Positions 1 through 64,000 of a stretch of 64,000 nucleotides of DNA are shown here, piece by piece (within the stretch, counting starts at the first letter, position 1; the number at the start of each line of letters is the position of its first letter). A model generated the notes under the pieces. It worked only from the letters and a program-made list of their open reading frames with translations. It was not told where the DNA came from and searched no databases. A program made the translations under genes and the position numbers. The DNA comes from Patescibacteria group bacterium (GTDB taxonomy: Bacteria > Patescibacteriota > Patescibacteriia > JACQRZ01). The stretch covers positions 15,080 to 79,079 of the forward strand of contig JBBTRI010000004.1 in the NCBI GenBank assembly GCA_038065255.1, in the 5' to 3' direction.

Positions 1-271
1 TATCCATAAGATGCCATAATGCGCGCATCCAATAGGGCTTTGCGTTGACATCAAGGAATGAAAAAAGGTTCAATGGATACAAGCGTTCAACGCAGATGCC
101 ATCCTCAAACGATGAGTTGAACATGAGTGATCGCAATCCTTTCCAGTCACAGATTGTTAGAACACGAACAGTATGCTTTTTTTTGAGTTCATCAACAATA
201 TCTTCAACAACTACTTCAGCTCCTCCGCGCACGAGAGGGCGAAACAGGCTTGTAATTACAACGTAGTTCAT
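1..271 (-). CDS. glycosyltransferase family 1 (GT4-type), N-terminal part only; the gene runs off the window start (3' end missing)
   Basis: Reverse-complement of 1-271 translates without stops to MNYVVITSLFRPLVRGGAEVVVEDIVDELKKKHTVRVLTICDW..., a typical GT4 N-terminal GGAE-type start. Its ATG (271-269) overlaps the TGA of the upstream GT gene in an ATGA arrangement. It is absent from the ORF track because no stop codon falls inside the window. Confidence 0.55.
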   Translation of the reverse strand, partial: MNYVVITSLFRPLVRGGAEVVVEDIVDELKKKHTVRVLTICDWKGLRSLMFNSSFEDGICVERLYPLNLFSFLDVNAKPYWMRALWHLMD

Positions 272-1425
272 ATTTTTTGAAGTTCTGATACGAATTTCTT
301 ACCAACAGCATCTGTTGAATAATTCTGAAGTGCACGTTCGCGCGCAGAACTGCTCATGCGCATACGCAGCGCCTCATCCGAAAGTAATGTATAAAGAGCC
401 TCACCTAATTCAATCGGGTTTGAAGGAGAAAAGTGCAAGCCATCAATGCCATGTCTCACAACACTGCGTACACCTGGCAAATCTGACGTAATAACCGGTT
501 TTCCACAGGCCTGTGCTTCAATAATGGCAATACCAAATGCTTCGGATGAATCAATCGATGGCAAAACAAATACATCTGCGATAGCATAATAGAGCGGCAG
601 CTCATCCGACACAACTGAACCGGCAAAGTGAATATTGCCTTCGCAATCAAGAAGTTTGCTTTGACGTTCGTATTCTTCTTTGCAATCTCCGTCACCGACA
701 ATGACGAGATGGGTGTTATTCATTGTTGAAAAGTGTTTTGAAAAAACTTGGATAAGCAGCGAAACACCTTTGAAATAGTGGGCGCTATCAAGCCCACCGA
801 CGAACACAACAACGCGATCAGTTGCCTTGATGCTATACCGTGAAAGAATACTGCTATCCTTTTGTCGAGGATAAAAAATAGTCGTATCGACTGCACAGGG
901 AAGTTCACTGAATAATTGCTTTCTTTTGCTAAGGTATTTTTTTAAATATGATTGCTGCGCATAATCCCATGATGTTACAAATACTCGGCGAGCAATACGA
1001 AGAGTGAGTGGTAAAAACAAAAATGTATACAGTTTGAATATACACCGAAACAGTCCCTTCCCAACCAAATCATGGTGATAGGTCACAACAATTTTTTTCC
1101 TCCATACATACCCCGCCAAGAGCACCAACCATTCATTGCCAATGCACGGATAGTGGAGATGAATGACATCAGCCTGCAACAAAGGTCTCAAAAGCCCCCT
1201 CATCACCGCTGCATTGCCATAGGATACAGAGGGGTTGAGACGCTTCACTTTTACTCCGCCATCAAATTCCACCGCTGCGACTTTCTTATCTAATGAAGGG
1301 TAGAGTGGAGTTGCAATGGTGACATCAAAACCCTCTTTCGCTGCCATACGCGCATTCTGTTGCGCCACGGTGCCGATTCCTCCCCTATAGGGGGGGTATA
1401 CCGCAACAACTTCGATGAGTTTCAT
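268..1425 (-). CDS. glycosyltransferase family 1 (GT4, GT-B fold)
   Basis: C-terminal EAQACGKPVITSDLPGVRSVV motif typical of GT1/GT4 enzymes. The likely start is the ATG at 1425 (MKLIEVVAVYPP...), which overlaps the stop of the upstream GT2 gene (ATGA). The ORF track's longer 5' extension is probably not used. Confidence 0.75.
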   Translation of the reverse strand: MKLIEVVAVYPPYRGGIGTVAQQNARMAAKEGFDVTIATPLYPSLDKKVAAVEFDGGVKVKRLNPSVSYGNAAVMRGLLRPLLQADVIHLHYPCIGNEWLVLLAGYVWRKKIVVTYHHDLVGKGLFRCIFKLYTFLFLPLTLRIARRVFVTSWDYAQQSYLKKYLSKRKQLFSELPCAVDTTIFYPRQKDSSILSRYSIKATDRVVVFVGGLDSAHYFKGVSLLIQVFSKHFSTMNNTHLVIVGDGDCKEEYERQSKLLDCEGNIHFAGSVVSDELPLYYAIADVFVLPSIDSSEAFGIAIIEAQACGKPVITSDLPGVRSVVRHGIDGLHFSPSNPIELGEALYTLLSDEALRMRMSSSARERALQNYSTDAVGKKFVSELQKI

Positions 1426-2489
1426 ACAAATCTTTTGATGCATTTCCAATACCAACGCGTTATCGGGTTTGCAACATTGCGGATAATGGGACTATCAACA
1501 TCTTGGAAAGCGATATCACAGGTAAAATGCCTCATGATATCCGCATCTTGTTTGACACGCAGCGGAGCGGACTTCTTACGCTCGCGCGCAATATACGCCC
1601 ATATCGATGGCTTAAGGAAAAATGCATAGCTTTTGATTTTTTCCTTCACCCTGATTACGGTATTTTTTCTCGAGAGCAGTCCGATAATACTATATGCCAC
1701 TATACTGCACTCCCAAAACAAAAATAAAGGAGCAAGAAGAACGAGTGTTTTGAGTTGATAGTTTTTGAGCATCATCAGCAGCCTATTACGTTCAATATAA
1801 TAAAACTTTTGGATGCTCCTGGAAAATTCATAGCGATGAGCAACAACAGATAACGGACTCACTACGGTACGATAGCCTGCCTGCTGCATGCGCCAACAAA
1901 TGTCGGAGTCTTCATGATACATAAAAAACTTCTCATCTAATAACCCGATCCGCCGCAGCACGTCAATGCGATAGATGACTGCTGCTCCACTGCAATATCC
2001 AACATCGCGCACTCCATCACAGAAAAACTCACTATTTTTTTTCAAATACCCCCGCGTATAACCGAATCCTAAAATATGCAGTTCATTCCCGCATGAATTG
2101 ATGAGTGTGGTATCGGGATACATGAGAATCTTGGGCTGCACTGCTCCTAATGATGCATCACTATCCAGTAAGGATATAAGAGGATCGCGCCAATTGGGCA
2201 AAAACCGTAAATCTTGGTTCGCAAGCATCACATACTGTGCTCCATGTTCAATGCCATATCGCATACCGGTATTGCACGCACCGGCAAACCCACTGTTTTT
2301 GGCATTTCGCAATACTATTGCTTGGGGACATGATGTGCGTAGAAGATCCGCTGAATTATCCGGAGAACAATCGTCTACCCCAACCAATGTATAACTGCCC
2401 TGTTCTGTGCATTGCTTCAAAGATTCACAGAAATCAGGAACATCCTGTGCACCATTATACATCGGGACAACGATCCACAGCTTTTGCAT
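1422..2489 (-). CDS. glycosyltransferase family 2 (GT-A fold)
   Basis: N-terminal VPMYNGAQDV...VGVDDCSPDNS (the DxD / DDGS-type motif of GT2 enzymes). The gene sits 23 bp downstream of the pseudopilin gene. Confidence 0.75.
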   Translation of the reverse strand: MQKLWIVVPMYNGAQDVPDFCESLKQCTEQGSYTLVGVDDCSPDNSADLLRTSCPQAIVLRNAKNSGFAGACNTGMRYGIEHGAQYVMLANQDLRFLPNWRDPLISLLDSDASLGAVQPKILMYPDTTLINSCGNELHILGFGYTRGYLKKNSEFFCDGVRDVGYCSGAAVIYRIDVLRRIGLLDEKFFMYHEDSDICWRMQQAGYRTVVSPLSVVAHRYEFSRSIQKFYYIERNRLLMMLKNYQLKTLVLLAPLFLFWECSIVAYSIIGLLSRKNTVIRVKEKIKSYAFFLKPSIWAYIARERKKSAPLRVKQDADIMRHFTCDIAFQDVDSPIIRNVANPITRWYWKCIKRFV

Positions 2490-2512
2490 ACATAGTGACC
2501 TTTCAGCAATAT

Positions 2513-3130
2513 CTAATAATCAAAGTCGATCCTGCCGGAAATCCGATCAAGCACAACTTGTTTTGTGTGATTATTTCGTGTGTTCTTGAGTGTGAGTGTC
2601 AGTTTTTTCATTTCTGTTGCCGCATCAATAAGCACAAATGATGTCGGCCGTTGAAAAAATGCTGTTGCTGTAGTTACCGTGATAATACTATCGTCTGCTG
2701 CCTTGAGTTCCTCGATTTTTTCCAATACGATCGGAGCTCCGTCCACAATAAGGGATTGGCATCGAATAACCGTGTCGGTATTAGGGGTGTATGCTTTATT
2801 ACTATCGGTATCTGCAAAAAGTACAATACCTTCATTGATGGTTGTAGAGCCGTCCACGCACGATTTGCTTGCTGCTGTTTGGAATACATATACGCCATAT
2901 CCTTGCGCATTAGCATACTGCTCAATACTGCCGGACTGGGCGGCAGATTGGCTTGTGCGAAGCGCATCGCTCATGCGCATGGTAGCAAGGCGCAACGCAT
3001 CATCCTGGCGTCCGGATTGAAACTGCACAACCGAAACAGTGGTCAAAAGGCCAATAATCGTAAGCGCTACAAGCATTTCAACGAGCGTAAAACCCCTTCG
3101 AACATCTGTCTGTTGCGTATACGTAATCAT
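2513..3130 (-). CDS. prepilin-type N-terminal cleavage/methylation domain protein (pseudopilin / minor pilin)
   Basis: An internal ATG at 3130 gives MITYTQQTDVRRGFTLVEMLVALTIIGLLTTV..., i.e. a G|FTLxE prepilin leader plus hydrophobic helix. The upstream 64 codons of the track ORF are unlikely to be coding. Confidence 0.7.
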   Translation of the reverse strand: MITYTQQTDVRRGFTLVEMLVALTIIGLLTTVSVVQFQSGRQDDALRLATMRMSDALRTSQSAAQSGSIEQYANAQGYGVYVFQTAASKSCVDGSTTINEGIVLFADTDSNKAYTPNTDTVIRCQSLIVDGAPIVLEKIEELKAADDSIITVTTATAFFQRPTSFVLIDAATEMKKLTLTLKNTRNNHTKQVVLDRISGRIDFDY

Positions 3131-3140
3131 AGTACGAGTA

Positions 3141-3983
3141 TCATAGCAAGAGCGTACGATTAACAAAAGCCATAATCGGATCTCCAATGAGAAGCATCGT
3201 GGCCGTTGCTGCTGTAAGAAACGTACCAAAAGGTACTTCACTGCCTCGCGATTTTTTGCCAGCGGCAATGAGCGCAATACCGATAATCGAACCGGTACAA
3301 TAGGCAATAAACAGCGCCACAAGCACCTGGGGCCAGCCGAGCATAAGTCCCATCATGCCTCCCAAGAGGATATCCCCTCCACCAATCCATTTTCCTGATG
3401 AAACTACATATTGTGCGCCAAAAAATGCCGTTGGAACAAGCGCTGCAACACCAAGATTTAACCATGCCGGCAGAATATAGTGTGGAGAAAAAAGTGGTGG
3501 CATAAGCAGATGAGCCGCTAACGCTAGCGCACAACCTGTCAGAACAACGCTGTCATAGATCGCAAACCAACGAAGATCGGTGACAAATATCACCAGTAAT
3601 ATACCCAAGAAAAATATGTTCTTAACAAACACCAAGACGGGAAAAAGCGTTCCGATTGCAAGGATCATTGATAATGATTGTGCTTGAAATTCTGAGAGTA
3701 TCGCAAGGTAAGCTACTACAACCAACACTCCCATTGCAAGCTCTACAAACGGGTATTGGGGTGATAGGGGTGCCTTACAATATCTGCACGTGCCTTTCAA
3801 CACCAAAAAACTTACCAGAGGAATAAGATCCTTGATAGTAAGTGCTGTGTTGCAAGTACCGCAATGCGAACGGCCCCGCTGCCATTGTTCATTCCTGTGT
3901 AAGCGAAAAATAATAACATTCAAAAAACTGCCGACACACAAGCCCAAAAGAAATACTACCAGAAGTTCAAATATAAAAAGCAT
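3141..3983 (-). CDS. pilD: prepilin peptidase (A24 family; PilD-like)
   Basis: N-terminal GSFLNV motif, a CGTCN...CRYC zinc-binding tetracysteine, and multiple transmembrane segments, all typical of leader peptidase/N-methyltransferase. Confidence 0.8.
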   Translation of the reverse strand: MLFIFELLVVFLLGLCVGSFLNVIIFRLHRNEQWQRGRSHCGTCNTALTIKDLIPLVSFLVLKGTCRYCKAPLSPQYPFVELAMGVLVVVAYLAILSEFQAQSLSMILAIGTLFPVLVFVKNIFFLGILLVIFVTDLRWFAIYDSVVLTGCALALAAHLLMPPLFSPHYILPAWLNLGVAALVPTAFFGAQYVVSSGKWIGGGDILLGGMMGLMLGWPQVLVALFIAYCTGSIIGIALIAAGKKSRGSEVPFGTFLTAATATMLLIGDPIMAFVNRTLLL

Positions 3984-3989
3984 TTCAGG

Positions 3990-4523
3990 TTATTGGACTC
4001 CTGATGGGCGCGCTATATGCTCCCCCGGTGTATACCCTGCTATAGTTGTTTCGAGATTGAATTTCATTTGGTATGCTGTGGGCTTATCATTACCTGGCAG
4101 CGTTTCCGGTTTATAGCGGTAGTACATAGGACCACCCGGCTGTGGGTTGCCCGGAACTTTACTCATATACACAGGAAATGCTCCGCATGCAGCAAGCGTA
4201 GCTTCAAAACCATACTGCGTTGCAGCACAGAGCACATTGTGGTTTGCATCTCCCAAATTCACAAACCCTTCGCCATCTTTTAAATTATCCTTAGTCTGTG
4301 GATAACCATTTGTTTGATTGAAATAAAACTCCAAGCCTGTTTGAAGCTGCTTAATATCCGCTAACCGTTTGGAATCGCGTGCGACCTGGCGCACATTTCC
4401 CACTGATAGCACGGTAATGCTTGCCAATAGACCAATGATTGAAATGGTAACAAGAAGTTCCACAAGTGTGAAACCTTTTTTGCAAAGAGTGGTATCTAGT
4501 TTCATAGTGATATTTGAAAACAA
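3990..4523 (-). CDS. type IV pilin-like protein
   Basis: KKGFTLVELLVTISIIGLLASITV prepilin N-terminus (G|FTLVE). The variable C-terminal domain ends in the motif GEHIARPSGVQ. Confidence 0.75.
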   Translation of the reverse strand: MFSNITMKLDTTLCKKGFTLVELLVTISIIGLLASITVLSVGNVRQVARDSKRLADIKQLQTGLEFYFNQTNGYPQTKDNLKDGEGFVNLGDANHNVLCAATQYGFEATLAACGAFPVYMSKVPGNPQPGGPMYYRYKPETLPGNDKPTAYQMKFNLETTIAGYTPGEHIARPSGVQ

Positions 4524-4577
4524 AGTTAGTTATGCACTTCTTGTATGATTATATCACAATAATGTAAAAACAAAAAA

Positions 4578-4606
4578 CACCCCCGAATCTTGGGGGTGTT
4601 TGAAGT
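4578..4606 (-). terminator. rho-independent terminator hairpin (palindromic; could work on either strand)
   Basis: A-run followed by the cacccccgaatcttgggggtg stem-loop and then a T-run, immediately downstream of the pilin gene ending at 4616. Confidence 0.5.
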
Positions 4607-4615
4607 TCGCAATAA

Positions 4616-5113
4616 TTATGGAGCAATACCTGTCGGAGTAGCCTTGTAGGTTGCAGCAGCACCAAGCGATGTAGTACCTTCCGTGGTAAATGTCATCGTA
4701 TAGGTAAGTCTGTTTACATCTGCAGCAATGTCTTTGAGATAGAGATATTCCTTCCCGTCAGTAGGATCATGGGGTACCACATTAAGGTATACAGTTTCAT
4801 CCGCAGCAGGAGTTTCCTTTATACCGGCTGATGTAATAGCCATAGGATCATTAGCATCATTTGTATTTCTACCAAGTTTAAGATCCGCACCTGATGCAGG
4901 ATACATACCTCCATGCTCATTATTATACAGTTCAAGAGCATTCTGAATCTGCTTGATATCAGCAATGCGGCGTGTATCACGCGCTTTAATGCGCACAGAA
5001 TTCACTGATACAATTGCGATACCAGCCAGTAAACCAATAATTGCCACAACTACCAACAATTCGACGAGTGTAAAACCTTTTTGAAGCCCTAGAGCATATT
5101 TTCTCATATTCAT
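4616..5113 (-). CDS. type IV pilin (paralog)
   Basis: Probable start at the ATG at 5113 (MNMRKYALGLQKGFTLVELLVVVAIIGLLAGIAIVSVNSVRIKARDTRRIADIKQIQNALELYNNE...). Its N-terminal 60 aa are nearly identical to those of the next gene. Confidence 0.75.
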   Translation of the reverse strand: MNMRKYALGLQKGFTLVELLVVVAIIGLLAGIAIVSVNSVRIKARDTRRIADIKQIQNALELYNNEHGGMYPASGADLKLGRNTNDANDPMAITSAGIKETPAADETVYLNVVPHDPTDGKEYLYLKDIAADVNRLTYTMTFTTEGTTSLGAAATYKATPTGIAP

Positions 5114-5117
5114 ATTT

Positions 5118-5588
5118 TTATCTTCCACTAATACCCGTAGGTGTTGCTTTATAGTTTCCAAGCGCGCCGAGTGATGTAACGCCCTCTGTTGCAAAATTAA
5201 TCTGATAATTCAAGCAAGGTTTTGTTGCATCACCTTCGGTACCGCACGCTAGATATTGATATTGGAATTCACCGTTATTTGTCGGGTCTTTCGGCACGAC
5301 ATTTAAAAACGTAGGGTCACCTGCAGCAAAACCATTTGTAGAAATCACAGTAATGCCCGCATCACCAAGTTCCTTAGTAGCTGTTGCTTGAGGATAGAGT
5401 CCTCCTTTTTCATTATTATACAGCTCAAGCGCATTCTGGATTTGCTTAACATCTGCAATGCGACGTGTATCACGCGCTTTAATACGTACCGAATTCACCG
5501 ATACAATTGCAATACCCGCCAGTAAACCGATGATTGCCACAACCACCAGCAATTCGACGAGTGTAAAGCCTTTTTGAATATTTTTCAT
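5118..5588 (-). CDS. type IV pilin (paralog)
   Basis: MKNIQKGFTLVELLVVVAIIGLLAGIAIVSVNSVRIKARDTRRIADVKQIQNALELYNNE... The C-terminus carries a YKATPTGI motif shared with the 4616 gene. Confidence 0.8.
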   Translation of the reverse strand: MKNIQKGFTLVELLVVVAIIGLLAGIAIVSVNSVRIKARDTRRIADVKQIQNALELYNNEKGGLYPQATATKELGDAGITVISTNGFAAGDPTFLNVVPKDPTNNGEFQYQYLACGTEGDATKPCLNYQINFATEGVTSLGALGNYKATPTGISGR

Positions 5589-5638
5589 AGGCTAATGTGC
5601 TTAAAATTAATGATTAAATGAATCTTATTGTAAGTATA

Positions 5639-6100
5639 TTAGGGAACTACAACTACCGGTTTAATTTTCATCCCACCGGAAGTTGCTTGATAGGTACCTT
5701 TTTCCATGGTACCCGTTCCAGTTTCGAGAACAAATTCTATAATATAATCCTTTGTGGGGGCAGCAGGTGTGGGATATACATAGGATTGTGTTGAAGCTGG
5801 GTCCTTTGGAACTGGGTTTAAATAAACACTATCTCCGACTCCTACAGCAGTCGTAAAACCTAGATTAGAAATAGCAACACCACTACCTTCTCCAATTTTT
5901 GCAACCTCAGCTGCGGGATAGGTTCCTGAATCACTATAATATAACTCAAGCGCATTTTGGATCTGTTTGATATCTGCAACTCTTCGAGCATCCCGTGCTT
6001 TGGAACGCACACTATTTACCGATACCGTGGCAATGCCTGCCATGAGTCCAATAATTGCAACAACAACGAGCAATTCAACGAGCGTAAAACCTTTTTTCAT
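5639..6100 (-). CDS. type IV pilin (paralog)
   Basis: MKKGFTLVELLVVVAIIGLMAGIATVSVNSVRSKARDARRVADIKQIQNALELYY... prepilin N-terminus, with a divergent C-terminal domain. Confidence 0.8.
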   Translation of the reverse strand: MKKGFTLVELLVVVAIIGLMAGIATVSVNSVRSKARDARRVADIKQIQNALELYYSDSGTYPAAEVAKIGEGSGVAISNLGFTTAVGVGDSVYLNPVPKDPASTQSYVYPTPAAPTKDYIIEFVLETGTGTMEKGTYQATSGGMKIKPVVVVP

Positions 6101-6161
6101 AATTATTCTTCTCTATATCGCTTAGTTATCCACAATGAGTACCTTTGATAGTATAGCATAT

Positions 6162-7373
6162 CTACATTTTTGACGATAGTGTGTACATTGGCAATAGAAT
6201 ACCTGCAACCATAACACCCACACCCAAGCCGAGCAGTACCATAATAGCCGGTTCAATGAGTGATATAACGTTATCCAGCATTACTCCCACCTCGCGATTA
6301 TAAAACTGGCTCACTTTTTCCAATACATCATCCAAGCGCCCGGTCTGCTCGCCCACGGAAAGCATGTGGGTAACCATCGGAGGAATCTCATGGCTTTTGG
6401 CGAATGCCGTAGAAATAGGATTGCCATCTTCCACTTCTTTAATGGTCTGCGTAATCAAATCCTCATATACCGCATTACCCACAATATCCCTTACCACGCG
6501 TAATCCTATAGGAATAGTAATGCCCCCCACGAGAATTGTCCCGAGACTCCGAGAAAAACGCACCAATGATACATACGTAAATAATTTGCCAAATACCGGC
6601 AGCTTAAGCATGATGAAATGAATAACATAGCGCCCGGCAGGAGTTCTGATGTATACATTGAATGCTACAATTATCCCAATAAGAATAATGATGATAAGCC
6701 ACCAAAAATGGGTAAAAAACCAGCTGGTACCGATCAAGATGCGTGTTGCAATCGGAAGCTCTACGCCAGGCCCCATATCGGTAAACATCGTGAGCATTTT
6801 AGGCAGCACAAATACAAACATCACAAAACTTGCGACAATCATCATGCAGATAATGAAAATCGGATAGGACAACGCGCCAATCAACTTGCTTTGGAGTTCA
6901 TATTCTTTTTCTTGTTGGTCAGCAAGGTAATTCATAATTTCATCCAAGCGCCCTGAAGTTTCACCGGATTTAATCATGTTTACAAAGTACGAATTGAACA
7001 AATTCGGATACCTGCCCAATGCTTGGGAAAGCTTCATGCCGCCTTCAACTTCATTCACCACATTGGAAAGCGCCTCTTTCAGTGCTCCGCTTGAGGATTG
7101 CTGCGAAAGGATTTTGAGAGCCTGAACCAGCGGTACTGCCGCGGAAACCAAGATGGAAAGCTGGCGCAGGAAAATAGCAAGGTCCTTTTTTGAAACACGG
7201 GAAAAAAACATTCCAATGACCTTAGTAAAGCTTGTTTCAACCACTTCTTTCAACTCCATCACAGCCAGCTCACGCTCCAGGAGCATTTCTGCAGCATGGG
7301 ACTGGGATTCCGCCTCGAGCATCCCTTCAATGTCTTCGCTATTCCTGTTTTTTGCTTTATATTTGAATCGCAT
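6162..7373 (-). CDS. pilC: type IV pilus assembly platform protein PilC / GspF family
   Basis: Two T2SS-F repeats and a GETSGRLDEIMNYLADQQEKEYEL-type motif. The likely ATG start is at 7373 (MRFKYKAKNRNSEDIEGMLEAESQ...), whereas the track ORF begins at an upstream TTG. Confidence 0.8.
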   Translation of the reverse strand: MRFKYKAKNRNSEDIEGMLEAESQSHAAEMLLERELAVMELKEVVETSFTKVIGMFFSRVSKKDLAIFLRQLSILVSAAVPLVQALKILSQQSSSGALKEALSNVVNEVEGGMKLSQALGRYPNLFNSYFVNMIKSGETSGRLDEIMNYLADQQEKEYELQSKLIGALSYPIFIICMMIVASFVMFVFVLPKMLTMFTDMGPGVELPIATRILIGTSWFFTHFWWLIIIILIGIIVAFNVYIRTPAGRYVIHFIMLKLPVFGKLFTYVSLVRFSRSLGTILVGGITIPIGLRVVRDIVGNAVYEDLITQTIKEVEDGNPISTAFAKSHEIPPMVTHMLSVGEQTGRLDDVLEKVSQFYNREVGVMLDNVISLIEPAIMVLLGLGVGVMVAGILLPMYTLSSKM

Positions 7374-7398
7374 GGAAATAAGTATACCACACAAAATC

Positions 7399-7785
7399 TT
7401 ATCGATAGCGCGTGGGGCGGCGGGAAATGAGGAAAAATTCTGCTAACGTCAACCCCACTACCAAAAATGCAAGATTATACCACGTCAAAAGCCTCAGTGC
7501 CTGCAGAATAAGAAAGCCGTCCACAAGCAGTGCAAATGAGAATGCCTGACGGAATGAAAGGTGTACGCGCTGAAATACGATTTCCTTTTTAAATACCCAT
7601 GTCCTCACAAAAAAACCGATAATTGCAAACGTTCCAATCATGCTAAAGGTCAAGCTTACATAAAAAAGCAAAAGCCCCACCATGCCGGTGTCAAAGGGAT
7701 TCACTGTAGAAATGACATAGAACCACGCACCCCAGGAAAGAAGGGTACCTGCAAGCATCATGAGGATATAATGAAAAAGTGTCAT
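7399..7785 (-). CDS. hypothetical small membrane protein (3-4 TM segments)
   Basis: The ORF has hydrophobic segments and is tightly packed between pilC and the next membrane protein. Confidence 0.4.
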   Translation of the reverse strand: MTLFHYILMMLAGTLLSWGAWFYVISTVNPFDTGMVGLLLFYVSLTFSMIGTFAIIGFFVRTWVFKKEIVFQRVHLSFRQAFSFALLVDGFLILQALRLLTWYNLAFLVVGLTLAEFFLISRRPTRYR

Positions 7786-7791
7786 AGGATA

Positions 7792-8175
7792 TTATTGAAT
7801 GCCGCTTGGGGTGACAATATGTTCTCCTTTCGGATAGATTACATTTGTTTTTAATAGAAAGCGCACACGGTATGAAGGACAACGCGATTGGCTTTGGCAT
7901 TCTGTTGAGCTATCGGCAAGGAGCGGCACATAAGCGGCCGCCAAAAAACCGAAGCGCTGCAAAAACGGATCCTGGAGATGGGGATAAGCAGCATACTGCT
8001 GGGCGTAGAGCGAGAGTGAATCCTTCATACTAGCAACTTGTGAAACAATCTGCAGGTCGTATGAACGTTCGGACTCATACGCATTCCAATAGTAAAATCC
8101 AACACTGCTGAGCGCAATGAGCATACCGGCAATAATCCATCTGAAAATCGGTTTCATAGGGCTATGTAGTAACAA
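7792..8175 (-). CDS. hypothetical membrane-anchored protein whose C-terminal motif is shared with the pilin at 3990
   Basis: N-terminal transmembrane segment (MKPIFRWIIAGMLIALSSVGFYYW). The C-terminus ...KTNVIYPKGEHIVTPSGIQ parallels ...TIAGYTPGEHIARPSGVQ of pilin 3990..4523. Confidence 0.4.
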   Translation of the reverse strand: MLLHSPMKPIFRWIIAGMLIALSSVGFYYWNAYESERSYDLQIVSQVASMKDSLSLYAQQYAAYPHLQDPFLQRFGFLAAAYVPLLADSSTECQSQSRCPSYRVRFLLKTNVIYPKGEHIVTPSGIQ

Positions 8176-8461
8176 TAGTTATTCTATCAGCCACGGATTT
8201 ATCAAATCCCTCATTCACATACTGTACAATCATTTCTTCATACATGCCGATCGAAGCAGCTGCCGAGGAATCAATACATGCAAACGTAAGAATCCTACCC
8301 CTCAGTGAAAGTGGTTTGATAACCTCAAGGATATCGGCCCCAAAAAATTCTTTAACAATTTCTTCTGATCGGCTCACTGCCTTGGCAGCCGTAACGCCTC
8401 GATGGATTCCCGCACGATGCACCGCGCGGTTGAGAAGGGTATGCAATGCTGTAAAGGCCAT
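8162..8461 (-). CDS. hypothetical protein
   Basis: A 99-aa ORF lying between the helicase and the membrane protein genes. I recognised no family. Confidence 0.3.
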   Translation of the reverse strand: MAFTALHTLLNRAVHRAGIHRGVTAAKAVSRSEEIVKEFFGADILEVIKPLSLRGRILTFACIDSSAAASIGMYEEMIVQYVNEGFDKSVADRITIVTT

Positions 8462-8484
8462 ATAGTGTAGTATAGCACTTATTG

Positions 8485-11400
8485 TTATATTTTCTTATAC
8501 TCGCAAATGGATTTGAAATCGCAAAAACGACAATGGAATCCCGGTGTAGCTTTGAAATCGCTTCCCTTCATTTCTTGGACGGTTTTTTCTATATTCTTAA
8601 GCGTTTTTTCCTTTTCTTTGGCAGTTCCCAAAAACGACACATGGGATCCATCTTCAACATAGTAGTACGTCAATTTAATCGGATTCATTCCCAACAACTC
8701 TTCGGCTGCCATTTGATACATAATAAGCTGCTCCTTATCATGAAAACCTAGTGCATCCTCTGCTTTGCTTTTTCCCGTTTTATAATCAATAATTTCCACG
8801 CCCCCCTCAATATCATCGATACGATCAATTTTGCCTTTAAGAATAATACTATCCTCGTCTGTGCCGAGCTTCAAAGTAAAATCCCGCTCAATCGTCCTGG
8901 GGCTGGGCAGAGTATCGCTAACCTCTCCATGAATTCGCTCGAGTATATCGGAGCCCTTTGCAAAATATTCCTCTTGTTCTTTTTGAGAACGATACCATTC
9001 ATCTATCCAGCATTCCTTATACATATTCAGTAGCTCATCGAGACTAGGTACAGTGCGCTCTTCCATGATGCGATTTAAAAACTTCTCAAGCGTCGCATGA
9101 ATACTTTTTCCAAAACTAAATTGATAGCGCCCGAAGGTGGGTATTTTAAGTAAAAATGAGTACTTATACTGCAATGGACAGGTTTGGAAAGCCCTAAGCT
9201 GGCTAAAGCTGACCGTGGAAGGCAGTGCTAACGCCTGCCGAGATGAAGTTGCTGTGCGCTCGGGTGGCAAAGATGGAAGGGTGGTGGAAGACAGAGGGGG
9301 TTTCTCGGCAGGGATATTCATCCCGCATTCTTCCAGAAAACGTGAAGGCTTTCTACTGCGTACACCGCCATAATCCTTTGCGCCCGTCAAAAAAACGCCT
9401 TCCTGTGCACGAGTAAGCGCAACGTACAGCAAACGTCGTTCTTCTTCAAGATGAGCATCTTCTTGAGGGATGGGTTCCTTTAGTAACTCTTGCGGGAGTT
9501 CTAGAGCATCTTCGCGTTCTTGAGTGGGGAATCGGCGGTCTACAAGATGCACAACAAATACATAAGAAAACTCAAGCCCCTTGGAGCCATGAATAGTCAT
9601 AATCTTTACTACATCGGGCCCTGTGTCGATATCGCGCGCAAGCGATCCGGCATCCCCGGCTTCCTGTTCCAAACGAACAAGCTCCAAAAATTCTTGCAGT
9701 CGGGCAAGCGGATATTCGGATTGAAAGGTTTTTAATTTTGCAAATAACTGGTTGATATACCCAAGCCCTTCTCGTTTTTCTAGGGTGTCATCACGACTCA
9801 GCCATGTCAAAAACCCTGTATCTTGCACAATACGAAAGAATACTTCGACTGCAGGCTTGGATTTTGCAAGTGCAGCATGTTCGCCAATACGGCTGCATAG
9901 TGCGCGGAATGCATCGGCATCAGCCTGCGTGATCGCTTCTATTTCACTCATGTGTTCGAGCGCCTGCCAGAGAGAATATCCTTTCCGATGTGCAAAATGA
10001 CTCAGAGCAACAATACCATCATGGGAAATATTCAAAAAAGGAAAATTAAAAACTCGGTATAACGCAGGACTTTCGTGGTAATTGTGAAGAAGGGTGCAAT
10101 ATGACAGAAGATCAATAACGGCCGGTTTTGAATACAAACCCTTTTGGCCAAAAAACTGGTATGGAATGCCATACTCACTGCACTTTGCAATAAAATTACT
10201 GGCGCTATCATTGGAACGGATAAGTATGGCAAAGTCGCTCCATTGGAGTGTTTCAGACTGCTCTTTAAGCTTGCATATTTTTTGAATTACTTGTTCTGTT
10301 TCCTCATCATGTGTCGCACAATACATGTATTCAAGCGTACCCAACCCCTCGTTATGTGCATGGAGTTGCTTTATCAATGCAGTGCCCGATTGTTGAAGTT
10401 GGCATTCAAGGCGGTTTGGGTTGTTTTTTTGAATAAATGCATAAGCGCAATCTAAAATATTTTGTCGCGAACGATAATTGCGCGTCAGAATAATTTCCGT
10501 ACTCGATGGATAATCTTTTTTAAATCGCGTGATATTTGCTAATGACGTACCCCGCCAGCGGTAAATACTCTGATCATCATCCCCTACTACCGTGAGGAGC
10601 GATCGATTTGCCGCCAAGAGCTTAATGAGCTCATATTGCGCCCAGTTGGTATCTTGAAACTCATCGACTAATACAGCTTTAAATTGCATCTGATAGCGGT
10701 TGAGTAGACCCAAACGTTGGCTAAAAAGCTTGAGTGTGTAGACAATGAGATCGCCGAAATCCAACGCGCTTTCATCAAGCAAGAGTTGCTGGTATTTTGT
10801 ATATGCACGGGCAAGTTCCTGTATACGTGCAGTTTCATCTTGATCATCGGATTGAAGAGATTCCGCATGCGCTACGTACTCCTGCGGGGTTATTCCTTCA
10901 TCTTTGCATCGAGAAAAATGCTTCAGTAATTCGTGAATGCATTTGGTAGGATTGCCTGCAGGACGGTAATACTCGAGTCCAAGAAGGTCGAGGTTCTTCC
11001 GAACAAGCATCCAGGCAGCTGTTTGATCAAGGAGTTTGAAATCTGTGGGTATGCCGATATCCAACCCGTGCTTTCGCAAGATGCGTTCGCAGAACCCATG
11101 AAACGTACATACCCATAGATCAACATAGCCATAGGGCAACAAGCGATCGAGGCGCTCCTCCATTTCTTGCGCTGCTTTTTGGGTAAACGTAAGCGCCAGT
11201 ACTTCATTGACCGTACATAGTCCGCTAAGAACAAGCCATGCAATCCGTCGAGTAATCACTGTTGTTTTGCCGGTGCCGGCTCCGGCAACAATCATCAAAG
11301 GGCTGCCCGCATGCGTTGCGGCACGGCGCTGTTCATCGTTGAGGTTTTCCAATAGTTTATCAAGTGAATTCATATTCTCTGAGAGTAGCGGCTTTGGCAT
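8485..11400 (-). CDS. UvrD/PcrA-family ATP-dependent DNA helicase fused to a C-terminal PD-(D/E)xK (Cas4/AddB-like) nuclease domain with a Cys cluster
   Basis: Walker A motif AGAGTGKTTVITRRIAW and UvrD-family motifs (TFTQKAAQEMEERL, VLVDEFQDTN, GDDDQSIYRWRG). The C-terminus carries IDRIDDIEGGVEIIDYKTGK (PD-D/ExK) and CRFCDFKSIC, with an upstream Cys (QTCPLQYKY). Confidence 0.85.
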   Translation of the reverse strand: MPKPLLSENMNSLDKLLENLNDEQRRAATHAGSPLMIVAGAGTGKTTVITRRIAWLVLSGLCTVNEVLALTFTQKAAQEMEERLDRLLPYGYVDLWVCTFHGFCERILRKHGLDIGIPTDFKLLDQTAAWMLVRKNLDLLGLEYYRPAGNPTKCIHELLKHFSRCKDEGITPQEYVAHAESLQSDDQDETARIQELARAYTKYQQLLLDESALDFGDLIVYTLKLFSQRLGLLNRYQMQFKAVLVDEFQDTNWAQYELIKLLAANRSLLTVVGDDDQSIYRWRGTSLANITRFKKDYPSSTEIILTRNYRSRQNILDCAYAFIQKNNPNRLECQLQQSGTALIKQLHAHNEGLGTLEYMYCATHDEETEQVIQKICKLKEQSETLQWSDFAILIRSNDSASNFIAKCSEYGIPYQFFGQKGLYSKPAVIDLLSYCTLLHNYHESPALYRVFNFPFLNISHDGIVALSHFAHRKGYSLWQALEHMSEIEAITQADADAFRALCSRIGEHAALAKSKPAVEVFFRIVQDTGFLTWLSRDDTLEKREGLGYINQLFAKLKTFQSEYPLARLQEFLELVRLEQEAGDAGSLARDIDTGPDVVKIMTIHGSKGLEFSYVFVVHLVDRRFPTQEREDALELPQELLKEPIPQEDAHLEEERRLLYVALTRAQEGVFLTGAKDYGGVRSRKPSRFLEECGMNIPAEKPPLSSTTLPSLPPERTATSSRQALALPSTVSFSQLRAFQTCPLQYKYSFLLKIPTFGRYQFSFGKSIHATLEKFLNRIMEERTVPSLDELLNMYKECWIDEWYRSQKEQEEYFAKGSDILERIHGEVSDTLPSPRTIERDFTLKLGTDEDSIILKGKIDRIDDIEGGVEIIDYKTGKSKAEDALGFHDKEQLIMYQMAAEELLGMNPIKLTYYYVEDGSHVSFLGTAKEKEKTLKNIEKTVQEMKGSDFKATPGFHCRFCDFKSICEYKKI

Positions 11401-11505
11401 TCTTTTTCAAGTTTTTACACATTCACTATGCATACATTATTTGACAGTAGAGGAATACGTGTGTAGTATATTAATGTTACCTTAAAGTGATCTTAAAATA
11501 CTCCT

Positions 11506-11760
11506 ATGTATCACCAAGAACAACAGTCAGTGTCAGTGAAAGAGTTGCGGCAGAATTTTCCCAAACTTGCAGAAAACCTTGCAAAGGGGAATTCTTTCAT
11601 TCTCATTCATCGATCAAAGCCGATTGCACGCATCATGCCGTATTCAGGCATTCCGGCAAGCCAGAGCAATGCATTGCAATTTTGGTCGAAACCGTTACGG
11701 AAAAACCGCATATCAAAAAAAATGTCGAGTGTTGCATTGGTGAAAAAAGAGCGTTCATAG
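11506..11760 (+). CDS. type II antitoxin, Phd/YefM family
   Basis: SVKELRQNFPKLAENLAKGNSFILIHRSKPIARIMPY matches the Phd/YefM fold signature. The stop lies 3 bp before the PIN gene. Confidence 0.65.
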   Translation: MYHQEQQSVSVKELRQNFPKLAENLAKGNSFILIHRSKPIARIMPYSGIPASQSNALQFWSKPLRKNRISKKMSSVALVKKERS

Positions 11761-11763
11761 CAT

Positions 11764-12180
11764 ATGATTTTTTTAACCATAGACTCATCGGTATTTCTCT
11801 CATCTCTCCTTGAGCGCGATCATTACCATCAAACATCTCTTGCATTTTTTTCCCACATTCATCAACATCCATACATTACAACATTACCCATGATTGTTGT
11901 TCTTGAGATAGCAAATATTCTATCAAAATATAACAAAGATCCCCGGCCGGCAATCGAGTCCCTCATGGCACTCACCATTTTACCCCACGACCAGTCCACA
12001 ATTGAAGAAGCTATCACTATATTCAAAAGACTCCACCTCAAAACATCCGATGCACTTGTGGTATGGTGCGCCTATGTATCTGAAAGCACGCTCATCTCAT
12101 GGGATAAACAGCTTATCCGCCAAGCCCAGAAACTCATTGAAGCATCTACGCCATCTGATTTTTTGAAAAAGATGATTTAA
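11764..12180 (+). CDS. PIN-domain ribonuclease toxin (VapC-like)
   Basis: N-terminal IFLTIDSSVFL (conserved Asp) and C-terminal TSDALVV...SWDKQL acidic residues, at the size typical of VapC and tightly coupled to the upstream antitoxin. Confidence 0.6.
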   Translation: MIFLTIDSSVFLSSLLERDHYHQTSLAFFSHIHQHPYITTLPMIVVLEIANILSKYNKDPRPAIESLMALTILPHDQSTIEEAITIFKRLHLKTSDALVVWCAYVSESTLISWDKQLIRQAQKLIEASTPSDFLKKMI

Positions 12181-12188
12181 AAGCAGTT

Positions 12189-13181
12189 TTATTCTTCCAG
12201 AATCGATGCAAACATGAGCGGCGCAACAATCGTTGCGTCTGATTCAATGACAAACTGGGGTGTTGTCTCGTCAATCTTGCCCCATGTTATTTTTTCGTTT
12301 GGCACTGCCCCGCTATAGGAACCATAGGATGTCGTACTATCGGAAATTTGGCAAAAATATCCCCAGTAGGGAGCTGCCTCTTTGAGGTCCTGGTTCATAA
12401 GCGGCACAACACATATAGGAAAGTCTCCGGCAATTCCTCCACCGATTTGAAAGAATCCTACTGACGAGCTCCGAGAAGCCATGCGATACCAGTCGATAAG
12501 AAATGCCATTGTCTCAAGCCCTGATTTTACAACATGGTATCCGCTGAGTTCTTTTTTTATGACATTCGCAACAAACATATTACCAAGGGTCGAATCCTCC
12601 CAACCTGGTACGAAAATAGGAAGATTCTTTTCGCATGCGGCGATCAACCAGGAATGTTGTTCATCAATTTGATAGTGCTCCCTCACGAGATTCTCGCGAA
12701 TTACCTGATACATATACTCATAGGGAAAATACCGCTCCCCCGCTCTATCCGCTCTCTGCCAGACAGAAAGCACTGCGCGTTCAATGCGCCGCATGGCGTT
12801 TTCTTCAGGAATACAGGTGTCCGTTACGCGATTCATTGCTCGGTCTCGGAGTGCCACTTCATCAGACTTTGTGAGATATCGATACTGGGGAACGCGCTCA
12901 TACTCATTGTGAGCAACAAGATTGAATATATCTTCTTCAAGATTAGCTCCCGTACAGCAAATCGCATGAACCTTATCCTTACGGATCATTTCGGCAAGTG
13001 AAATGCCAAGTTCAGCCGTGCTCATTGCGCCGGCAAGCGTCAGAAACATTTTTCCGCCATTTTTCAGATGCGATTTATAGCTTTCAGTTGCATCTTTGAG
13101 TGTTGCGGCATTGAAGTGGTGGTAGTGCCGTGAAATAAATTCTGTCATGTTCATAGAATGCAAATTATGAATGTACACCAT
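12189..13181 (-). CDS. deoxyhypusine synthase-like protein (DHS / homospermidine-synthase superfamily)
   Basis: CCTGANLEEDIFNL and FFQIGGGIAGDFP resemble the TAGGVEEDL and GGGxxKHH NAD/spermidine-binding motifs of DHS-family enzymes. It is the last gene of the long minus-strand operon. Confidence 0.55.
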   Translation of the reverse strand: MVYIHNLHSMNMTEFISRHYHHFNAATLKDATESYKSHLKNGGKMFLTLAGAMSTAELGISLAEMIRKDKVHAICCTGANLEEDIFNLVAHNEYERVPQYRYLTKSDEVALRDRAMNRVTDTCIPEENAMRRIERAVLSVWQRADRAGERYFPYEYMYQVIRENLVREHYQIDEQHSWLIAACEKNLPIFVPGWEDSTLGNMFVANVIKKELSGYHVVKSGLETMAFLIDWYRMASRSSSVGFFQIGGGIAGDFPICVVPLMNQDLKEAAPYWGYFCQISDSTTSYGSYSGAVPNEKITWGKIDETTPQFVIESDATIVAPLMFASILEE

Positions 13182-13190
13182 TGTAATGCA

Positions 13191-14288
13191 CTACGCAGAC
13201 TTTCCCCACATGGCAACGTTTATATCGAGCCTATGAAGGCGGCGCTCAGTGCTGACAATACCCACAAGAGGACGCATGTACTCGCGGAGGGTTGGAAATT
13301 CAGCAATAATTGCCTCGCTTATCTCGCGATACATCCAGCGCGCACTTTCTTCTGCCGCTCGCCAGTCATCGTAATAGTCCGTATCCCGATCAAACGACTC
13401 GTTGACGAGCAGAACAACTCCATCTTTTTTGCTCACCCGCCCTTCTTCAATATTTTCAAAAATGATATGCGCGCCGGTAAGGCATGTTTTAATAAAATTA
13501 GGATCCCAGGATTTTATTTTAATGGCTGAGTTCCATGTGCGGATGTAATCAAACCTATTTCCCACAGCCAATATCCACTCATTATGGTCGAGATCTTCGG
13601 ATGAAACTTTTTCCGTCCGCTTCTTCATGACAAGCATGCGGTTGAAAAGCATGCGGTCTGTGAGAAATTGAATCATCCCCTGTGGCATTTCGGGATAAAG
13701 CTTTGGGAGTCTTTCTTTGAGAAGTGCTTCGCTCTCTTGTTCGGAATGCTGAATAAGCATAGTTGCTTCTAAAGTCTCATCTTTATTTCCATGAAGAATA
13801 ATAGAACGATCATCCGTATTGATTCCAACAAGAACGGTATACACCTGCCGAGTTCCCCCTTCGATAAAAAGTGTTCGTGTGACACGGTCAAATTGGTCGC
13901 GTACCGCAGTCTGGCCGGCAACGGCTTTTGAAGTGTCGTAGTCATACCCCTTGCAACAAAAATCTTTCCCTTGGGAAGAAAAGTGATAGGTAACAGGAAT
14001 CAGGAGCGCCTTCCTCCTCTCGCCGGCGCTTCGTACGCGCCGCTCAAAATGCGGTTTGAATGCCGGCCAACCAATGTCGATCATACCGCCAATAGTACGC
14101 ACCGGGTACACCCACGCAAACGGCGCACCGGTAGCTTCAGTAAAATCTGCTCGCCCGTCCATGCATTTGATCGCCATGACGCTGATATTATATTTGGTAT
14201 CAAAATAACGCCGGTCTCCCTCTGTTTCATGATAGAGGCGTTCGGCTTCATCGCTCATTTTTGAAATGCGATTAATAGGAGTTGGCAT
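13191..14288 (-). CDS. hypothetical protein (365 aa) encoded within the complex-I-like operon
   Basis: 4-bp and 10-bp gaps to its neighbours. It contains a CMDGR (C-x-D-x-R) motif and an H...CC pair. I recognised no confident family. Confidence 0.5.
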   Translation of the reverse strand: MPTPINRISKMSDEAERLYHETEGDRRYFDTKYNISVMAIKCMDGRADFTEATGAPFAWVYPVRTIGGMIDIGWPAFKPHFERRVRSAGERRKALLIPVTYHFSSQGKDFCCKGYDYDTSKAVAGQTAVRDQFDRVTRTLFIEGGTRQVYTVLVGINTDDRSIILHGNKDETLEATMLIQHSEQESEALLKERLPKLYPEMPQGMIQFLTDRMLFNRMLVMKKRTEKVSSEDLDHNEWILAVGNRFDYIRTWNSAIKIKSWDPNFIKTCLTGAHIIFENIEEGRVSKKDGVVLLVNESFDRDTDYYDDWRAAEESARWMYREISEAIIAEFPTLREYMRPLVGIVSTERRLHRLDINVAMWGKSA

Positions 14289-14291
14289 AGA

Positions 14292-15836
14292 CTACACGTC
14301 ATTACCTGAATAGGATAAATTAAAACTTTTGTTTATGAGCGGAAAATCAGGAACCATATTCCCCTTCCCTGCATGTCCTAACACTGTCCAATTAATAAAT
14401 GATGGGTCGCGCACATCCACTCGACAAATTGATCCGTCTCCATCTGTTGCAACTACGTATATGATATCACCTCGCCAGCCTTCCACAATACCAACAGCAT
14501 AGGAGTTGGAAGGAAGTTTAAGGCGAGAAAGATCATTGCCAATACAGGGTCCTGAAGAAATATCACTCAATGCTTTTTGGAGGATATCGAACGAGGAATA
14601 CACCTCATCTATTCTGACACGAAATCGAGCATAGACATCACCTGAATGATATGATGGAATAGGAATCGAAAAGTGATCATATGCGGCATAGGGGTGGTCT
14701 TTGCGTGCATCGTATGCAAACCCAAGTGCTTTTGCAGCAACACCAACAACCCCATGATCCTTGGCAATTGTATAATCAAGGCTGCCTGTATGCCGCAAGC
14801 GCTCAATAAGCGAGCTATTTCGAAGCGCAACAGCCATAACTTCAGAAAAATCTTTTCGCACAGACAGAAGTGTCTGCCGTACCGATTCAAGGCAACCATT
14901 GGAAATATCTTTTTGAACTCCGCCAATCGTATTCACTCCACGCAAGAATCTGCTACCTATTAGAAAATCATTAAGCTGCATCACCACCTCCCTCAAACGC
15001 GCACCATGTGATCCGCCGAAATTAAATCCCGTGTCAAGCATGATGGCACCGATATCTCCAAAGTGATTTGCAAGCCGTTCCAGCTCACAGAATATCACAC
15101 GAATATATCGAGCTCGGATAGGAACAGGTATCGATCCCAATTCTTCGAAAGCTTGGCACAATGCAAGTGAATGACTAAATGAACTGTCTCCGCTCACGCG
15201 CTCAGAGAGCCGAAGCTTGTCTTTAAGGGCAAGGTGCTCAAATAACTTCTCACTGCCCTTGTGTGAGTATCCAAGCCGTGCCTCCAGATGAAGAATCTCT
15301 TCACCTGCTACGCTAAAACGAAAATGTCCCGGCTCAATAATGCCTGCATGCACCGGTCCAACGGGAATTTCGTAGATACCCTCACCCTGAACATGCCGAA
15401 AGGTAAACTCACCCCTTGCCGGAGATGGGCGCTCATTCCATGCAAAATCTTTTCTGAGTGGAAAGAGATTCTGAGGCCATTGTTCGTGAAGTATAAGTGA
15501 GCGAAGATTTGGATGCCCTATTGGTACAATTCCAAACAAGCTTGCTATTTTTCGTTCATGAATCGATGCCTGATGAATGATGGGTGTAAGTGAAGGAAAT
15601 GTCTCTTGCACGCATATGGTAGGTGTTTGAAAAATATGCTCTTCGGGATTGCTAAAAAGATACATAATCTTAAAATTCCCCGTCTGTTCTCGCTCATCAA
15701 AAGCAGTGATTGTTTTTAATGGAAAACCTCTCTCGTATAATTCTTTGCATGTTGCAAGAATATCGCCTTCAGGCACATTGTATATATTGAGGTTGTCGCA
15801 AGGCCTATTATTTTGTATTGGTAAAGGTTTCGTCAT
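14292..15836 (-). CDS. fused NuoC/NuoD-like subunit ([NiFe]-hydrogenase group 4 large-subunit homolog) lacking the NiFe-binding cysteines
   Basis: GPVHAGIIEPGHFRF and LGYSHKGSEKL are NuoD/HycE signatures. The N-terminal RxCGxC motif reads ERVSGDSS and the C-terminal DPCxxC motif reads DPSFINW. Confidence 0.8.
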   Translation of the reverse strand: MTKPLPIQNNRPCDNLNIYNVPEGDILATCKELYERGFPLKTITAFDEREQTGNFKIMYLFSNPEEHIFQTPTICVQETFPSLTPIIHQASIHERKIASLFGIVPIGHPNLRSLILHEQWPQNLFPLRKDFAWNERPSPARGEFTFRHVQGEGIYEIPVGPVHAGIIEPGHFRFSVAGEEILHLEARLGYSHKGSEKLFEHLALKDKLRLSERVSGDSSFSHSLALCQAFEELGSIPVPIRARYIRVIFCELERLANHFGDIGAIMLDTGFNFGGSHGARLREVVMQLNDFLIGSRFLRGVNTIGGVQKDISNGCLESVRQTLLSVRKDFSEVMAVALRNSSLIERLRHTGSLDYTIAKDHGVVGVAAKALGFAYDARKDHPYAAYDHFSIPIPSYHSGDVYARFRVRIDEVYSSFDILQKALSDISSGPCIGNDLSRLKLPSNSYAVGIVEGWRGDIIYVVATDGDGSICRVDVRDPSFINWTVLGHAGKGNMVPDFPLINKSFNLSYSGNDV

Positions 15837-17278
15837 AAGAGTTCTGCTGCTTTTGTTAGAAGTTCGGAAAGACCTGGCGGGAGATACACGCTCAGAATGA
15901 TAAGTATGAGTGAGAGAAGAATGGAAGGTGTAAGTACATACACATTAGATTCACCCCTTAAAACAGTTGGCGGCGCCTCACTGAACGCCATTGATACGAT
16001 GTGGCGCAAAAATCCCACAAATACAAGCACCAGCGAAACAAGAAGTATTACTGATGCAAAGCCATAGTGGGCTATGCCTGCAACTAAAATATGTATTTCT
16101 GTAATAAACATCCCAAAGGGCGGAACACCCGTGATAGCAAGAAGGCCACAAAACAGAAGAACGGTGCTCACAGGAAGAATTGTGATCATGCCTTTGATAT
16201 TTGAAATTCTAGAAAGGCCATATTTAAGAAAAAGAGAGCCGGATATGAAAAACAACAATGACTTTGCAATTGAGTGATAGATCATATGGAGTAAAGCTGC
16301 CCATATGCCCAATCCGCCAAATCCGCATCCCAGGGCGATAATACCCATATGTTCAATACTGGAATAGGCAAATAGCCGTTTGTATTTCTTTTGTGCCAAG
16401 ATAATAAACGCAGCAATGACCACTGACACCAGTCCAAAACCGATGAGCATCGTATTGGAAAACGATTGTTCGACCACCGAATCTGTAATGATTTTAAATC
16501 GAAAAATAGCGAGGAGTGCAACATTCAACAATGCACCCGAAAGAAGCGCACTAATCGGCGGGGGCGCCTTGCTGTGCGCATCCGGAAGCCACGTATGCAT
16601 GGGAGCAAAACCAACCTTTGTCCCATATCCTACAAGGATAAAAATAAAGGCAATCTTTAATAGATCAGGGTTAAATTCAGATACATGCTCGGAAAGTGAG
16701 TGCCAACCTGGAAATCCAAGCATGTCTACCGATGATTCACCGGCAAAAAAAAGCAGTGTTCCGAAAAAAGCCAATAGTAGTCCAATGGAATTAATCAATA
16801 GATATTTCCATGCCGCTTCTGTTGCTGAAGCCTTGTTGTAAAAGCTAATAAGGAGCGTGGTTGAAAGCGTCGTTGTTTCGATTGCAATCCACATGAGGAT
16901 GGGACTTGCTGAAAGGACACCGGCAAACATAGCAGCAACAAATAGTTGGTAGAGAAGAAAATATTGCTTTACTCTCCGAAAGCCGATAATTCCCTTCTTC
17001 ACTTCCTCGCGAAGATAGCCAATTGAATAGATTGAAGAAAAAACAGATACAATAATAACGGTAAGGAGTACGATACCGGAAAGGGCATCAAGAAAGAAAA
17101 ATGGTGCGAATGATAGTTCCTGTGCCGTATGAAGTTGCACAAACACTCCCACGGCGGTAATAATTTCTGCACAGGCACCAATACAATAAAGCGCATCGAA
17201 CATTCGAATATTTTTTCGAACAAGTACGCCAACAAGACCAATGAGAAGCGGGATGAAAACAAGAAATGTAAGTTCCAT
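15833..17278 (-). CDS. NuoN/NuoM/MrpD-family proton-conducting antiporter-like subunit (HyfF-like)
   Basis: PMHTWLPDAHSKAPPPISALLSGALLNVALLAIFRF matches the complex I antiporter-subunit signature. It has about 14 predicted TM segments. Confidence 0.8.
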   Translation of the reverse strand: MELTFLVFIPLLIGLVGVLVRKNIRMFDALYCIGACAEIITAVGVFVQLHTAQELSFAPFFFLDALSGIVLLTVIIVSVFSSIYSIGYLREEVKKGIIGFRRVKQYFLLYQLFVAAMFAGVLSASPILMWIAIETTTLSTTLLISFYNKASATEAAWKYLLINSIGLLLAFFGTLLFFAGESSVDMLGFPGWHSLSEHVSEFNPDLLKIAFIFILVGYGTKVGFAPMHTWLPDAHSKAPPPISALLSGALLNVALLAIFRFKIITDSVVEQSFSNTMLIGFGLVSVVIAAFIILAQKKYKRLFAYSSIEHMGIIALGCGFGGLGIWAALLHMIYHSIAKSLLFFISGSLFLKYGLSRISNIKGMITILPVSTVLLFCGLLAITGVPPFGMFITEIHILVAGIAHYGFASVILLVSLVLVFVGFLRHIVSMAFSEAPPTVLRGESNVYVLTPSILLSLILIILSVYLPPGLSELLTKAAELL

Positions 17279-17281
17279 AAA

Positions 17282-17938
17282 TCAATCGATTAATCGCTTC
17301 ATGGCACTTGTATCGAGTGAACCGAACTGCCGGAATATCAGTGAGGCAAGAATGGTTGCCATAATCACCCACACAAGAATACTTACGGTTATGCCAAGTT
17401 GTAACGCGGGATTCTGTTCGAGACCTGCAAAGAGAGCAAAAGAAATTATCCCATTCTCCAATGAAAGATATCCCAGCATCTGAGAAAAGATTCCCTTTCT
17501 GTTTATTATCAAAAAAAGTGAAATAAGGATGATTGCAAATGGCAGAAGGAGAAATTCTTGTCCGACATTATTCAATACGATAAGTTCTTTAAAAAGAGTT
17601 GAACGTGTAAGTGCCGTAAGGCAGGCAATAATAACAAGTGTCAGAGGCATCGAGCAATAACTGCCGGCTAAAAATGTGAGTTGATGTTTTCGGATAAGGA
17701 GGTAGAAAAAATATGGCGTGATGACAAGCTTGATTGCTATGGTTGCTGCCAACGCAACATAGAGCAATGGAGATGCTGCGCCAAGATAGGATGCAATGAG
17801 TAGTAATGCCAATACTGCGGTTTGGACAACATAAAGAATAACGGCCGTTTTGTTATTTTTAACCAAATGCAGCACAACAACAGTCAAAAAAATAATTGCT
17901 TCGAAAAGAAAAAGAAGTTGAGGAGATAGTGTAAACAT
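17282..17938 (-). CDS. small polytopic membrane subunit (HyfE / Mrp small-subunit-like)
   Basis: A 218-aa all-hydrophobic protein placed between the NuoH-like and NuoN-like genes, as HyfE is in hyf operons. The assignment rests on position, size and the LENGI motif, and the family assignment is uncertain. Confidence 0.45.
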   Translation of the reverse strand: MFTLSPQLLFLFEAIIFLTVVVLHLVKNNKTAVILYVVQTAVLALLLIASYLGAASPLLYVALAATIAIKLVITPYFFYLLIRKHQLTFLAGSYCSMPLTLVIIACLTALTRSTLFKELIVLNNVGQEFLLLPFAIILISLFLIINRKGIFSQMLGYLSLENGIISFALFAGLEQNPALQLGITVSILVWVIMATILASLIFRQFGSLDTSAMKRLID

Positions 17939-17942
17939 ATTC

Positions 17943-18923
17943 TTATAGTGTTAATCCGAGAGCAACAATACAGATGACAAAGGAAGTTGCAAGAAGACTC
18001 GGCAATCGAAATATGCGAAGCTTTGCAATACTCGATTCAATGAGAGCGATAGCCCCGCAAAGTATACATATCTTTATCGCGAAGTAGACAAGCCCTATGA
18101 ATAACGCAATGGGATCGAATGTATGCGCAATGCCGTAAGGAAAAAAAATACTTGCTGCCAGTGAAAGAAAAATCATATATTTTTGGGCAGCTGCCCATTC
18201 TATGAGAGCAAGCCGCTTGCCGGAATATTCCAATATCATCGCTTCATGAATCATCGTCAACTCCAAATGCGTTGATGGATTGTCAAAAGGATACCGCCCC
18301 GTTTCAGCAAGAAGCGCAATAAAAAATCCGCTAAATGCTAGCACGACTGGCGCCAAGTTCGACAAAGAGAGCGACCCTACCCCATTTGAAATACCAAACA
18401 TGTTTGTAGTGTGCGTGAGAAGTGCGAGTACAAAAAGTGAAAGGACAAGCGTCCCTTCGGCAAGTGAGGAGACCATCATTTCTCGACTTGAACCAAATCC
18501 GCCGAAAGCTCCTCCTGTATCAAGCCCAGCTAAAGCAAGAAAAAATGTACCAAATGCCATGCAGTAAACAAGCACAAGAAAATCCCCACTGCCACTCTTT
18601 GCAAAAGCTGTCGTAATGAGAGGTATATTGAAACCAACAAAAAGAAAGAGTGAACACAGGATATAGGGAGTAAAGCGAAATATCCACGAAGCATCCACAC
18701 TCAAAACTTCATCTTTATGGAATAGCTTCCAGAGATCACGATAGGGCTGCAGCACAGAAGCGCCACACCTCTTTTGCAATCGTGCCTTGAGCATTCTGGT
18801 AATTCCAATACAGAGCGGGGAGAAAATCGGAATAATGATGAGTTGAATAAGTGAAGCAAAGAAAAATGACATACTGAAAATATTACAGCGCAAGTGTTGC
18901 GAGAAGAACAATAAGCGCTCCAA
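17943..18923 (-). CDS. NuoH / HycD / HyfC-family membrane subunit
   Basis: RYPFDNPSTHLELTMIHEAMILEYSG matches the NuoH signature (PFD..E.E.EL..G...EYSG). Confidence 0.8.
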   Translation of the reverse strand: MERLLFFSQHLRCNIFSMSFFFASLIQLIIIPIFSPLCIGITRMLKARLQKRCGASVLQPYRDLWKLFHKDEVLSVDASWIFRFTPYILCSLFLFVGFNIPLITTAFAKSGSGDFLVLVYCMAFGTFFLALAGLDTGGAFGGFGSSREMMVSSLAEGTLVLSLFVLALLTHTTNMFGISNGVGSLSLSNLAPVVLAFSGFFIALLAETGRYPFDNPSTHLELTMIHEAMILEYSGKRLALIEWAAAQKYMIFLSLAASIFFPYGIAHTFDPIALFIGLVYFAIKICILCGAIALIESSIAKLRIFRLPSLLATSFVICIVALGLTL

Positions 18924-20925
18924 AGATATAGACTATATACATATTCACATTACCGCTCTGTATGGCGCGTGCACGATCCGAAATGGCGTTTATAACCCTT
19001 GTAAGACGATCATAGAATACAGCCCTATAAATATCATGGAGTTCCAATGTAATAACATTACGTTGAGGAAAATAGCGCGCATGAGAATCTGAATAATCCG
19101 TAACCACGCTTTTAGTTGGAAATAAGATAGCCCTGAAAATGGTAACCAGCGAACGACTAAACCCCGTTGCTGTTATTTCCATTCGAGATGTAAGGTCTGT
19201 GCCACAATCCCATGTCCTTCCATATCTCACGCGTTGGCGAGGAAAAAATAATTTCACACCCAAAAGAATACTGACGAACATGATACATAATCCTAATGTA
19301 ATGATTGGCATTGATACGGCAGAAAATCCGTTCTGCACAACGAGAAGCCCAGCAGCCGTATCGAACACACGCTCCTGTGAAAGTTGTGGAAATTGTCGAA
19401 CAATGACTTCCAGCGTACTAACAATCGTTGTTGCTCCAAGACCAAACAATAACGTAAGGAGTGCACAGAATGCCATGCTTATTCTCATGCTTATAGCCAC
19501 TTCTTGGGCAGCAGATGCATGCTCGCTGCGCGGACGGGCTAAAAACATTATGCCAAATGCTTTTACAAAACATGCTGCCGCAAGACCCCCGGTTAAGGCA
19601 AGCGCACCGATAGCAGAAATAGTAACTATCTTTGGAATAAGACTTAAAGATATAACCCCCTGAAAGAGAGCTTGAAACGTAAGCCACTCACTTACAAATC
19701 CATTAAACGGTGGCAGTGCGGAAATGGCCATCGATCCGATAAGAAATAGGAAGGCTGTCTGAGGCATGCGCTTAATAAGCCCGCCGTATTCCTCTATATT
19801 ACGTGTATGTGTTGCTGAAATTACTGATCCGGCACCCAAAAAGAGCAGAGCTTTAAACAATGCGTGATTTACCGTGTGGTAGAGAGCGGCAACACTCGCC
19901 AATACGGCAAGCCCATACTGATGCGAAGACACAAAAACAAGCGAACTCCCAAGACCCAATAAAATAATGCCGATATTTTCAATACTATGATAGGCAAGTA
20001 ATTTCTTACTATCATGCTCTGAAAGTGCATAAAGTACTCCCAGTAGCGAAGAAATGATTCCAAGGACGAGCACCACCAAACCCCACCACTGCGGGATGTC
20101 GGGAAAAAAATCAAGGCATATGCGAAAAAGCATATATATGCCTGTTTTGATCATAACGCCTGACATCAGCGCAGACACATGGGATGGAGCCGCAGGATGT
20201 GCAGCAGGCAACCAAATATGGAGGGGAATAATGCCGCATTTTATGCCGAACCCTATAAGGGCAGCGATAAACACAGCATCACGAACTAAGAATGGAATAA
20301 GATTGGAGGATGTTCGAATGGTATCAAAATCAAACGATCCAACGGAATGATAGATGAGTAAAAAGGCCAAAATGATAAACGCCGTACCAACATGAGTCAT
20401 AATAAAATATAGCGAACCTGCGCGTACATTTTCCTGCACTCTTCGTTCATACATAACAAGAACATACGATGCCAACGCCATAATCTCCCATACTATGAGA
20501 AAATAGAGCGCATGATTCGCCGTTACAACAAGAATCATGCTTACGATAAAAACGTTGTAAAAAAATGATAAAATTCCTATGGAATATTTTTGATAAAAAT
20601 GCTTGACGTAACCAATCGCGTATATCGAACACAACAAAGACAGAAGAGAAATAATTCCCATGAAGAACGCGGATAATAAATCAACTTTAATTGATATGGT
20701 AAGGAGTGGGAATGGCGAGGAAATAGTGTATACGGGAATCACTCGGCTTATAATAACGTGTGCGGAAAAAAGAAGCCCCCCGATTGATCCCAGTATGGCA
20801 AAGAAAGCCCCTAAAAGATTGGCGAGTTCGTCGTATTCATACAACAAGAGTGACACACACGCACCAATTGCAAAGAGTGAGATAATAGCAAAAAAACCAG
20901 TCTGAGAGAGGATACTGTCAATCAT
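18883..20925 (-). CDS. NuoL / MrpA / HyfB-family antiporter-like subunit (680 aa)
   Basis: IIPLHIWLPAAHPAAPSHVSALMSGVMIKTGIYMLFR, with a length and TM pattern like HyfB/NuoL. Confidence 0.8.
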   Translation of the reverse strand: MIDSILSQTGFFAIISLFAIGACVSLLLYEYDELANLLGAFFAILGSIGGLLFSAHVIISRVIPVYTISSPFPLLTISIKVDLLSAFFMGIISLLSLLCSIYAIGYVKHFYQKYSIGILSFFYNVFIVSMILVVTANHALYFLIVWEIMALASYVLVMYERRVQENVRAGSLYFIMTHVGTAFIILAFLLIYHSVGSFDFDTIRTSSNLIPFLVRDAVFIAALIGFGIKCGIIPLHIWLPAAHPAAPSHVSALMSGVMIKTGIYMLFRICLDFFPDIPQWWGLVVLVLGIISSLLGVLYALSEHDSKKLLAYHSIENIGIILLGLGSSLVFVSSHQYGLAVLASVAALYHTVNHALFKALLFLGAGSVISATHTRNIEEYGGLIKRMPQTAFLFLIGSMAISALPPFNGFVSEWLTFQALFQGVISLSLIPKIVTISAIGALALTGGLAAACFVKAFGIMFLARPRSEHASAAQEVAISMRISMAFCALLTLLFGLGATTIVSTLEVIVRQFPQLSQERVFDTAAGLLVVQNGFSAVSMPIITLGLCIMFVSILLGVKLFFPRQRVRYGRTWDCGTDLTSRMEITATGFSRSLVTIFRAILFPTKSVVTDYSDSHARYFPQRNVITLELHDIYRAVFYDRLTRVINAISDRARAIQSGNVNMYIVYIFGALIVLLATLAL

Positions 20926-20928
20926 ACG

Positions 20929-21456
20929 TTACGAATTTTTTTGATCTGGGGAGATGTCATCAAGAATGGTATGAAGCGACTTCAATATTGTGAGTGGTGA
21001 TGGCGGATCTCCCGGAATAGCATACTGTACCGGCACTACTGTATGCGCACCATCACACACTGCATATGATCCTTTAAATATTCCACCGTCAATTGCGTCA
21101 TCCCCAAGCGCAACAACAATATTCGGAGTTGGCATTGCTTCATAGGTCCGCACGAGAGCTTCTCTCATATTGCTACTTACCGGCCCGGTAACAATAAGCA
21201 TATCGGCATGTCGAGGCGATGCAACAAAACGAATGCCAAACCGCTCGACGTCATAATATGCATTCCCCAATGCTACCAACTCTTGTTCGCATGCGTTCGT
21301 CGAACCGGCTGTAACCACTCGAATAGCGAGCGATCTATTAAAAAGTTTTTTTATTTTTTTTTCCAATGCAAGGCCCAAATCAAGAACTTCATTCGAACCT
21401 AAACATTCTGCACGAGAAATAACAACCTGCTTCGTTGACAGCGTCTTATACAGCAT
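20929..21456 (-). CDS. NuoB-like / hydrogenase small-subunit-like protein with a degenerate Fe-S cluster site
   Basis: ASPRHADMLIVTGPV is the NuoB hallmark. The cluster ligand positions read STNACEQE (CC becomes AC), ALGDDAIDGG (C becomes D) and IPGDPP (CPP becomes DPP). Its start lies 3 bp after the atpC stop. Confidence 0.8.
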   Translation of the reverse strand: MLYKTLSTKQVVISRAECLGSNEVLDLGLALEKKIKKLFNRSLAIRVVTAGSTNACEQELVALGNAYYDVERFGIRFVASPRHADMLIVTGPVSSNMREALVRTYEAMPTPNIVVALGDDAIDGGIFKGSYAVCDGAHTVVPVQYAIPGDPPSPLTILKSLHTILDDISPDQKNS

Positions 21457-21459
21457 ATT

Positions 21460-21876
21460 CTACGCGGTATTTTTTCGATGTTTTCTTACGACATGCAAAC
21501 GAGCAAGTTCTTTTTCCAGTTTCGCTGCGATGATTGCGTATTCAGTTGTATCAAATGCTTGTTGGGTAAGGAGCTCTGCTGCACGCCTGTGCGCTTCTTG
21601 AGCGCGTTCTTCGATGATTTCTTCCACGCGCTCGGCAGTATCGGCTAAAATAATGATTTGCGTATTCTGCACTTCGAGCATGCCGGTGGATACAACCATG
21701 GGAATTATTTCGCCATCTTTTTTAATCGTAAGTTCACCGGATTTCAATAAACCTACCAACCCGACATGCTGCGGCAGTACGGTAATCTCACCGCTCTGTG
21801 TGGGAATGGTTACCTGGTCTACCTCGCCGTCATAGATGATCCGTTCCGGCGTTATTATACGAAGTGCAGTGGGCAT
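21460..21876 (-). CDS. atpC: F1 ATP synthase epsilon subunit
   Basis: LRIITPERIIYDGEVDQVTIPTQSGEITVLPQHVGLVGLLKSGEL is typical of the epsilon N-terminal beta-sandwich. Confidence 0.85.
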   Translation of the reverse strand: MPTALRIITPERIIYDGEVDQVTIPTQSGEITVLPQHVGLVGLLKSGELTIKKDGEIIPMVVSTGMLEVQNTQIIILADTAERVEEIIEERAQEAHRRAAELLTQQAFDTTEYAIIAAKLEKELARLHVVRKHRKNTA

Positions 21877-21887
21877 ACTTGATGTGT

Positions 21888-23264
<1,377 letters not shown>

Positions 23265-23291
23265 TCATAATTCATAATCGGTAAGATAGTG

Positions 23292-24167
23292 TTATTCCAA
23301 AGCAGCGCGGCCAGATGAAATTTCTGCAATTTCCTGCGTAATGCCCGCTTGGCGGATTTGGTTATACGTGAGGGAAAGATCGGAAAGCAGATCAGAGGCT
23401 GATGATGTCGCATTGTGCATCGCGAGCATACGTGCGCTATGTTCGGATGCTTCGCTTTCGAGGACTGCTTGAAAAATCTGCACATCCAGAAGACGAGGTA
23501 AGACTGCCTTGATTACTTCTGTATCCGACGGCTCAAAAAGAACCGGTAAAGTTGCTGTTGTGCCTTCCCTGTGGTGTTCCTCAACCTCGAGCGGCAGGAG
23601 TGTTTTGGCAACCGAAGACTGTTTAACCGAGGAAACAAAATGCATGGCAACAAGTATGACTTTATCAAGCTCGCCGCGGATATACATATCGCTGATAACA
23701 TGGGAGATTGGCGCAACATCCATAATAGAACGAGTGATATCATTTTTTGGAAAATCCGCCTTGACAGTGTACCCGGAGCGAGCAGCAAGCTCTCCCCCTT
23801 TCTTGCCTAGAGAAAAAAGTAGGGTATGTGTTGCTCCAGATTCTTTCTCGCGAGCTACGGTACGCTGGACCTGTGCAAGAAGTGCATTATTGAATCCTCC
23901 GCAAAGCCCTCGATTGGTACTCACAAGAACAATGCCTAATGTTTTCACAGGACGTTTTGCAAGGAGTGGATGAAGCTGCTCATCATGATTTGGATCCAAG
24001 CGACTAAGTATATCCCATGCAGTTGTTGCATAGGGACGTGTTGCAAGAGCCGCAGTCACTGCACGCCTCATTTTGGAAGCGGAAACAAGCTCCATTGCCT
24101 TTGTCATTTTTTTTGTATTGCCGATTGATCGGATCTGCCGGCGGATTGCAAGCGTACCTTTTGCCAT
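23292..24167 (-). CDS. atpG: F1 ATP synthase gamma subunit
   Basis: The N-terminus MAKGTLAIRRQIRSIGNTKKMTKAMELVSASKMRRA and the C-terminal helix are typical of gamma. Confidence 0.9.
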   Translation of the reverse strand: MAKGTLAIRRQIRSIGNTKKMTKAMELVSASKMRRAVTAALATRPYATTAWDILSRLDPNHDEQLHPLLAKRPVKTLGIVLVSTNRGLCGGFNNALLAQVQRTVAREKESGATHTLLFSLGKKGGELAARSGYTVKADFPKNDITRSIMDVAPISHVISDMYIRGELDKVILVAMHFVSSVKQSSVAKTLLPLEVEEHHREGTTATLPVLFEPSDTEVIKAVLPRLLDVQIFQAVLESEASEHSARMLAMHNATSSASDLLSDLSLTYNQIRQAGITQEIAEISSGRAALE

Positions 24168-24169
24168 AC

Positions 24170-25702
24170 TTACAGCTGTGCCGTAGCATTAAAATCTGTG
24201 ATTGCTTTTTTGAGAAGGTGTTCTGTTTCTTCGTTAAGCTCGCCAGTTTCGCGGATCGACTGGAGTACGATTTTCTCGTTTGCACTTTCAATATAATTGA
24301 TAAAGTGTTCTTCCCATTTTTGGATTTTATCCACTTCAATTGTATCGAGGTGTCCGTTCACGCCTGCATACAGCAGAACAACCTGCTGTTCAACGGGACG
24401 TGGTTTGTATTGTCCTTGCTTGAGTAATTCTGTAAGCCGCTTACCCCGATTGATTTGTTTTTGCGTTGTTTCATCCAGATCTGATCCGAATTGAGCGAAT
24501 GCGGCAAGTTCGCGGTACTGTGCCAAGTCAAGACGGAGACGGCCGGCAACTTTTTTCATCGCTTTTGTTTGTGCAGATGAGCCGACACGAGACACCGACA
24601 AACCAACATTCAAAGCGGGGCGTATGCCCTGGTAAAAGAGATCTGTTTCCAGGTAAATTTGTCCATCGGTAATGGAAATAACGTTTGTGGGAATATATGC
24701 AGATACATCGCCTGCCTGCGTTTCAATAATAGGCAGAGCGGTCAATGAACCGCCACCATTGTCAGCATTTAGTTTTGCAGCGCGCTCCAACAAACGTGAA
24801 TGGAGGTAAAAAATATCGCCAGGATATGCCTCGCGCCCCGGCGGTCGACGCAATAAAAGCGAAAGTTGGCGATACGCAACCGCATGCTTGGAAAGATCAT
24901 CATAGACAATAAGTACGTCCTTACCCTGTTCCATAAAGTATTCTCCCATTGCGCATGCTGCGTAGGGAGCTATAAAACTCATGGCCGCCGGATCGGATGC
25001 ACCTGCAAGTACCACTACTGTATAATCCATTGCGCCTTCTTCGGAAAGGCGTGAAACAATTTTTGCAATTTTAGATTCCTTCTGTCCTATTGCTACATAG
25101 ATACAGAATACGGGAGCGCCTTTTGCATATTCACTCTTTTGGCTGATGATGGCATCGAGCGCCACGGCAGTTTTGCCTGTTTGGCGATCGCCGATAATCA
25201 GTTCTCGTTGCCCTCTGCCAATTGGTATCATTGCATCTACTGCCGTTATGCCCGTAATGAGCGGCTGCCGTACCGATTGTCGCGTGATAACACCCGGAGC
25301 GATTTTTTCAATAGGATAAAAGGTATCCGTAGCAATGGGCCCCTGCCCATCAATAGGTGCTCCAAGAGCATCAACAACACGACCCACAAGACCGGGACCT
25401 ACCGGAACTTCCAGAATACGTCCCGTAGGTTTTACGCGATCGCCCTCTCTTAAACTCCTGAAATCTCCCAAAATCATTGCGCCAACAGTATCTTCTTCAA
25501 GATTCAGTACGACACCCATAACCGTTGAACCATCATGGGAAAGAAATTCAAGCATTTCCGATTGACGCGCATCTGCCAACCCGGAGATTTTTGCAATACC
25601 ATCCCCTACTTCGATAACATTACCTTCTTTTTGGACCTGTAGATCGCTTTTGAAAGATTCAAGCTGCTTCTGAAGTGATTGTATGAGATATTCTGATGAC
25701 AT
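24170..25702 (-). CDS. atpA: F1 ATP synthase alpha subunit
   Basis: [17 protein letters not shown]-loop, and 510 aa. Confidence 0.95.
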
Positions 25703-25716
25703 AATAACGTATTCAG

Positions 25717-26127
25717 TTAGGCATGGGCACTTTTTTGTAAATGGCGACGTAATGCATGGAGGCGTCCCGCATCGCTAGCATCGACGACAAGGTCTTGTGC
25801 TTTCACTCTGAATCCTCCGATGAGATCCGCATCGACAGTAAAGGAAATATTGCTCTTTTTCCCGTATGATGCATGGATCATTTCCTCGAACATCTTTTTT
25901 TCATTGGCAGTGGGTTGGCTTGCGGTTGTAATAGTTACGCGAACAGAGCCCTCGAGGCGACTTGTGACATCACGCAACGATCGTGCTACCGCACCTGCCG
26001 TTCGAAGCAATCCTTGCCTAGCTAAAAAAGATACAAATTCATGTATCATGGTATCAATCTGCTGATGTGTTTTGCCTTTTGCCAGAGCAAGGAGGCTTTC
26101 CGCATATCGCTGGGGGGCTATCTTCAT
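25717..26127 (-). CDS. atpH: F1 ATP synthase delta (OSCP) subunit, short form
   Basis: The call rests on position between atpF and atpA and on OSCP-like helices. At 136 aa it is shorter than usual. Confidence 0.7.
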
Positions 26128-26627
26128 ACGTTTTTTTTGAGCCGATCAACGGCTTTTTTAGCAAGATCTTTTGAAATCTTTTTTTCACCGCTTGTTTGTG
26201 CTATCGATGCAGATGCCTGCACAACGAGATCAACAATATCTTTTTTTGCATCTTCGAGCATTTGTTGTTTTTCCTGTTCTATGCGCGTCTTGGCCTGAGT
26301 AACAACGCGCTTCACTTCTTCACGAGTTTGCTTCACTGTTTCTTGCCGATGCTGCTCCGCTAATGCCGATGCTTCTTCCAAAATCTTTTCTGCTTCTTTC
26401 TTTGCCTTGAGAACGATTTGCTTATAGGTCTGGTCGGTGAGTTTCAGCTTCTCTTCAGCTGCATCGGCATCTGCCAACCCTTTTTCGATCTTTGCAGTGC
26501 GCTTTTCAAGCAATGCAAGAAGGGGCTTATACAAGAGCTTGTACAGGGCAAAAAAAAGAATTGCGAAATTGACAAGTTGGGCTACAAGCAACCTCCAATC
26601 AACACCGAGTGATGTGAGGATTTCCAT
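26124..26627 (-). CDS. atpF: Fo ATP synthase b subunit
   Basis: A single N-terminal TM segment followed by a long charged helix (KEAEKILEEASALAEQHRQE...), in the expected operon position. Confidence 0.75.
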   Translation of the reverse strand: MEILTSLGVDWRLLVAQLVNFAILFFALYKLLYKPLLALLEKRTAKIEKGLADADAAEEKLKLTDQTYKQIVLKAKKEAEKILEEASALAEQHRQETVKQTREEVKRVVTQAKTRIEQEKQQMLEDAKKDIVDLVVQASASIAQTSGEKKISKDLAKKAVDRLKKNV

Positions 26628-26648
26628 AGATGGTGTATGACTAAAAAG

Positions 26649-26963
<315 letters not shown>

Positions 26964-26998
26964 TTATTGTAGCGCACATTTTGAAGGTGTCAACAGGT

Positions 26999-27181
26999 CT
27001 ACTGACCTTTCCTAATCATCTTAACTGATAAAATGTATGATTTTGAGTCGGATTCGATATTCTGGAGCCTCAAAAAACCGCAATTGTATCCGTAGATACG
27101 ATGAGGATTTTTTGAGGCGAAGAACGAGAAGGCGGCAAAAATCATAGGCTTTAGCGTTAAGATGATTAGGAAAGGTCAGTA
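26999..27181. repeat. 183-bp element bounded by perfect 26-bp terminal inverted repeats (MITE-like or structured-RNA candidate)
   Basis: tactgacctttcctaatcatcttaac at 26999-27024 is the exact reverse complement of gttaagatgattaggaaaggtcagta at 27156-27181. A nested inverted repeat lies inside (gcctcaaaaaa ... ttttttgaggc). Confidence 0.6.
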
Positions 27182-27187
27182 AGTGCA

Positions 27188-27216
27188 TAAAAAAACCTCG
27201 CTGTGAGTAGCGAGGG
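27188..27216 (-). terminator. rho-independent terminator for the minus-strand gene ending at 27227
   Basis: On the minus strand the sequence reads cctcgct-actcac-agcgagg followed by a run of seven T. Confidence 0.55.
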
Positions 27217-27226
27217 AGGTGAATAC

Positions 27227-27838
27227 CTATCTTGAAGGATTTGTTGCTTGCTCGTTTTTGAGCTCATCTACTGAACCGGGGTTCTCCCAGGGGAAAAATA
27301 CTGCCTCGTGACAATCGATATCTCTGAGCTTATCATGAGTTCCTAGCGGAGTATCCGAACCGGGATACATAGACTGAATAATCATCGCGGGAGTATCCCC
27401 ATCAAAACGGGGTTGCTCTAGACTATAAATGACCGTAAGTGTTTTCGTCAGTGGAGCAGGAACTGTTGGGTCTTTTACGCGCCATGCCCGTGTCCACTTA
27501 TTCGGATTAAATTCTTCTATATCAAAGGGGATATCGAATAGGTGTACGGCTGAAGCCCAGCCAACATAGGATGGGTACTCGATTTCAACACTCCACGTAC
27601 CGCAGGGATCGGGCTTATTAGAAAGCACTTCTAGCGCTTCATCAACCAACTCTGAGAGGATAAAGGAGTCGGTAAGAAATTGGTTGTCATATTTCCACCG
27701 ATAGAAATTTCCTGCAAGCGGCTGCCCACTCTGGCGAAAACATGTCGACCGAAGGCGGTTGCGCTGACGAACCGGCAGAATGATGCGAATGGTTGAACCC
27801 TGATGTATCAATGAACAAGTATAGATGGTTTCCATCAT
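27227..27838 (-). CDS. hypothetical protein
   Basis: ORF with a probable ATG start at 27838 (MMETIYTCSLIHQG...), just downstream of a consensus promoter. The track ORF starts at an upstream TTG that coincides with the -35 box. I recognised no family. Confidence 0.4.
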   Translation of the reverse strand: MMETIYTCSLIHQGSTIRIILPVRQRNRLRSTCFRQSGQPLAGNFYRWKYDNQFLTDSFILSELVDEALEVLSNKPDPCGTWSVEIEYPSYVGWASAVHLFDIPFDIEEFNPNKWTRAWRVKDPTVPAPLTKTLTVIYSLEQPRFDGDTPAMIIQSMYPGSDTPLGTHDKLRDIDCHEAVFFPWENPGSVDELKNEQATNPSR

Positions 27839-28274
27839 CTCGATTGCCATTATACACCAAAATGCCCCTTTTGTCAATAAAAAACCTCGCTAGAGAGCGA
27901 GGAGCTAGATGGAATTTGTAATCGGATACCGCTTTCTCAAGAAGTACCGCACGCTTATAGAGTGGGTGCGCATTTCTTTTCAGTTCAAGGTCCTTTCGAG
28001 TAGATGATCGTAGCTTCTGCTCTGGTATGAAATTTAATGCAGCAAAAATAGCCATACCTATAAGACCTAACAGTATGAAAGCTACAAAGATCCAACCAAA
28101 CCATGGCCACGTAATCACTCCTTTACTCGTAGAAGCTGCGAGGGTAAAGAAAGAGGTTATCGCACCAAACACAGCACAACCGACAGAACCATAGAGGGGG
28201 TCAGCGTAACGCACCTCTATTTTGTCTACTTCACTAAGGAAAATATATGAAGAAGCTCTATAAAAAAATATCAT
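27687..28274 (-). CDS. hypothetical small membrane protein (two TM segments); 3' end uncertain
   Basis: The N-terminal two-thirds (about 27906-28274) is a convincing two-TM protein. The frame reads through the hairpin and promoter and overlaps the next gene by about 150 bp, so the true stop may differ (frameshift or genuine overlap). Confidence 0.35.
   Translation of the reverse strand: MIFFYRASSYIFLSEVDKIEVRYADPLYGSVGCAVFGAITSFFTLAASTSKGVITWPWFGWIFVAFILLGLIGMAIFAALNFIPEQKLRSSTRKDLELKRNAHPLYKRAVLLEKAVSDYKFHLAPRSLARFFIDKRGILVYNGNRDDGNHLYLFIDTSGFNHSHHSAGSSAQPPSVDMFSPEWAAACRKFLSVEI
27849..27877 (-). promoter_or_regulatory. sigma-70-type promoter with a near-leaderless start
   Basis: Minus strand: TTGACA, a 17-nt spacer, TATAAT, then ATGATG 11 nt later. 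It directly follows the hairpin at 27878-27902. Confidence 0.5.
27878..27902 (-). terminator. terminator-like hairpin (second copy of the aaaaaacctcgct..agcgagg motif)
   Basis: The stem is cctcgct/agcgagg, with the T-run on the minus strand. It lies inside the reading frame of ORF 27687..28274, so its function is ambiguous. Confidence 0.4.
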
Positions 28275-28516
28275 CGTTCAAAAGTGAGGCTGCGGAACGA
28301 AAGTTTTGGGAAACCAACGATTCAACTCAGTATATTGATTGGCGAAAAGCAAAAAAAACAAGATTCCCAAATCTCAAACCTTCAACAGAAACTATTTCTC
28401 TCCGTCTGCCACAGGGAATGCTGGAAGAGATTAAGATTCGAGCGCAAAAACGCGATGTTCCCTACCAGTCGCTTATCAAAATCATGCTTGATAGTAAACT
28501 GCGCGAGGATAGATAG
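28247..28516 (+). CDS. BrnA-like (CopG/RHH-family) antitoxin, apparently orphan
   Basis: AAERKFWETNDSTQYIDWRKAKKTRFPNLKPSTETISLRLPQGMLEEIKIRAQKRDVPYQSLIKIMLDSKL matches the BrnA/COG3514 pattern. No BrnT-like ORF lies upstream. Confidence 0.55.
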   Translation: MKKLYKKISSFKSEAAERKFWETNDSTQYIDWRKAKKTRFPNLKPSTETISLRLPQGMLEEIKIRAQKRDVPYQSLIKIMLDSKLREDR

Positions 28517-28517
28517 T

Positions 28518-29258
28518 CTAGTGGTGCGCTTCTTCGGTTGCCATTTTGATAAACACGATCGTGAGCATGGAAAACACCAATGCCTGGATAAAGCCAACAA
28601 ACAACTCAAGCGCCATAAACGGCAGAGGTACAATATACGGCACGAGCGTGTACATCACGATCAAAAGCACTTCTCCGGCAAAAATATTGCCAAACAAACG
28701 AAAAGAGAATGACACCAATTTTGCCACTTCTGAAATCAGTTCCAAAATCCCAACAAAAAAACTTATGGGGCTTTTGAAATTTAAAAATTTTGAAATATAT
28801 TTGGAAAACCCAATACTCATGACGCCGACCACCTGAATAGTAATAACACTGATAAGGGATAATGCGATAGTAAAGTTAAGGTCGGCCGCACTCGCACGAA
28901 TAAACGGTATAATAATTCGCTTTCCTTCATGTTCTTCCCAAAGCCCCACAGATCCCATGCCGGGTAAAAGCTCCGTCCAATTTGTGAGAATGATGAATAA
29001 GAAAATAGTTGCAATGAGAGGAAAGAATCTTTTGGTCTGTTCCTTATTGCCCATGACGCCTTCAACAATCCCAAACAAAAAATCGATAACAACCTCTGCA
29101 ATATTTTGAGCGCCCCTCGGCACGAGCGTAAGCTTGCGCGTTATGACATATCCCGCAACGCACAAAAAAACTATGATGATCCACGAAATCAGTATACTGT
29201 TCGTAACAGGAAACGAACCGATATGAAAAAGTGTTTCTGCGCTAATGGAGATATTCAT
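28518..29258 (-). CDS. atpB: Fo ATP synthase a subunit
   Basis: RLFGNIFAGEVLLIVMY (the conserved Arg-containing motif), and five TM segments. Confidence 0.85.
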   Translation of the reverse strand: MNISISAETLFHIGSFPVTNSILISWIIIVFLCVAGYVITRKLTLVPRGAQNIAEVVIDFLFGIVEGVMGNKEQTKRFFPLIATIFLFIILTNWTELLPGMGSVGLWEEHEGKRIIIPFIRASAADLNFTIALSLISVITIQVVGVMSIGFSKYISKFLNFKSPISFFVGILELISEVAKLVSFSFRLFGNIFAGEVLLIVMYTLVPYIVPLPFMALELFVGFIQALVFSMLTIVFIKMATEEAHH

Positions 29259-29611
29259 AGTTCTTTTTTATCTGAAGGCGAATTAGATGTATCATCAAGG
29301 ATTTCTTTTGTTTTGCGATACACAAGCACCGTTGAAATCACAATTGCAAAGAGAATACTTATAAGCAGAATAAGTGGTTTTGTTTTGAATGTAGAATCAA
29401 GAAATGCACCAAGAATCGCAAACCCAACAAGCGGCAATGCAATGAAGTACCCCATTTCAAGCGCTATGCCAAGCGCATGAAATTGTTTATTTTGTTCATT
29501 CTGTGCCACATTCAAGAGGTTTTTATAAAAACTAACAAGGACATTTGAAATGTCTTCATATAGTATAGTATACCACCTATAGGCATTTTTTGCAATTGAT
29601 GCCATTGACAA
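29255..29611 (-). CDS. AtpZ/AtpI-like small membrane protein preceding atpB
   Basis: The call rests on position immediately 5' of atpB (with a 4-bp overlap) and on two TM helices in the pattern GIALEMGYFIALPLVGFAILGAFLD. Confidence 0.5.
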   Translation of the reverse strand: MSMASIAKNAYRWYTILYEDISNVLVSFYKNLLNVAQNEQNKQFHALGIALEMGYFIALPLVGFAILGAFLDSTFKTKPLILLISILFAIVISTVLVYRKTKEILDDTSNSPSDKKEL

Positions 29612-29640
29612 TAACTAACTATAATGCAATACTTTGTTTT

Positions 29641-30048
29641 ATGAATTCCTCTATTCCCCAATGTATTCTAGTAGCTGAGGACGATGATATGATATGGGAA
29701 CTTGGGATTAGGAAATTATTCACTGTTCTTTTTCCAATCAGCAAACTCGTGCGCGCTCGGAATGAAGCAGAAGTATACATTGCCATTGCCAATCAGAAAC
29801 CCGACCTTATCACAATGGATGGCACTCTTGCTGACGGATCTCAAGGCCTAGCCATCGCGCGCGAACTTCGCACGCTCGATATTCAAGCTCCTATTGTTAT
29901 GCTTTCAGCCGCAGGGATGTCGGGACAAGAAATACGTGAGGCAGGCGCACAGGCCTACTGCCTTAAAATGGATATGTCAAAAAAACTCCCGGGCATCTTT
30001 GCCCAATTGGGATTTGCAACAGAACAAAACCCCGGCCGTTCACATTGA
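29641..30048 (+). CDS. stand-alone response-regulator receiver (CheY-like) domain protein
   Basis: ILVAEDDD acidic pocket, a DLITMDGTL phospho-acceptor Asp, and a conserved Lys near MDMSKK. The start is placed at the ATG at 29641, and there is no output domain. Confidence 0.7.
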   Translation: MNSSIPQCILVAEDDDMIWELGIRKLFTVLFPISKLVRARNEAEVYIAIANQKPDLITMDGTLADGSQGLAIARELRTLDIQAPIVMLSAAGMSGQEIREAGAQAYCLKMDMSKKLPGIFAQLGFATEQNPGRSH

Positions 30049-30058
30049 GCGGCATTTT

Positions 30059-30859
30059 TTATTCCAACCTAAAAAGCCGTTTGGCATTTTCTGTCGTTTG
30101 CCGTGCCACTTCTTCAGAAGATACGCCTCGTAATGATGCGACCTTGTCTACAACGAATTCAACATACATAGGAACATTGCGCTTTCCTCGAAATGGCACA
30201 GGAGTTAAATAGGGCGCATCTGTTTCTACAAGCAATTTTTCCAAGGGAAGATTTTTGACAATCTCGTCGTACTGCGATGCAAACGTGATAATGCCGGTGA
30301 ATGAAATAAGAAAACCCAGTTTCAAATACACCTCCGCCTGTTCGAGAGTGCCGGTAAAACAATGCAGCACGCCCCGCTCGCTATCCCCTTCTTTCCACTC
30401 ACCAAATGAACTGCTAAGTATCTCGATAATTTCTGTGTGAGTATTGCGGCTATGGATAATAAGTGGTTTTGAAAGTGCTTTTGATAGTGCAATATGCCGT
30501 TCAAAAAGCTCCTGCTGACGAGTTTTTTCCTGCTGAATATCAATTCCTTCCGGCAATCGATACCAATCAAGTCCTGTCTCCCCTATTGCAACAACTTTGA
30601 ATGAAGACGCTCCTAGCTGAAAAAATTTTTCATACTCAAAGACCTCCCTAGAGTCGTTAGGATGCTGACCCACGGCAGCCCATGTATGCGCGCCGATTGA
30701 TTCCGCACATTGGATAGCGGCAGCGCTGCTTTCGTAATCGCAGCCGACAATAATCATGCCAATGTTACTTCTCTGCGCTTGAGCAATAACATCATCACGA
30801 TCTACATCGTACTGTCGAAACTGAATTTGACAATGCGTATCAATAAGTCTGAGTGGCAT
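30059..30859 (-). CDS. tatD: TatD-family metal-dependent hydrolase (DNase)
   Basis: LIDTHCQ N-terminal motif, with His/Glu/Asp metal ligands spaced as in TatD (GETGLDWY, HSRNT, DAPYL). Confidence 0.85.
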   Translation of the reverse strand: MPLRLIDTHCQIQFRQYDVDRDDVIAQAQRSNIGMIIVGCDYESSAAAIQCAESIGAHTWAAVGQHPNDSREVFEYEKFFQLGASSFKVVAIGETGLDWYRLPEGIDIQQEKTRQQELFERHIALSKALSKPLIIHSRNTHTEIIEILSSSFGEWKEGDSERGVLHCFTGTLEQAEVYLKLGFLISFTGIITFASQYDEIVKNLPLEKLLVETDAPYLTPVPFRGKRNVPMYVEFVVDKVASLRGVSSEEVARQTTENAKRLFRLE

Positions 30860-30868
30860 ACGATTCAG

Positions 30869-31594
30869 CTATTTTTTCTTTTCAGAAGGCGCTGCCTTTT
30901 CCGACTTTGAATTTTTTGAATTCTTTGCTGATTGTTCCTGTTCTTTAAGTATTTCATCCAAAAAGCCTTTAAGCTGTTGGTACTCTTTTGAATTCATGTC
31001 AATATTCAACTTGCTGGGATCGATATTTTTTAGCTGATCAAGGTTAATATTTTTCGGATCAATAATACTCGGCAATCCCTGTGGCAGCTTTGAGGCATCA
31101 GGCAATAGCGGTGTAAGCATGGTATTCACCGTATTAATTACCGGCAGAAATGGTGACTGCTTTAATTGCTCTGTAAGTTTTGTCGAAAAAGGAAAATGCA
31201 GCAGAAGAAAAACGGTTGCACTTACCAATAACACTCCTTCAAGTACGCCAATAATGCCACCCAGCAGCCTATTGGTAAACTTCATGAAGGGCGCAAATGA
31301 AAAAATACGAAACATGTAGTCCGCAATGCTTATAACAATGCCAAATGCAAATTGTGTGCCAAAGAATAAAAGGCCATATGCCGCAACTACCGAAAGTTGT
31401 TGCGCAATAATCTGCCACTGGGAGAATGATGGTTTGAGATAGACTGCAACGGCAGGGTGGTATGTTGCAGCAATCCATAGAGCAAGGAAAAATCCGGCGA
31501 TCGATCCGATTTGCTTAATAAATCCGCGGACAAACCCCATGAGGAAAAAAATGGCAAGGATGATGAGGATAATAACGTCGGGGTTGAAAGACAT
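30869..31594 (-). CDS. CvpA-family membrane protein with a C-terminal Lys-rich extension
   Basis: The N-terminus DVIILIILAIFFLMGFVRGFIKQIGSIAGFFLALWIA is CvpA-like. It has four TM segments and a hydrophilic C-terminal tail. Confidence 0.5.
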   Translation of the reverse strand: MSFNPDVIILIILAIFFLMGFVRGFIKQIGSIAGFFLALWIAATYHPAVAVYLKPSFSQWQIIAQQLSVVAAYGLLFFGTQFAFGIVISIADYMFRIFSFAPFMKFTNRLLGGIIGVLEGVLLVSATVFLLLHFPFSTKLTEQLKQSPFLPVINTVNTMLTPLLPDASKLPQGLPSIIDPKNINLDQLKNIDPSKLNIDMNSKEYQQLKGFLDEILKEQEQSAKNSKNSKSEKAAPSEKKK

Positions 31595-31603
31595 ATGCTC
31601 TCG

Positions 31604-33115
31604 TTATGGCAATGGTGGAAAAAGGCTTTCGCTCTTTGTAATATGTTCTATTGGGACACTGCTGATCGTGCGTGATTGTTCACATGTAAGTGATCGCTGT
31701 TGTTCTCCGATGCCAAGCTGTTCCCATATTTTTTCAGCTGTTTTGGGCATAAACGGATAGACCATTACACTGATATGGCGCAATACTTCTACAAGCGTTT
31801 GTATAACAGCAGTATAGCGGGCTTTATCGCTTTTTGAAAGCGCCCACGGCTTTTGCTGCTCGATATACTTATCGCCAAATGATATGAGATTCCATACTTC
31901 ACTGAGCGCTTCGTCGGGGTGATACTCTTCCATTGCATGCGTCCATTCATTCCAACACTCTCCAATTGCATCCTTTGCCTCGCTATCTAGAGACACCGGC
32001 GAAGCAGAATTATATTCTCGCGATGCCATTGTTGCTACGCGACTCGTAAAATTACCCAAACCTTTCGCAAGATCCGCCGTGTAGCGCTCTTTAAGACGAC
32101 TAAAGGAAAAATCACCATCTGAACCGAAGGGAATCTCACGCGCCAGAAAGTAGCGAAGCACATCATTGCCATAACTTTGCGCCAATGCAACAGGATCGAT
32201 TGCATTGCCCATTGATTTGCCCATTTTGTGTCCATCGATAGTAAAAAACCCGTGCGCAAATACTCTTTTGGGAAGCGGCAGGCCGGCAGCCATCAACATT
32301 GCAGGCCAGAGAGCGCAATGAAACTTGATAATATCCTTGCCAACCACATGCATATCCGCAGGCCAATGTTTACCAAACAGTTCATCATTCCATCCATACC
32401 CCACACCCGTGAGGTAGTTGATAAGCGCGTCGAACCAGACATAGATGACCTGGGACTCATCAATAGGAATCGGGATTCCCCACTTCGCACTCTGTCGCGA
32501 GATACTAATGTCTTCCATGTGATGTTCGATGTAATTGCGGATTTCATTACGGCGGCTTACCGGCTGGATGAAATCAGGATGCGCATCAATATGCTCAAGA
32601 AGGCGGTCGCGATAGCTTGTCAGTTTGAAAAAATAATTCTCCTCCTTGATTTCTTGGGGCGGGCACGGATGATTGGGACAGTTGCCATTCACCAAATCAC
32701 TCTCACGCACGAACGCCTCGCATCCCGTACAGTAGAGACCTGTGTATGTTCCTTTGTAGATGTCGCCTTTTTCATGGACGGCGAGAAAAAACTTTTTTAC
32801 CCCTTGTTTGTGCCGTTCTTCAGTGGTGCGAATAAAATCCGTATAAAGGATATCTAAACTGTCCCACGTACTTCGCCACAACGCTGATTGCGCATCAATA
32901 AACCGCTGAATGTCTGTTTCTCCACTTTTAAGAGCTGCATCAAGGCTCCCCTGGCTATTCTCATCCGTACCGGTTAGGAAAAATGCGTCTTCACCCTTCA
33001 TGCGATGGTACCGTGTAAAAATATCCGCAATGATCGTGGTATATGCATGCCCGATATGGGGTTTGTCATTGATATAATAAATCGGCGTGGTGATGGTGTA
33101 GGATTTTTGCGGCAT
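31604..33115 (-). CDS. metG: methionine--tRNA ligase
   Basis: HIGHAYTTIIADIFTRY (HIGH motif), GHKMGKSMGN (KMSKS motif), and a CxxC...CxxH zinc knuckle (CTGCEAF...CPNHPC). Confidence 0.9.
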   Translation of the reverse strand: MPQKSYTITTPIYYINDKPHIGHAYTTIIADIFTRYHRMKGEDAFFLTGTDENSQGSLDAALKSGETDIQRFIDAQSALWRSTWDSLDILYTDFIRTTEERHKQGVKKFFLAVHEKGDIYKGTYTGLYCTGCEAFVRESDLVNGNCPNHPCPPQEIKEENYFFKLTSYRDRLLEHIDAHPDFIQPVSRRNEIRNYIEHHMEDISISRQSAKWGIPIPIDESQVIYVWFDALINYLTGVGYGWNDELFGKHWPADMHVVGKDIIKFHCALWPAMLMAAGLPLPKRVFAHGFFTIDGHKMGKSMGNAIDPVALAQSYGNDVLRYFLAREIPFGSDGDFSFSRLKERYTADLAKGLGNFTSRVATMASREYNSASPVSLDSEAKDAIGECWNEWTHAMEEYHPDEALSEVWNLISFGDKYIEQQKPWALSKSDKARYTAVIQTLVEVLRHISVMVYPFMPKTAEKIWEQLGIGEQQRSLTCEQSRTISSVPIEHITKSESLFPPLP

Positions 33116-33160
33116 AGTATGGATCAGACTGTATACGATAGAGGCGATTTTAGCAATATG

Positions 33161-34615
33161 CTACGGCGTCAATTTCATGTTTGGCGCCATAAATTGCGGC
33201 TGCATTTTTTCCATGTCTTCAGCTTCGATTTCTATCGTATCGCTCGTTGAGATTTTGAGTTTCATTGTCCGTTCGGGTTTTAAGTGATTATGGTAATAAT
33301 ACTTCCCGGGTTTGGTAAACGTATATTCAAAATACGATCCCGGCGCGATGCTTTTTAAGGAGTTAAATTCAGGAACTGAAGTATGCGTCGGATGTGGATC
33401 TGCCGCAATCCATAGATCGTGTGATGATGCGTTATAAAAATAGACTTTCTTTCCCACTTTGCCGTAATTCCAGAAGTCATGCGCCTCATCTTTATAACAA
33501 ATCACATCAAGTGTTTGATAGCTCGATGCCCGCGACTGCTCGCATGCGCGTCCACTCGTGAGATCATCAAACCCTTTTGACGTATTCTGTTTTGAATTGA
33601 GATTTTTGGTCGATTGTATCAATGATTGAAGTGTTTTGCCTGTATTTTTTATGTCTTTTACGATGCGTTCATAGACTCCGCGAATGCTTCCCGGGGGAAC
33701 ACTCGGGAATTCATCAATATCATCATCAAGATTGGTGATTGTTTCTTTTATATCAGCAAGTGCGTCTTGGAGATCTTGTTTTTCCTCATCTCCATCCTGC
33801 CACTTGAGGGATGGTTCCAATTGGAGTGCCAAATCCTCATAGGTTTCCAGTGTACTCTTTAGTTGAGTGCTGGCTTTCTGGAGTTCAAATACTGGTATGC
33901 GCTTACTCAAAATCCCGAGAGCAATAAGCTCTCGCACAGCCAATTCGATTGCGGATCTCTCTTTTGCCTGTTCAATTCTATTTCCAATTGCACGAACTTT
34001 TTCCAGATCGGCTGTAAGCGGCTGAATAAGATTTTCCAGTCCTAAATAACGAGCGCTTTTCATCGCATCATCAAGTCTGCGAGTGCGCAACACTACCTCT
34101 GCCTTTCCCGCCGCAACCACTTTTTTGATGCCGTATTTTTTTGATGGTTTGGGAAGCTTAGGCATTCTCTCTGACAATGCTTTCGGTAAAGGTCCCGATT
34201 GAAGCTGGGGCACCTTTGTTCTAAAGATATCCTGTTCCTTCTTCTTTACAACAAGCACGTCGGACTCATGGTCGGGCCGCAAATGATTATGGTACTCCCA
34301 ACTCCCCCTTTTCTTGAACGTATATGACCATGACTGGCCAGGAAGAATCATTCCTGAATCAAGATCAGACAAGAGATCGTGGGTTGGATGGCTACCTGAC
34401 GCCACATTAAGGTTTTCTTTAGAATCATTTCTAAAAAGTATCTTCGTACCCTGCTCAATGACGGCAGATCCGGAAAAGAATCCCTCTTCGTCATAGCATT
34501 GTACTTCGGTTTTCGGTTCTGAAGACCCGTTGCAAAAACGCGCCGCATCCGCTTCTTGGATAGAAAAAAGAAAAAGGGCGCTCATAAATCCAATAAAAAA
34601 GAATAGTCTATGCAT
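33161..34615 (-). CDS. secreted protein with two repeated His-motif beta-domains flanking a helical region
   Basis: Signal peptide MHRLFFFIGFMSALFLFSIQEADA. The N- and C-terminal domains repeat GSHPTHD...GSWEYHNHLRPD and DPHPTHT...GKYYYHNHLKPE. Confidence 0.45.
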   Translation of the reverse strand: MHRLFFFIGFMSALFLFSIQEADAARFCNGSSEPKTEVQCYDEEGFFSGSAVIEQGTKILFRNDSKENLNVASGSHPTHDLLSDLDSGMILPGQSWSYTFKKRGSWEYHNHLRPDHESDVLVVKKKEQDIFRTKVPQLQSGPLPKALSERMPKLPKPSKKYGIKKVVAAGKAEVVLRTRRLDDAMKSARYLGLENLIQPLTADLEKVRAIGNRIEQAKERSAIELAVRELIALGILSKRIPVFELQKASTQLKSTLETYEDLALQLEPSLKWQDGDEEKQDLQDALADIKETITNLDDDIDEFPSVPPGSIRGVYERIVKDIKNTGKTLQSLIQSTKNLNSKQNTSKGFDDLTSGRACEQSRASSYQTLDVICYKDEAHDFWNYGKVGKKVYFYNASSHDLWIAADPHPTHTSVPEFNSLKSIAPGSYFEYTFTKPGKYYYHNHLKPERTMKLKISTSDTIEIEAEDMEKMQPQFMAPNMKLTP

Positions 34616-34699
34616 AAGAACACATGGTTAATAATAGGTACTTATAGAGTATCACAATGGGGGTGTATCACGCCAGAGAATATAAAAAAAGACGCGGAA

Positions 34700-35203
34700 T
34701 TAGCGCGTCGAGCGGTCCATGGGGACCCACTTCATAAGCAATTCGGCAACATGCCAAATATACTTGTCATGGTTCTTTTCAGCAACTGGACATTCTGTAT
34801 AAATACCGCTCCCGTCATTAAACTGTACGGCAAGTCCATAATGCTGTGGGCCATTGGGCGTCTTCAGCCACATAAGGTTTCCATGCAGAGTAATGGACCC
34901 CGTCGGTACTTGTGTGCGGTGATCATTCAGGATCTTATTAACTTGCGCACCCAGCTCTTTGGCATTGGGACCCAGAAATACAATCTCTTTCACGGGGAGA
35001 TTGTTGTACTTTGTTGATTCCCCTCTATTTGAGAATAAAGATAATCCACAAAACACCACAGCCATAACAACCACTATCATAGGTAGCCAAAGAAATGGCG
35101 GTAGTCTAAAAGTAAAGGTGTATTCGCGTTCGAATAGTGTATCTAGTGTATCTTTTGAAGGAACTACAATCTTACTCTCTTCTCTCATCTCTCTTTTTGA
35201 CAT
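34700..35203 (-). CDS. hypothetical membrane-anchored protein
   Basis: An ORF with one TM segment (LWLPMIVVVMAVVFCGLSLF). I recognised no family. Confidence 0.35.
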   Translation of the reverse strand: MSKREMREESKIVVPSKDTLDTLFEREYTFTFRLPPFLWLPMIVVVMAVVFCGLSLFSNRGESTKYNNLPVKEIVFLGPNAKELGAQVNKILNDHRTQVPTGSITLHGNLMWLKTPNGPQHYGLAVQFNDGSGIYTECPVAEKNHDKYIWHVAELLMKWVPMDRSTR

Positions 35204-35295
35204 CCCTATCTAAGCACATTTTTGCCTTTTTGTCAAGACCCCCACATTCTGCAATCTAAAATACGGGATGCGACTCCCTAGACAATTCTCATGAT

Positions 35296-35778
35296 TTGTG
35301 CTATACTTTCGAAAGTACAAAAAAGATGAAAATTCAGGATCCTCTTGATGTGAAGATAAAGACAAACGTCTGTGTACGCTCGCTCCTTGAATTCGGTTTT
35401 CCCAAAGAGTATATTGCCGCAGAGCTTCATGTTCCATTAGATCGCGTCACTGAAGCGGAAAGCATGTTTGGAGGCCCCGATTCCTTCCCTCCGCCTGTCA
35501 CTGACTCCATGCAATATGTCGTGCGATTCAATACGTTTCTGAATAATCCGGGTACGCCAATCGAAGACGCACAGCTTCTCTCCTCGATTGACAAAGCGCG
35601 TGCGCGCATACTTGCCAGCATTATGGCTCAATGGTTTGATTGGTGCCCCCATGCAATGGCTGGCATGGTCAAAAGCACAATTGAAGCGACAGAAAGAGCG
35701 CGCAGAGTAGGTGGCACGTATGCGATAGGAATTGCCTTTGTTGAATACCAAGATCATCCACCCAACAACCAGCACTAA
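35296..35778 (+). CDS. hypothetical protein
   Basis: An ORF followed by a terminator hairpin, with no recognisable motifs. Confidence 0.35.
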   Translation: MCYTFESTKKMKIQDPLDVKIKTNVCVRSLLEFGFPKEYIAAELHVPLDRVTEAESMFGGPDSFPPPVTDSMQYVVRFNTFLNNPGTPIEDAQLLSSIDKARARILASIMAQWFDWCPHAMAGMVKSTIEATERARRVGGTYAIGIAFVEYQDHPPNNQH

Positions 35779-35799
35779 CCGCTGGTTTTATTTTTTTTT
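35769..35799 (+). terminator. rho-independent terminator
   Basis: ccagc-actaacc-gctgg followed by ttttattttttttt. The TAA stop codon sits in the loop. Confidence 0.5.
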
Positions 35800-35803
35800 G
35801 AAA

Positions 35804-35831
35804 TAAAAAAACCGGCGATTCCATGGCCGGT
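35804..35831 (-). terminator. rho-independent terminator for the convergent minus-strand gene
   Basis: On the minus strand the sequence reads accggc-catggaatc-gccggt followed by ttttttt. It abuts the stop codon of the ParB-like gene. Confidence 0.5.
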
Positions 35832-36826
35832 TATTGCGTGTGCTGTTGCGCCCTACTTTCCGCTTCGCGCTTGTCAACAACATCTTTCGCATTTCCGATT
35901 GCTTCAAGTAATTCATTAAGATTGTCTTGTGCTCTCTTCCCTGCTTCAAGCAAGTACTCGCACTCCCATACTTTTCGTCCCTCGAGCATTCGGACAAGTG
36001 TAGCGCTCTTAATATCGAGAAGAATTCCTGAGCGCTCATCTATGTCACGGATGAGATTCCTCATAATATCATAATTATCCTTTGGCCCGCGTTCTGCAGC
36101 TGCCTTGGTGGCGTGACCCTGTACGCTTTCCAGATATTTCATGATATCGTGCCGTGCAGCGAATTGGCGCTTACCAACAATTCTTGTCGCAAGAAAACTC
36201 TGTGCCGTATGATCGAGAGTTGTAAGAAGGATCGCATTCGAAAGCGTCAGGCGCTTGTCTTCCGGGGTTGACGGTTCAAGAAGGTGTTGAACATCAGGAT
36301 GAAGATTGTTCAAGCTTAGATGCTGATCGACCCATCCAACTGACTTTCCGAACATTTGAGCAATCATCTTTCTGGGTCTGCTTTTGCCGTCCACAAGCCG
36401 AGAGCTCATCCGCAATACCATGCGAGCATGCTCCATGGGAGTGTGCCCATCCCGGCAGAAATTGGCAATCGCAGAACTCTCAAAGCGTTCGTCATCGTCG
36501 ATGTCTTCTATGAATCCCCGAACCTCGCAGCGAAGCCATTCAATATTAACTTCTTCAAGAAATGATCCCTGCCAACGGCATTCGCCATCAATAAGGCCGA
36601 GACGATAATCGGGATTATTCTGAACGATTAGTGTAATCAAGCTCGATTCTTGGCCATGCACTTTCATACTCAATCCCTTTTCGCGAACTTTCATGGGATC
36701 AAAATAGATGCGCGGTTGGCCTGCGAAACGTTCAATGCGGTCACGATGGGCCATAACAACCATTCCGGGGCGTAGTTCTATTTCATGTGCGAAGGGATAG
36801 ACAATCGAAGCATTCGTCATACTCAT
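35831..36826 (-). CDS. ParB/Sulfiredoxin-like N-terminal domain protein (orphan ParB-like, no partner ParA)
   Basis: LGLIDGECRWQG resembles the ParB GERRxRA box, and KMIAQMFGKSVGWVDQHLSL forms an HTH. No ParA-like gene is adjacent. Confidence 0.5.
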   Translation of the reverse strand: MSMTNASIVYPFAHEIELRPGMVVMAHRDRIERFAGQPRIYFDPMKVREKGLSMKVHGQESSLITLIVQNNPDYRLGLIDGECRWQGSFLEEVNIEWLRCEVRGFIEDIDDDERFESSAIANFCRDGHTPMEHARMVLRMSSRLVDGKSRPRKMIAQMFGKSVGWVDQHLSLNNLHPDVQHLLEPSTPEDKRLTLSNAILLTTLDHTAQSFLATRIVGKRQFAARHDIMKYLESVQGHATKAAAERGPKDNYDIMRNLIRDIDERSGILLDIKSATLVRMLEGRKVWECEYLLEAGKRAQDNLNELLEAIGNAKDVVDKREAESRAQQHTQ

Positions 36827-36883
36827 GATGAAATGTACAGTAAGTCAATAATAAGTAACCTTAAAAAAAATACAAGTGCACAC

Positions 36884-36911
36884 TTGACATACTGCGGGTA
36901 TTTTCTAATAT
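36884..36911 (+). promoter_or_regulatory. sigma-70-type promoter
   Basis: TTGACA (36884-36889), a 16-nt spacer, TAATAT (36906-36911), about 40 nt upstream of the ATG at 36954. Confidence 0.4.
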
Positions 36912-36953
36912 CACATTGATGAAACGAACAGTATTGTTCCTTACAATTCGACC

Positions 36954-37631
36954 ATGACATACGAACTTGTAGATATTGCCAGAGGTATTGCGCAGCACTT
37001 CACAAATCAGCCAAGTACGGTGCTTGGTACTCATGCTCTTTGGGATCGGGATGGCATGCGCCTAGCATTAGTTAAACTCATTATCCGCTATACCAACTAT
37101 TGCAACCGCTATGATTTGGAGATGTTAGATATCGATTTACTTGATTTCATCGCATGCAATGAAGACTTCAATGCCCGCTATGGCATGCGCGCTCCACGAC
37201 TCTATATCGGTATGATCATCGGCATTGCTGCACATCTGAATCTCTTTGAATATATGCCTTCGTACCAGCAGTCATCCCAAGATATGCGAATGGGCACAGA
37301 TGGCAATCATGAAAATGGCGATGTTCCTGAAGAACTTAAACGCATCAGCATATTCGATCTTCTAAGAATTGAGCCTATTCACTATGCAGATTCGCTTGTA
37401 GCTGCTCTGCCGTGCATGGCGCACTCGCATGCATTTCTTTCATCGCTTATCTCTCGTAGTTTTAAGTATGAGGTATTCCGAAAACTCAAGGGCTATGACC
37501 ATCTCTTTGGTTGGAGTGAGTACGTTCATGCACTTGCCGCTAAAACGCTCCTCCTTCCCGGAATCAAACAAACACCGAGAGGAATATGCATTGACCGCGA
37601 TATACTCTTAGCTCACCATGCTGGCAAATAA
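36954..37631 (+). CDS. hypothetical protein
   Basis: A 225-aa ORF whose 3' end overlaps the sigma-like gene by 14 bp. I recognised no family. Confidence 0.4.
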   Translation: MTYELVDIARGIAQHFTNQPSTVLGTHALWDRDGMRLALVKLIIRYTNYCNRYDLEMLDIDLLDFIACNEDFNARYGMRAPRLYIGMIIGIAAHLNLFEYMPSYQQSSQDMRMGTDGNHENGDVPEELKRISIFDLLRIEPIHYADSLVAALPCMAHSHAFLSSLISRSFKYEVFRKLKGYDHLFGWSEYVHALAAKTLLLPGIKQTPRGICIDRDILLAHHAGK

Positions 37632-38214
37632 TCAATTACGCGAACTTCTTGTCGCTTATCATCAGAAGCCGAATACTTCACAACTCGCCGCCCTTGCCAC
37701 CGAACTCTATCCGCTCATAAATAAGGTCTATACGAGCCTGCATATTGATTATTCATGGAATAGGGACCAACTCACCAGCATAGGACACGGGAAACTTCTA
37801 CATCTTCTCACAAACAAAGAAATTCTTCGCGCACAATCCGTTCGCGCATTTGTAATTCAGAGCCTAAAGAATGCTATGCTTGATGCCCTAAAACACCAAC
37901 ATGAAAGTGTTGGCATCGAAGATGATGTGCGAAACGAAATGGCAGAGATAGCCATTCCCGGTCCGGATGAACTATTGGCAGATGATGTTGCGAATGAAAC
38001 ACGCCTTCTTGCCGCAATGGATGCTCTTGAATCACTTCCGCTCGATCGAAAAACAATGCTCTATTTGTACTACTTTGCAGGCTGGACGTTCCAAGAAATT
38101 GCGGATTCATTCGGCTGGGGACGAGGCCTCAAGGGACATACATCGGTGCATGTCAAGCGTTCCACGCAGGAACTGGCAGAGTATCCCGGCCTATGGTCGC
38201 TGTATCACTTATGA
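37618..38214 (+). CDS. sigma-70-family (ECF-like) RNA polymerase sigma factor-like protein
   Basis: The C-terminal LESLPLDRKTMLYLYYFAGWTFQEIADSFGWGRGLKGHTSVHVKRSTQEL fits sigma region 4 (HTH). The region-2-like N-terminus is weaker. Confidence 0.45.
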   Translation: MLANNQLRELLVAYHQKPNTSQLAALATELYPLINKVYTSLHIDYSWNRDQLTSIGHGKLLHLLTNKEILRAQSVRAFVIQSLKNAMLDALKHQHESVGIEDDVRNEMAEIAIPGPDELLADDVANETRLLAAMDALESLPLDRKTMLYLYYFAGWTFQEIADSFGWGRGLKGHTSVHVKRSTQELAEYPGLWSLYHL

Positions 38215-39801
38215 ACGGTACATCGGCCGTTTTTTTATTGATCTGCGCTTACGCTGAAAGGTAATGGCAAAGCGGTGCGCTTCGTCGCGCAAGCGCATGA
38301 GAAGCTGTAATGCCGCACTGCGGTTCGAAATACGCAGGGGTTTTGGCGCCCATGCGACATACACTTCCTCAAGTTTTTTTGCGAGTCCTATGGTTGGCAA
38401 TTCCAATTCGGCTTCCCGAAGTGCTTTTTTGGCGCTATTCAACTGCCCCCTTCCTCCGTCAATGACAAGAAGGTCGGGTTGCTGTTCCTTCCCTTCCTTA
38501 ATGCGTTTTGCAAAACGGGAAATCACCTCATGGATCATGGCAAAATCATTCATGCCTTCAACATTTTTTATTATAAATTTACGGTACCCTGATTTCACCG
38601 AATTGCCATTGACAAACTGCACGAGCGAACCAACGCTTTGGACACCTGATAACGTGGATATGTCAACACAATCAATGGTCATTGGCAAACGTTCGAGGCG
38701 CAACAATCTCTGCAATTCAACCAATTGGTCGCCATGCTCAGTGAGTTTCAGGGTAAGATTCTTTTTCACCATGTCCAGAAGCTTTTTCTTTATTCCTCTC
38801 TGCGGAACAATGCATTTGACTCCATGTCCGGTACGTACACTCAAATACTTTTCTAATTCCTTTCTGTTAACTGGTTCGCCCGGAATCACGATCTCATGCG
38901 GTATGGAACTTCCGATATAATACTGTTCAAGAAATGATTGGAAAATTTCACGTTCGGAAAGCGGATACTCGCCCAGTGAAAAACGAAATTCTTTTTTGCC
39001 CGATATTACACCTTTCTGAAAATGGAATACTTGTATCAACAACACATCGCCCGAAACAATATAATTGCATACATCTTGATTCAACTGTGATGGCCGGGCA
39101 ACTTTTTGCTGTTCAATACTTCGCAATGCCGCAATTTGATCACGATAGATTTTTGCTTTTTCAAAAAGCTGCTTATCTGCGGCATCTTCCATGCGACGCT
39201 GGAGTTGTGCGACAAGCTGCTTGAAGTCGCCACGCAAAAACGTTCGTGCACTTTCAATGCTCTGCCTGTATTCTTCGGGTTGTATCGCGCGTATGCATGC
39301 GCCGCTGCATATTCCCAAATGATAGCGAAAGCATGGTTTTCCCGTGTTTGGCTTTTTGCACAATAGAAATAACGAATATATAAGTCGCAGAGCTTCATTG
39401 CGCGCTGACGCAGAAACATAGGGACCAAAAAAATTCCCATCACGCGTCACTTTGCGCGCAATGACAAATCTTGGATACGATTCATGTGTTTCTTTGATAT
39501 ACGCATACCGCGTTCCCCCGCTTTGCAAATCGATGTTATATCGCGGATGATATTTCTGAATCAGCTGCGCTTCGAGTAAAAAACTTTCTGTTTCCGTATC
39601 CGTTGCTATAAAATCAATATCAGAAATTGCAGCTACAAGCGAAGTTGTTTTTTCATCACGCGCATGCATGTAGGAAGCAACTCGTTTTCTCAAGTCTTTT
39701 GCTTTGCCAACATAGATAATATGGCCTCCAGCATCTATCATGAGATAGCACCCGGGAGAATGGGGAATATGTTTACTTCTTATTAACAATACAAGTGACA
39801 T
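38209..39801 (-). CDS. uvrC: excinuclease ABC subunit C
   Basis: N-terminal GIY-YIG domain (PGCYLMIDAGGHIIYVGKAKDLRKRVASY...YNI) and a UvrBC-interaction region. Its start lies 3 bp after the uvrA stop. Confidence 0.85.
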   Translation of the reverse strand: MSLVLLIRSKHIPHSPGCYLMIDAGGHIIYVGKAKDLRKRVASYMHARDEKTTSLVAAISDIDFIATDTETESFLLEAQLIQKYHPRYNIDLQSGGTRYAYIKETHESYPRFVIARKVTRDGNFFGPYVSASARNEALRLIYSLFLLCKKPNTGKPCFRYHLGICSGACIRAIQPEEYRQSIESARTFLRGDFKQLVAQLQRRMEDAADKQLFEKAKIYRDQIAALRSIEQQKVARPSQLNQDVCNYIVSGDVLLIQVFHFQKGVISGKKEFRFSLGEYPLSEREIFQSFLEQYYIGSSIPHEIVIPGEPVNRKELEKYLSVRTGHGVKCIVPQRGIKKKLLDMVKKNLTLKLTEHGDQLVELQRLLRLERLPMTIDCVDISTLSGVQSVGSLVQFVNGNSVKSGYRKFIIKNVEGMNDFAMIHEVISRFAKRIKEGKEQQPDLLVIDGGRGQLNSAKKALREAELELPTIGLAKKLEEVYVAWAPKPLRISNRSAALQLLMRLRDEAHRFAITFQRKRRSIKKRPMYRS

Positions 39802-39804
39802 GGA

Positions 39805-42594
39805 TTATTTTTTTAACGCGTGTTTCAAATACGTCCCAGTCCAGCTTTTTTCGACTCGCGCAATTTCTTCAGGTTTTCCTTTTGCAACAATTTCCCCTCC
39901 GCCCTTCCCGCCTTCGGGGCCTAAATCAATGATATAATCCGCCGTTTTGATAACATCGAGATTGTGTTCGATGACAATAACGGTATTCCCCTTCTCAACC
40001 AAGCGATTGAGTACATCAAGAAGCTTGCGAATATCTTCAAAGTGCAAACCTGTCGTTGGCTCGTCAAGAACATAAACGGTACGCCCCGTGTCACGACGAG
40101 AAAGTTCTGTTGCCAACTTGATGCGCTGTGCTTCGCCTCCTGACAGCGTTGTGGCGTTTTGTCCAAGCTGGATATAGCTCAAGCCGACATCATAGAGTGT
40201 TTGAAGTTTATTATGAATGCGGGGTATCGGCTTAAAAAATACCAATGCTTCTTCCACGCTCATTGCAAGAACATCGGCAATCGTTTTTTCTTTATACGTA
40301 ACGGAGAGCGTTTCATCGTCGTACCGCTTGCCATTGCACACATCGCAAGTAACATACACATCAGGTAAAAAATGCATCTCTATTTTTATAACGCCATCGC
40401 CTTCGCAATTGCCACACCGCCCTTCTGCAACATTAAAACTAAACCGTCCCGGCTGGTAGCCGCGCATTTTTGATTCTTTTGTCTCGGTAAACAAATCACG
40501 GATATACGTAAAAACACCTGTGTACGTAGCGGGATTTGATCGTGGTGTGCGGCCGATAGGATCCTGATCTATGATAATTGCTTTATCTATTTGATTAAGG
40601 CCTTCAATACGGTTGCATGGCGCGATTGCTTCGGGCGAGAAACCAAAATGTTTTGAAATGCCATTATAGAGCGTATCGTTTACCAGGGTACTCTTTCCAC
40701 TCCCCGACACTCCCGTTACACATGCAAAAACAGAAAGTGGAAAAGCCGCATCAATGGTTTTAAGATTATTACCGCTTGCACCTTTAACCGTAATATATCC
40801 GCGTGGAATGCGCCGACTAGTAGGCAAAGGTATACTGCTTTTCCCTGATAAGTAGCTGCCGGTAAGCGATTTTTTTGATCGTATGATTTCTTTTATACTC
40901 CCTTGCCCAACAATACTGCCGCCGTGCATACCAGCTCCCGGTCCAATATCTATGATGTGGTCGCTAGCTCGCATGGTTTCTTCGTCGTGTTCCACAACTA
41001 TTACCGTGTTCCCAATATCCCGCAATCCCTTGAGTGTAGCAATAAGTTTTGCATTATCACGCTGATGTAAGCCAATTGACGGCTCATCAAGAATATAAAG
41101 AACACCTCGCAATTCAGAACCGATTTGTGTAGCAAGATGAATACGCTGCGCCTCTCCACCGGAAAGCGTGCCTGCCATACGGCCAAGTGTAAGATATTCC
41201 AGTCCGACATTCAGAAGGAAGGTCAAACGATTTTGAATTTCTTTAAGCACCTGATGCGCTATTTTTTTCTGTGCCTCCGTTAATTCAAGTGAGAAAAGAA
41301 AATCGCTGCATTCTTTGATCGGCAAATCCGTAACATCAATAATCGACTTTGCATCAATCTTTACCGAAAGGCTTTCACTTCGCAAACGCTTGCCCTTACA
41401 TGAAGGACATTCAGTGTGTTTCAGGTAGCGCCCTATTCCTTCACGGCGTTCATCGGAGTCTGTTTTTGCATACATCCGCTTAAGTTGGGGTATGACACCT
41501 TCATACCCGCTTTCGTCATCCCCCCATAGAATCACGCGAATAGCATCTCTTGGGATGGACTTTATCGGCATGGTGATATCAATATGGTAATGCTTTGAGA
41601 TTGCGCGCAGAGTCGAGCGCGGCACCCAGAGCGTTGACGATTTCCATGGGGCTACACCTCCATCAAGAATCGATTTTGAAGTATCCGGTATGATCAGTTC
41701 TTCATCAAATTCTTGAATGGCACCGAGCCCATGGCATTCCTGGCATGCTCCTTGGGGGGCATTAAATGAAAACATGCGTGGACTCATTTCGGGAAAATTA
41801 ATACCGCAATCAACGCATGCCTTATGTTTGCTCAGCATCCGTTCTTCGATTTTTTTCTCTCCTTCTTTTTTTGTGATAAGAAGCAAGACAAATCCTCCAC
41901 CTTCTTTGAGCCCTGCTTCAAGCGCCTCGGCAATGCGTTGTTGCTCATCTTTATGGATATCAATGCGGTCTATGACTACCTCAATCGTATGTTGTGCGTA
42001 ACGTCTCAGTAAAATGGACTCTGTGTGAAGATTGTATACCACACCATCAACACGTACGCGTGTATAGCCTTGTTTTTTTAACTGTTCAAACAAATAATCA
42101 TAACTTCCCTTTTTACCGCGAATGATCGGTGCACAAATTTGTATACGCGTCCCTGCATATTCTTTAATAATATGTTTCACCATCGACTGCACATCCTGCG
42201 GGCGGATAACCTTGGCGCAATTTGGGCAGAAAGGCGTTCCAACATGCGCAAAGAGCAAGCGAAGGTAGTCATAGATTTCCGTGACGGTGCCGACTGTTGA
42301 TCGCGGATTATTTGAAAGTTTTTTCTGTTGGATTGCAATTGCAGGACTCAATCCCCTGATACTATCGACATCGGGTTTACCCATCACACCCAAAAACTGC
42401 CGCGCATAGGCAGAGAGGCTCTCAACATACCGCCGCTGCCCTTCCGCATAAAGCGTATCAAAAGCAAGGCTGCTCTTGCCGCTGCCGGAAAGTCCCGTGA
42501 TAACCGTTAGGGATTGGAGTGGGATATCAAGATTAATGTTTTTGAGATTGTGCTGGCGAGCACCGCGAATTTCAATTTGTTCCGATTTTTGCAT
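39805..42594 (-). CDS. uvrA: excinuclease ABC subunit A
   Basis: Two ABC ATPase modules ([23 protein letters not shown]; [13 protein letters not shown]), zinc-finger Cys pairs, and 929 aa. Confidence 0.95.
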
Positions 42595-42701
42595 AGGTAT
42601 TCTTTATTCACTCATTGCTTGTTTCCAGAGATAACGAGATACAAGCGTGGAAGTATAGTACCAGCATTTTAGGAAATAAAAAAGACCCTCATGGGGCCTT
42701 A

Positions 42702-44033
42702 TCACATAGCATCACTTTTTTTCAATCGTACTAGCGTCTTAAGAGTATTTTCCCATCCGGTTTCCCAATATCTACTCATGAAGTAGAGCATAGTATCTTT
42801 TTTTGAAAATGCAACTTGCGGAGCAAGAGCATTATCTACGCTCAAACTCCGAAATGGACCCGTCTTAAATGAAAACGTTTTTGTTGTCCATACTCGTTCT
42901 TTGGGTTTGGGAGCAAAAGCATAATAATGGATCCGTAGGATATAGTCAGGCTGCTCACTTTCAAGAAACAAGAGTCCGTCAGGAGAATATGTTAATGCAT
43001 TTTGGGCAGTAATCAATCCGCGAGGTGTCGGTGAAGAAACCCAGCTGCTTGGATGAACCCTAACTGGAGGGTATGGTATACCCGGTGTGCTACCTGATAT
43101 ACCAACAGTTCCATTTACATCTTCGGGCATGTCCTTCATCTGATAGACCCAAAATATACTTCTAGCTGAATCCAATCCTGATACAAGACCACTTCTATAT
43201 GTTTGGTAATCAAACCATGAGGGATCAATACTTGTCTGGTACAGCTTATTCAACCCCCACCATAAGTATTCAGACCAAGAGACGGGCAGGCTGGCATTCA
43301 AATCTTTGATGAAGTGCCAATAATCATTTTCCGCATCATACTCAAAGTATCCGGGAATTTCCCGACATCGGAGGTTTTGAGTGTCAAAGCATTTCAAGTT
43401 GTTCTGATTGTAGTAGTATTCATTTTTGTAATTCCTCCATGCTGCGATCATATTTCCGCTCTGCTGCTCTACACTCACCTGAACTGGGTACACAGCACCA
43501 TACATACCGTCATACGGTTTAATACCCGGCGGTCCCCTTCTCTCGCTAAAAGCGGGTACGCGATATTCTTCAAATCTTGGATCATCCGGTGATTTGACGA
43601 ATGTTGCAAGGGGAGTTGCGGCAGGAGTCGGAGTCCGAGTGGGCAGTGCTGATGGAGTTGGCGATGGAGACGCTGTGAGTATGGGGGTTGGAGTAGGTGG
43701 GGGTGTAACTATTGGCGAGGATGAAGACGTAGAGAGTGGTTGTGATATTGGCATGGGTGTAGCTATGGAAACTTCTGGTGGCAAATCAGCGGATGCTGTT
43801 GATTCAAATGGTGCGGAACTCGAAGCAGCGAATGGAGTAAAAAAAGTCTGCTGTTGGTCTGGTTGAGATACCGGGAATAGCTCTGGACGAGAAGTCTGGA
43901 TTGGCGATGCAATTGGTACAGAAGGGATTGATTCACGAATACTGCAAGATGCGGAAAGTGCAAGTGATGTTATCAATGAACAATACCTGAATCGTTGAAC
44001 ACTATTCATGGTTTCATATGAAGTATATACCAA
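42702..44033 (-). CDS. secreted or lipoprotein-like protein with a Pro/Thr/Ser-rich linker
   Basis: A signal-like N-terminus, a low-complexity linker (SSSSPIVTPPPTPTPILTASPSPTPSALPTRTPTPAATP), and a C-terminal globular domain rich in W/Y. Confidence 0.45.
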   Translation of the reverse strand: MVYTSYETMNSVQRFRYCSLITSLALSASCSIRESIPSVPIASPIQTSRPELFPVSQPDQQQTFFTPFAASSSAPFESTASADLPPEVSIATPMPISQPLSTSSSSPIVTPPPTPTPILTASPSPTPSALPTRTPTPAATPLATFVKSPDDPRFEEYRVPAFSERRGPPGIKPYDGMYGAVYPVQVSVEQQSGNMIAAWRNYKNEYYYNQNNLKCFDTQNLRCREIPGYFEYDAENDYWHFIKDLNASLPVSWSEYLWWGLNKLYQTSIDPSWFDYQTYRSGLVSGLDSARSIFWVYQMKDMPEDVNGTVGISGSTPGIPYPPVRVHPSSWVSSPTPRGLITAQNALTYSPDGLLFLESEQPDYILRIHYYAFAPKPKERVWTTKTFSFKTGPFRSLSVDNALAPQVAFSKKDTMLYFMSRYWETGWENTLKTLVRLKKSDAM

Positions 44034-44071
44034 ATACTACATTCGGAAAACGTAATAAACCCTAACAATAC

Positions 44072-46000
44072 TTACGCCTTACTCCTCTTTGCTATTTCAT
44101 CTCGAAGCTCGATAGCTTTTTCAAAGTCAAGCTGCTCAACGCTTTGTTGCATCTCCTGCTGAAGAATAGCAAGGGATTTGAGTGCGTGGACGTCTTTCTT
44201 TTTGAAATCCTGTCCGGGAGCAATATCTCCTTCAATCGCACGTTTAATACTGCGAGGAGTAATGCTGTGTTTTTTATTATATTTTTCTTGCAGAGTACGG
44301 CGACGATCCGTTTCTGCACATGCCTGCTTGATTGAATTCGTCAGCACATCGGCATAGAGTATGACGTACGAGTCCACATTGCGTGCTGCCCTGCCAATCG
44401 TCTGAATAAGGCTTGTGGTATTCCGCAAAAAACCCTCCTTATCTGCATCGAGAATTGCTACCAACCCAACTTCAGGGATATCCAATCCTTCTCGCAACAG
44501 ATTGATGCCAACCAATACATCAAAAACACCTTGACGCAATTGTTTAATAAGCGCTGTGCGATCGAGTGTATCCACCTCGCTATGCATATAGCGCGCTTTA
44601 ATGTCATGCTCCACAAGATATTCAGTGAGCTCTTCGGCTGAGCGCTTGGTGAGTGTTGTCACAAGTATGCGATGCCCCATCTTCGTCACTTTTGTGATCT
44701 CACCCATAACATCCTGGATTGAACCCTTCATGGGACGAATTTCAACAGGGGGGTCTACAAGCCCCGTAGGGCGCACAATAAGCTCAACTGTCTGTCCTGC
44801 ATGAATCGCCTCATATTCCGCCGGAGTTGCACTCACAAATATTCCGTGTTCAAGGTACTTCTCGAATTCCTGAAATTTCAATGGACGATTATCCAGAGCG
44901 CTCGGCAGGCGAAATCCGTAATCTACAAGATTTTTCTTTCGAGAATAATCACCCCCATACATGCCGCGTATTTGAGGAATTGTCACATGACTTTCATCAA
45001 TCATAATTAAAAATTCTTTTGAAAAAGGGCTGTGTTTAAAAAAATCCAACAAGCACGACGGCGGCTCACCTGATGCCCTCCCATCAAAATGGCGGGAATA
45101 ATTCTCAATACCTTTACAATAGCCAAGCTGCTCCATCATCTCAAGATCATAGTTGGTGCGTTGTTCAAGCCGGTGCGCTTCTAACATGCCGAGTTTGGGA
45201 AGCTGTTCTACGAGTTCTTGGTGAATTGATTGAATAGCACGCTTGCGCTTCTCTTCCGGTGCAATAAACGGCTTGGCGGGAAACAAAAGCGCATGAGAAA
45301 GAGATTCAAGTAGAGTACCGTGAAGTGCATGCACCAAAGAAATTGATTCAATGACATCACCATCAAGGGTGAAGCGAAAAAGATCGCCACCTGCTCCTTG
45401 CATAACATCAACGGTATCTCCCCGCACACGAAATCGTCCAGGAACAAGCTCAAGATCGTTCCGTTCATAAAGCAAATCCACCAGGCGTTGCATGAATGCA
45501 CGCCGTGATATACTCTCTCCCGTAGTGACATCATAGGTACTCTGATGAAAATCAATTGGATCGCCAAATCCATAGATACATGAAACAGAGGCGACAACAA
45601 TGACGTCCTTGCGGGACATAAGCGCAACAGCTGCCTCCATACGCAATCGTTCGATCGTTTCATTAATCTGCGTTTCTTTTTCAATATACGTATCCGTTTG
45701 CGGCATATAACTCTCCGGCTGATAGTAGTCATAGTACGACACAAAGTAACACACGCTGTTTTGGGGGAAAAATGCCTTGAATTCAGTATACAATTGCGCA
45801 GCAAGTGTTTTGTTGTGGGCTATCACGAGCGTAGGAATCTGTAAACGTTCAATGACATTTGCAATTGCGAATGTTTTACCCGAACCCGTGACACCAAGAA
45901 GCGTTTGAGTGGGATACGATGAAAAACCATCCGAGAGTTGCTGGATGGCTTTGGGCTGATCGCCCGAAGGCTTGAAATCTGATACAAGACTGAATTTCAT
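44072..46000 (-). CDS. uvrB: excinuclease ABC subunit B
   Basis: LLGVTGSGKTFAIANVIE Walker A, helicase motifs, a beta-hairpin region, and a C-terminal UVR domain (LQQEMQQSVEQLDFEKAIELRDEI). Confidence 0.95.
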   Translation of the reverse strand: MKFSLVSDFKPSGDQPKAIQQLSDGFSSYPTQTLLGVTGSGKTFAIANVIERLQIPTLVIAHNKTLAAQLYTEFKAFFPQNSVCYFVSYYDYYQPESYMPQTDTYIEKETQINETIERLRMEAAVALMSRKDVIVVASVSCIYGFGDPIDFHQSTYDVTTGESISRRAFMQRLVDLLYERNDLELVPGRFRVRGDTVDVMQGAGGDLFRFTLDGDVIESISLVHALHGTLLESLSHALLFPAKPFIAPEEKRKRAIQSIHQELVEQLPKLGMLEAHRLEQRTNYDLEMMEQLGYCKGIENYSRHFDGRASGEPPSCLLDFFKHSPFSKEFLIMIDESHVTIPQIRGMYGGDYSRKKNLVDYGFRLPSALDNRPLKFQEFEKYLEHGIFVSATPAEYEAIHAGQTVELIVRPTGLVDPPVEIRPMKGSIQDVMGEITKVTKMGHRILVTTLTKRSAEELTEYLVEHDIKARYMHSEVDTLDRTALIKQLRQGVFDVLVGINLLREGLDIPEVGLVAILDADKEGFLRNTTSLIQTIGRAARNVDSYVILYADVLTNSIKQACAETDRRRTLQEKYNKKHSITPRSIKRAIEGDIAPGQDFKKKDVHALKSLAILQQEMQQSVEQLDFEKAIELRDEIAKRSKA

Positions 46001-46010
46001 CTGGGAACGG

Positions 46011-46229
46011 TTATTTCTTTCTGTTCTTTTTAACGCGAATGCGTATTTCCGGCAAGAGCGAGGGAGGCATACCCTCGTAATTCTTATTCACCTGAGCGCG
46101 TTTAGCCTGTGCAGCCCATGATCCCCCCGTTGGGCCCTGCTGCTCCTTTTTCCGCATTTTTTCGCGCTTTTCACCTTTTGTATCTGGATTAAATTCATCC
46201 GGTCGTTTCATATATAGGCAGTATATCAC
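46011..46229 (-). CDS. possible small basic protein
   Basis: A short Lys/Arg-rich ORF 11 bp upstream of uvrB, with no family recognised. It may be non-coding. Confidence 0.2.
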   Translation of the reverse strand: MIYCLYMKRPDEFNPDTKGEKREKMRKKEQQGPTGGSWAAQAKRAQVNKNYEGMPPSLLPEIRIRVKKNRKK

Positions 46230-46270
46230 TCTCCCTTGACAATTCCATCATGCCATGAAAAACTAGCATC

Positions 46271-47002
46271 ATGTCCCTTGAAGAAAGCTCTTCAGAATGG
46301 ATGCGAATCAAAAAGTTTCTTGCCCACACCGCACGAGAGACCGGGCAGCGTCTCGGATGGAGCGAAGTAGCATTGCACACAGAGAATCAAGACCTCAGAA
46401 TCCAATTCGCAAACCTTCCTGATAACGGCGTTGCGGATCATCAAAAAGGCACCTACTATTCGAAACTCTTCCATACTGATGGCTGGTATAGGAACGACGA
46501 ACAGGGAGCGCATCTTGTAAGCTATGGCAATGGAGCAAATTACCTACCTCATGGATACCCATCCATCGCCGGCGTCCTCTTCTTTGCGTTCGGAGATGCT
46601 CGGAGTATTATAGTCCCCGGCGCCAAAGTCAAGCGTACAGCGCGCAAGAAACGCCAAAATGAACCGACTGATATTTTGACGCAAAGCCGCTATCAACATG
46701 GAATCGTGCTCTACGGACTTGCAGATGGAGTTCTGACACTTTCCGATGAACATCCGTTTTATCCGGCAACACTTCTCTTTCTGCAAACGCATTTGAACAC
46801 GTATCGCCGCGTGATCGACCATGCGCTTCCCGGCGTTGTATTCCCTGAAGACCAGAAAGTTGCTCGTGTTCAAGAGTTTCAATATCACCAGGAGTTTGTG
46901 CCACTCCTCGCAGAGCATCTTGTTACCCAAGTTATTTGTTCCACCGAAGGAACACTAATACGACAGGAACCTGTCCTACGACTTGTCACCTCGACCCAAT
47001 AA
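46271..47002 (+). CDS. hypothetical protein
   Basis: A 243-aa ORF that ends inside a terminator hairpin. I recognised no family. Confidence 0.4.
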   Translation: MSLEESSSEWMRIKKFLAHTARETGQRLGWSEVALHTENQDLRIQFANLPDNGVADHQKGTYYSKLFHTDGWYRNDEQGAHLVSYGNGANYLPHGYPSIAGVLFFAFGDARSIIVPGAKVKRTARKKRQNEPTDILTQSRYQHGIVLYGLADGVLTLSDEHPFYPATLLFLQTHLNTYRRVIDHALPGVVFPEDQKVARVQEFQYHQEFVPLLAEHLVTQVICSTEGTLIRQEPVLRLVTSTQ

Positions 47003-47020
47003 AGATTGGGTCATTTTTTA
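46993..47020 (+). terminator. rho-independent terminator
   Basis: gacccaat-aaag-attgggtc followed by attttttat. The TAA stop sits in the loop. Confidence 0.5.
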
Positions 47021-47030
47021 TGCCGTACTC

Positions 47031-47059
47031 TTGACATTTCTGTCAAAAATGCATATACT
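47031..47059 (+). promoter_or_regulatory. sigma-70-type promoter with a near-leaderless start
   Basis: TTGACA, a 17-nt spacer, TATACT, then 7 nt, then the ATG at 47067. Confidence 0.45.
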
Positions 47060-47066
47060 GCCGCGT

Positions 47067-47525
47067 ATGGCACAACCAAGCCGTGTAACACCAATAGATC
47101 CTTCAAAACGAGAATTAAAAACAAACGATACGCCTCTAGTAGCACCTCGGGAATACCATAACCCACTTGAAGGCCTTTCTCATCCGGTTGTAGTCGGCAC
47201 TCTGCTTGCATCTGGAGAAGTCATGGCATTTTTGGGAATATTCTTTGGACTTCGCCTTACCCTTGCAGGGCTCTACGTGATCAGCATTATCCTCCTTGCA
47301 ACACGCATATGGAGTGAGTCGAAAAACACACATCAGCTACTTGATGGCGAATATGCATGGATTGTCCGTCTTCTGGTTGTTATAGTGGGCTTTACATTCG
47401 TAGAGATCGGGATGACTATGAGTTTATCGTGGCAGGGATATGCCACGCAAGTCTTCGGCTTTTCGATCCCATTAGCCTATACTACACTTCTACTCTATCT
47501 CAAAAAGAAAGCGGAAGTGAGCTAA
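47067..47525 (+). CDS. hypothetical membrane protein
   Basis: Internal ATG of track ORF 46983..47525, lying just downstream of the promoter. The protein has four TM segments. Confidence 0.4.
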   Translation: MAQPSRVTPIDPSKRELKTNDTPLVAPREYHNPLEGLSHPVVVGTLLASGEVMAFLGIFFGLRLTLAGLYVISIILLATRIWSESKNTHQLLDGEYAWIVRLLVVIVGFTFVEIGMTMSLSWQGYATQVFGFSIPLAYTTLLLYLKKKAEVS

Positions 47526-47530
47526 GCCCC

Positions 47531-48331
47531 TTACCGGGCTTCTTTTTTTGCAATCAAACAGATATTCTCGGCATTCCACCAGTGAGCTCGTTTCCCTTTC
47601 AGAGAATAATAGCAATCAAGCACAGTAAAACCGCTTTTTAAGCACAGTGCGACAAGCTCGTTGCAGCGAAAGCTATAATAGTACAATGGAGCCGATAGAA
47701 TGCCGGACTTCCATGTCGTCAATAAATCCCTCCACGAAAGATCCCTATAGTCGACACCAAATGCTCGTTGGTATGATCCAGGATCCAGAAGCGAGCGTTC
47801 AAGCGCATATTTCCAAACGCTTTTTTTCTGGAGAGTTGCCCTCCATAAATTCCATGCGGTAAGAAAAAGTGTTCCCTCACTTTTCAAAAAAAGATGCATC
47901 TGAGACAGAGCCTGCATGCGCAATTGCTCCGAGGGCGCATGATGGAGAACCGCAATGGAGAAAATAACATCAAAATGCCTACCTTCAAGTTCTTTTATTG
48001 TATTGAGTGTAAGCATGTCACCGCAATAAAATTCCTTAGTATGATCATTACTAAATCGCTTGCGTGCATCATGTATAAATGATTCATTCAAATCTATGCC
48101 TGTATACTGAATACTATGGGTAGTAAACAATTCTGCCGTTCTCCCATTCCCACACCCAACATCAAGCACACTCATACCATCCTTTACAATCGTGCGCAAT
48201 GGAGTACAATCATCCCACGAAAAGCGGCGCGTAGCACTAAATGGCTTGGCAATAGTGTGGTAACCTTCTTTGGTAAGCACATAGAGATTTTGCGCCGTCT
48301 TATCATTCATATGAATAGCGAACAACAACAA
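47531..48331 (-). CDS. class I SAM-dependent methyltransferase
   Basis: VLDVGCGNGRTAELF (motif I), a downstream acidic residue (DLNES), and motif II/III spacing. Confidence 0.75.
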   Translation of the reverse strand: MLLFAIHMNDKTAQNLYVLTKEGYHTIAKPFSATRRFSWDDCTPLRTIVKDGMSVLDVGCGNGRTAELFTTHSIQYTGIDLNESFIHDARKRFSNDHTKEFYCGDMLTLNTIKELEGRHFDVIFSIAVLHHAPSEQLRMQALSQMHLFLKSEGTLFLTAWNLWRATLQKKSVWKYALERSLLDPGSYQRAFGVDYRDLSWRDLLTTWKSGILSAPLYYYSFRCNELVALCLKSGFTVLDCYYSLKGKRAHWWNAENICLIAKKEAR

Positions 48332-50002
48332 CTAGCTACTGCAATCATACAAGATTGTGTAGCATGCAGCAATTTAACACCTGAAAAACTTGGTGCGATC
48401 AAACGCAAATCTTTGCGACAATCGCCCCAAAAAATGATAGATAACCATTCATTGTTGCAATGGTATCGACATCTTGTGAAAACAGGCGTTGTGCAAAAAG
48501 CAGAGCATGTTGAATCGGCTCTCCAAATTCATCCTATTCGATCACAATCCGGCATTGCTGTCATTACTCTTCTCACCATGCCGGCAGGATGCCCCGGCAG
48601 ATGCTCGTATTGCCCCACCGAAAGCAGAATGCCAAAAAGCTATGTTGCAACCGAACCGGCTGCAGCCCGCGCACTTACCTTGCAATTTGACCCATACATC
48701 CAAACTGAAAATCGCATCACGACTCTGCGGCACAATGCGCACTCTACAGATAAAATCGAACTTATCATCAAGGGAGGGACGTGGTCTGCATATCCGAAGG
48801 ATTACCGCGAATGGTTTATTCAACAGTGCTTTCAGGCCATGAATGAAACGGGGGTCATGCATCGAGATATCGTCAACGCAAATCCATCTTCTCAATTCAA
48901 TAGATTTTGGGGAGATGAAAAAGATACCTGGTCAATGCAAAAACTTACTGCAGAACAACACATCAACGAAACAGCGCTTAATCGCTGCATTGGTCTGACG
49001 ATTGAAACGCGCCCCGATTGGGTGACCGTTGAAGAGATTGTTCATTTGCGCCAACTTGGATGCACGCGTGTTGAGCTTGGACTTCAAACAACCGATGATG
49101 AAATATTAAAAAATATTAAGCGTGGACATACGGCTGAGCAAACGGCACAGGCGACGAAACTTCTCAAAGATGCCGGTTTTAAAGTGGATCATCACCTTAT
49201 GCCGGGCCTTCCGGGAGCAACGCCCGAGAAAGACTTGGCTGTTGCGAAAGAAGTGTTCGCCTCTGATCACTACCAGCCGGACACCATCAAGCTCTATCCC
49301 TGTGTTATTTTGCCATCTACGGAAATCTACACATGGTACAAGGAGGGTCGTTTTATCCCCTACTCTACGGAAATACTTATACGTCTCCTCGCAGAAATAA
49401 AAGCACTTGTTCCTCCCTATATGCGCGTTGCTCGCGTAATCCGAGATTTTCCTTCTCCGGAAATTGCCGGAGGTAACCTCGTAACAAATCTTCGAGAAAC
49501 AATTCAAAAAACCATGAAAGAGCAGGGACTTCAGTGCACGTGCCTTCGCTGCCGTGAAGTAGGGCATGTCCTTTCGAGATCAGATCTCGCAACTCACGAA
49601 TGGAAACCTGTTTTAAAAATACGGTCATACGCGGCATCTGGGGGAATGGAATATTTCTTAAGCTACGAAAGTGACGATGAAAAAATCGTCTATGCTTTTT
49701 TGCGTATGCGATTCCCTTCACCGGATGCGCATATTCTCTATGAAGCTTTGCCCGAAATTGCACATGCTGCACTGATCCGTGAACTTCATACCTATGGATC
49801 GCTTGTACCGATTGATACCGCTAACCTCAATGCATCTCAACACAGGGGCTTGGGTAAAGCACTCCTCGCTGAAGCTGAAAAAATTGCACGCGAACATAGC
49901 TTCAAAAAAATCGCGGTTATCTCCGGTGTTGGTGTACGAGATTATTACAAAAAACAGGGGTACACACTTGAAGGAACGTATATGGTGAAAATTTTAAAAT
50001 AA
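48311..50002 (+). CDS. Elp3-like radical-SAM / GNAT acetyltransferase (elongator protein 3 homolog)
   Basis: CPGRCSYCPTE (Cx3Cx2C radical SAM cluster) and a C-terminal GNAT motif (QHRGLGKALLAEAEKIA). The start is placed at the ATG at 48311 (MNSEQQQLATAII...). Confidence 0.8.
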   Translation: MNSEQQQLATAIIQDCVACSNLTPEKLGAIKRKSLRQSPQKMIDNHSLLQWYRHLVKTGVVQKAEHVESALQIHPIRSQSGIAVITLLTMPAGCPGRCSYCPTESRMPKSYVATEPAAARALTLQFDPYIQTENRITTLRHNAHSTDKIELIIKGGTWSAYPKDYREWFIQQCFQAMNETGVMHRDIVNANPSSQFNRFWGDEKDTWSMQKLTAEQHINETALNRCIGLTIETRPDWVTVEEIVHLRQLGCTRVELGLQTTDDEILKNIKRGHTAEQTAQATKLLKDAGFKVDHHLMPGLPGATPEKDLAVAKEVFASDHYQPDTIKLYPCVILPSTEIYTWYKEGRFIPYSTEILIRLLAEIKALVPPYMRVARVIRDFPSPEIAGGNLVTNLRETIQKTMKEQGLQCTCLRCREVGHVLSRSDLATHEWKPVLKIRSYAASGGMEYFLSYESDDEKIVYAFLRMRFPSPDAHILYEALPEIAHAALIRELHTYGSLVPIDTANLNASQHRGLGKALLAEAEKIAREHSFKKIAVISGVGVRDYYKKQGYTLEGTYMVKILK

Positions 50003-50046
50003 CGGTAAGAAGAAGTTGATATTAAAAAACGCTCCTTGCGAGAGCG

Positions 50047-51552
50047 TTAGGTGAGAAAAATCGGTTTGAAGAGACTTGCAAGAAGCTCTTTGACTTGTGC
50101 AATCTGTGCCGCACTCAACGTTGTATTACCTTCTTCATCTTTGTCTGGAGGAGCGTCAATAGTATAGATGCGTTCAGGGAGACTCTCCTGCGCCTGCATT
50201 TGTGGAGGGATAGAAGGACGCATGCCAATTGCTTTTTCGACATTATCGGGAAATTTGCCAGGATCGGCAGTTTCATAGAGAAGCGCGAGATGGTGAGTGG
50301 TATTGAATCGGAATCGCTCAAACGCATCCCAGGCAACAGCGCCATGCGGATCGAGAATGAGATTATCTGTTCTATAGGCATTCTTCATCGCCTGATAGCA
50401 CCAGCTGTTCGTTATCCGATAAGCGACAATATCTTTTCCCATTGATTGCAGATCTGGCAACCGAGTAATGATGCCCTTCTCCACCGGCAGGCCGCTTTCT
50501 TCATCCCACCTGTCATACACATGACCGCCATACCAGTCAAACAATCGCGCGAGACCGCTTGGATTGGGTACGATCATCGCTGACGACGGACAATCAACTT
50601 TTGGCTTCACGATATATTTTCCTGTCCGTAAAAATTCTTCAAACGCGCTGTTTTCATTGAGACCGCAGATAATTGCTTCTATCGGCAACCCCGTATCTTT
50701 TGCCATGACTGTTCCCATGAGGTCGCCCATATTCCCCGTAGGAATAACGGAGATCATCGGCTCTCCATTAGCACCCATGCGTGAGTATCCATAGAATGGA
50801 TAGACGGTTTGCGAAAGTTGGCGTCCCAAGCTGATGGAATTTGCAGAAGTGAAGATGTCTTCATCTTTTGAAATATCATAGGCACATTTCTTATCACCCA
50901 TGAGGTATTTCACAAGTTCTTGGCAGATATCGAAGTCTCCATTCACGGCAACTGCAAAAATGTTTTCATGCAACGTCGTCATCTGTCGGCGCTGGCCTTC
51001 ACTGATCGATCCTTGCGGATAGAAGACTACGACGAATGCATTGGACATGCCTTTGAGCGAATCAGCCACGGCACCGCCAGTATCCCCACTCGTAGCAACC
51101 AGGACAATGCGTGTGAGTCCACGTTTGCGCAAGAAATAATTGAGGATGCGTGCATAGAACCGCGCCGCGTAATCTTTGAACGAGCATGTCGGTCCCTTTG
51201 TAAGCCACATGATGTAGAGGCGCTCGCGCACATTTTGTACGGGTGTCGGAATGATAGTCTCATCGTAAGCGTCCCGAAGAAGCGACCCCAGCTCGTCATC
51301 AGATATATGCCACTGCAAATAAGGTTGGAGAACCTCAAAAGCAATTTCTGCATACGTCTGATCCGTCATCTTTTTGATCTTCTTTTTGGACAACTTGGGA
51401 ACATCCTGCCGTCCAAGCATATAGAGTCCATGATTGGACGCCATGCCATTGAGAAGCGCTTCAGGGAAATGCACCCGCTCTGCGTAGTTGTTGGTGCTAT
51501 AGTATTCAATTGGTTTTGCCTTGCTATTTGTCTTCAAACCTGAAAAGGACAT
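50047..51552 (-). CDS. threonine synthase-like PLP-dependent enzyme (long form)
   Basis: GPTCSFKDYAARF (PLP-lysine motif) and TSGDTGGAVAD (phosphate loop), at a size consistent with long-type ThrC. Confidence 0.6.
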   Translation of the reverse strand: MSFSGLKTNSKAKPIEYYSTNNYAERVHFPEALLNGMASNHGLYMLGRQDVPKLSKKKIKKMTDQTYAEIAFEVLQPYLQWHISDDELGSLLRDAYDETIIPTPVQNVRERLYIMWLTKGPTCSFKDYAARFYARILNYFLRKRGLTRIVLVATSGDTGGAVADSLKGMSNAFVVVFYPQGSISEGQRRQMTTLHENIFAVAVNGDFDICQELVKYLMGDKKCAYDISKDEDIFTSANSISLGRQLSQTVYPFYGYSRMGANGEPMISVIPTGNMGDLMGTVMAKDTGLPIEAIICGLNENSAFEEFLRTGKYIVKPKVDCPSSAMIVPNPSGLARLFDWYGGHVYDRWDEESGLPVEKGIITRLPDLQSMGKDIVAYRITNSWCYQAMKNAYRTDNLILDPHGAVAWDAFERFRFNTTHHLALLYETADPGKFPDNVEKAIGMRPSIPPQMQAQESLPERIYTIDAPPDKDEEGNTTLSAAQIAQVKELLASLFKPIFLT

Positions 51553-51770
51553 GGCACTATCTCATCAAAGAATACCGCGCCAGTCAAGCAAGTAAAAATG
51601 TCAGAAAAGTTTCTGACACTGAGGGGCTTGATTTTTCTAAAAAAATCTATAAACTATGCCTATGGGGAAGGGTCTTATGGAGAGACGACTCTGCGGAATA
51701 ATCTTTCCGCTGGCGCCATGCTGCACACCGTTTTTTCTTGGTTTGCCGTGCCGCCACCCCTTTATTTTTT

Positions 51771-52649
51771 TTACCAACTGCTACTCGACCCTCCTCCTCC
51801 CGATGAACCGCCACCAAATCCGCCGAAGCCACCGCCGCCGCCCCATCGATCCCAGCCTCCCCAGGTGCCTCCCGCCCACCACGCAGGATGGTTCCCATGA
51901 TGACTTTGGAAATTTTTTGAAACTGCATAATCAAACAATAGGCCAAAAACAACTACAGCCGGCAACCATAACCATGCGCTCGTAAGTAATGCCGTGATTC
52001 CTCCCGCTACACCTCCGATTACGCCTCCAAGCCACCACGATTTGGTGCGTCCCAAAATACTCGCGATCCACGATAGAAAAAAAATAAGGATAAAGAGTAC
52101 CTCTCCGCCGTATCTCTGAATAATGCCAAACCATGATGAAGTTTTTCGCGATGATGGCGACGGCAAAACCTCTCCCTCTATCGCCTGCATGATGCCCTCC
52201 GCTCCTTTTTGAATCCCTTCTTCATAATTGCCTTGTCGAAACAGTGGACGGACGATATCATCTTGAATATGCTTTGATTCAAGATCTGTCAGAGCGCCTT
52301 CAAGTCCATAACCAACCTCTATACGCATTTTTCTGTCATCGGCAGCAATCAAAAATAAAACACCGTTATTATATTCTTTCTTTCCTATTCCCCATTCGCG
52401 AAAAAGCGTATTCGCATAGTCTTCAATTGCATCACTGCCAAGTGACTGAATAGTAACAACCGCTATTTCATGATTTTTTTCTTTAGCAAAAGTTACGAGC
52501 TGTTGCTCAAGATTCTGTTGAGCTTGCGATGAAAGAAGGTTTGCAAAATCAGATACACTACCCTGCGGTGTACCGGGTGACGTGTATGCATGGGCTAGCG
52601 GCGCAAGAAAACTCCATGCTACTGCAAGTATAATGGCACAGTATCTCAT
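51771..52649 (-). CDS. TPM-domain (YgcG-like) protein with a TM segment and a Gly-rich C-terminal tail
   Basis: A signal peptide, the TPM phosphatase-like domain (VVTIQSLGSDAIEDYANTLFREWGIGKKEYNNGVLFLIAADDRKMRIEVGYGLEG), TM segments, and a GGGGGFGGFGGGSSGGGG tail. Confidence 0.7.
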   Translation of the reverse strand: MRYCAIILAVAWSFLAPLAHAYTSPGTPQGSVSDFANLLSSQAQQNLEQQLVTFAKEKNHEIAVVTIQSLGSDAIEDYANTLFREWGIGKKEYNNGVLFLIAADDRKMRIEVGYGLEGALTDLESKHIQDDIVRPLFRQGNYEEGIQKGAEGIMQAIEGEVLPSPSSRKTSSWFGIIQRYGGEVLFILIFFLSWIASILGRTKSWWLGGVIGGVAGGITALLTSAWLWLPAVVVFGLLFDYAVSKNFQSHHGNHPAWWAGGTWGGWDRWGGGGGFGGFGGGSSGGGGSSSSW

Positions 52650-52650
52650 T

Positions 52651-55600
52651 CTATTTTATATTATCCTGCATCCTTAATATATTTTCGACATCTGCCGCCA
52701 GTTGGCTCAATTTCTGGCCATTCTGTGCAGGCGCCATAGACGACTTTTGCACATTGCTTTCTGCAGGCACGCAATCGGGTTGGCTATAGGAAGGAACATT
52801 GGGATTGCAGATTGTCTTTTGCGTCGGAGCAACTGATTCAGCCGGTCGCTGGACGCATCCCTCCTGCCACACCTTCGGCAGATCCGGATTGCAATACTTC
52901 ACCTCTTGTTTTGGCTGGATAGGAATAATACTTGGTGCGCTTGGCACTACTTCATATCGATCCTTTGGCGTTTCTGAAATAGGATATAATTGCCGGCACT
53001 GGTTGTACATGTATGTTCCTTTTTCCATGGAGGCACAGGGATCGGAAAATACGGTGCCGTTTGTATCTTCGACCTGCTTTTTTGTATCAGGCGGCTGAAT
53101 GAAAATTATATCTTTATCCCCTTTTGCATCATCTCCAACCCGAGAAATGCAATCCTTTTGCCATACCTTCGGCAATTCCGGATCACAATATGATATAATC
53201 AACGATTCTTGTTTTTTACCACTTGAATCATCCGAAGGCGGTGCTGTTTTTTCAGTATCCTGTTTAATACCATATGCCTCTTGGCATTGGCGAAGCATAT
53301 ATCCTTCAAGACCTGAGCATTGAGTTGAAGTTTTTGGAACTTCTTGTTTCTTTCCTTCATCGGGAGGTTGTAAATTATTGGCTTTTTGGCACTGGCGCAG
53401 CATATACCCTTCCAGTCCGCTGCAAGGATTCTGCAATACGCCCTCATCTTTTTTCTGATCATCTTCTTTTTTTTCCTCACCAAGCCCATATGCATTGCGG
53501 CATGTCCGCAAAAGGTATCCCTCAAGCCCCTTGCAGGGATTCAGGAGCGCATCTTCTTTGGGTGGTATGTTCTTTTTCGGCGGGAGAGAACCATTTCCCT
53601 TCTTTGCTATAATATAGACTGTCATAGCAAAATGATTGTCCTGTGTGAGTCGAAGCGTATAGATTCCCGCCGGGATATCAGAGGGTGTGTTAAAATCAAT
53701 AATTGCATTGCCTTCACTGTCTTTTTCGTTCAGATCCACATATGGGCGCTTGAGTATGATAGGATTTTCTTTTCCAAGAAGTTCTTTATTCTCTAGCGTC
53801 AACACGGCCTGCACCCCTCCTTGGAATCCTCTCCATATAAGCGTATCGGTACTTTTCAGTGAAATAAAATATTTTGAAATTACTTTAATATTTGCTGCTA
53901 CAGTCCTGTTTTTTCTATCTGTAATAACCATCCGTATATACTCCACATCAGAATCAATATCCTCTCGTGCACCCCATCCGCTTCCAAACCCAAGTTGCTT
54001 TACTTCGCCACGGTAATCAGTTACCGGCGAAGGCATAGACGTAAAAAAGTTTCCTGATTTTTTCTTATCAATGAGTCTCCCGCCTGTTTTAATCCCTTCA
54101 AATTGAATAGTTAGTTTATCGCGACATGTAAATCCTTGCGCATCAAAAGAAATCGTATACGGACCGGTTTGGTCAATAATCGGAGGGGAAGTAAATGCGA
54201 TAGACGGACTCAAGGAAAGATCGCACAATAACGGAATGGATGTTTTTTCAGATGTGAAAAACTCCTTACCTTGCACATCTGTTGCCGTGACGCCAACTGA
54301 AATTTTTCCGGTTGCAGATGGAGTCCATAAAAAATCGTCAATTGTTTTATCCTTATCATCAATGACATATTTGATAAGCGCATCGGCGCGGGCGGGTGTT
54401 GTCACTTTCAAGGAAAAAGTTCCATCTTTTTTCACGGTAAGGGATTGTGGAAGAGAGATGGGATCAGTATCTGCGCTAAAACGTACGCTGGTAATTTTTG
54501 ACCCGCTTGGAAAATGCATCCCTTTTATTTCAAATTGTACTTTCTGCTTGAGTTGTGCAGGCACTATGATCTTTGGTTTCAATGGTTTGATCTGTTCAAT
54601 CACAATAGCTCCCTCAAGATCATAATACTGAGGTGATGATTTCGCTTCGTTATTTTCAAGCCGGATTGTATAGTTGCCATCAGGAAGCGGCTTGCCATCC
54701 ACAAGATATGGTATTGTCAAAGGAAGAACGTAGTATTGGGCTCCTGAATTTGAACGTTTCAATGGTATGCCATTTTCATAAGCGCCAATGTTACCAAGCA
54801 AGAGATATGCTTTTTCTTTGAACGCACCGCCACTCCCAATCCCGATAGATACCCGCACCTGGTGAGCTGATGGAAATTTTGCTCCCTTCGTCCATATGAC
54901 TCCTTGACTAAAATGCGCACCGCCAAAAAATGCGTTTTCATATTTTCGCGGGACATGCGGACTGAGATACTCTTGCTGTTGAAGAAAATCAGCATCAAGC
55001 CACCCTGATATCTGGATTGGATCTTCCTGAACCGGTATGACTGGCTGTACCGGTGGCGAAGGTTGTGGTGAAGGCGTTCGCACCGGAGCAACGACCTTGA
55101 TAGTAGGTCCTACTTTTTCCCAATCCGTAGGACTCATACGCACGCCGGCAATAACGCTCCGCAAAACGACTTCATAATTCCCCGGTTCACCATTAATGCC
55201 ACCTGTCGTACTTGCCCCGTGATCAAGCCGTGATTGTAAATATGCATAATTTTTATATACTCCATTCTTGCGCAAATAGAGAAAGAGTGACTGATAATTT
55301 TGCGTCGGAAGAGGCCATGTCCGAAACCAAAATGTGGAACCCCTCTGACATGATGCCAGAGACGCTCCTCCGGTCTCGCCTTTCTCGCACAATAATTCGA
55401 GTTCCTTTCCTTGAGCAGTCGGAAGCACTTTCAGTGTTGCGCTCGCAATATCAACAATACATGGCACTCCTTTGCTATAGTTGCACGAACGCTGTGTTAC
55501 TTTAAATGAAAGTTCATATGTGCCTGCCGGCGTTTCGCGCGGCACCACAATATTACCCTTAAACTCACCATTTTGTGTCATGTAGGAAGCCGTAGCTGGA

Positions 55601-55914
55601 GGCAATGGATAAATGCGCGGAATAGGAATGCGCCTGTCGCCAGAAACCAGTACCGCTGATTGATCAATATTCACTGGCGATTGCTTGGTTGATACTGTGA
55701 ATCCATAACCATGCACTATGACAATATCTCCGGGATATGCAATTGCAAACTGCGTGTTATTGCATGGCGGATATATATTCTTAATTGTTTTCTCTATGAC
55801 AGAACCATCGCATTTAAGCTCAAGTGTGCCGCCGGCAGATGCTGTTGTCGCGAAAAGAAAGCTACCTGCAAAAACCCCAGCGACTACTGCAAGTGCGCTG
55901 AAAAAATAACGCAT
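52651..55914 (-). CDS. large secreted/surface protein (1087 aa) with C-terminal tandem cysteine-pair repeats
   Basis: Signal peptide MRYFFSALAVVAGVFAGSFLFATTASA followed by beta-rich regions. The C-terminal third carries three copies of C(K/S)GLEGY(L/M)LR(T/Q)C and two or three copies of YC(D/N)P(D/E)LPKVWQ..C. Confidence 0.6.
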   Translation of the reverse strand: MRYFFSALAVVAGVFAGSFLFATTASAGGTLELKCDGSVIEKTIKNIYPPCNNTQFAIAYPGDIVIVHGYGFTVSTKQSPVNIDQSAVLVSGDRRIPIPRIYPLPPATASYMTQNGEFKGNIVVPRETPAGTYELSFKVTQRSCNYSKGVPCIVDIASATLKVLPTAQGKELELLCEKGETGGASLASCQRGSTFWFRTWPLPTQNYQSLFLYLRKNGVYKNYAYLQSRLDHGASTTGGINGEPGNYEVVLRSVIAGVRMSPTDWEKVGPTIKVVAPVRTPSPQPSPPVQPVIPVQEDPIQISGWLDADFLQQQEYLSPHVPRKYENAFFGGAHFSQGVIWTKGAKFPSAHQVRVSIGIGSGGAFKEKAYLLLGNIGAYENGIPLKRSNSGAQYYVLPLTIPYLVDGKPLPDGNYTIRLENNEAKSSPQYYDLEGAIVIEQIKPLKPKIIVPAQLKQKVQFEIKGMHFPSGSKITSVRFSADTDPISLPQSLTVKKDGTFSLKVTTPARADALIKYVIDDKDKTIDDFLWTPSATGKISVGVTATDVQGKEFFTSEKTSIPLLCDLSLSPSIAFTSPPIIDQTGPYTISFDAQGFTCRDKLTIQFEGIKTGGRLIDKKKSGNFFTSMPSPVTDYRGEVKQLGFGSGWGAREDIDSDVEYIRMVITDRKNRTVAANIKVISKYFISLKSTDTLIWRGFQGGVQAVLTLENKELLGKENPIILKRPYVDLNEKDSEGNAIIDFNTPSDIPAGIYTLRLTQDNHFAMTVYIIAKKGNGSLPPKKNIPPKEDALLNPCKGLEGYLLRTCRNAYGLGEEKKEDDQKKDEGVLQNPCSGLEGYMLRQCQKANNLQPPDEGKKQEVPKTSTQCSGLEGYMLRQCQEAYGIKQDTEKTAPPSDDSSGKKQESLIISYCDPELPKVWQKDCISRVGDDAKGDKDIIFIQPPDTKKQVEDTNGTVFSDPCASMEKGTYMYNQCRQLYPISETPKDRYEVVPSAPSIIPIQPKQEVKYCNPDLPKVWQEGCVQRPAESVAPTQKTICNPNVPSYSQPDCVPAESNVQKSSMAPAQNGQKLSQLAADVENILRMQDNIK

Positions 55915-55938
55915 AGGGATGGGGTGATGAGTAAATAC

Positions 55939-56517
55939 TTACTGCACTGTAAAATCAACCTTTGGAGCATTCTCTGCGCCTTCAGCGGCTTTGAATGATT
56001 CACCAAGTTCAAATTTGAAAAGAGATGCTACGATATTCGACGGAAAGCTTCGTACAGTAAGATTATATATTCGCACTGCTTCGTTAAAATCTCGGCGAGC
56101 AACTGCTACACGATTTTCCGTTCCTTCTAACTGTGTCATGAGGTCGCGATAGGCTTCTGTAGCTTTCAGTTGCGGATAAGCTTCCACCGTTACCAGTAAA
56201 CGTGAAAGTGCGGAGTCGAATCCTCCGGCAGCTTTTACTTGATCATTAACACTTCCGCTCTGCGCCTTTGCCCATGCGCTGCGAGCTTCCACTACGGCAG
56301 TAATAGTGCTTTGTTCAAATTCAGAAGCACCCTTGACGGTATTCACAAGGTTTGGCACAAGGTCAACGCGGCGTTGGTACTGGGTTTGCACATCGGCCCA
56401 TTTGTTCTTCATGCCTTCTTGTCCGGATACAAGGCCATTAAACCCGCCCCAGAACCAGAGCACTACAAGAAGTACTGCGGCGACAACGCCTGCAATCCAC
56501 ATCTGTTTTTTGTTCAT
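55939..56517 (-). CDS. LemA-family protein
   Basis: An N-terminal TM segment and the typical LemA core NGLVSGQEGMKNKWADVQTQYQRRVDLVPNLVNTVKG. Confidence 0.8.
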   Translation of the reverse strand: MNKKQMWIAGVVAAVLLVVLWFWGGFNGLVSGQEGMKNKWADVQTQYQRRVDLVPNLVNTVKGASEFEQSTITAVVEARSAWAKAQSGSVNDQVKAAGGFDSALSRLLVTVEAYPQLKATEAYRDLMTQLEGTENRVAVARRDFNEAVRIYNLTVRSFPSNIVASLFKFELGESFKAAEGAENAPKVDFTVQ

Positions 56518-56526
56518 AGAATGATA

Positions 56527-56757
56527 TTAAGATTCATCTTCGTTATGAGTAGTAAGAGAAAATTTCTTTTTGATATCAATGACTTTATTTTCCACTTCTT
56601 TCAAACGCGACTTGCAAAGGGTTGCGAGCTCCAAGCCTCGTTCAAAAAGCTCTAAGCTTTTATCCAAATCAATGCCGCCTTTTTCAAACTGTGCAACAAT
56701 TGCCTCAAGCTCGTCAAAAAGCTGCTGCAATGTCTGTGATGATTGTTTTTTTATCAT
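56527..56757 (-). CDS. xseB: exodeoxyribonuclease VII small subunit
   Basis: LQQLFDELEAIVAQFEKGGIDLDKSLELFERGLELATLCKSRL, at 76 aa. Confidence 0.75.
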   Translation of the reverse strand: MIKKQSSQTLQQLFDELEAIVAQFEKGGIDLDKSLELFERGLELATLCKSRLKEVENKVIDIKKKFSLTTHNEDES

Positions 56758-56768
56758 AGCTATTGTTA

Positions 56769-58043
56769 TTAAAACAGTTCTTGTTGCTCTGAAAGAATCT
56801 TAGCTTGAGCATCGCCATCACTAAATGAAATGTCGATCTGATCACCGGGTTTTACATCCTTGATTGATGATATCGCAATGCCCTTTCTTTTTATAATGCT
56901 ATACCCTCGCTTAAGAACCGTCAACGGATTAACGGCATTCAGTTGGCGTTCTAGAAACACTTTTCGATCACATAGTGAACGGTAGTGATAATCAATCGCA
57001 GCACTGATTCGCTGCACACTTTCGGTAACTTTTGCACGGGCATTCAATAATGTCTGATGATACACAGATGCGTGTCCATAAAATCCTTGCAAAACGCGTT
57101 GCATATGAGTGATTCGTCCAACGAGAACATGCTCCATACTTCGGATAGATTGCTCATAGCGGCTGCGCTGCCACTCAAGCGTATGTTCCAATGAACGGCT
57201 CAGAAGCGCGGCATCCGCTGACACGGTAGCAAGTAACTCGCTACGATCCGGCACAACCAGCGATGCTGCATGTGTCGGGGTAGCCGCACGCACATCTGCA
57301 GCGTAATCCGCCAACGTTTCATCACGCTCATGCCCCACGCCACACACAATAGGAATGGTTGATCCAAATACTGCCCGCGCAATGCTTTCGGAATTAAACG
57401 CTTGCAAATCCTCAAGACTTCCTCCTCCGCGAATAAGCACAATTACATCAATTCCCTCTTTGACTCCATGTGCATTGAACCAGTCAAAGCTTTGTACGAT
57501 ATCCGTGATTGCTTCGGCGCCCTGCACATGGACATGGGAAAGATAGATTTCAAGTCCGCCGAATCGATTGTGTACAATGCGCATGAAATCCGTGTACGCA
57601 GCGGATTCGCGCGATGCAATGAGACCTATTTTTTTGGGAAAACGCGGCAAGGCTCGCTTGCGTGCGGCATCAAAAATACCCTCCTGCTGCAGCTTTGCTT
57701 TTGTGAGTTCAAATGCGCGCTTGAGAGCTCCTTCTCCTTTTGCTTCCACTCGGTCAACAAAAATACTAAACTTTCCCGTCTTGCCATACACACGGGGAGC
57801 GCCAAAAACAGACACCTGCATGCCGTCCTCAAGTCGTGGAACTTGGTATGCCAACCCGAAGCATTCAACGACACTCTGCTCGTCTTTCAATGTGAAAAAA
57901 ACCCACTTCCCCTGGTTGATTTTATACGAAGCAACTTCGCCTTCGACAGTCACCTTCCTCCTGCCAACGATGCTGTTAATGTATTCAACAAATTGAGTGA
58001 CGGAAAGAGATACTGCATCCTGCTCTTTAATATCATCGTTCAT
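56769..58043 (-). CDS. xseA: exodeoxyribonuclease VII large subunit
   Basis: An N-terminal OB fold (VTVEGEVASYKINQGKWVFFTLKDEQSVVECF), a catalytic core, and a C-terminal helical region. It is adjacent to xseB. Confidence 0.85.
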   Translation of the reverse strand: MNDDIKEQDAVSLSVTQFVEYINSIVGRRKVTVEGEVASYKINQGKWVFFTLKDEQSVVECFGLAYQVPRLEDGMQVSVFGAPRVYGKTGKFSIFVDRVEAKGEGALKRAFELTKAKLQQEGIFDAARKRALPRFPKKIGLIASRESAAYTDFMRIVHNRFGGLEIYLSHVHVQGAEAITDIVQSFDWFNAHGVKEGIDVIVLIRGGGSLEDLQAFNSESIARAVFGSTIPIVCGVGHERDETLADYAADVRAATPTHAASLVVPDRSELLATVSADAALLSRSLEHTLEWQRSRYEQSIRSMEHVLVGRITHMQRVLQGFYGHASVYHQTLLNARAKVTESVQRISAAIDYHYRSLCDRKVFLERQLNAVNPLTVLKRGYSIIKRKGIAISSIKDVKPGDQIDISFSDGDAQAKILSEQQELF

Positions 58044-58119
58044 AGTCTTATAGTATCATCTCGAATACGCGCAAAAGAGTCAATCAAAATTAAAAAAATG
58101 AAAATTAAAAAAACCTCCA

Positions 58120-59460
58120 TTAGGAGGTTGTGAGTTGTTTGGTTGCAAGGTATTCGTCTGCCTTAGCAATCCATTCAGTGAATACGGCACGGCGCTGGTC
58201 ATCTTGAGAAAGTACTTTGGTGAGTGTATTCTGGCAGATAAAGTGGATTTCCTGTGCACTCCTGTCCATATCTTGCCCAAATACTTCGAGTATATTAAGT
58301 GAAGATCGCACATACCGATCGACATGACTTTCGAGCGTTTGTTGCGCTTCGCGTGTACGGCTCTGATTATCAAGCAAATCTCGTTCTGATGCGGCTTTCT
58401 GGTCGTCCAGATTACGGAGTTGATCACGAAGTTCGCTCATCTTACTTTCGATATCTCTGCGCTGAGAAGCAGTCTGTTCTTCCATGACGAGAGCTGCCTC
58501 AATATCATCATGTGCTGTTTCAACAGCGCCCGTCTGATCAATCAAACCAATCACAAGTGTATGGAGATGCTCAACGGCGAGATGAGAAATCACATCGGTA
58601 AATCTATCGCGTTGCTCCATTGAAGCCTGTAGATCTTTACGCGCCAATGCGAGTTGATTGTTCAGCGAAGCAACTTTCGCCTCACTCTCATTCTTTTGAG
58701 CTTCGGCGGTTAAGGCACTACTTGCAAGCTTTTCAAGAATATCTCCCCAATTTTGGATAAAACTCATTTCAAGCCTGCACAAATCAAATAGACCAGTTAA
58801 AGATTCGATAGATATCGGCGGGGAAACAACCTTCTTGCCGTTGTACCTCGATGTGATCTGAATATATCTACTATCTCTGCAAGGTTTGATAGTCCCGACC
58901 AATAACCTGTGAGATATCGTACTAACGCCATTAAACACGTATATCTCCCCTTTTCCATTGGGGTCAAGAGGGATACTCCAGTATACATCCCGTGTTTTGC
59001 TGTCATTACTATGCGTTGGCTGATCCGAATTTGCTACTCGAATATCAGCTGTCTTTGAAAGTGTTGAGTGCCAAGCAACGCGGCCATAGCCTTTCGCTAC
59101 TTTCAGCTTCTTGAATTGAAACCAATTAAGGATACCTACTATAAAAGTCCCAATACTGAAGCTGACCGCAATGATTGGAAAATACTGATTCAAACCAAAT
59201 TGCATCGCTCCAAATAGTCCAAGTGCAATCACAGCCGCTCCGACAATCCATGGAAGGAAGAGGTGCCCAAATACTTCAAAGCGAGTGATGTTATCGGTGC
59301 GAATCATCCACAAACAGCCTGCGTTTATTTCACCGATAAACCTCTGTCGATCACATTTCTCCATCACATCAAGCATACTCATTGTCTTGACAAGGTCCTG
59401 TGTACTTTCATCAGAGTTCGTATTCATTGTTGTAATGTACGTCACCGGAAAACCTATCAT
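58120..59460 (-). CDS. hypothetical membrane protein with a long C-terminal coiled coil
   Basis: Two TM segments near residues 70-120, then a 250-aa heptad-rich region (ALTAEAQKNESEAKVASLNNQLALARKDLQ...). Confidence 0.4.
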   Translation of the reverse strand: MIGFPVTYITTMNTNSDESTQDLVKTMSMLDVMEKCDRQRFIGEINAGCLWMIRTDNITRFEVFGHLFLPWIVGAAVIALGLFGAMQFGLNQYFPIIAVSFSIGTFIVGILNWFQFKKLKVAKGYGRVAWHSTLSKTADIRVANSDQPTHSNDSKTRDVYWSIPLDPNGKGEIYVFNGVSTISHRLLVGTIKPCRDSRYIQITSRYNGKKVVSPPISIESLTGLFDLCRLEMSFIQNWGDILEKLASSALTAEAQKNESEAKVASLNNQLALARKDLQASMEQRDRFTDVISHLAVEHLHTLVIGLIDQTGAVETAHDDIEAALVMEEQTASQRRDIESKMSELRDQLRNLDDQKAASERDLLDNQSRTREAQQTLESHVDRYVRSSLNILEVFGQDMDRSAQEIHFICQNTLTKVLSQDDQRRAVFTEWIAKADEYLATKQLTTS

Positions 59461-59570
59461 GACTTCCTCTCTCTGTCAAGGAGGTATACTGCGCCCCAAA
59501 TTCACATCTCCTCTCGGTGCGATACATGAGTGAGCGTAATTCACGCAACTCCTGATATCTTTTTGTCTTT

Positions 59571-59846
59571 TTGTCTATACTTTGTTATGATTTCTATTAT
59601 ATGAAATCACGTCAAAAACATATCTATCACTTTCCTGTTATTATTGAAAAAGATGAGCATGGCTATTATGTAGGGAAAGTCCCTTCGCTGAAAAGCTGCT
59701 ATACTCAAGCAAAGACACTGCCGGAACTCTATAAAAGACTTCATGAGGTTATTGAGCTCTGTATTGAAGTTGAGCAAAAATTATTCAAAGAACCTATTTC
59801 TCAAAATGAATTTATCGGCGTGCATCAACTTGAATTCCGCGCATAG
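59571..59846 (+). CDS. hicB: HicB-family antitoxin
   Basis: YHFPVIIEKDEHGYYVGKVPSLKSCYTQAKTLPELYKRLHEVIELCIE matches the HicB/UPF0150 fold signature. Confidence 0.6.
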   Translation: MSILCYDFYYMKSRQKHIYHFPVIIEKDEHGYYVGKVPSLKSCYTQAKTLPELYKRLHEVIELCIEVEQKLFKEPISQNEFIGVHQLEFRA

Positions 59847-59851
59847 CACCT

Positions 59852-60088
59852 ATGCCGCCCTTTGTTCCCATTTCTGCTAAGCGCATGGTAAAAATACTGG
59901 TTCATTTAGGCTTTGAAAATATTCGAATCAAAGGAAGTCATCATTTTTTTCTCAATCCTATTTCAGGAAAAACAACAACGATTCCCATTCATGGGAACGA
60001 ATCCTTGAGTATAGGTATACTAAAAGAAATTCTTCGAGATATTGAAATCTCGAGAGAAGAATATGAAAAATTACGGAGAATGGTATAA
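59852..60088 (+). CDS. hicA: HicA-family mRNA interferase toxin
   Basis: SAKRMVKILVHLGFENIRIKGSHHFF (GSHH motif), at 78 aa and 5 bp after hicB. Confidence 0.65.
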   Translation: MPPFVPISAKRMVKILVHLGFENIRIKGSHHFFLNPISGKTTTIPIHGNESLSIGILKEILRDIEISREEYEKLRRMV

Positions 60089-60126
60089 AAAACCATTGGA
60101 TTACTCCAATGGTTCGGTTCTGACAA

Positions 60127-60969
60127 CTACTCAGTGAGGCGGCGTGCTGTGCGGCCTTGGGCGTAGTCGTCTGTTTCGGAGCGCGCCTCTTGAATGGCGG
60201 CGCTGTTCTGCTCGATGCGCGACACGAGCATATGCAGCTGTGCCATAATCTCATCGCGCTTGTAGCTGTCTGTCGTAGCTACGGCGAGATCCGCTTCGAG
60301 ATGGCACAGTGTGTCGAGCGCTTCCTTGATGTCTACTTCATTTCTTTGCAGGCGTATCACGAGACCCTCGATGTTTTGAGCAGTTCTACGGGCATTCGCC
60401 TTCTCGAAGTCTTGACGATCCGGCTTCTGCCACTCAACTTGCTTCAAGACATGTTGCACGCGTTTGACTGCTTTGCGCAGATCTTGGCGTTCGCGCAACA
60501 GATTGGGGATATGGCTGTTTCCGAGCGAGTTGACTGATGTGCGAATGTCATGCCACTCGAACTCGGGTGCGATTCCCACCAGCAGCTTCGTCTGCCTGCG
60601 TGCATAGCCAAGGATCACACGATCGCTGGTCTTGATGCTAGCAACGAGCTTCTCAAATTGCTCCTTTGCAAGCATGGCTGCCTCGAGCACAAAATTTTCC
60701 ACTTCATTGGGATGAGTTACCCAATAAGTAATTCCAGCGATGAACGCGAGTATGGCAGCGATGGGCAGCCAGTAGATTGCGATAAAAGAAGTGACCGCGT
60801 TTATGATAGCGCCTATCAACCAACCGATACCGTAAAATAGCGCGCCACCACAAATCCCTATAGATATCGTAGTAATGCATCGTATAACATCAGAAGATTC
60901 TCTCTCAGTAGCACTCCACCCTGCTAAAACCCCTATTGCTATGCCAATGATTACAAATACTTCAAGCAT
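60127..60969 (-). CDS. hypothetical membrane protein with a cytoplasmic coiled-coil domain; locally GC-rich
   Basis: Three or four N-terminal TM segments, and a C-terminal A/R/E/L/Q-rich helical domain. The region 60130-60700 is visibly more GC-rich than its surroundings. Confidence 0.4.
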   Translation of the reverse strand: MLEVFVIIGIAIGVLAGWSATERESSDVIRCITTISIGICGGALFYGIGWLIGAIINAVTSFIAIYWLPIAAILAFIAGITYWVTHPNEVENFVLEAAMLAKEQFEKLVASIKTSDRVILGYARRQTKLLVGIAPEFEWHDIRTSVNSLGNSHIPNLLRERQDLRKAVKRVQHVLKQVEWQKPDRQDFEKANARRTAQNIEGLVIRLQRNEVDIKEALDTLCHLEADLAVATTDSYKRDEIMAQLHMLVSRIEQNSAAIQEARSETDDYAQGRTARRLTE

Positions 60970-61069
60970 TGGTTACCTCAATGTACATAGAACTACTTAT
61001 AGCACAAAAACGCCCTTTTGTCAAGAGGGATATGCTATAAATACTTATGGTTATAATACAAAAAGCTCT

Positions 61070-61480
61070 TTACGTCATTACATGAATGCCATTCCGTTTA
61101 TAATCCCGATCAAAACTCAAGATGCCGGAAAAAGAATATGACTGCAGTAAGGAAATATTAACAACATCCACGAAACTTGTATTTTTTGAACGCTGCTTTT
61201 TGAACAGGTGTTGTGCAATAGAAAAGACATCTTCATTAATATACAAAAGAGTTGCGCCCTGTTCACCAATATCATCCATGAAATAACGCGCAGTTTCTCT
61301 CGATACTCGTTGGGAAAGAATCGTTACCGTTTCGGCATAGACAAACGATGAAAGAAAAACATGAAGTACGGAATCGTTCGCTAATGAAGCTATAATGTTT
61401 TCTGCACGATTGTGATTGGTATCGCTCTTGCTGTACAATGCTATCCAGAAATCAGAATCAACAAGAACGCTATGCTCCAT
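61070..61480 (-). CDS. PIN-domain toxin (VapC-like)
   Basis: The ATG at 61480 gives MEHSVLVDSDFWIALYSKSD... (conserved Asp) and a C-terminal FDRDYKRNG. It overlaps the antitoxin stop by 11 bp. Confidence 0.6.
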   Translation of the reverse strand: MEHSVLVDSDFWIALYSKSDTNHNRAENIIASLANDSVLHVFLSSFVYAETVTILSQRVSRETARYFMDDIGEQGATLLYINEDVFSIAQHLFKKQRSKNTSFVDVVNISLLQSYSFSGILSFDRDYKRNGIHVMT

Positions 61481-61718
61481 AGAGATAGTGATCATGCCGA
61501 GAAGAGAGATCTTTATGCGCTCCCTTTTTCGCATGAGTTTTTACGGCACGCAAAAAACCGGGAACATTAAACGATTTCTTTTTTTTCTCCTGAGCTTCTC
61601 TTGCACGAATCAACTCTCGAAAAAGCTCACTCGTACTGGCATATCCTCCGCTAGATACCAGAGTATTGACAGTCTTGATCGTTTGAGTAGGCAGGGAAAT
61701 AGTAAGAACTTTCCGCAT
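61470..61718 (-). CDS. ParD/RHH-like antitoxin
   Basis: SGGYASTSELFRELIRAREAQ resembles ParD/CopG antitoxins (GRYxxASEVIREALR), at 82 aa and immediately 5' of the PIN gene. Confidence 0.55.
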   Translation of the reverse strand: MRKVLTISLPTQTIKTVNTLVSSGGYASTSELFRELIRAREAQEKKKKSFNVPGFLRAVKTHAKKGAHKDLSSRHDHYLYGA

Positions 61719-61783
61719 AGATTAAAAGTAATATATAGTATGTATGATATTGTACTACAAATTCATACACTGTCAAGCTGCCG

Positions 61784-62788
61784 TTATTGAAAAATCTTCT
61801 TCCCTTCGTCCCAATATGACGAATCACCGTATTGCTTCATCCAGTACCACCATTCTTCGCCCCAGAGATAGACTTCGCGGAACCCGACATCGCGCGCAAA
61901 TTGAATCCGTGCACGCATTTTTTCAAGAGGAAAATAGTTTCGAGCTTCATCGACAGACATATCCTGCACCGCTTTTGGTCCCCATGGTTCTGCCTGAAGT
62001 TCTGTAAAAATAATATCCTTCTTCCATGGAGATACCAGCCATGCTTTGAATTGGTAGTATCCCGGCCTAATGGGAAACGGGATATGTCCAAGATAATCAT
62101 TCCATGCCTCCAAGTACAAACTCGATCCCAGTATATCGCCATACCACGCCATTGGAATCCATGGTGTCCATTCGCCCGAGTCTGTCACCACAATCGGCTT
62201 ATCCGAAAGTGAACGAACAAGGTCTAGTTCTTTTTGCAACGAATCCAAGCCGAGCCAATTGGGGCAATCACCAAACGGAAAAACAATTTCGTTTTCCACT
62301 TGCCATTTTTCTACTGCAGGATGATCCTTATAGCGCTCAACAACGGCACGCACAAGCTTCAAGAGTCGTTCTTCGATTTCTTTTTTTGGCAAGGCACGCA
62401 CCCATGCAGGATCGTGGCATTCAGGCCAGCGGGGCAGTTTCCTTCCCACGGCAAGGAGAACTTTGGCATCCCTTTTTGCAGCCTCATCAAGCTGAAAATC
62501 AAGGCTGTCAAAATTCATGGTATCGCGCTGTGCTTCGATTTCGCTCCAATAGGCATTCAAGCGAAATTTTCGCACGCTAAGATCATCCAGAAGCGCAAGA
62601 AATGTTTGCCGCCAGTCAAGCCCAAGGCTTGCAGCATAATCAGTACTAAATGTTACGCCGAATATGACAGCGGTTTCTTTTTTTGTTGCCGGAAGGTTGA
62701 GGACAACAAGAAATGCGGCACCCAAAACAACAAGTGTCGCTAAAACAATTTTGACGCCTGCCAGTATGCGCCCACCCTTCTTATCCAT
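61784..62788 (-). CDS. membrane-anchored putative glycoside hydrolase-like (TIM-barrel) protein
   Basis: The ATG at 62788 gives MDKKGGRILAGVKIVLATLVVLG (a TM anchor). A WQVENEI motif is reminiscent of the GH5-type NEP acid/base motif. The family assignment is weak. Confidence 0.3.
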   Translation of the reverse strand: MDKKGGRILAGVKIVLATLVVLGAAFLVVLNLPATKKETAVIFGVTFSTDYAASLGLDWRQTFLALLDDLSVRKFRLNAYWSEIEAQRDTMNFDSLDFQLDEAAKRDAKVLLAVGRKLPRWPECHDPAWVRALPKKEIEERLLKLVRAVVERYKDHPAVEKWQVENEIVFPFGDCPNWLGLDSLQKELDLVRSLSDKPIVVTDSGEWTPWIPMAWYGDILGSSLYLEAWNDYLGHIPFPIRPGYYQFKAWLVSPWKKDIIFTELQAEPWGPKAVQDMSVDEARNYFPLEKMRARIQFARDVGFREVYLWGEEWWYWMKQYGDSSYWDEGKKIFQ

Positions 62789-62790
62789 AC

Positions 62791-63078
62791 CTACAGAACG
62801 CTTGCCTTTTTCTTTGCGCTCTTCGCTGTCCGCTTTGGCAGAGGCGCTTCGTCCAATCCTCCATTCCCGAAAAAATGATGCATGTGTTCGCGAAACAGCT
62901 GCAAGCGATATGCCACGTGCAGCATGGCAAATGCAACGATCAAAAATAGCAGCGCCATGAGGAAGCGCCAAAGAAATTCACTGATGATTACCAAAAATCC
63001 CAGTACAAAACAGAGTAAACCAAATCCAAAAAAAGTATGGATTGTCGCGCCGAGCTTTTTTTCAAAGAATTGAAGCAT
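62791..63078 (-). CDS. hypothetical small membrane protein
   Basis: A 95-aa ORF with two hydrophobic helices, lying 2 bp upstream of the next gene. Confidence 0.25.
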   Translation of the reverse strand: MLQFFEKKLGATIHTFFGFGLLCFVLGFLVIISEFLWRFLMALLFLIVAFAMLHVAYRLQLFREHMHHFFGNGGLDEAPLPKRTAKSAKKKASVL

Positions 63079-63128
63079 ACATTATATACATTAGTGAGAT
63101 TATTATGAAGTCTTGTAATTCATAGAAA

Positions 63129-64000
63129 TCATACAGCCAGCAGTGTTTCCTTCCCGATATCCCCTTCATGATCCCTTCCCGCTATCACCCGTTCAATATT
63201 ATACGTACCCATAATCGGCGCCTCCATAAAACCGTTGAGTGCTGCACGAGCAAGCCAACCGCTATTCACCCATTCAAAGAGCCATTCATCCGTATAGCGT
63301 GGATCGTTTTGGGATATGCCACCGGCAACCGTTTTCAACCAAATGCGGTTGAAATCTTCCTGTGAGCCAATCGACGGTGCCATAATAATCGGAAGTCCCA
63401 ATGCAGTATAAAATGAGAGTTCTGAAGGCTTGGTCCATAATATATCCGTCTCGCGCAATGCCTTATTGAACACAGCAAAATAATCATTTTTTGTTTTTTC
63501 GTAGATTATGGTAAGGCCCGTACCAAGCATTTTTTTGAGTTTCAAATCTCGAATAAGTTCAGAATATTGGTCAAGTACCTCTTTGCGTGTGCCTGCCACA
63601 ACGTTAAGCTTGATTTCTTTGGAGAGAATTTTCTGCCTCAGACTCTCAAGAATATGAATGCCGATATCACTCTGAGCGCCGGCACCACCAACAGCAAACG
63701 TCAATGTAAGGGGGCGTTTGGGCTTGCGAACCGGCATGAATTTTTTGCCAATGTGGTAGTTGATAATATGTCCAAACTTATGCCGCGTGAGTTTCTGCGG
63801 ATCGAGCATCACAAGCCTCTCGCCAAGGTCTTTTTTGAGAAGCGCCATGGAGTGCCCTCCGATATTTTCCTTTGGCAAAGGAAATCCAGTAAAAAAGATA
63901 TTTTCTTCCTTGACGCCATAGAGTTTGAGGCGTTCCGCAACACGCTTATTGGGCGCCAAATATTTGATGCGACTTTTTTGAGGATTCTTCGGAACCCACG
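63129..64000 (-). CDS. GT-B fold glycosyltransferase (family 28 / MGDG-synthase-like C-terminal domain); 5' end beyond the window
   Basis: The frame stays open to position 64000 (...WVPKNPQKSRIKYLAPNKRVAERL...). The GT-B C-terminal-like segment reads LTFAVGGAGAQSDIGIHILESL...LGLPIIMAPSIGSQE. The track ORF start (TTG at 63959) is probably internal. Confidence 0.4.
   Translation of the reverse strand, partial: WVPKNPQKSRIKYLAPNKRVAERLKLYGVKEENIFFTGFPLPKENIGGHSMALLKKDLGERLVMLDPQKLTRHKFGHIINYHIGKKFMPVRKPKRPLTLTFAVGGAGAQSDIGIHILESLRQKILSKEIKLNVVAGTRKEVLDQYSELIRDLKLKKMLGTGLTIIYEKTKNDYFAVFNKALRETDILWTKPSELSFYTALGLPIIMAPSIGSQEDFNRIWLKTVAGGISQNDPRYTDEWLFEWVNSGWLARAALNGFMEAPIMGTYNIERVIAGRDHEGDIGKETLLAV

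Follow-up and report, generated by a model that had tools for sequence, protein, structure and literature searches.

A CsoSCA2-type β-carbonic anhydrase encoded with the ATP synthase and an Ehr membrane module in a Patescibacteria bacterium

The 365-aa protein encoded at 13191..14288 (minus strand) of the window, the 64-kb stretch of Patescibacteria DNA analyzed here, is a CsoSCA2-type β-carbonic anhydrase (CA), i.e., a compact, non-carboxysomal CsoSCA-like enzyme. Its gene is the second to last of a tightly packed minus-strand unit, which runs from the F1Fo ATP synthase through six Ehr genes to csoSCA2 and ends with a deoxyhypusine synthase (DHS)-like gene. In genomes of many phyla, relatives of the gene were recurrently linked to membrane (proton-pumping) and inorganic-carbon systems. 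The explanation we favor overall, and hold to be somewhat better than evenly balanced, is that the protein is an active zinc CA serving the Ehr/ATPase machinery, with the DHS-like gene as a neighbor.

Fold and active site of the 365-aa protein

The protein is annotated at NCBI as 'hypothetical protein', and its matches to Pfam PF20686 and TIGR02701 are weak. The best Foldseek matches of its AlphaFold (AF2) model (pLDDT 86.6) were the CsoSCA structures 9g4t, 2fgy and 8thm, with E values from 5e-17 to 7e-15, TMq of 0.69-0.73 and alignments of 386-399 columns. A profile of the family searched against PDB sequences also found CsoSCA, at E 1e-9, and aligned the ligand motifs of the two.

The earlier note had likened CMDGR to the C-x-D-x-R zinc-ligand motif of β-CAs and had pointed to an H...CC pair further on. 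In the protein, CMDGR occupies residues 42-46 (codons 14151..14165, minus strand) and aligned to pCADGR of CsoSCA, which places the first zinc ligand at C42 and the Asp-Arg dyad at D44 and R46. H102 and C111-C112 follow 56-66 residues later. The codons from H102 to C112 (13953..13985, minus strand) cover the second and third zinc ligands with an H-x9-C spacing, and YHFS...C aligned to the YHFS...C of CsoSCA. C42, D44, R46, H102 and C112 were invariant in 13 close-to-distant homologs. Among 149 representatives of the CsoSCA2 family, whose median identity to the window protein is 26%, these five residues were conserved in 138/138, 148/148, 148/148, 149/149 and 148/149 of the non-gap cases, respectively, a conservation far beyond chance. 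The zinc-ligand reading of CxDxR was therefore borne out by both the CsoSCA-type match and the near-invariance of the motif. The H...CC pair survived in part: H102 and C112 are near-invariant, while C111 is unconserved and is replaced by Gly in 133 of the 149 representatives. The structure matches, the ligand motifs in register and the near-invariant catalytic pentad together identify the protein as CsoSCA type and establish its fold and catalytic residues. We infer that it has carbonic anhydrase activity.

The protein consists of two short N-terminal helices (residues 4-21 and 23-33 in the model, preceding the first strand), the catalytic domain and a C-terminal pseudo-domain that is defunct, and inspection of the sequence found no Cys/His/Cys set in the C-terminal half. 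This layout resembles that of CsoSCA2, the non-carboxysomal CsoSCA homologs reported in phyla of the Candidate Phyla Radiation (CPR) by Sutter, Kerfeld & Scott 2022 (PMC9164163), which are about 350 aa long, with a roughly 40-aa two-helix N-terminus, an active and a defunct domain, all CA active-site residues and a gene outside the carboxysome locus. The Nitrosomonas oligotropha CsoSCA2 used in that study belongs to the family collected in this analysis (L060). According to the same paper, enzymology has been reported for no CsoSCA2 member.

The carboxysomal CsoSCA structures (2FGY, 9G4T and 8THM) have the same fold, the same Cys-His-Cys zinc site and the same Asp-Arg dyad. The His-to-Cys spacing is long in both CsoSCA and the window protein compared with the HxxC of canonical β-CAs. 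In contrast to carboxysomal CsoSCA, to which its identity is 15-18%, the window protein lacks the roughly 140-aa (144-aa) N-terminal domain and the Rubisco-binding peptide, and it starts about 35 residues before the catalytic domain. Its gene is not in a cso operon after csoS2 but has atp, Ehr and DHS genes as neighbors, and no cso or cbbLS gene families were found in the annotated parts of the window. A Pfam profile search gave no match of the protein to PF10070 (DabA). True DabA genes were recognized at other loci, with PF10070 at E 7e-194. Within its family, the window CsoSCA2 belongs to a long-branch subgroup with about 30% identity to most members, and a word-index search returned 12 relatives.

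The minus-strand unit and its Ehr module

Both open reading frames were confirmed on the minus strand, at 13191-14288 (365 aa) and 12189-13181 (330 aa). The spacing was as tight as the earlier note had claimed, although the exact gaps were 3 nt and 9 nt instead of 4 bp and 10 bp: the NuoCD-like gene ends at 14292, 3 nt before the ATG of csoSCA2 at 14288, and the stop of csoSCA2 is followed after 9 nt by the ATG at 13181. The F-type ATP synthase operon (21460..29258; atpI-like, a, c, b, delta, alpha, gamma, beta and epsilon) lies directly upstream of the Ehr genes, its atpC stop being separated by 3 nt from the start of the nuoB-like gene. The six Ehr genes encode a NuoB/HycG-like small subunit (20929..21456; aligned to HycG 7z0s), a 680-aa HyfB-like (NuoL-type) antiporter subunit (18883..20925; NF005086 'hydrogenase 4 subunit B', 678 bits versus a cut-off of 667), a NuoH/HyfC-like membrane subunit (17943..18923; PF00146, E 2e-40), a HyfE-like small membrane subunit (17282..17938; NF008556, E 6e-16), a HyfF-like antiporter-type subunit (15833..17278; PF00361, aligned to MBS, NdhF and MbhH chains) and a large subunit of the fused NuoC-NuoD/HycE-like type (14292..15836; PF00329 and PF00346, aligned to HycE 7z0s), all on the minus strand. 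A convergent PIN-domain gene on the plus strand (11764..12180; PF01850, E 4e-10) bounds the 3' end of the transcription unit. A promoter/terminator scan of 11400-22000 gave no excess over shuffled sequences (23 versus 23.9 and 9 versus 10.6); it detected no promoter belonging to the DHS-like gene itself, although it had no power to reveal an internal promoter of that gene or of the CA. These gaps and strands are consistent with co-transcription of csoSCA2 with the atp-Ehr unit.

The six-gene membrane module had been described as redox-dead, and alignments to HycE and HycG of 7z0s agreed with this prediction. The large subunit lacks all four NiFe cysteines, with RVCGICGFAHS changed to RVSGDSSFSHS and DPCYSCTD to NLSYSGND. 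The NuoB/HycG-like subunit has lost three of the four [4Fe-4S] cysteines, through the changes of CGGCNGCE to AGSTNACE, GACGNSGG to GDDAIDGG and PGCPP to PGDPP. The HyfF-like subunit keeps the TM5 Glu, TM7 Lys and TM12 Lys motifs. Judged from these residues, the module would be redox-dead and, with its antiporter channel residues intact, pump-competent. Across the Ehr clade, the former NiFe site carries a conserved Ser/Asp/Gly motif in its place and has not decayed. In the survey of large subunits, the regular expression for the first motif missed many variants (42 scored as 'none'), and the count of the C-terminal motif was used alone.

The group-4-hydrogenase-like subunit set and the large subunit without both CxxC NiFe motifs identify the module as an Ehr complex. 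Such six-gene group-4-hydrogenase-like clusters without NiFe cysteines were described in PMC7304191, where their function was stated as unknown and CPR Ehr was considered one that 'likely cannot interact with H2'; PMC10284858 likewise states of Ehr complexes that their 'function remains unknown'. The window Ehr differs from those of PMC7304191 in being embedded between atpC and a CA gene. In CPR Ehr the NuoB FeS ligands are gone as well, whereas the PGCPP cysteine is still present in 55 of 62 other members.

Gene neighborhoods of CsoSCA2 and the DHS-like gene

PF00361 antiporter-like (NuoL-type) genes were the commonest neighbor family of CsoSCA2, present within 7 kb in 26 of 75 loci. They belonged either to the same Ehr clade as in the window (in CPR, Proteobacteria and Nitrospirota) or to DabA clusters with three antiporter-like genes (in Nitrosomonas and others). 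The Ehr clade adjoins the CA in the window, L002, L013, L017, L029, L065, L066 and L079, with varied gene orders, and the derived motifs RVSGDSS and NKSFNLSYSGxD are common to the CA-linked Ehr loci. In the CA tree, the Ehr-linked CAs are scattered over at least 5-6 separate branches. At 15 loci the CA gene shares an operon with DabA and three PF00361 genes, and a SulP transporter adjoins CsoSCA2 in 9 loci; L105 and L107 have Ehr, SulP and CA all on one strand. Related Rhodocyclaceae carry one of two modules behind the CA at a common locus, of the DAB type in some and of the Ehr type in others. L050 was considered as a DabA/NuoB/CsoSCA2 hybrid and dropped, its NuoB-like piece being an 85-aa ORF that looks like a remnant.

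The co-occurrence check suggested by the earlier note succeeded from the CA side, as given above, and was weak in reverse: a CA was near Ehr in 2 of 80 loci of this Ehr clade within the fetched flanks, 36 of these loci extending at least 3 kb beyond one cluster end. Ehr is normally a self-contained six-gene unit. No link of CsoSCA2 to Ehr, DabA/antiporter, SulP or ATP synthase genes is described in PMC9164163, and a description of CsoSCA or carbonic anhydrase linkage to Ehr, hydrogenase or DabA clusters was not found in the literature.

Within CPR, atp, Ehr and CA genes recur in all pairwise combinations, and CsoSCA2 recurs directly after atpC. This order, in many cases with the same UvrD-like helicase gene next, is kept across distant CPR lineages without Ehr, and among the CPR syntenies of the CA, the one with the ATP synthase operon, rather than that with Ehr, is the most widely conserved. 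A relative with 86% identity has atpC, CA and DHS in succession with no Ehr between, indicating that the CA is independent of an adjacent Ehr. The window and this relative differ by the six Ehr genes as a single, precisely bounded block, and both junctions of the block have the similarity CGYGTAGnnTATGC, which is too short to carry weight. At three proteobacterial loci (L029, L065 and L066), the CA and Ehr genes converge and are not co-transcribed. Many CsoSCA2 loci have none of the tracked recurring neighbor families.

The last gene of the unit encodes a DHS/SpeY-family NAD-dependent aminobutyl-transferase-like protein. The longest ORF starts at 13181 (330 aa); the more likely start is M10 (ATG 13154), giving a 321-aa protein (12189..13154, minus strand) and a 36-nt gap, since the public annotation and nearly all homologs have 321 aa and the first 9 residues are unconserved in the 86%-identical relative. 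A 321-aa protein with 100% identity carries the annotation 'deoxyhypusine synthase family protein'. PF01916 matched over its full length (E 1e-44, profile positions 10-287 of 288), and TGANLEEDI and QIGGGIAGDF, which the earlier note had read as DHS-family motifs, are present. The equivalent of the catalytic Lys (human K329) is K302 in the 330-aa numbering (codon 12276-12278), where TWGKI aligned to SWNKI/SWGKI of archaeal DHS structures. Bacteria have EF-P and are not known to have eIF5A. The protein scored below the cut-offs of all NCBIfam DHS and SpeY equivalogs, including those for bona fide DHS (TIGR00321, 104 versus 304; NF002630, 112 versus 364) and for SpeY (NF002699, 105 versus 500; NF001980, 120 versus 450). 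Its most likely identity is that of a polyamine aminobutyl transferase of the homospermidine type. The SpeY/bacterial DHS homologs of Li et al. 2026 (PMC13625781) share the full-length PF01916 domain, the catalytic lysine motif and the nature of a bacterial stand-alone enzyme. The window protein differs from SpeY in scoring far below the SpeY-type cut-offs, as it does below that for archaeal DHS, and in having no partner gene nearby: no agmatinase/iminohydrolase or arginine decarboxylase gene was found near it in the window, and no agmatinase/iminohydrolase gene at the DHS-like loci of two other phyla. A Spermine_synth gene upstream of the atp operon in the 86%-identical relative was considered as a polyamine context and set aside, because it is not at that position in the window. 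The protein falls in a bacterial DHS clade of great size and striking conservation, which numbers more than 8000 sequences and maintains 70-77% identity across unrelated phyla, and in Omnitrophica and another phylum the gene lies among unrelated genes.

Proposed role of CsoSCA2 and alternative readings

We propose that the CA is functionally coupled to Ehr and the ATPase in membrane proton and inorganic-carbon handling. CsoSCA2 would interconvert CO2 + H2O and HCO3- + H+ in the cytoplasm and would most likely act as a cytoplasmic proton/bicarbonate source or sink for the membrane ion-translocating machinery. CO2 diffusing inward would be hydrated by CsoSCA2 at the membrane, and the Ehr/ATPase system would take up or supply the proton of this reaction. 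On balance, inorganic carbon would be trapped as bicarbonate and cytoplasmic pH would be controlled.

Several known systems bear on this proposal. In DAB (DabA/DabB) and S. aureus MpsAB, which occur in non-autotrophs too, a β-CA-like cytoplasmic protein is likewise encoded with a NuoL-type (PF00361) membrane protein. In the window, however, the CA is not PF10070, the partner would be the six-subunit Ehr rather than a single DabB, and the association is known from gene linkage. CsoSCA2 accompanies the DabA cluster in the 15 operons and does not replace DabA; since DabA is already a vectorial CA, CsoSCA2 must have another task there. The earlier note had invoked the Cup proteins of cyanobacterial NDH-1, an analogy of the right kind in view of the recurrent Ehr and DabA-antiporter linkage. 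NDH-1MS/MS' (CupA/CupB on NdhF3/F4-NdhD3/D4) is a precedent for a CO2-hydrating module on a complex-I-type membrane arm, and the γ-CA module of plant mitochondrial complex I for a CA attached to such an arm. The Cup and γ-CA proteins are unrelated in fold to CsoSCA2, and both complexes keep a powering redox module, whereas the window Ehr has no redox cofactor ligands.

CsoSCA2 might go further and be a docked catalytic head, bound to the cofactor-less NuoB/NuoCD stub of Ehr or to one of its antiporter-like subunits. Ions flowing through the membrane arm would then draw the proton away and make CO2 hydration one-way, as in the DAB and NDH-1MS pumps, and together with the ATP synthase of the same operon the assembly would be an ion-gradient-driven, one-way CO2-hydrating machine. 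The adjacency to one Ehr clade in several phyla with varied gene orders, the shared strand of Ehr, SulP and CA in L105 and L107, the alternation of Ehr and DAB-type modules in Rhodocyclaceae, the intact channel residues and the conserved motif at the former NiFe site are consistent with such docking. But most Ehr loci have no CA, the close relative keeps the CA without adjacent Ehr, and CsoSCA2 also accompanies DabA, itself a vectorial CA. Physical docking with vectorial hydration, suggested by analogy, is speculative, and we consider both it and the resulting machine unlikely. A free housekeeping CA that supplies bicarbonate for carboxylations, sitting at an ancestral CPR position (atp, CA, helicase) into which Ehr was merely inserted, is also a doubtful reading. 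The atpC-CA order kept without Ehr, the precise Ehr block and the many loci without tracked neighbors argue for it, and free CsoSCA2 could be active alone (PMC9164163). Chance, however, poorly explains a rare 7-kb Ehr cluster beside the CA in at least 5-6 independent CA lineages and two superphyla, and the DAB-type and SulP linkages add to the Ehr adjacency.

The β-CA superfamily includes COS and CS2 hydrolases, and the fold could serve such other small-molecule hydrolysis or a regulatory, non-catalytic role. We regard this as very improbable, since the complete set of CA ligands is invariant, as is the Asp-Arg dyad, and the DabA and SulP neighbors point to CO2/bicarbonate. The earlier note had suggested that both the CA-like and the DHS-like proteins are partners of the membrane module. 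Their tight spacing, the strand shared with the Ehr genes and the CA-DHS adjacency in a Peribacteria genome (L015; 32% and 41% identity) agree with two peripheral Ehr subunits. Against this, the DHS-like gene adjoins the CA only in the window lineage and L015 and is absent from every other Ehr-CA locus, the CA-DHS pair occurs without Ehr in L003-L005 and L015, and the DHS-like family consists of thousands of near-identical members in unrelated contexts. Synteny has already largely refuted this hypothesis, to which we give hardly any credence. The CA half of the suggestion retains its recurrent linkage, although only 2 of the 80 Ehr loci have a CA in the fetched flanks. The DHS half was not supported: given its absence from other Ehr-CA loci and its huge conserved family in unrelated contexts, the DHS-like gene is probably a lineage-specific neighbor or passenger and not an Ehr subunit. 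A functional CA-DHS pair was also rejected; with that restricted adjacency and no connecting chemistry, the pair was treated as inherited synteny.

The window and related loci link two widespread gene families, CsoSCA2 and Ehr, to each other, to DabA/antiporter clusters, to SulP and to the ATP synthase operon. This linkage leads to a hypothesis testable with existing assays, namely that the modules act on CO2, bicarbonate and protons at the membrane. Should the favored coupling of an active CsoSCA2 to Ehr and the ATPase hold, minimal, non-autotrophic CPR bacteria would join the organisms with energy-coupled handling of inorganic carbon or pH, and the retention of a putatively redox-dead relative of complex I would be explained. 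If the CA were in addition docked on Ehr, this would be another independent union of a CA with a complex-I-type arm, after mitochondrial γ-CA, cyanobacterial Cup and DAB, and would give the first assigned function for Ehr complexes and CsoSCA2; the Candidate Phyla Radiation would then have its first energy-coupled system for inorganic carbon.

A CsoSCA2-type carbonic anhydrase

The 365-aa protein encoded at 13191-14288 (minus strand), annotated at NCBI as 'hypothetical protein', gave weak direct HMM matches to PF20686 (E 0.007) and TIGR02701 (E 1e-4), which represent the catalytic domain of carboxysome shell carbonic anhydrase (CsoSCA). In an alignment of the 12 relatives recovered by word-indexed search from 5.8 billion proteins, C42, D44, R46, H102 and C112 are invariant. 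When the AlphaFold2 model computed from this alignment (pLDDT 86.6, pTM 0.85) was compared with the PDB by Foldseek, the best matches were three CsoSCA structures, 9g4t, 2fgy and 8thm (E 5e-17 to 7e-15, TM 0.69-0.73, ~390 columns), followed by ordinary beta-carbonic anhydrases. The family profile matched CsoSCA sequences at E 1e-9, with kCmDGR aligned over pCADGR and YHFS...C over YHFS...C, the positions of the zinc ligands and the Asp-Arg dyad. The earlier note had likened CMDGR to the first zinc-ligand motif of beta-carbonic anhydrases and pointed to an H...CC pair further on, and CMDGR, the His and a Cys of that pair are indeed in register with these residues. Its remark that the protein fits no recognised family no longer holds, as Foldseek and the profile place it with CsoSCA, whose non-carboxysomal homologs have been named CsoSCA2 (Sutter, Kerfeld and Scott, PMC9164163).

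CsoSCA2 proteins occur in several CPR phyla and have a two-helix N-terminus of ~40 residues, one active domain with a full active site and one defunct domain (PMC9164163). The model, with helices at 4-21 and 23-33 followed by the beta-carbonic anhydrase core, matches this description exactly. The protein is not a carboxysomal CsoSCA, because the N-domain and the cso locus are absent, and it is not DabA, because PF10070 is absent. An exhaustive search of 1.84 billion cluster representatives gave 547 clusters matching the profile (256 at E<=1e-30), mostly of ~350 aa, and 149 full-length representatives, with a median identity of 26% to the window protein, show next to no variation at the five catalytic positions. 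These comparisons establish the fold and the catalytic residues. Sequence and predicted structure mark the protein as a CsoSCA2-type carbonic anhydrase, probably active, and a new, divergent member of a known but uncharacterised family. High and dynamic expression was reported for a CsoSCA2 of Accumulibacter (PMC4796919), the relevance of which is unclear.

A small family of ~210-245 aa adjoins CsoSCA2 in several CPR loci (L009:1674-2312; L012:1-657; L034:8869-9609, minus strand; L063; L085). It showed weak beta-carbonic anhydrase matches (PF00484, E 0.007; PF20393, E 0.01) and HxxCG-like motifs but lacks the Asp-Arg dyad, and may be a degenerate second carbonic anhydrase-like protein.

The gene unit and its Ehr module

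The carbonic anhydrase gene lies in a run of minus-strand genes separated by gaps of a few bases. The run continues from atpC (21460-21876), the last of the F-type ATP synthase genes, through genes for NuoB-like (20929-21456), HyfB-like (18883-20925), NuoH/HyfC-like (17943-18923), HyfE-like (17282-17938), HyfF-like (15833-17278) and fused NuoC-NuoD/HycE-like (14292-15836) subunits to the carbonic anhydrase and a deoxyhypusine-synthase (DHS)-like ORF (12189-13181), and is bounded by a convergent PIN-domain gene (11764-12180, plus strand). The intergenic gaps in the earlier note were correct within one base, and its four motifs were all found in the two proteins. The spacing suggests that the carbonic anhydrase is co-transcribed with the atp and ehr genes, an arrangement that we did not find in the searched literature. 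Further upstream, the ATP synthase operon is split between the a- and c-subunit genes by an opposite-strand CopG-type antitoxin gene (28247-28516, plus) and a 202-216-aa ORF without a Pfam match (27227-27877, minus); L003, a close relative, carries a 217-aa gene at the same position, likewise without a Pfam match.

The six-gene membrane module is an energy-converting hydrogenase-related (Ehr) complex. Ehr in CPR was already noted by Jaffe et al. (PMC7304191), and its function has been described as unknown (PMC10284858). Compared by alignment with the formate hydrogenlyase of E. coli (7z0s), the small subunit lacks three of the four FeS cysteines (CGGCNGCE to AGSTNACE, GACGNSGG to GDDAIDGG, PGCPP to PGDPP) and the large subunit lacks all four NiFe cysteines (RVCGICGFAHS to RVSGDSSFSHS, DPCYSCTD to NLSYSGND); the window module contains no ferredoxin-like subunit. 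The antiporter-like subunit retains Glu in TM5 and the Lys motifs of TM7 and TM12, and therefore the membrane arm appears able to translocate ions.

A metagenome scan with the large-subunit alignment recovered 80 Ehr loci of the window clade, 40-61% identical. The motifs replacing the former NiFe site, R[VI]SGD[ST][ST] and FPLINKSFNLSYSG[TN]D, are conserved (window 14292-15836 and L096-L175, alignment A2), the second (NKSFNLSYSG[TN]D) or a near variant occurring in 59 of the 80 loci. Since the replacement residues are conserved across the clade, the site appears repurposed rather than decaying, which hints at a new, conserved function of the pocket. The loss of the FeS ligands (PGDPP) in the NuoB-like subunit is confined to CPR versions (window 20929-21456 compared with L065, L066, L079 and 62 metagenome loci), and the PGCPP cysteine is kept in 55 of 62 other clade members. 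The description of the module as redox-dead therefore applies fully to the CPR subset only, the window included. Two metagenome loci (L148, L163) carry two Ehr clusters or part-clusters in tandem on one contig.

Neighbours of CsoSCA2 and of Ehr

When one genome was scanned for each GTDB species, more than 576 were found to carry a relative of the carbonic anhydrase, including Patescibacteria, Nitrosomonas/Nitrosospira, Rhodocyclaceae, Nitrospirota, Desulfuromonadales and Myxococcales. We retrieved 79 loci, and tblastn with neighbour clustering resolved four recurrent contexts. The commonest neighbour is a PF00361 antiporter-like gene, within 7 kb in 26 of 75 loci, and it occurs in two forms. 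One is a complete Ehr cluster of the window's clade, found in CPR (window, L002, L013, L017) and Proteobacteria (L029, L065, L066, L079), with NuoB-like remnants in L032 and L050. The other, present in 15 loci, is a conserved operon in which DabA (PF10070, E 7e-194) and three PF00361 genes are joined by CsoSCA2, with gaps of a few to ~25 nt; no description of it was found in the searched papers. It is exemplified by Nitrosomonas oligotropha Nm75 (L060:3002-11035); the same layout is seen in L018, L021, L023, L037, L042, L045, L061, L062 and L081, and with the strand reversed in L051, L052, L070 and L090. Besides its three membrane subunits, this DAB-type cluster includes a second carbonic anhydrase.

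A SulP/STAS transporter adjoins the gene in nine loci. In many CPR lineages (L003-L010, L017, L019, L024, L027 and L030), the carbonic anhydrase gene comes directly after atpC, and in L025 and L036 it precedes the atp operon. A UvrD-like helicase-nuclease, located downstream of the carbonic anhydrase in the window, is often 3' in CPR atp-CsoSCA2 loci too, which points to an old CPR synteny of the three. The window copy (8485-11400, minus) is a 971-aa helicase fused to a PD-(D/E)XK nuclease domain, and homologs with 46-47% identity follow CsoSCA2 in the distant CPR loci L008-L010, L019 and L027. Just downstream of the helicase region lies a type IV pilus set (2513-7394, minus) with a T2SSF platform protein, five N-methyl pilin-like genes and a prepilin peptidase.

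The Ehr cluster varies in position: it precedes CsoSCA2 in the window, follows it in L002, L013 and L017, and runs convergently to it in L029, L065 and L066. The Ehr-linked enzymes fall in at least 5-6 separate places in a neighbour-joining tree. In one Rhodocyclaceae clade with a shared upstream Fe-ADH-like gene and closely related CsoSCA2 (~8500-18000 in each locus), the convergent module that follows is of the DAB type in L052, L070 and L090 and Ehr in L066, suggesting that either module can take the other's place there. For the carbonic anhydrase, the conserved synteny to which the earlier note looked is present, with homologs recurring beside Ehr or other NuoL-type modules in several lineages.

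From the Ehr side, CsoSCA2 was found in only two of the 80 loci (L105, L107), both in the order Ehr, SulP, carbonic anhydrase; 36 loci reach at least 3 kb past one cluster end and 15 past both. Apart from this, Ehr stands by itself as a unit of six genes that no seventh regularly accompanies, and in L101 and L156 it follows the atp operon without the carbonic anhydrase. In a close relative of the window (86% identical; L003-L005), the order is atpC, 16 nt, carbonic anhydrase and DHS-like gene, without the six Ehr genes; therefore, these six are either all there or all missing, as a single exact block. Both block junctions in the window (21457-21475 and 14289-14307) read CG(C/T)GTAG-nnT-ATGC, a likeness too short to be called a recombination scar.

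Proposed coupling to membrane systems

The linkage of CsoSCA2 to NuoL-type modules and bicarbonate-type transporters is highly non-random and spans several lineages, and atp, Ehr and the carbonic anhydrase recur as a three-way set in CPR. No account of the CsoSCA2-Ehr/DAB/SulP linkage turned up in the papers searched. We somewhat favor a functional coupling of CsoSCA2 to the neighbouring membrane systems, in which the enzyme would take part in the same process, handling CO2, bicarbonate and protons at the cytoplasmic face. Physical docking on Ehr, which would make CO2 hydration vectorial as for DabA on DabB and CupA on NDH-1MS, is a speculative and rather unlikely extension drawn from these analogues. 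Against it, the carbonic anhydrase seldom accompanies Ehr and persists where no Ehr adjoins it, and in loci that CsoSCA2 shares with DabA the vectorial role is already taken by DabA.

The DHS-like protein had also been proposed as a partner of the module. It most likely starts at ATG 13154, leaving a 36-nt gap, because the resulting 321 aa is the annotated length and that of nearly all homologs, and because the nine residues upstream are unconserved in a close relative. PF01916 covers it end to end (E 1e-44), and the lysine of the DHS covalent intermediate is kept (TWGKI over SWNKI/SWGKI of archaeal DHS structures). Against the NCBIfam equivalogs, among them archaeal DHS, 'homospermidine biosynthesis protein' and '1,9-bis(guanidino)-5-aza-nonane synthase', its scores all lie far under the curated cut-offs. 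The best-characterised bacterial homolog, SpeY, joins two agmatines en route to homospermidine (PMC13625781). The window protein is related to it, with no specificity assigned. Its matches at E<=1e-20 number more than 8000, and those from Omnitrophica, Acidobacteria and Obscuribacterales share 70-77% identity with it, a cross-phylum conservation unusually high for an enzyme without an assigned substrate. As the fourth recurrent context of CsoSCA2, the gene adjoins the carbonic anhydrase only in the window, L003-L005 and a Peribacteria chromosome (L015). In two genomes inspected, its homologs have no Ehr, carbonic anhydrase or polyamine partner nearby; one sits beside genes for aconitase, pseudouridine synthase and a LOG-family protein, and the other beside those for a cold-shock protein, family X DNA polymerase and inositol-phosphate synthase. 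With adjacency in few lineages and unrelated neighbours in the two genomes inspected, the proposed partnership is not supported; the gene is most probably a passenger, and a role of its product as a subunit is highly improbable.

The window system belongs to a known theme, a carbonic anhydrase plus a complex-I-type membrane module, in altered form.

Follow-up and report, generated by a model that had tools for sequence, protein, structure and literature searches.

The six contiguous genes that adjoin the ATP synthase genes in the window (the whole stretch of 64,000 nucleotides of Patescibacteria DNA analysed here) encode, judged by sequence, an Ehr complex of the CPR type, and the reading frame at 14292-15836 is, on alignment and structural-model grounds, almost certainly its large subunit (EhrL). 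Since the NiFe ligands and three of the four cluster cysteines are lost and no input subunit is encoded, we reason that the complex is neither a hydrogenase nor an oxidoreductase. It probably works as a redox-free ion translocator, and the explanation that we rank best overall, and hold tentatively, would tie this translocator to the F1Fo ATP synthase and to a CsoSCA2-type carbonic anhydrase in proton/bicarbonate handling (Table 1).

Table 1. Features of the window, in positions of the whole stretch.
Feature	Position	Strand	Evidence
Deoxyhypusine-synthase-like gene, last of the co-directional run	12189..13181	-	Pfam DS, E 1.1e-44
CsoSCA2-type beta-carbonic anhydrase, 365 aa, 3 nt downstream of EhrL	13191..14288	-	Family alignment, profile, fold search
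EhrL, HycE/HyfG-type NuoC-NuoD fusion "large subunit", 514 aa	14292..15836	-	Intact ORF; Pfam PF00329 + PF00346
L2-equivalent KSFNLSYSGNDV of EhrL, residues 503-514; Cys to Ser508, Cys to Gly511	14295..14330	-	HycE alignment
RDPSFINW of EhrL, residues 476-483, separate conserved NuoD/HycE motif, not L2	14388..14411	-	Aligns with HycE RAATYANW, Nqo4 RAPSFVNL
L1-equivalent ERVSGDSSFSHS of EhrL, residues 212-223; Cys to Ser215, Cys to Ser218; Asp217 invariant	15168..15203	-	HycE alignment
Beta1-beta2 loop motif GPVHAGIIEPGHFRF of EhrL, residues 160-174, HycE-like	15315..15359	-	Aligns with HycE GPLHVTSDEPGHFRL
NuoC-like N-terminal domain of EhrL, residues 21-135	15432..15776	-	Pfam Complex1_30kDa, E 2.7e-20
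HyfF/NuoN-like antiporter-like subunit, 481 aa	15833..17278	-	Best NCBIfam match HyfF, E 1.7e-128
HyfE-like (NuoK/J-like) membrane subunit, 218 aa	17282..17938	-	NCBIfam "hydrogenase 4 membrane subunit", E 5.8e-16; weak Pfam Oxidored_q2
HyfC/NuoH-like subunit, 326 aa, TTG start (NCBI annotation: 309 aa)	17943..18923	-	Pfam NADHdh, E 2.4e-40
HyfB/NuoL-like antiporter-like subunit, 680 aa	18883..20925	-	NCBIfam "hydrogenase 4 subunit B", 677.9 bits vs cutoff 667
EhrS, NuoB/HycG-like small subunit, 175 aa; cluster ligands T53, C56, D120, D150	20929..21456	-	Pfam PF01058
F1Fo ATP synthase genes atpE(c)-F(b)-H(delta)-A-G-D-C, with a 3-nt gap to the EhrS gene	21460..26954	-	Pfam
Promoter-like TTGACA-16-TACAAT (11/12), just upstream of atpE	26966..26993	-	Consensus scan only
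atpB (a subunit)	28518..29258	-	Pfam ATP-synt_A, E 1.7e-46

Gene organization and the large subunit

Ehr complexes are defined by a group-4-like large subunit without Ni/Fe ligands (PMC6349859, PMC10284858). EhrL carries no such ligands, and the genes around it, six contiguous with its own, supply NuoB-like, NuoH-like, HyfE-like and NuoL/M/N-like membrane components. The cassette runs in the order S-HyfB-HyfC-HyfE-HyfF-L, its ORFs are all intact and either overlap or lie at most 4 nt apart, and this gene order is strictly kept in 47 related loci (individual loci are denoted below by L numbers). The membrane subunits match Hyf models, HyfB exceeding its curated cutoff (NCBIfam); with its HycG-, HyfB-, HyfC-, HyfE-, HyfF- and HycE/HyfG-like subunits, the complex would derive from Hyf/FHL-type group-4 [NiFe] hydrogenases.

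The N-terminal NuoC-like fusion, proposed by an earlier reading from sequence only, was recovered as a Pfam domain, and the NuoD part of EhrL matched Complex1_49kDa (E 2.4e-45). E. coli HycE (7z0s_E) is the closest solved relative by sequence (E 2.6e-78) and also headed the Foldseek search with the AF2 model (pLDDT 84.2; E 3.2e-34, TM 0.86, 32% identity over 509 columns), so that, by Foldseek and Pfam, the fold (NuoC-like domain included) is the group 4 [NiFe]-hydrogenase large-subunit/NuoD fold as seen in HycE. More than 8000 homologues were scored, the best of which (58-76% identical) carry the names Uhrbacteria, Vogelbacteria, Wildermuthbacteria and Patescibacteria. The window itself has a match in contig CAYIQZ010000004.1 (assembly GCA_964365725.1). 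All four strings quoted in the sequence-only reading were found in the protein, namely the three listed in Table 1 (GPVHAGIIEPGHFRF, ERVSGDSSFSHS and RDPSFINW) and LGYSHKGSEK (residues 188-197). The GPVHAGIIEPGHFRF loop is near-invariant across all Ehr sequences, down to 33% identity, and its low pLDDT in the monomer model is what is expected of an interface loop.

The former NiFe site

At L1, HycE RVCGICGFAHS aligns with EhrL RVSGDSSFSHS, so that the motif RxCGxCxxxH reads RVSGDSSFSH and Cys241 and Cys244 of HycE correspond to Ser215 and Ser218. The sequence-only reading was right that none of the four ligand positions holds a cysteine, and it erred over two particulars: the L1 replacements, given as Ser/Asp, are both Ser, and L2, placed at RDPSFINW with Ser/Asn as substitutes, is located by the HycE and Nqo4 alignments at the C-terminal NLSYSGND. 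There HycE DPCYSCTD (sldpcysctd) faces EhrL NLSYSGND (sfnlsysgnd), with Cys531 replaced by Ser508 and Cys534 by Gly511. Instead of DPCxxCxx(H/R) and a C-terminal maturation peptide, EhrL reads NLSYSGNDV-stop; it ends one residue past the Asp preceding the HycE maturation cleavage site, where mature HycE also has its C-terminus, and therefore has no C-terminal extension.

Across 119 aligned homologues (58-76% identical) the four former ligand columns contain no Cys at all (S in 119/119; S in 100 and T in 19; S in 119/119; G in 119/119). S215, D217, S508 and G511 are invariant in these sequences, only the Ser218 column being S/T, and the SGDS / LSYSG pattern recurs in 53/53 Ehr large subunits from related loci, down to 33% identity. 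From these alignments we judge that the loss of the metal ligands in EhrL is not due to chance, and that the replacement residues are invariant points to a functional rather than a passive site; as had been suggested, the large subunit may serve as a structural or substrate-binding module. The core of the cysteine loss is already known, since Jaffe et al. 2020 (PMC7304191) described the large subunits of CPR Ehr, a monophyletic clade, as being without metal-binding cysteines; the earlier verdict that the protein is not a hydrogenase stands, given the missing NiFe ligands, and agrees with that published view.

A cysteine motif shifted in register or hidden by a frameshift, named in the sequence-only reading as what would overturn it, was looked for and rejected: the ORF is intact, the only mostly-Cys columns of the family (positions 30 and 227) lie outside both L1 and L2, and the C-terminus matches HycE residue for residue with Ser/Gly replacing Cys. 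That such a disguised hydrogenase, or else a decaying relic of a hydrogenase operon, is present here can be dismissed for practical purposes. The patchy, cassette-like distribution of Ehr (PMC7304191; loci L003 and L132, see below) does show that it is dispensable in close relatives, but decay is refuted by the conservation data, that is, by six intact and tightly packed ORFs, by a gene order that is strict in 47 loci, and by dozens of invariant columns among the more than 8000 homologues.

Small subunit and redox centres

Alignments with HycG, MbhJ and NDUFS7 show that EhrS has lost three of the four cysteines of CxxC...C...C and has no [4Fe-4S] site, as foreseen by the claim that the NuoB-like subunit has no intact N2 cluster. 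The 150 closest 50%-cluster representatives included 133 complete small subunits, of which 94 were CCCC and 17 had at most one Cys; CPR-type relatives retain at most one and never more, whereas non-CPR Ehr retain CCCC. The residues that took the place of the cluster cysteines are specifically Asp (DCDD, TCDD, DADD and similar) rather than random ones.

According to Pfam, the six-gene operon encodes no NuoE/F/G, NuoI/HycF-like, ferredoxin-like or other Fe-S subunit, and hyp, ferredoxin and Nuo input genes were likewise absent from the subset of window ORFs that was scanned. Group 4 enzymes require a small subunit with the proximal [4Fe-4S] cluster and a ferredoxin-like subunit with two [4Fe-4S] clusters, neither of which the operon provides. 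The statement that a quinone-reducing electron input is missing was thereby confirmed (no NuoEFG in the operon, no N2 ligands in EhrS). Because EhrS has lost three of its four cysteines and no ferredoxin-like or NuoEFG subunit accompanies it, the complex has no recognisable redox centre.

A different chemistry can be envisaged, in which the EhrL pocket (E168, H171, E212, S215, D217, S219, H222 and S508) and/or the Asp residues of EhrS would bind another metal or a substrate, and the complex would be a primary pump driven by something other than hydrogen. We consider this very improbable. It would account for replacement residues that stay invariant over 33-100% identity in EhrL and for the specific choice of Asp in EhrS, but the operon offers no partner for electron input or output, none of the known metal-site signatures was recognised, and the non-CPR Ehr have the same pocket yet keep their [4Fe-4S] ligands, so that the pocket is not tied to cluster loss.

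Membrane arm and probable ion translocation

The channel positions of the antiporter-like subunits were placed by alignment to MbsH, NdhF and MbhH and by reference to complex I. The PF00361 set (TM5 Glu, TM7 Lys, TM8 Lys/His, TM11 His/Lys, TM12 Lys/Glu) is kept, with TM8 of the HyfF-like subunit as the sole exception. In the HyfB-like subunit, E147, K229, K260, H350, H354, K358 and E413 have no alternative residue in 39 aligned sequences (E147 and E413 in 38/39, one being gapped); the HyfF-like subunit invariably has E134, K221, H331 and K339, with Asn in 37/46 at the TM8 position and either Lys or Glu at TM12. In the HyfC/NuoH-like subunit, the loop RYPFDNPSTHLELTMIHEAMILEYSG and numerous acidic residues are conserved at 95% or above. 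It is because the antiporter Lys/Glu/His, the NuoH-like loop and the metal-site replacement residues are all kept invariant that we favour an ion translocator; it would run on, or interconvert, an ion gradient, and the former catalytic module may have become a non-redox cytoplasmic cap or coupling site. In the searchable literature we found no report of invariant replacement residues together with conserved antiporter proton-channel residues in CPR Ehr.

The same features could also belong to a secondary antiporter of the Mrp kind, that is, a cofactor-free Ehr that swaps H+ for Na+ (or K+) as a partner of the F1Fo ATPase in CPR cells without a respiratory chain, for pH/Na+ homeostasis or for converting the gradient from ATP hydrolysis. 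The large and small subunits would then be a structural plug, and the carbonic anhydrase would be there by coincidence or would do no more than buffer cytoplasmic protons. The lack of a redox centre and the invariant antiporter-like residues are consistent with such an exchanger, and Mrp itself is a precedent for the redox-independent use of this membrane architecture; we nevertheless think it unlikely, as MrpB/C/E/F/G are absent and the invariance of the NuoB/NuoCD/NuoH-like module and of the former metal-site residues would be left unexplained.

ATP synthase context

The two most telling neighbours of the cassette, which the sequence-only reading does not mention, are the ATP synthase operon upstream and the CsoSCA2 gene downstream. 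We read the atp, ehr and CsoSCA2 genes as a putative single operon, co-transcribed from the promoter-like site upstream of atpE to the co-directional genes below; down to 12189 no strong terminator-like hairpin was seen on the minus strand. As the promoter and terminator scans gave an overall site total not above shuffled expectation, this reading rests mainly on gene spacing. The deoxyhypusine-synthase-like gene that closes the run had all its NCBIfam matches below their cutoffs.

The atp genes adjoin the Ehr cassette in 11 of 47 related metagenome loci, and in L089 and L120 the cassette sits between atpG and atpD. All-against-all clustering of the surroundings of the 47 main-clade cassettes returned atp genes as the only recurrent neighbours. 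Two loci (L003 and L132) have flanks that are ~91% identical and differ by the clean presence or absence of a 7.2-kb Ehr cassette between atpC and csoSCA2. A placement of the cassette inside or next to atp operons was not found in the searchable literature (which covered few subscription journals). An Mrp-like exchanger would sit well with this sole recurrent neighbour (insertion inside the atp operon included) and with the wholesale gain or loss of the cassette next to atpC. Against it, the ATP synthase c-subunit carries Ile in place of Gln32 and E-A-I where the motif has E-S-T; it is thus without the Na+-binding signature (Gln32 + E-S-T), and no Na+ cycle is indicated.

CsoSCA2 and bicarbonate neighbourhoods

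The 365-aa protein encoded next to EhrL (recorded as MEK7648551.1, Patescibacteria group bacterium) had no match in a sequence-only PDB search and Pfam CsoSCA_cat alone stayed sub-threshold (E 0.007), so that its identity was settled only by family alignment, profile and fold search. C42-x-D44-x-R46, H102 and C112 are invariant and align to C173, D175, R177, H242 and C253 of CsoSCA; the profile matched CsoSCA 8thm (E 1e-9), with H235 aligned to CsoSCA H397; and the AF2 model (pLDDT 86.6) found CsoSCA 9g4t in Foldseek (E 4.6e-17, TM 0.73). The protein is thus predicted to have the Cys-His-Cys Zn ligands, the Asp-Arg dyad and the two-domain fold of CsoSCA. H397 is the proposed proton shuttle of CsoSCA, the nearest structural homologue of DabA, and vectorial DabA has Leu at this position (10.64898/2026.05.01.722082); CsoSCA2 retains the equivalent His and therefore fits an ordinary reversible carbonic anhydrase.

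CsoSCA2 proteins of the window type branch off as a deep sub-clade, which shares no more than 34% identity with other CsoSCA2 and almost always adjoins Ehr: within the clade (47-100% identity) this holds for 6 of the 7 lineages seen, in two gene orders. Ehr and CsoSCA2 are also neighbours, independently, in Moraniibacteriota (L007, L011) and in Pseudomonadota, and in L073 the two are operonic and followed by the bicarbonate-using PurK. A SulP transporter gene stands at the head of the Ehr operon in L023, L059 and L060, and two SulP genes precede Ehr in Gallionella (L138). CsoSCA2 adjoins DabB-DabA clusters in 17/79 loci, and about half of the CsoSCA2 loci have none of these neighbours. Within the window, DabA (PF10070), SulP and PurK were sought and none was found (no PF10070 match, no tblastn hit of DabA). 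The searchable literature (few subscription journals) connected Ehr with neither carbonic anhydrase nor SulP nor the operons of ATP synthase.

The weakest step of our explanation is that Ehr would work with the F1Fo ATP synthase and CsoSCA2 in proton/bicarbonate handling. H+ (or Na+) movement via the Ehr membrane arm may be coupled to, or serve, the CsoSCA2-catalysed reaction CO2 + H2O <-> HCO3- + H+, in analogy to DabAB and to CupA on NDH-1, minus the redox drive; we regard this coupling as conceivable, with rather more doubt than confidence. From its neighbourhoods, CsoSCA2 is likely a partner in membrane energetics rather than a stray enzyme of the cytosol. That Ehr and a dedicated CsoSCA2 make up a third independently evolved ion-gradient-coupled CO2/bicarbonate converter, after CupA-NDH-1 and DabAB, is a doubtful proposition at present.

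Several observations bear on this step. CsoSCA2 was sought within 10 kb of the 47 main-clade CPR Ehr loci and found at none of them; the Ehr complex therefore does not need a carbonic anhydrase encoded in cis, and this sets a limit to the carbonic anhydrase hypothesis. Of three betaproteobacterial Ehr loci sampled regardless of CsoSCA2, two were without SulP and without any CA-family gene in the vicinity. The cassette presence/absence between L003 and L132 means that the adjacency here could reflect an attraction of both ehr and csoSCA2 to the atp operon, and CsoSCA2 does stand beside atp operons without Ehr in seven loci (L003, L013, L018, L019, L021, L024, L030), a point in favour of the Mrp-like exchanger. 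The recurrence of Ehr-CsoSCA2 and Ehr-SulP neighbourhoods across unrelated lineages speaks against that exchanger.

Implications

Ehr complexes are widespread, and the literature describes their function as unknown or hypothetical. To our knowledge, CPR bacteria have ATP synthase and generally no respiratory chain. A complex-I-like machine with proton channels and no redox centres, repeatedly placed by selection within or next to ATP synthase operons, bears on how these bacteria handle proton-motive force, and also on how the coupling module of complex I can operate without electron transfer; the recurrent CsoSCA2/SulP/DAB neighbourhood suggests a testable function for Ehr. If Ehr and CsoSCA2 do make up a third kind of CO2/bicarbonate converter, Ehr co-transcribed with F1Fo would be the core of membrane bioenergetics in CPR bacteria without a respiratory chain, and, given the SulP-Ehr-CsoSCA2 clusters of autotrophic Betaproteobacteria, a first function for Ehr complexes generally would be at hand.

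Comparison with known systems

Ehr complexes elsewhere (Geobacter sulfurreducens GSU0739-45, Margulisbacteria, Saganbacteria, comammox Nitrospira) likewise have a large subunit without the Ni/Fe cysteines, encoded in a cluster with NuoB-like, NuoH-like, HyfE-like and antiporter-like genes. The CPR-type Ehr described here is distinguished by the gene order S-HyfB-HyfC-HyfE-HyfF-L and by the loss of the cluster ligands, whereas the sampled betaproteobacterial/non-CPR Ehr have the small subunit last and CCCC. With E. coli formate hydrogenlyase/hydrogenase-4 (HycE/HyfG, HycG/HyfI, HyfB, C, E, F) the complex has in common the NuoC-NuoD fusion, the EPGH loop and the L1/L2 frameworks; unlike those enzymes it is without NiFe cysteines, proximal cluster, HycF/HyfH/HyfA, formate dehydrogenase and C-terminal maturation peptide, and the Pfam-scanned ORFs of the window include no hyp genes.

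The Q-module of complex I (NuoCD/Nqo4 + NuoB/Nqo6 + NuoH) has the fold of EhrL (TM 0.81 to E. coli NuoCD) and is also without NiFe cysteines. It differs in that Tyr87, the quinone ligand of Nqo4, aligns with Gly216 of EhrL and that the N2 ligands are absent in EhrS, and no NuoA/J/I/E/F/G was found in the operon or among the window ORFs scanned with Pfam. EhrL as a NuoD was accordingly rejected (below every NCBIfam cutoff, NuoD 223.8 vs 360; Gly at the Tyr87 equivalent; no N2 cluster). Mrp (Mnh/Pha), a relative of the complex I membrane arm that is independent of redox chemistry and demonstrates that this architecture can work without it, has PF00361 antiporter-like subunits with the same Glu/Lys chain; Ehr retains in addition the NuoH/NuoB/NuoCD-like module, and MrpB/C/E/F/G are absent (by Pfam, with two PF00361 proteins only).

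In DabAB and in CupA/CupB on cyanobacterial NDH-1, a beta-CA-type (DabA) or CA-like (CupA) protein works on PF00361 proton-translocating subunits whose genes adjoin its own. No DabA (PF10070) or Cup protein was found here, and the Cup system is driven by redox chemistry, which the Ehr complex cannot be. CsoSCA2 were described as non-carboxysomal homologues of CsoSCA, CPR phyla included, and as unstudied (Sutter, Kerfeld & Scott 2022, PMC9164163), with no mention there of antiporter, ATP synthase or NADH-dehydrogenase-like neighbours; the proteins of that study and the CsoSCA2 of the window are alike in being compact CsoSCA-like beta-carbonic anhydrases with all active-site residues.

The former metal site of EhrL

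The large subunit (EhrL) of the energy-converting hydrogenase-related (Ehr) complex carries an N-terminal NuoC-like domain (residues 21-135, PF00329) fused to a NuoD-like one (PF00346), as the sequence-only reading had recognized and Pfam confirmed. Among solved structures the nearest is E. coli HycE, which is the formate hydrogenlyase large subunit (267 bits, E 2.6e-78), followed by T. thermophilus Nqo4 (163 bits), MbhL (148) and E. coli NuoCD (122). An AlphaFold model built with 119 homologues as input (pLDDT 84.2, pTM 0.88) likewise had HycE as its best Foldseek match (E 3.2e-34, TM 0.86, 32% identity) and E. coli NuoCD as its second (TM 0.81, 23% identity).

In the HycE alignment, both Cys-pair motifs that hold the NiFe ligands in group-4 hydrogenases are altered: L1 (RVCGICGFAHS) reads RVSGDSSFSHS, with Cys241 and Cys244 replaced by Ser215 and Ser218, and L2 (SLDPCYSCTD) reads SFNLSYSGND, with Cys531 and Cys534 replaced by Ser508 and Gly511. 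All four ligands are thus missing and, judged by these alignments, EhrL cannot bind NiFe. The earlier claim that all four cysteines are substituted stands, while the replacing residues it named were partly wrong and its second motif was misplaced: RDPSFINW (476-483) aligns instead with HycE RAATYANW and Nqo4 RAPSFVNL. In HycE the processing site comes after an Asp; EhrL ends one residue past this position and so has no maturation peptide. The site is not NuoD-like either, as the quinone-binding Tyr87 of Nqo4 pairs with Gly216.

Across the 119 homologues (58-76% identity), the four ligand columns hold Ser (119), Ser or Thr (100 and 19), Ser (119) and Gly (119), and Asp217 is invariant (119/119). 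The SGDS...LSYSG signature and the loop GP[VI]HAGIIEPGHFRF are kept even in Ehr proteins of only 33-40% identity. Such a pattern of Cys replacement is not drift.

Features of the Ehr region and other genes of the window
Feature	Position	Strand	Remarks
Deoxyhypusine/homospermidine-synthase-like gene	12189-13181	minus	below every NCBIfam cutoff; next after CsoSCA2
CsoSCA2-type beta-carbonic anhydrase	13191-14288	minus	365 aa; 3 nt downstream of EhrL
EhrL	14292-15836	minus	intact ORF, 514 aa
HyfF/NuoN-like	15833-17278	minus	Pfam/NCBIfam
HyfE-like	17282-17938	minus	Pfam/NCBIfam
HyfC/NuoH-like	17943-18923	minus	Pfam/NCBIfam
HyfB/NuoL-like	18883-20925	minus	NCBIfam 'hydrogenase 4 subunit B', 677.9 bits vs cutoff 667
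NuoB/HycG-like small subunit	20929-21456	minus	Pfam/NCBIfam
atpE-F-H-A-G-D-C	21460-26954	minus	Pfam
Terminator-like hairpin	27196-27215		flanks the 216-aa ORF
ORF, 216 aa	27227-27877	minus	soluble; between atpB and atpE; Pfam no match
Terminator-like hairpin	27885-27902		flanks the 216-aa ORF
atpB	28518-29258	minus	Pfam
ORF, 331 aa	35831-36826	minus	Pfam no match
ORF, 443 aa	42702-44033	minus	Pfam no match; between uvrA and uvrB
Radical-SAM + GNAT protein	48116-50002	plus	Radical_SAM, Radical_SAM_C, Acetyltransf_1
ORF, 1087 aa	52651-55914	minus	Pfam no match

Absence of redox centres

The five genes upstream of EhrL overlap or lie no more than 4 nt apart. In the small subunit the CxxC...C...C ligand positions read T53, C56, D120 and D150 (alignment to HycG, MbhJ and NDUFS7), by which three of the four [4Fe-4S]-binding cysteines are gone. 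The operon contains no ferredoxin-like gene and none for NuoEFG or formate dehydrogenase, and among the Pfam-scanned ORFs across the window neither hyp nor ferredoxin nor Nuo input genes turned up; no electron-input subunit is encoded. On both points (no intact N2 cluster, no electron input) the sequence-only reading had been correct.

CPR-type (Patescibacteria) small subunits in related loci keep at most one Cys at these positions, the lost ones being mostly replaced by Asp (DCDD, TCDD, DADD, SEGD and similar), which suggests a carboxylate, possibly cation-binding, site instead of a cluster, and not random decay. Within the 133 complete sequences among the 150 closest 50%-cluster representatives (from 1.84 billion proteins), 94 have CCCC and 17 at most one Cys, so full loss of the cofactor site is a derived, minority state.

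Genomic neighbourhood

The small-subunit gene begins 3 nt past atpC, with which a complete F1Fo operon ends, and by their arrangement the ehr genes make up a unit with F1Fo and the gene of CsoSCA2 (a non-carboxysomal CsoSCA-like beta-carbonic anhydrase). The cassette adjoins atp genes in 11 of 47 related loci (L-numbers, here and below, denote loci compared with the window): after atpC, as in the window (L090, L093, L107, L123, L124), between atpG and atpD and so within the ATP synthase operon (L089, L120; about 4287-11521), after atpE-atpF with the other atp genes absent within 8 kb (L106), or with convergent Ehr and atp operons (L086, L095, L111). No other recurring neighbours were found in these 47. 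Of two loci with flanks 90.6-92.4% identical, one has the six-gene cassette between atpC and csoSCA2 (L132, 4369-11547) and the other lacks it (L003, 9966-9993), a clean difference of 7,179 nt, which indicates that the cassette is accessory and moves as a unit.

The 216-aa ORF is 73% identical in L003 and has a 12/12 sigma-70-like site at its start. Elsewhere in the window, the radical-SAM + GNAT protein has an Elp3-like architecture, to our knowledge uncommon in bacteria.

The window has its match in contig CAYIQZ010000004.1 (assembly GCA_964365725.1). Its CsoSCA2, recorded as 'hypothetical protein' (Patescibacteria group bacterium, MEK7648551.1), is sub-threshold in Pfam (E 0.007) and had no match in a plain PDB sequence search; its profile matches CsoSCA 8thm (E 1e-9) and its model (pLDDT 86.6) resembles CsoSCA structures (E 4.6e-17, TM 0.73). 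C42-x-D44-x-R46, H102 and C112, invariant across thirteen homologues, align with CsoSCA C173, D175, R177, H242 and C253, and H235 with H397, giving a predicted complete active site. Non-carboxysomal homologues, present in CPR phyla, were named CsoSCA2 and called unstudied by Sutter, Kerfeld and Scott (2022, PMC9164163), where antiporter or ATP synthase neighbours are unmentioned. The window-type sub-clade is deep, sharing no more than 34% identity with other CsoSCA2, and adjoins Ehr in 6 of the 7 lineages seen, either downstream of EhrL (window, L132-134, L143/144, L142) or upstream of the small-subunit gene (L002, L141); the seventh is the cassette-less relative (L003-5). The deoxyhypusine/homospermidine-synthase-like gene also follows CsoSCA2 in L003, L136 and Peribacteria L009, and lies two genes downstream in L133. 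Tandem divergent CsoSCA2 pairs occur in L142 (931-3254, ~25% mutual identity), L021 (8675-11017), L025 (1182-3638) and L017 (8602-11032).

Out of at least 576 CsoSCA2 relatives among GTDB species representatives, we surveyed the loci of the 79 best matches and found at least one of Ehr, DabB-DabA, F1Fo or SulP/STAS within 10 kb in 32 (19 when only the 41 loci whose 10-kb flanks are complete are counted): an Ehr operon in 6 (plus 2 partial), F1Fo in 7, SulP/STAS in 8, and a DabB-DabA cluster with three more antiporter-like genes in 17, mostly Nitrosomonadaceae and Rhodocyclaceae. Among Pseudomonadota, L073 has Ehr, CsoSCA2 and then PurK, a bicarbonate-using enzyme, and L023, L059 and L060 have SulP followed by Ehr, convergent with CsoSCA2. 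Betaproteobacterial Ehr operons are directly preceded by SulP/STAS anion-transporter genes in the same orientation (L059 18900-20897, L023 18311-20446, L060 18233-20908, L138 1-3895). Three betaproteobacterial Ehr loci were sampled without conditioning on CsoSCA2: in Gallionella (L138) two SulP genes head the operon, and in the other two no SulP or CA-family gene is nearby. In the CPR loci L021, L025 and L030, SulP-like genes lie beside CsoSCA2.

In Nitrosomonas oligotropha (L054, 475-11035) one operon holds DabB, DabA (PF10070, E 3e-240), three PF00361 antiporter-like genes and CsoSCA2; the arrangement recurs in L012, L015, L017, L031, L036, L039, L048, L055, L056 and L075, and the same cluster is convergent with CsoSCA2 in L032, L045, L046, L064 and L084. 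Its genes make it a DAB inorganic-carbon pump with three antiporter-like subunits and a further carbonic anhydrase added, of which we found no description in the DAB or CsoSCA2 literature searched.

Proposed function

The HyfB-like subunit keeps the canonical TM5 Glu, TM7 Lys, TM8 Lys, TM11 His-His-Lys and TM12 Glu without a single substitution in 39 sequences; the canonical HyfF-like residues are invariant, save that TM8 is Asn, and the NuoH-like loop RYPFD...ELT...HEA...EYSG, together with many acidic residues, is at least 95% conserved. As gene order is also the same in 47/47 metagenomic Ehr loci, a decaying relic is ruled out. The residues for ion translocation and the region of the former active site are both under strong constraint.

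We infer that the Ehr complex is a redox-independent ion translocator. Our proposal, in its least certain step, is that it would serve proton/bicarbonate handling together with CsoSCA2, either by removing or supplying the CO2-hydration proton, as DabB and NdhF3/D3 do, or by maintaining an ion gradient for bicarbonate transport. Against coupling to the carbonic anhydrase count the adjacency of CsoSCA2 in 0/47 main-clade Ehr loci, the L003/L132 indel (atpC-csoSCA2 adjacency exists without Ehr), and the H397-equivalent His, absent from the vectorial enzyme DabA (preprint 10.64898/2026.05.01.722082) whereas CsoSCA2 keeps it. Chief among the alternatives is an Mrp-like cation/proton exchanger working with the ATPase, the carbonic anhydrase being incidental. 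The window c-subunit lacks the Na+-binding signature, and so gives no pointer to a Na+ cycle here. The points of interest are the fully cofactor-free state with conserved proton channels and the recurring ATP synthase/CsoSCA2/SulP/DAB neighbourhood, of which no mention was found in the literature searched; these features make the function of Ehr experimentally testable.

Relation to known Ehr complexes

The window complex is an Ehr. CPR Ehr large subunits have been reported as monophyletic, without metal-binding cysteines and such that they 'likely cannot interact with H2' (Jaffe et al. 2020, PMC7304191), so that the cysteine loss first noticed in the sequence, though real (and mislocated at L2), was in its core already known, and EhrL is probably a further member of this clade. 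Ehr is defined likewise in PMC6349859 and PMC10284858, where its function is called unknown or hypothetical. Non-CPR Ehr in the related loci retain CCCC in the small subunit, whereas the window Ehr has lost it.

Follow-up and report, generated by a model that had tools for sequence, protein, structure and literature searches.

An Ehr-type complex whose genes adjoin those of the ATP synthase in a Patescibacteria genome has lost three of the four [4Fe-4S] cluster ligands of its NuoB-like subunit

About 20 years after Ehr complexes became known, they still have no assigned function, and annotations regularly label their subunits 'hydrogenase' or 'NADH-quinone oxidoreductase subunit B'. The Ehr complex of G. 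sulfurreducens (GSU0739-45) was reportedly described by Coppi in 2005, and Marreiros et al. are said to have defined the Ehr (Ech-/energy-converting-hydrogenase-related) family in 2013. An Ehr is characterized by a group-4-like gene cluster whose large subunit lacks the NiFe-binding cysteines (PMC6349859, PMC10284858, PMC4378227), and Sulfobacillus Ehr consists of the same six syntenic genes as the module studied here (PMC4378227). For Patescibacteria (CPR), the NiFe loss has already been published: the CPR large subunits form an Ehr subclade, whose members were said to be incapable of interacting with H2 (Jaffe et al. 2020, PMC7304191). A related system, found in diazotrophs including Azorhizobium caulinodans, is the Hyq 'endo-hydrogenase'; it is encoded by hyqRBCEFGI, and its HyqI subunit conserves Cys55, Cys58, Cys112 and Cys152 (PMC3357923). 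The Ehr literature on the large subunit makes no mention of small-subunit [4Fe-4S] ligand loss, of carboxylates, of embedding in ATP synthase operons or of carbonic anhydrase neighbours, with an earlier description in Coppi 2005 or Marreiros et al. 2013 being possible.

The Ehr module and its ATP synthase context

We analyzed a stretch of 64,000 nucleotides from a Patescibacteria genome, hereafter the window; loci with related genes carry L numbers. The Ehr module of the window consists of six genes for B-, L-, H-, HyfE-, N- and CD-like subunits, with the small-subunit gene first. The module and its neighbours are, in the order of transcription:

21460..29611, minus strand: F-type ATP synthase operon (atpI-like, atpB, atpE, atpF, atpH, atpA, atpG, atpD, atpC), from ORFs, with Pfam matches for atpC and the atpI-like gene
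20929..21456, minus strand: EhrS, NuoB/HycG/HyqI-like small subunit, 175 amino acids (PF01058, structure alignments, AF2 fold)
18883..20925, minus strand: EhrA, NuoL/HyfB-like antiporter-like subunit, 680 amino acids (PF00361, E 5.5e-58)
17943..18923, minus strand: EhrB, NuoH/HycD-like subunit (PF00146, E 2.4e-40; HycD 7z0s_D, E 8.7e-50)
17282..17938, minus strand: EhrC, HyfE/NuoK-like membrane subunit, 218 amino acids (weak match to PF00420, E 5.5e-4)
15833..17278, minus strand: EhrD, HyfF/NuoN-like antiporter-like subunit, 481 amino acids (PF00361, E 3.8e-50)
14292..15836, minus strand: EhrL, fused NuoC-NuoD/HycE-like large subunit, 514 amino acids (PF00346, PF00329; HycE match)
13191..14288, minus strand: CsoSCA-type beta-carbonic anhydrase homologue, 365 amino acids (alignment, Pfam, AF2, Foldseek)

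With Ehr complexes the module shares a large subunit devoid of NiFe cysteines and the antiporter-like, NuoH-like and HyfE-like membrane subunits; by these features the window complex belongs to this known family. The ORFs are intact throughout the operon and separated by spacers of 3-4 nt or overlapping by 4 nt, with an internal ATG probably being the true start of EhrB. Membrane-embedded Lys and Glu residues are kept in both antiporter-like subunits and in the NuoH-like and NuoK-like subunits. These are E147, K229, K260, K358 and E413 of EhrA (at least 95% conserved in 43 orthologues), the conserved glutamates E148, E156, E207, E221, E227, E242 and E296 of EhrB, E161 of EhrC, and E134, K221 and K339 of EhrD. 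EhrC is syntenic in all class-1 loci, and more than 44 loci keep the synteny of the module. The six-gene module also stands by itself, surrounded by housekeeping genes, in Thermoleophilia, in Actinobacteria and in one genome of 3 Mb. The window holds no tRNA and no Rfam matches.

Only 3 nt lie between the end of the ATP synthase operon and the EhrS start codon, and the same fusion of atp and Ehr genes was found in L089, L090 and L091. As a new observation, at least four arrangements place the Ehr module of Patescibacteria beside or within the F-type ATP synthase operon. The atp genes run directly into Ehr in the window, L016 and L089; in L021, Ehr interrupts the operon between atpG and atpD; in L030 and L031, atp comes after Ehr; and in L011, L027 and L039, a gap separates atp from the Ehr genes behind it. 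Among 44 loci, the flanking genes that recurred encode ATP synthase subunits (8 loci), DedA (9) and an Na+/H+ exchanger of the NhaP type (5); the DedA and NhaP neighbours are not independent observations because both come from one clade.

Loss of cluster ligands from EhrS and EhrL

EhrS is encoded by an intact ORF with an ATG start and matches PF01058 (Oxidored_q6) with an E value of 3.7e-23 over residues 54-162. Its best PDB matches in phmmer are the group 4 [NiFe]-hydrogenase subunits HycG (FHL, 7z0s_G, E 1.1e-25) and MbhJ (6cfw_J, E 1.4e-25), at 37-38% identity, with NDUFS7 behind at about 1e-21. This ranking agrees with the motif ASPRHADMLIVTGPV at residues 79-93, which a preliminary description of this DNA had called a perfect NuoB hallmark. 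The motif is indeed present, but in its group 4 hydrogenase form (ASPRHAD..TGPV; RH...TGPV as in HycG and MbhJ) and not in the complex I form (RQ...AGT). The AF2 model of EhrS matched the folds of NuoB, HycG and MbhJ in Foldseek, with an rmsd of 3.8 A to MbhJ over 133 columns, for a monomer model with a pLDDT of 72 that drops to about 50 around residues 50-70, the loop with positions 53 and 56.

The phmmer alignments with solved structures pair STNACEQE (EhrS 52-59) with 'GGCNGCEIE' of HycG, 'GSCNGCDIE' of MbhJ and 'ACCAVE' of NDUFS7, GDDAIDGG (118-125) with 'GACGNSGG', 'GACPTGGS' and 'GSCANGGG' of the same three proteins, and PGDPP (148-152) with 'PGCPP' of the solved homologues. Since the motifs are placed in this way, the four [4Fe-4S] ligand columns of EhrS are T53, C56, D120 and D150, three of the four cysteines being replaced by Thr, Asp and Asp. 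Based on the structure alignment, the codons are:

21298-21300, minus strand: T53 (ACG), formerly the first Cys of CxxC
21289-21291, minus strand: C56 (TGC), the sole retained Cys of the four
21289..21300, minus strand: codon span from T53 to C56
21097..21099, minus strand: D120 (GAC), formerly the third Cys, GxCxxxGG having become GDDAIDGG
21007..21009, minus strand: D150 (GAT), formerly the fourth Cys, PGCPP having become PGDPP

The preliminary description had proposed exactly this, a NuoB-like subunit with three of the four N2 ligands lost, one Cys kept and two turned into Asp, and the alignments with HycG, MbhJ and NDUFS7 bear it out. An alignment artefact can be dismissed because 94 of the 150 best cluster representatives have all four cysteines in the identical columns. 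In comparison to group 4 hydrogenases, EhrS thus lacks the CxxC...GxC...PGCPP ligands of the proximal [4Fe-4S] cluster, and the module has neither a NiFe partner nor a HycF/MbhN-type 2x[4Fe-4S] subunit. With NuoB/Nqo6/PSST of complex I, EhrS shares the PF01058 fold, the position at the NuoD-like/NuoH-like interface and the link to antiporter-like subunits, whereas the tandem CC and N2 are missing (columns (A55)C56, D120 and D150). The module also lacks NuoA, I, J, E, F and G and has six genes as opposed to the 11-14 of a nuo operon; quinone chemistry is not expected in the window complex.

The substituted residues are not a peculiarity of this genome. T/S53, C56, D120 and D150 were found in all 120 closest homologues of EhrS (64-100% identity), which span Patescibacteria, Syntrophales, Actinobacteria, Thermoleophilia and Lentisphaeria; sequence identity of EhrS across phyla is 55-80%. 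Pairwise comparison with L089 gave a dN/dS of about 0.08 for EhrS versus 0.06-0.14 for the atp genes, and 0.06-0.13 for four Ehr genes. Purifying selection on EhrS is as strong as on the ATP synthase genes.

The retained Cys56 is a trait of one subclade and is replaced by E, A, P, T or V elsewhere; the sister clades SEGD and DxDN have no Cys in any of the four columns. Over all columns, the residues range over T/S/D at 53, C/E/A/P/T/V at 56, D/G/E at 120 and D/N/E at 150. According to these alignments, which we regard as a new finding, cluster-less relatives almost always hold two to three carboxylates in the four columns at varying positions: among 60 cluster-less sequences, the count of Asp and Glu was two in 47, three in 12 and one in a single case. 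E56 goes with G120 in 19 of these sequences and a non-Glu residue at 56 with D120 in 38. Searching proteins with the DxDN alignment yielded members from archaea and Dehalococcoidia alone, and Geobacter EhrS was not among them.

The closest relatives with an intact cluster site belong to Hyq. The window module has six structural subunit families in common with it (HyqB, C, E, F, G and I), the rhizobial small subunits are 53-60% identical to EhrS, and the rhizobial large subunits share NiFe-less 'SGD(S/T)..SYSG' motifs with EhrL. In contrast, EhrS reads TCDD where at least 20 rhizobial loci read CCCC, and the Hyq gene order is B-C-E-F-G-I and not small-subunit-first. Hyq also differs in that there is genetic evidence for H2 recycling and in occurring in respiring, quinone-containing bacteria (PMC3357923). 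L078 sits inside this Cys-retaining rhizobial group, with 79-81% identity there versus 63% to the window EhrS. The small-subunit NJ tree, which carries no support values, was used for the placement of L078 only, where pairwise identity decides. This locus shows an independent exchange of Cys for Asp at positions 120 and 150, each requiring two nucleotide substitutions. Thus, as a further new finding from sequence comparison, the change at the third and fourth positions has recurred within the rhizobial Hyq clade. The cluster ligands were lost independently at least two and perhaps three times, which argues that the cluster is dispensable for the core function of the clade. Together with the conserved number of carboxylates, the recurrence strengthens the earlier remark that the Asp substitutions are notable, and we infer that carboxylates at the former ligand positions are selected and not random.

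The large subunit has lost its metal ligands as well. In a residue-level alignment with HycE (7z0s_E, E 2.6e-78), the positions of the four NiFe cysteines are S215, S218, S508 and G511 in EhrL; 'RVSGDSSFSH' and 'LSYSGND' pair with 'RVCGICGFAH' and 'PCYSCTD', and both CxxC motifs are gone. The former NiFe pocket is polar and highly conserved, with E212, D217, K503, Y509 and D513 invariant among 45 orthologues.

The search for other redox sites gave the following results. There is no Fer4 Pfam match in the Ehr operon and thus no ferredoxin-like 2x[4Fe-4S] subunit (HycF/MbhN/EchF), and none of the real genes of the window contains a CxxCxxCxxxC motif. Clustering of the ORFs that flank 44 related loci found no recurrent redox partner (Fer4, FDH, NuoEF). 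Substitute Cys ligands elsewhere in EhrS or EhrL were ruled out, as no conserved alternative set was found; the only outstanding cysteines are those at EhrS column 56 (28 of 60 sequences), at column 122 in the archaeal clade and at C227 of EhrL (34 of 45). Along with the NiFe-less EhrL and the Cys-free sister clades, these results support the earlier proposal that the complex has no N2-type cluster and hence no canonical path for electrons, and that it is no redox enzyme in the established sense.

Carbonic anhydrase genes next to cluster-less modules

The gene for the CsoSCA-type homologue starts 3 nt past the EhrL stop codon. In the alignment C42-D44-R46, H102 and C112 are invariant, giving a complete Zn-site and catalytic-dyad signature. 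CsoSCA_cat was the sole Pfam match; of 13 family members, 11 have it (best E 1.4e-8). The AF2 model (pLDDT 86.6) has CsoSCA 9g4t as its top Foldseek match, with an E value of 4.6e-17 and a TM score of 0.73. CsoSCA-like genes adjoin cluster-less Ehr modules in the window, L085, L031, L048 and L029 (the last by a weak match), in four orientations. In Methanospirillum lacunae (L066) a canonical Pro_CA gene (E 2.9e-46) lies upstream of the module, and in L018 a Pro_CA_2 gene (E 3e-22) directly follows EhrL. Carbonic anhydrase genes of three families therefore adjoin cluster-less Ehr modules, which is a new observation. A scan for beta-carbonic anhydrase motifs found none near the 26 Cys-retaining loci; in Methylococcales, a SulP transporter gene is directly upstream of Hyq-type operons. 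A 254-amino-acid ORF with a CxDGR...HxxCG motif, located by atpC in L021 and by EhrS in L010, gave neither a hit in Pfam nor a significant match to the CsoSCA-like family in hhalign and was not counted as a carbonic anhydrase.

The association is confined to about 15% of the cluster-less loci, the other ~85% having no carbonic anhydrase within 6 kb, large genomes included. CsoSCA-like genes also occur without Ehr, either after atpC (L086, L087) or solitary (L001, L088), so that they may be tied to general proton handling.

Possible functions of a complex without redox cofactors

We give about even chances to the reading that we prefer, in which the Ehr complex, having lost all of its redox cofactor sites, would be a redox-independent ion translocator working with the ATP synthase. 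As three ligand cysteines and the NiFe ligands are gone and the ion machinery is kept, ions would be moved without electrons. Such proton or cation translocation would in principle be Mrp-like, and the module shares with Mrp antiporters two MrpA/MrpD-type (PF00361) subunits with the conserved TM5 Glu, TM7 Lys and TM12 Glu. The complex and the ATP synthase of the fermentative Patescibacteria cell would work on one shared ion gradient, and the complex could, for example, convert or regulate a gradient built by ATP hydrolysis. The former cluster pocket, lined by two to three carboxylates, is predicted to be a charged proton- or cation-binding element and not an electron relay, and to act together with the polar former NiFe pocket of EhrL atop the NuoH-like channel. 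The adjacent carbonic anhydrase would most simply supply protons and bicarbonate locally to proton-translocating machines. The missing redox cofactor sites, the strong purifying selection and the ATP synthase operon context make the redox-independent ion machine a specific and testable proposal.

Several observations do not fit this translocator easily. The very strong conservation of the peripheral arm formed by EhrS and EhrL seems to exceed what a passive antiporter cap would need, which hints at binding or chemistry there. The small Mrp subunits B, C, E, F and G are absent, the HyfE-like EhrC being the only small membrane subunit, and the module has instead a NuoH-like subunit and the hydrophilic arm. 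In rhizobial Hyq, its closest relative with the cysteines retained, genetic evidence speaks for a role in H2 recycling (PMC3357923), and a carbonic anhydrase next door might indicate a narrower role in the handling of CO2.

That latter role would be played by a vectorial, gradient-coupled carbonic anhydrase, which we consider possible yet rather doubtful. In analogy with DabAB and with NDH-1MS and CupA of cyanobacteria, a beta-carbonic anhydrase docked to Ehr would hydrate CO2 or dehydrate HCO3-, and Ehr would be the engine that conducts the protons, with the acidic former N2 and NiFe pockets as conduit. As in these systems, a protein of beta-carbonic anhydrase fold is encoded in the window beside complex-I-type proton-conducting (PF00361) subunits, and CO2 hydration driven by such subunits has precedents (bioRxiv 10.64898/2026.03.13.711513; PMC6981117). 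The reading is favoured by the three carbonic anhydrase families at cluster-less modules and at none of the 26 Cys-retaining loci, by the SulP genes of Methylococcales, and by the full Zn-site and dyad signature and confident CsoSCA fold of the window protein. However, this protein is CsoSCA-like (elsewhere Pro_CA or Pro_CA_2), falls outside the DabA (PF10070) and CupA/ChpY families and has no obvious membrane anchor; the large share of loci lacking a carbonic anhydrase and the CsoSCA-like genes without Ehr also weigh against it.

A new mono- or binuclear metal site (e.g., Zn2+, Fe2+, Mn2+, Mg2+ or Ca2+) on Asp120, Asp150, Cys56/Glu56 and Thr/Ser/Asp53, with a catalytic or regulatory role of its own, seems unlikely to us; the preliminary description had raised the idea of a different metal. 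It would account for the two to three carboxylates kept in plastic placement and for the convergent change of Cys to Asp, and a comparison of cluster-less with Cys-retaining groups found no newly gained conserved Arg or Lys at 80-85% conservation or more that could pair with the carboxylates. However, a cubane site holds its four ligand positions about 6 A from one another, so that a single ion would need the loops to collapse. In addition, ligand identity varies more between clades than is usual for a catalytic metal site, and the carboxylates could merely cap backbone amides that once hydrogen-bonded the cluster.

It is also unlikely that the complex is still a redox enzyme, with an unconventional cofactor on Cys56 and the two Asp residues plus the Ser/Asp/His-rich pocket of the large subunit, or with a separately encoded partner such as formate dehydrogenase. 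It would then catalyse an electron transfer of the kind proposed for the rhizobial Hyq 'endo-hydrogenase' and for FDH-Ehr. We know of no [4Fe-4S] site built from one Cys, two Asp and a Thr, and to our knowledge Patescibacteria are generally without quinones. The sister clades free of cysteines, the non-recurrence of Fer4, FDH and NuoEF near the 44 loci, the lack of an electron-input subunit in the operon and the repeated loss of ligands, suggestive of a dispensable cluster, speak against it too. In its favour are the conservation of the former NiFe pocket and the nearest Cys-retaining relatives, rhizobial Hyq, which have the same NiFe-less large subunit and whose deletions affect H2 recycling (PMC3357923). 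Moreover, an association of FDH with Ehr has been hypothesized (PMC6349859), and Geobacter Ehr subunits rise on formate (PMC7894505).

A pseudogene or non-functional remnant of a hydrogenase operon, from which loss of all cofactor ligands would also be expected, was checked for and rejected with near certainty, given intact, tightly spaced ORFs throughout the operon, dN/dS values of 0.08 for EhrS and 0.06-0.13 for four Ehr genes, substituted residues that are invariant in homologues of 64-80% identity across phyla, and synteny in more than 44 loci.

Cluster-less Ehr genes are carried by Patescibacteria, DPANN archaea, Actinobacteria, Bdellovibrionales-labelled MAGs, a methanogen and others. 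Cultured carriers include Cryobacterium sp. Y50 (L038, with DTDD in the four columns) and Methanospirillum lacunae Ki8-1 (L066, with DADN). In its widest form, which we put forward only tentatively and with limited credence, the translocator would be a widespread cofactor-free complex-I-type machine in which N2 gave way to two to three carboxylates as a proton or cation site, driven by or regulating the gradient of the ATP synthase with which it shares an operon, and coupled to a docked carbonic anhydrase in some lineages. Such a machine, if real, would be a natural experiment on the coupling machinery of complex I without electron transfer. It bears on the part that the NuoB/NuoD/NuoH junction plays in coupling once electron transfer is gone, and on the management of membrane potential in fermentative, ultra-small Patescibacteria and DPANN cells. 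Coupling to carbonic anhydrase, if true, would add a third, independent case in which complex-I-type proton conduits are paired with the chemistry of CO2/HCO3-. On the view of a redox-independent machine, metabolic reconstructions should leave cluster-less Ehr genes out of H2 and NADH metabolism.

The swap of a cluster for carboxylates, with one independent recurrence, offers a clean evolutionary example of the retirement of an Fe-S site. The organism retains a gene for a radical-SAM enzyme, and the ligand loss is therefore not part of a genome-wide loss of the capacity for Fe-S clusters.

Cofactor sites of the small and large subunits

The small subunit EhrS is encoded by an intact open reading frame of 175 aa with an ATG start. 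It matched PF01058 in Pfam (NADH:ubiquinone oxidoreductase 20-kDa subunit / hydrogenase small subunit, E 3.7e-23), and phmmer against all PDB chains returned HycG of E. coli formate hydrogenlyase (7z0s_G, E 1.1e-25) and MbhJ of P. furiosus (6cfw_J, E 1.4e-25) as best matches, followed by complex I NDUFS7/NuoB chains at about 1e-21. The phmmer alignments to HycG, MbhJ and NDUFS7 had no gaps across the three ligand motifs, and the four positions of the proximal [4Fe-4S] (N2) cysteines are therefore T53 (ACG), C56 (TGC), D120 (GAC) and D150 (GAT) in EhrS.

Table. Ligand motifs of EhrS and homologues.
Motif 1: EhrS AGSTNACEQE; HycG CGGCNGCEIE; MbhJ SGSCNGCDIE; NDUFS7 ACCAVE
Motif 2: EhrS GDDAIDGG; HycG GACGNSGG; MbhJ GACPTGGS; NDUFS7 GSCANGGG
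Motif 3: EhrS PGDPP; HycG, MbhJ and NDUFS7 PGCPP

The preliminary description was thus right that three of four N2-type ligands are lost. The NuoB hallmark that it called perfect, ASPRHADMLIVTGPV (residues 79-93), is present, but in the hydrogenase form (RH...TGPV) and not that of complex I (RQ...AGT); many Cys-containing hydrogenase-type representatives share it. A moderately confident AF2 model of EhrS (pLDDT 72, about 50 around residues 50-70) matched the NuoB, HycG and MbhJ folds, and the geometry of residues 53, 56, 120 and 150 was assumed from homology. EhrS belongs to an operon with gene spacings of 3-4 nt or 4-nt overlaps.

Table. Gene order of the operon in the window.
29611 down to 21460, minus strand: atpI-like, atpB, atpE, atpF, atpH, atpA, atpG, atpD, atpC, at the head of the operon
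20929-21456, minus strand: EhrS
then, minus strand: NuoL/HyfB-like, 680 aa; NuoH/HycD-like; HyfE/NuoK-like, 218 aa; HyfF/NuoN-like, 481 aa
14292-15836, minus strand: large subunit EhrL, a NuoC-NuoD fusion of HycE-like type, 514 aa
13191-14288, minus strand: 365-aa protein, beginning 3 nt past the EhrL stop
12189-13181, minus strand: deoxyhypusine-synthase-like protein (PF01916, E 1.1e-44), 9 nt further downstream and apparently in the same transcription unit

In the alignment of EhrL to HycE (E 2.6e-78), 'RVSGDSSFSH' stands opposite 'RVCGICGFAH' and 'LSYSGND' opposite 'PCYSCTD', so all four NiFe cysteines are gone. Pfam revealed no ferredoxin-like subunit in the Ehr operon, and a CxxCxxCxxxC motif was absent from every real gene of the 64-kb window. 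Since the organism keeps an Elp3-like radical-SAM enzyme (48116-50002), cluster loss does not reflect a general loss of Fe-S capacity.

Judged by its group-4-like cluster and NiFe-less large subunit, the complex is of the Ehr (Ech-/energy-converting-hydrogenase-related) type, a family defined by these two features and of unknown function (PMC6349859, PMC10284858, PMC4378227, bioRxiv 10.1101/765248). Jaffe et al. 2020 (PMC7304191) described Ehr large subunits from Patescibacteria (CPR) that form a monophyletic clade and are without metal-binding Cys. The earlier proposal that the complex is not a redox enzyme in the known sense was supported by the missing NiFe, proximal-cluster and ferredoxin-type ligand sets, with the corrections that it falls, by gene content, within the known Ehr family and that NiFe loss in CPR is already published. 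Small-subunit cluster ligands are not mentioned in the Ehr literature searched, a scope outside which the founding papers Coppi 2005 and Marreiros 2013 fell. The closest Cys-retaining parallel is Hyq, the six-subunit 'endo-hydrogenase' hyqRBCEFGI of A. caulinodans, in which HyqI conserves Cys55, 58, 112 and 152 and HyqG is without CxxC motifs (PMC3357923). Both complexes have six subunits and a NiFe-less large subunit. As Hyq combines a four-Cys small subunit with this large subunit, the window complex is a Hyq/Ehr-type module that has also lost the last remaining cluster site.

Carboxylates at the former ligand positions

A genome scan with one genome per species, analysed by tblastn and ligand extraction, yielded 80 loci (L numbers) in two gene orders, with the small subunit first (order 1, as in the window) or last (order 2). 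Order 1 occurred in many Patescibacteria lineages, Thermoleophilia, Actinomycetes, cultured Cryobacterium sp. Y50, Raoultibacter, Syntrophus, Desulfobacterales, Fibrobacteria, Lentisphaeria and MAGs labelled Bdellovibrionales. Its residues at positions 53, 56, 120 and 150 were mostly TCDD (19), SEGD (15) or DCDD (7), others including DADD, DADN, TEGD, DCGD, SEDD, DVEN, DPDD and DTDD. Order 2 comprised CCCC loci of rhizobia, the group that corresponds to Hyq, and of Methylococcales, as well as D-x-D-N loci of Methanospirillum lacunae, Altiarchaeota, Dehalococcoidales and Chloroflexi. In a profile search the D-x-D-N group reached Woesearchaeota, Nanoarchaeota and Thermoplasmata, with D53 in 120/120, P, T or A at 56, and D120 and N150 each in 119/120. 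Large subunits of both orders all carried NiFe-less 'SGD(S/T/E)...SYSG' motifs, including partners of CCCC small subunits. Of the 150 best cluster representatives at 50% identity, 94 were CCCC and about two dozen were Cys-poor with mixed D/E/N/S/T/G/A.

The substitutions followed a pattern in the 60 cluster-less small subunits of the genome loci, which are phylogenetically non-independent: the four columns held two (n=47), three (n=12) or one (n=1) Asp/Glu, never none or four. The carboxylates shifted from column to column, E56 being paired with G120 in 19 and a non-Glu residue at 56 with D120 in 38, with three exceptions. Cys56 was kept only in the TCDD and DCDD subclades. The rhizobial Hyq-type small subunit of an Aquamicrobium sp. 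MAG (L078, 9530-9988) has C-A-D-D in these columns. With the columns excluded, it is 79-81% identical to rhizobial CCCC proteins vs 63% to EhrS, and by sequence it is clearly an independent partial loss with the same Cys-to-Asp change at 120 and 150. Because Cys (TGY) to Asp (GAY) takes two nucleotide changes, its recurrence points to selection for a carboxylate. The archaeal D-x-D-N clade, which branches away from the order-1 clade in an NJ tree without support values, is no more than suggestive of a third loss.

ATP synthase and carbonic anhydrase neighbours

ATP synthase genes lay within 6 kb of Ehr in 8/44 order-1 loci, 7 of these 8 labelled as CPR lineages and one unlabelled, and four arrangements were seen. 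This and the other neighbour counts are raw, uncorrected for phylogeny.

Table. Arrangements of atp and Ehr genes.
atp, then Ehr directly: window, L016; L089-L091 (via protein look-ups)
Ehr module between atpG and atpD, within the atp operon: L021 (5560-18992), a Saccharibacteria MAG
Ehr, then atpB-E-F-H: L030, L031
atp, gap of 1-4.5 kb, Ehr: L011, L027, L039

In the window about 1.5 kb separate atpB from atpE (26955-28517, minus strand), with two overlapping ORFs (27227-27877 and 27687-28274) without Pfam match; since atpE follows atpB after about 150 nt in the related operon L089, the segment appears to have been inserted into the atp operon. The c subunit (26649-26954, minus strand) reads GPGIGIG...AFTEAIAIY. 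Of the Na+ signature of Ilyobacter tartaricus (Q32, E65, S66, T67, Y70) only Glu and Tyr are present, which suggests an H+-coupled enzyme. In L021 a 254-aa ORF (19098-19859) with a CxDGR...HxxCG motif and no Pfam match follows atpC, and L010 has a weak homologue (9276-9617) immediately before its small-subunit gene.

The 365-aa neighbour belongs to a family in which C42-x-D44-x-R46, H102 and C112 are invariant (alignment A1, 13 sequences), by sequence the zinc site and catalytic dyad of a beta-CA. Pfam CsoSCA_cat matched 11/13 members (best E 1.4e-8; the window protein at E 0.007, under the gathering score). The confident AF2 model of the window protein (pLDDT 86.6, pTM 0.85) retrieved carboxysomal CsoSCA as top Foldseek matches (9g4t, E 4.6e-17, TM 0.73; then 2fgy and 8thm), and sequence and model identify the protein as a CsoSCA-type beta-carbonic anhydrase homologue. 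It is without the CsoSCA N-terminal domain and occurs in a non-autotrophic Patescibacteria genome. Members of this small family, for which 12 clusters were found, lie beside Ehr modules or right after atpC in other CPR contigs; two unrelated families, Pro_CA and Pro_CA_2, also adjoin cluster-less modules.

Table. Carbonic anhydrase genes at related loci.
CsoSCA-like, directly upstream of the small subunit: L085
CsoSCA-like, beside the module on the opposite strand: L031, L048, L029 (weak)
CsoSCA-like, right after atpC, no Ehr module: L086, L087
CsoSCA-like, adjoining neither Ehr nor atp: L001, L088
Pro_CA, canonical (E 2.9e-46), divergently upstream of a cluster-less operon: L066, 2183-2833, minus strand, cultured methanogen Methanospirillum lacunae Ki8-1
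Pro_CA_2, double protein (E 3e-22), directly after the large subunit: L018

A motif scan found no beta-CA beside the 26 CCCC loci. In L066 a SulP/STAS transporter (15716-17482, plus strand) lies 5 kb downstream, and SulP genes directly precede Cys-retaining Hyq-type operons of Methylococcales (L076, L079, L082). Also recurrent upstream, Pfam-confirmed and both from one clade, were DedA/VTT, seen at 9 loci, and an NhaP-type Na+/H+ exchanger, seen at 5. In this SEGD subclade (L025, L033, L035, L036, L041-L043, L052, L053; MAGs labelled Bdellovibrionales/Moranbacteria) DedA/VTT is immediately upstream of the small subunit and, in five loci, NhaP further upstream.

Function of the cluster-less module

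The module has no ligand set for NiFe, the proximal cluster or ferredoxin-type clusters, is under strong constraint, keeps its ion-translocation residues and shares an operon with ATP synthase. In 43-48 orthologues, conservation is 95% or more at each of E147, K229, K260, K358 and E413 of the NuoL-like, E134, K221 and K339 of the NuoN-like, seven Glu of the NuoH-like and E161 of the HyfE-like subunit. These presumably match TM5-Glu, TM7-Lys and the TM12 position, which are canonical in the antiporter-like subunits of complex I and Mrp. The best joint explanation, to which we give about an even chance, is a redox-independent proton/cation translocator acting on the ATP synthase gradient, with charged former pockets and carbonic anhydrase as supplier. 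The complex would move protons or cations without redox and share this gradient in a fermentative cell without respiratory chain; the carboxylate-lined cluster pocket and polar NiFe pocket would form a charged proton-/cation-handling element above the NuoH-like channel. Carbonic anhydrase would be a local source of protons and bicarbonate, a role that would account as well for the loci where it adjoins ATP synthase alone. What a simple antiporter chiefly leaves unexplained is why the hydrophilic arm is so very highly conserved.

Genes of three carbonic anhydrase families, variously oriented, lay immediately beside the module at about 7 of about 50 loci. With so few such genes per genome this is far above chance; most loci are without one. 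A DAB/Cup-like vectorial carbonic anhydrase, with precedents in bioRxiv 10.64898/2026.03.13.711513 and PMC6981117, is a possible though unlikely alternative. That the former cluster pocket has become a metal site with a function of its own seems improbable. In favour of such a site, neither EhrS nor EhrL has fixed, relative to the CCCC groups, an Arg or Lys that could neutralise the carboxylates; notable changes were L58Q, beside ligand 2, and G212E of EhrL. In 45 orthologues, E212, D217, S508, Y509, D513 and K503 of the former NiFe pocket are invariant, S215 and S218(T) nearly so. Slightly less probable again is that the complex is a cryptic redox enzyme or depends on a partner, which has been suggested for Hyq and FDH-Ehr. 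Clustering of flanking ORFs within 6 kb of the 44 order-1 loci showed that no Fer4, formate dehydrogenase or NuoEF partner recurs, and the six genes are surrounded by housekeeping genes alone in Thermoleophilia, Actinobacteria and a 3-Mb genome. A Fer4-NuoB fusion near the module occurred among these 44 only in Lentisphaeria (L002/L003, 3459-17996), where two Hyf-like sets, one divergent and one cluster-less Ehr, lie in tandem; the 252-aa fusion follows the Ehr set and keeps all four Cys. A gamma-CA-like protein with hexapeptide repeats is encoded 1 kb downstream.

A relic deserves next to no weight, and a pseudogene, raised as a check in the preliminary description, was excluded by the intact ORFs, tight spacing, conservation and dN/dS. 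The 120 best EhrS homologues in a 5.8-billion-protein collection (64-100% identical; named ones from Patescibacteria, Syntrophales, Actinobacteria, Thermoleophilia and Lentisphaeria) have T (113) or S (7) at position 53, and C56, D120 and D150 are each found in 120/120. Against L089, which has the same operon at 78% amino-acid identity, Nei-Gojobori dN/dS, approximate with dS near saturation, was 0.08 for EhrS, 0.06-0.13 for three other Ehr genes and 0.06-0.14 for atpA, atpG and atpC.

Within the literature searched, founding Ehr papers aside, the carboxylate rule, independent Cys-to-Asp recurrence, atp-operon embedding and carbonic anhydrase neighbours appear undescribed.

Elsewhere in the window, Pfam at E 1e-3 matched neither of two large ORFs, one of 1087 aa (52651-55914, minus strand) and one of 443 aa (42702-44033, minus strand). 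A protein of 484 aa whose N-terminus resembles a signal peptide (33161-34615, minus strand) matched multicopper-oxidase/cupredoxin weakly (E 6e-4). Its motifs 'HNHLRPDHE' and 'YHNHLKPER' are alike, and it may contain a duplicated cupredoxin-like domain.
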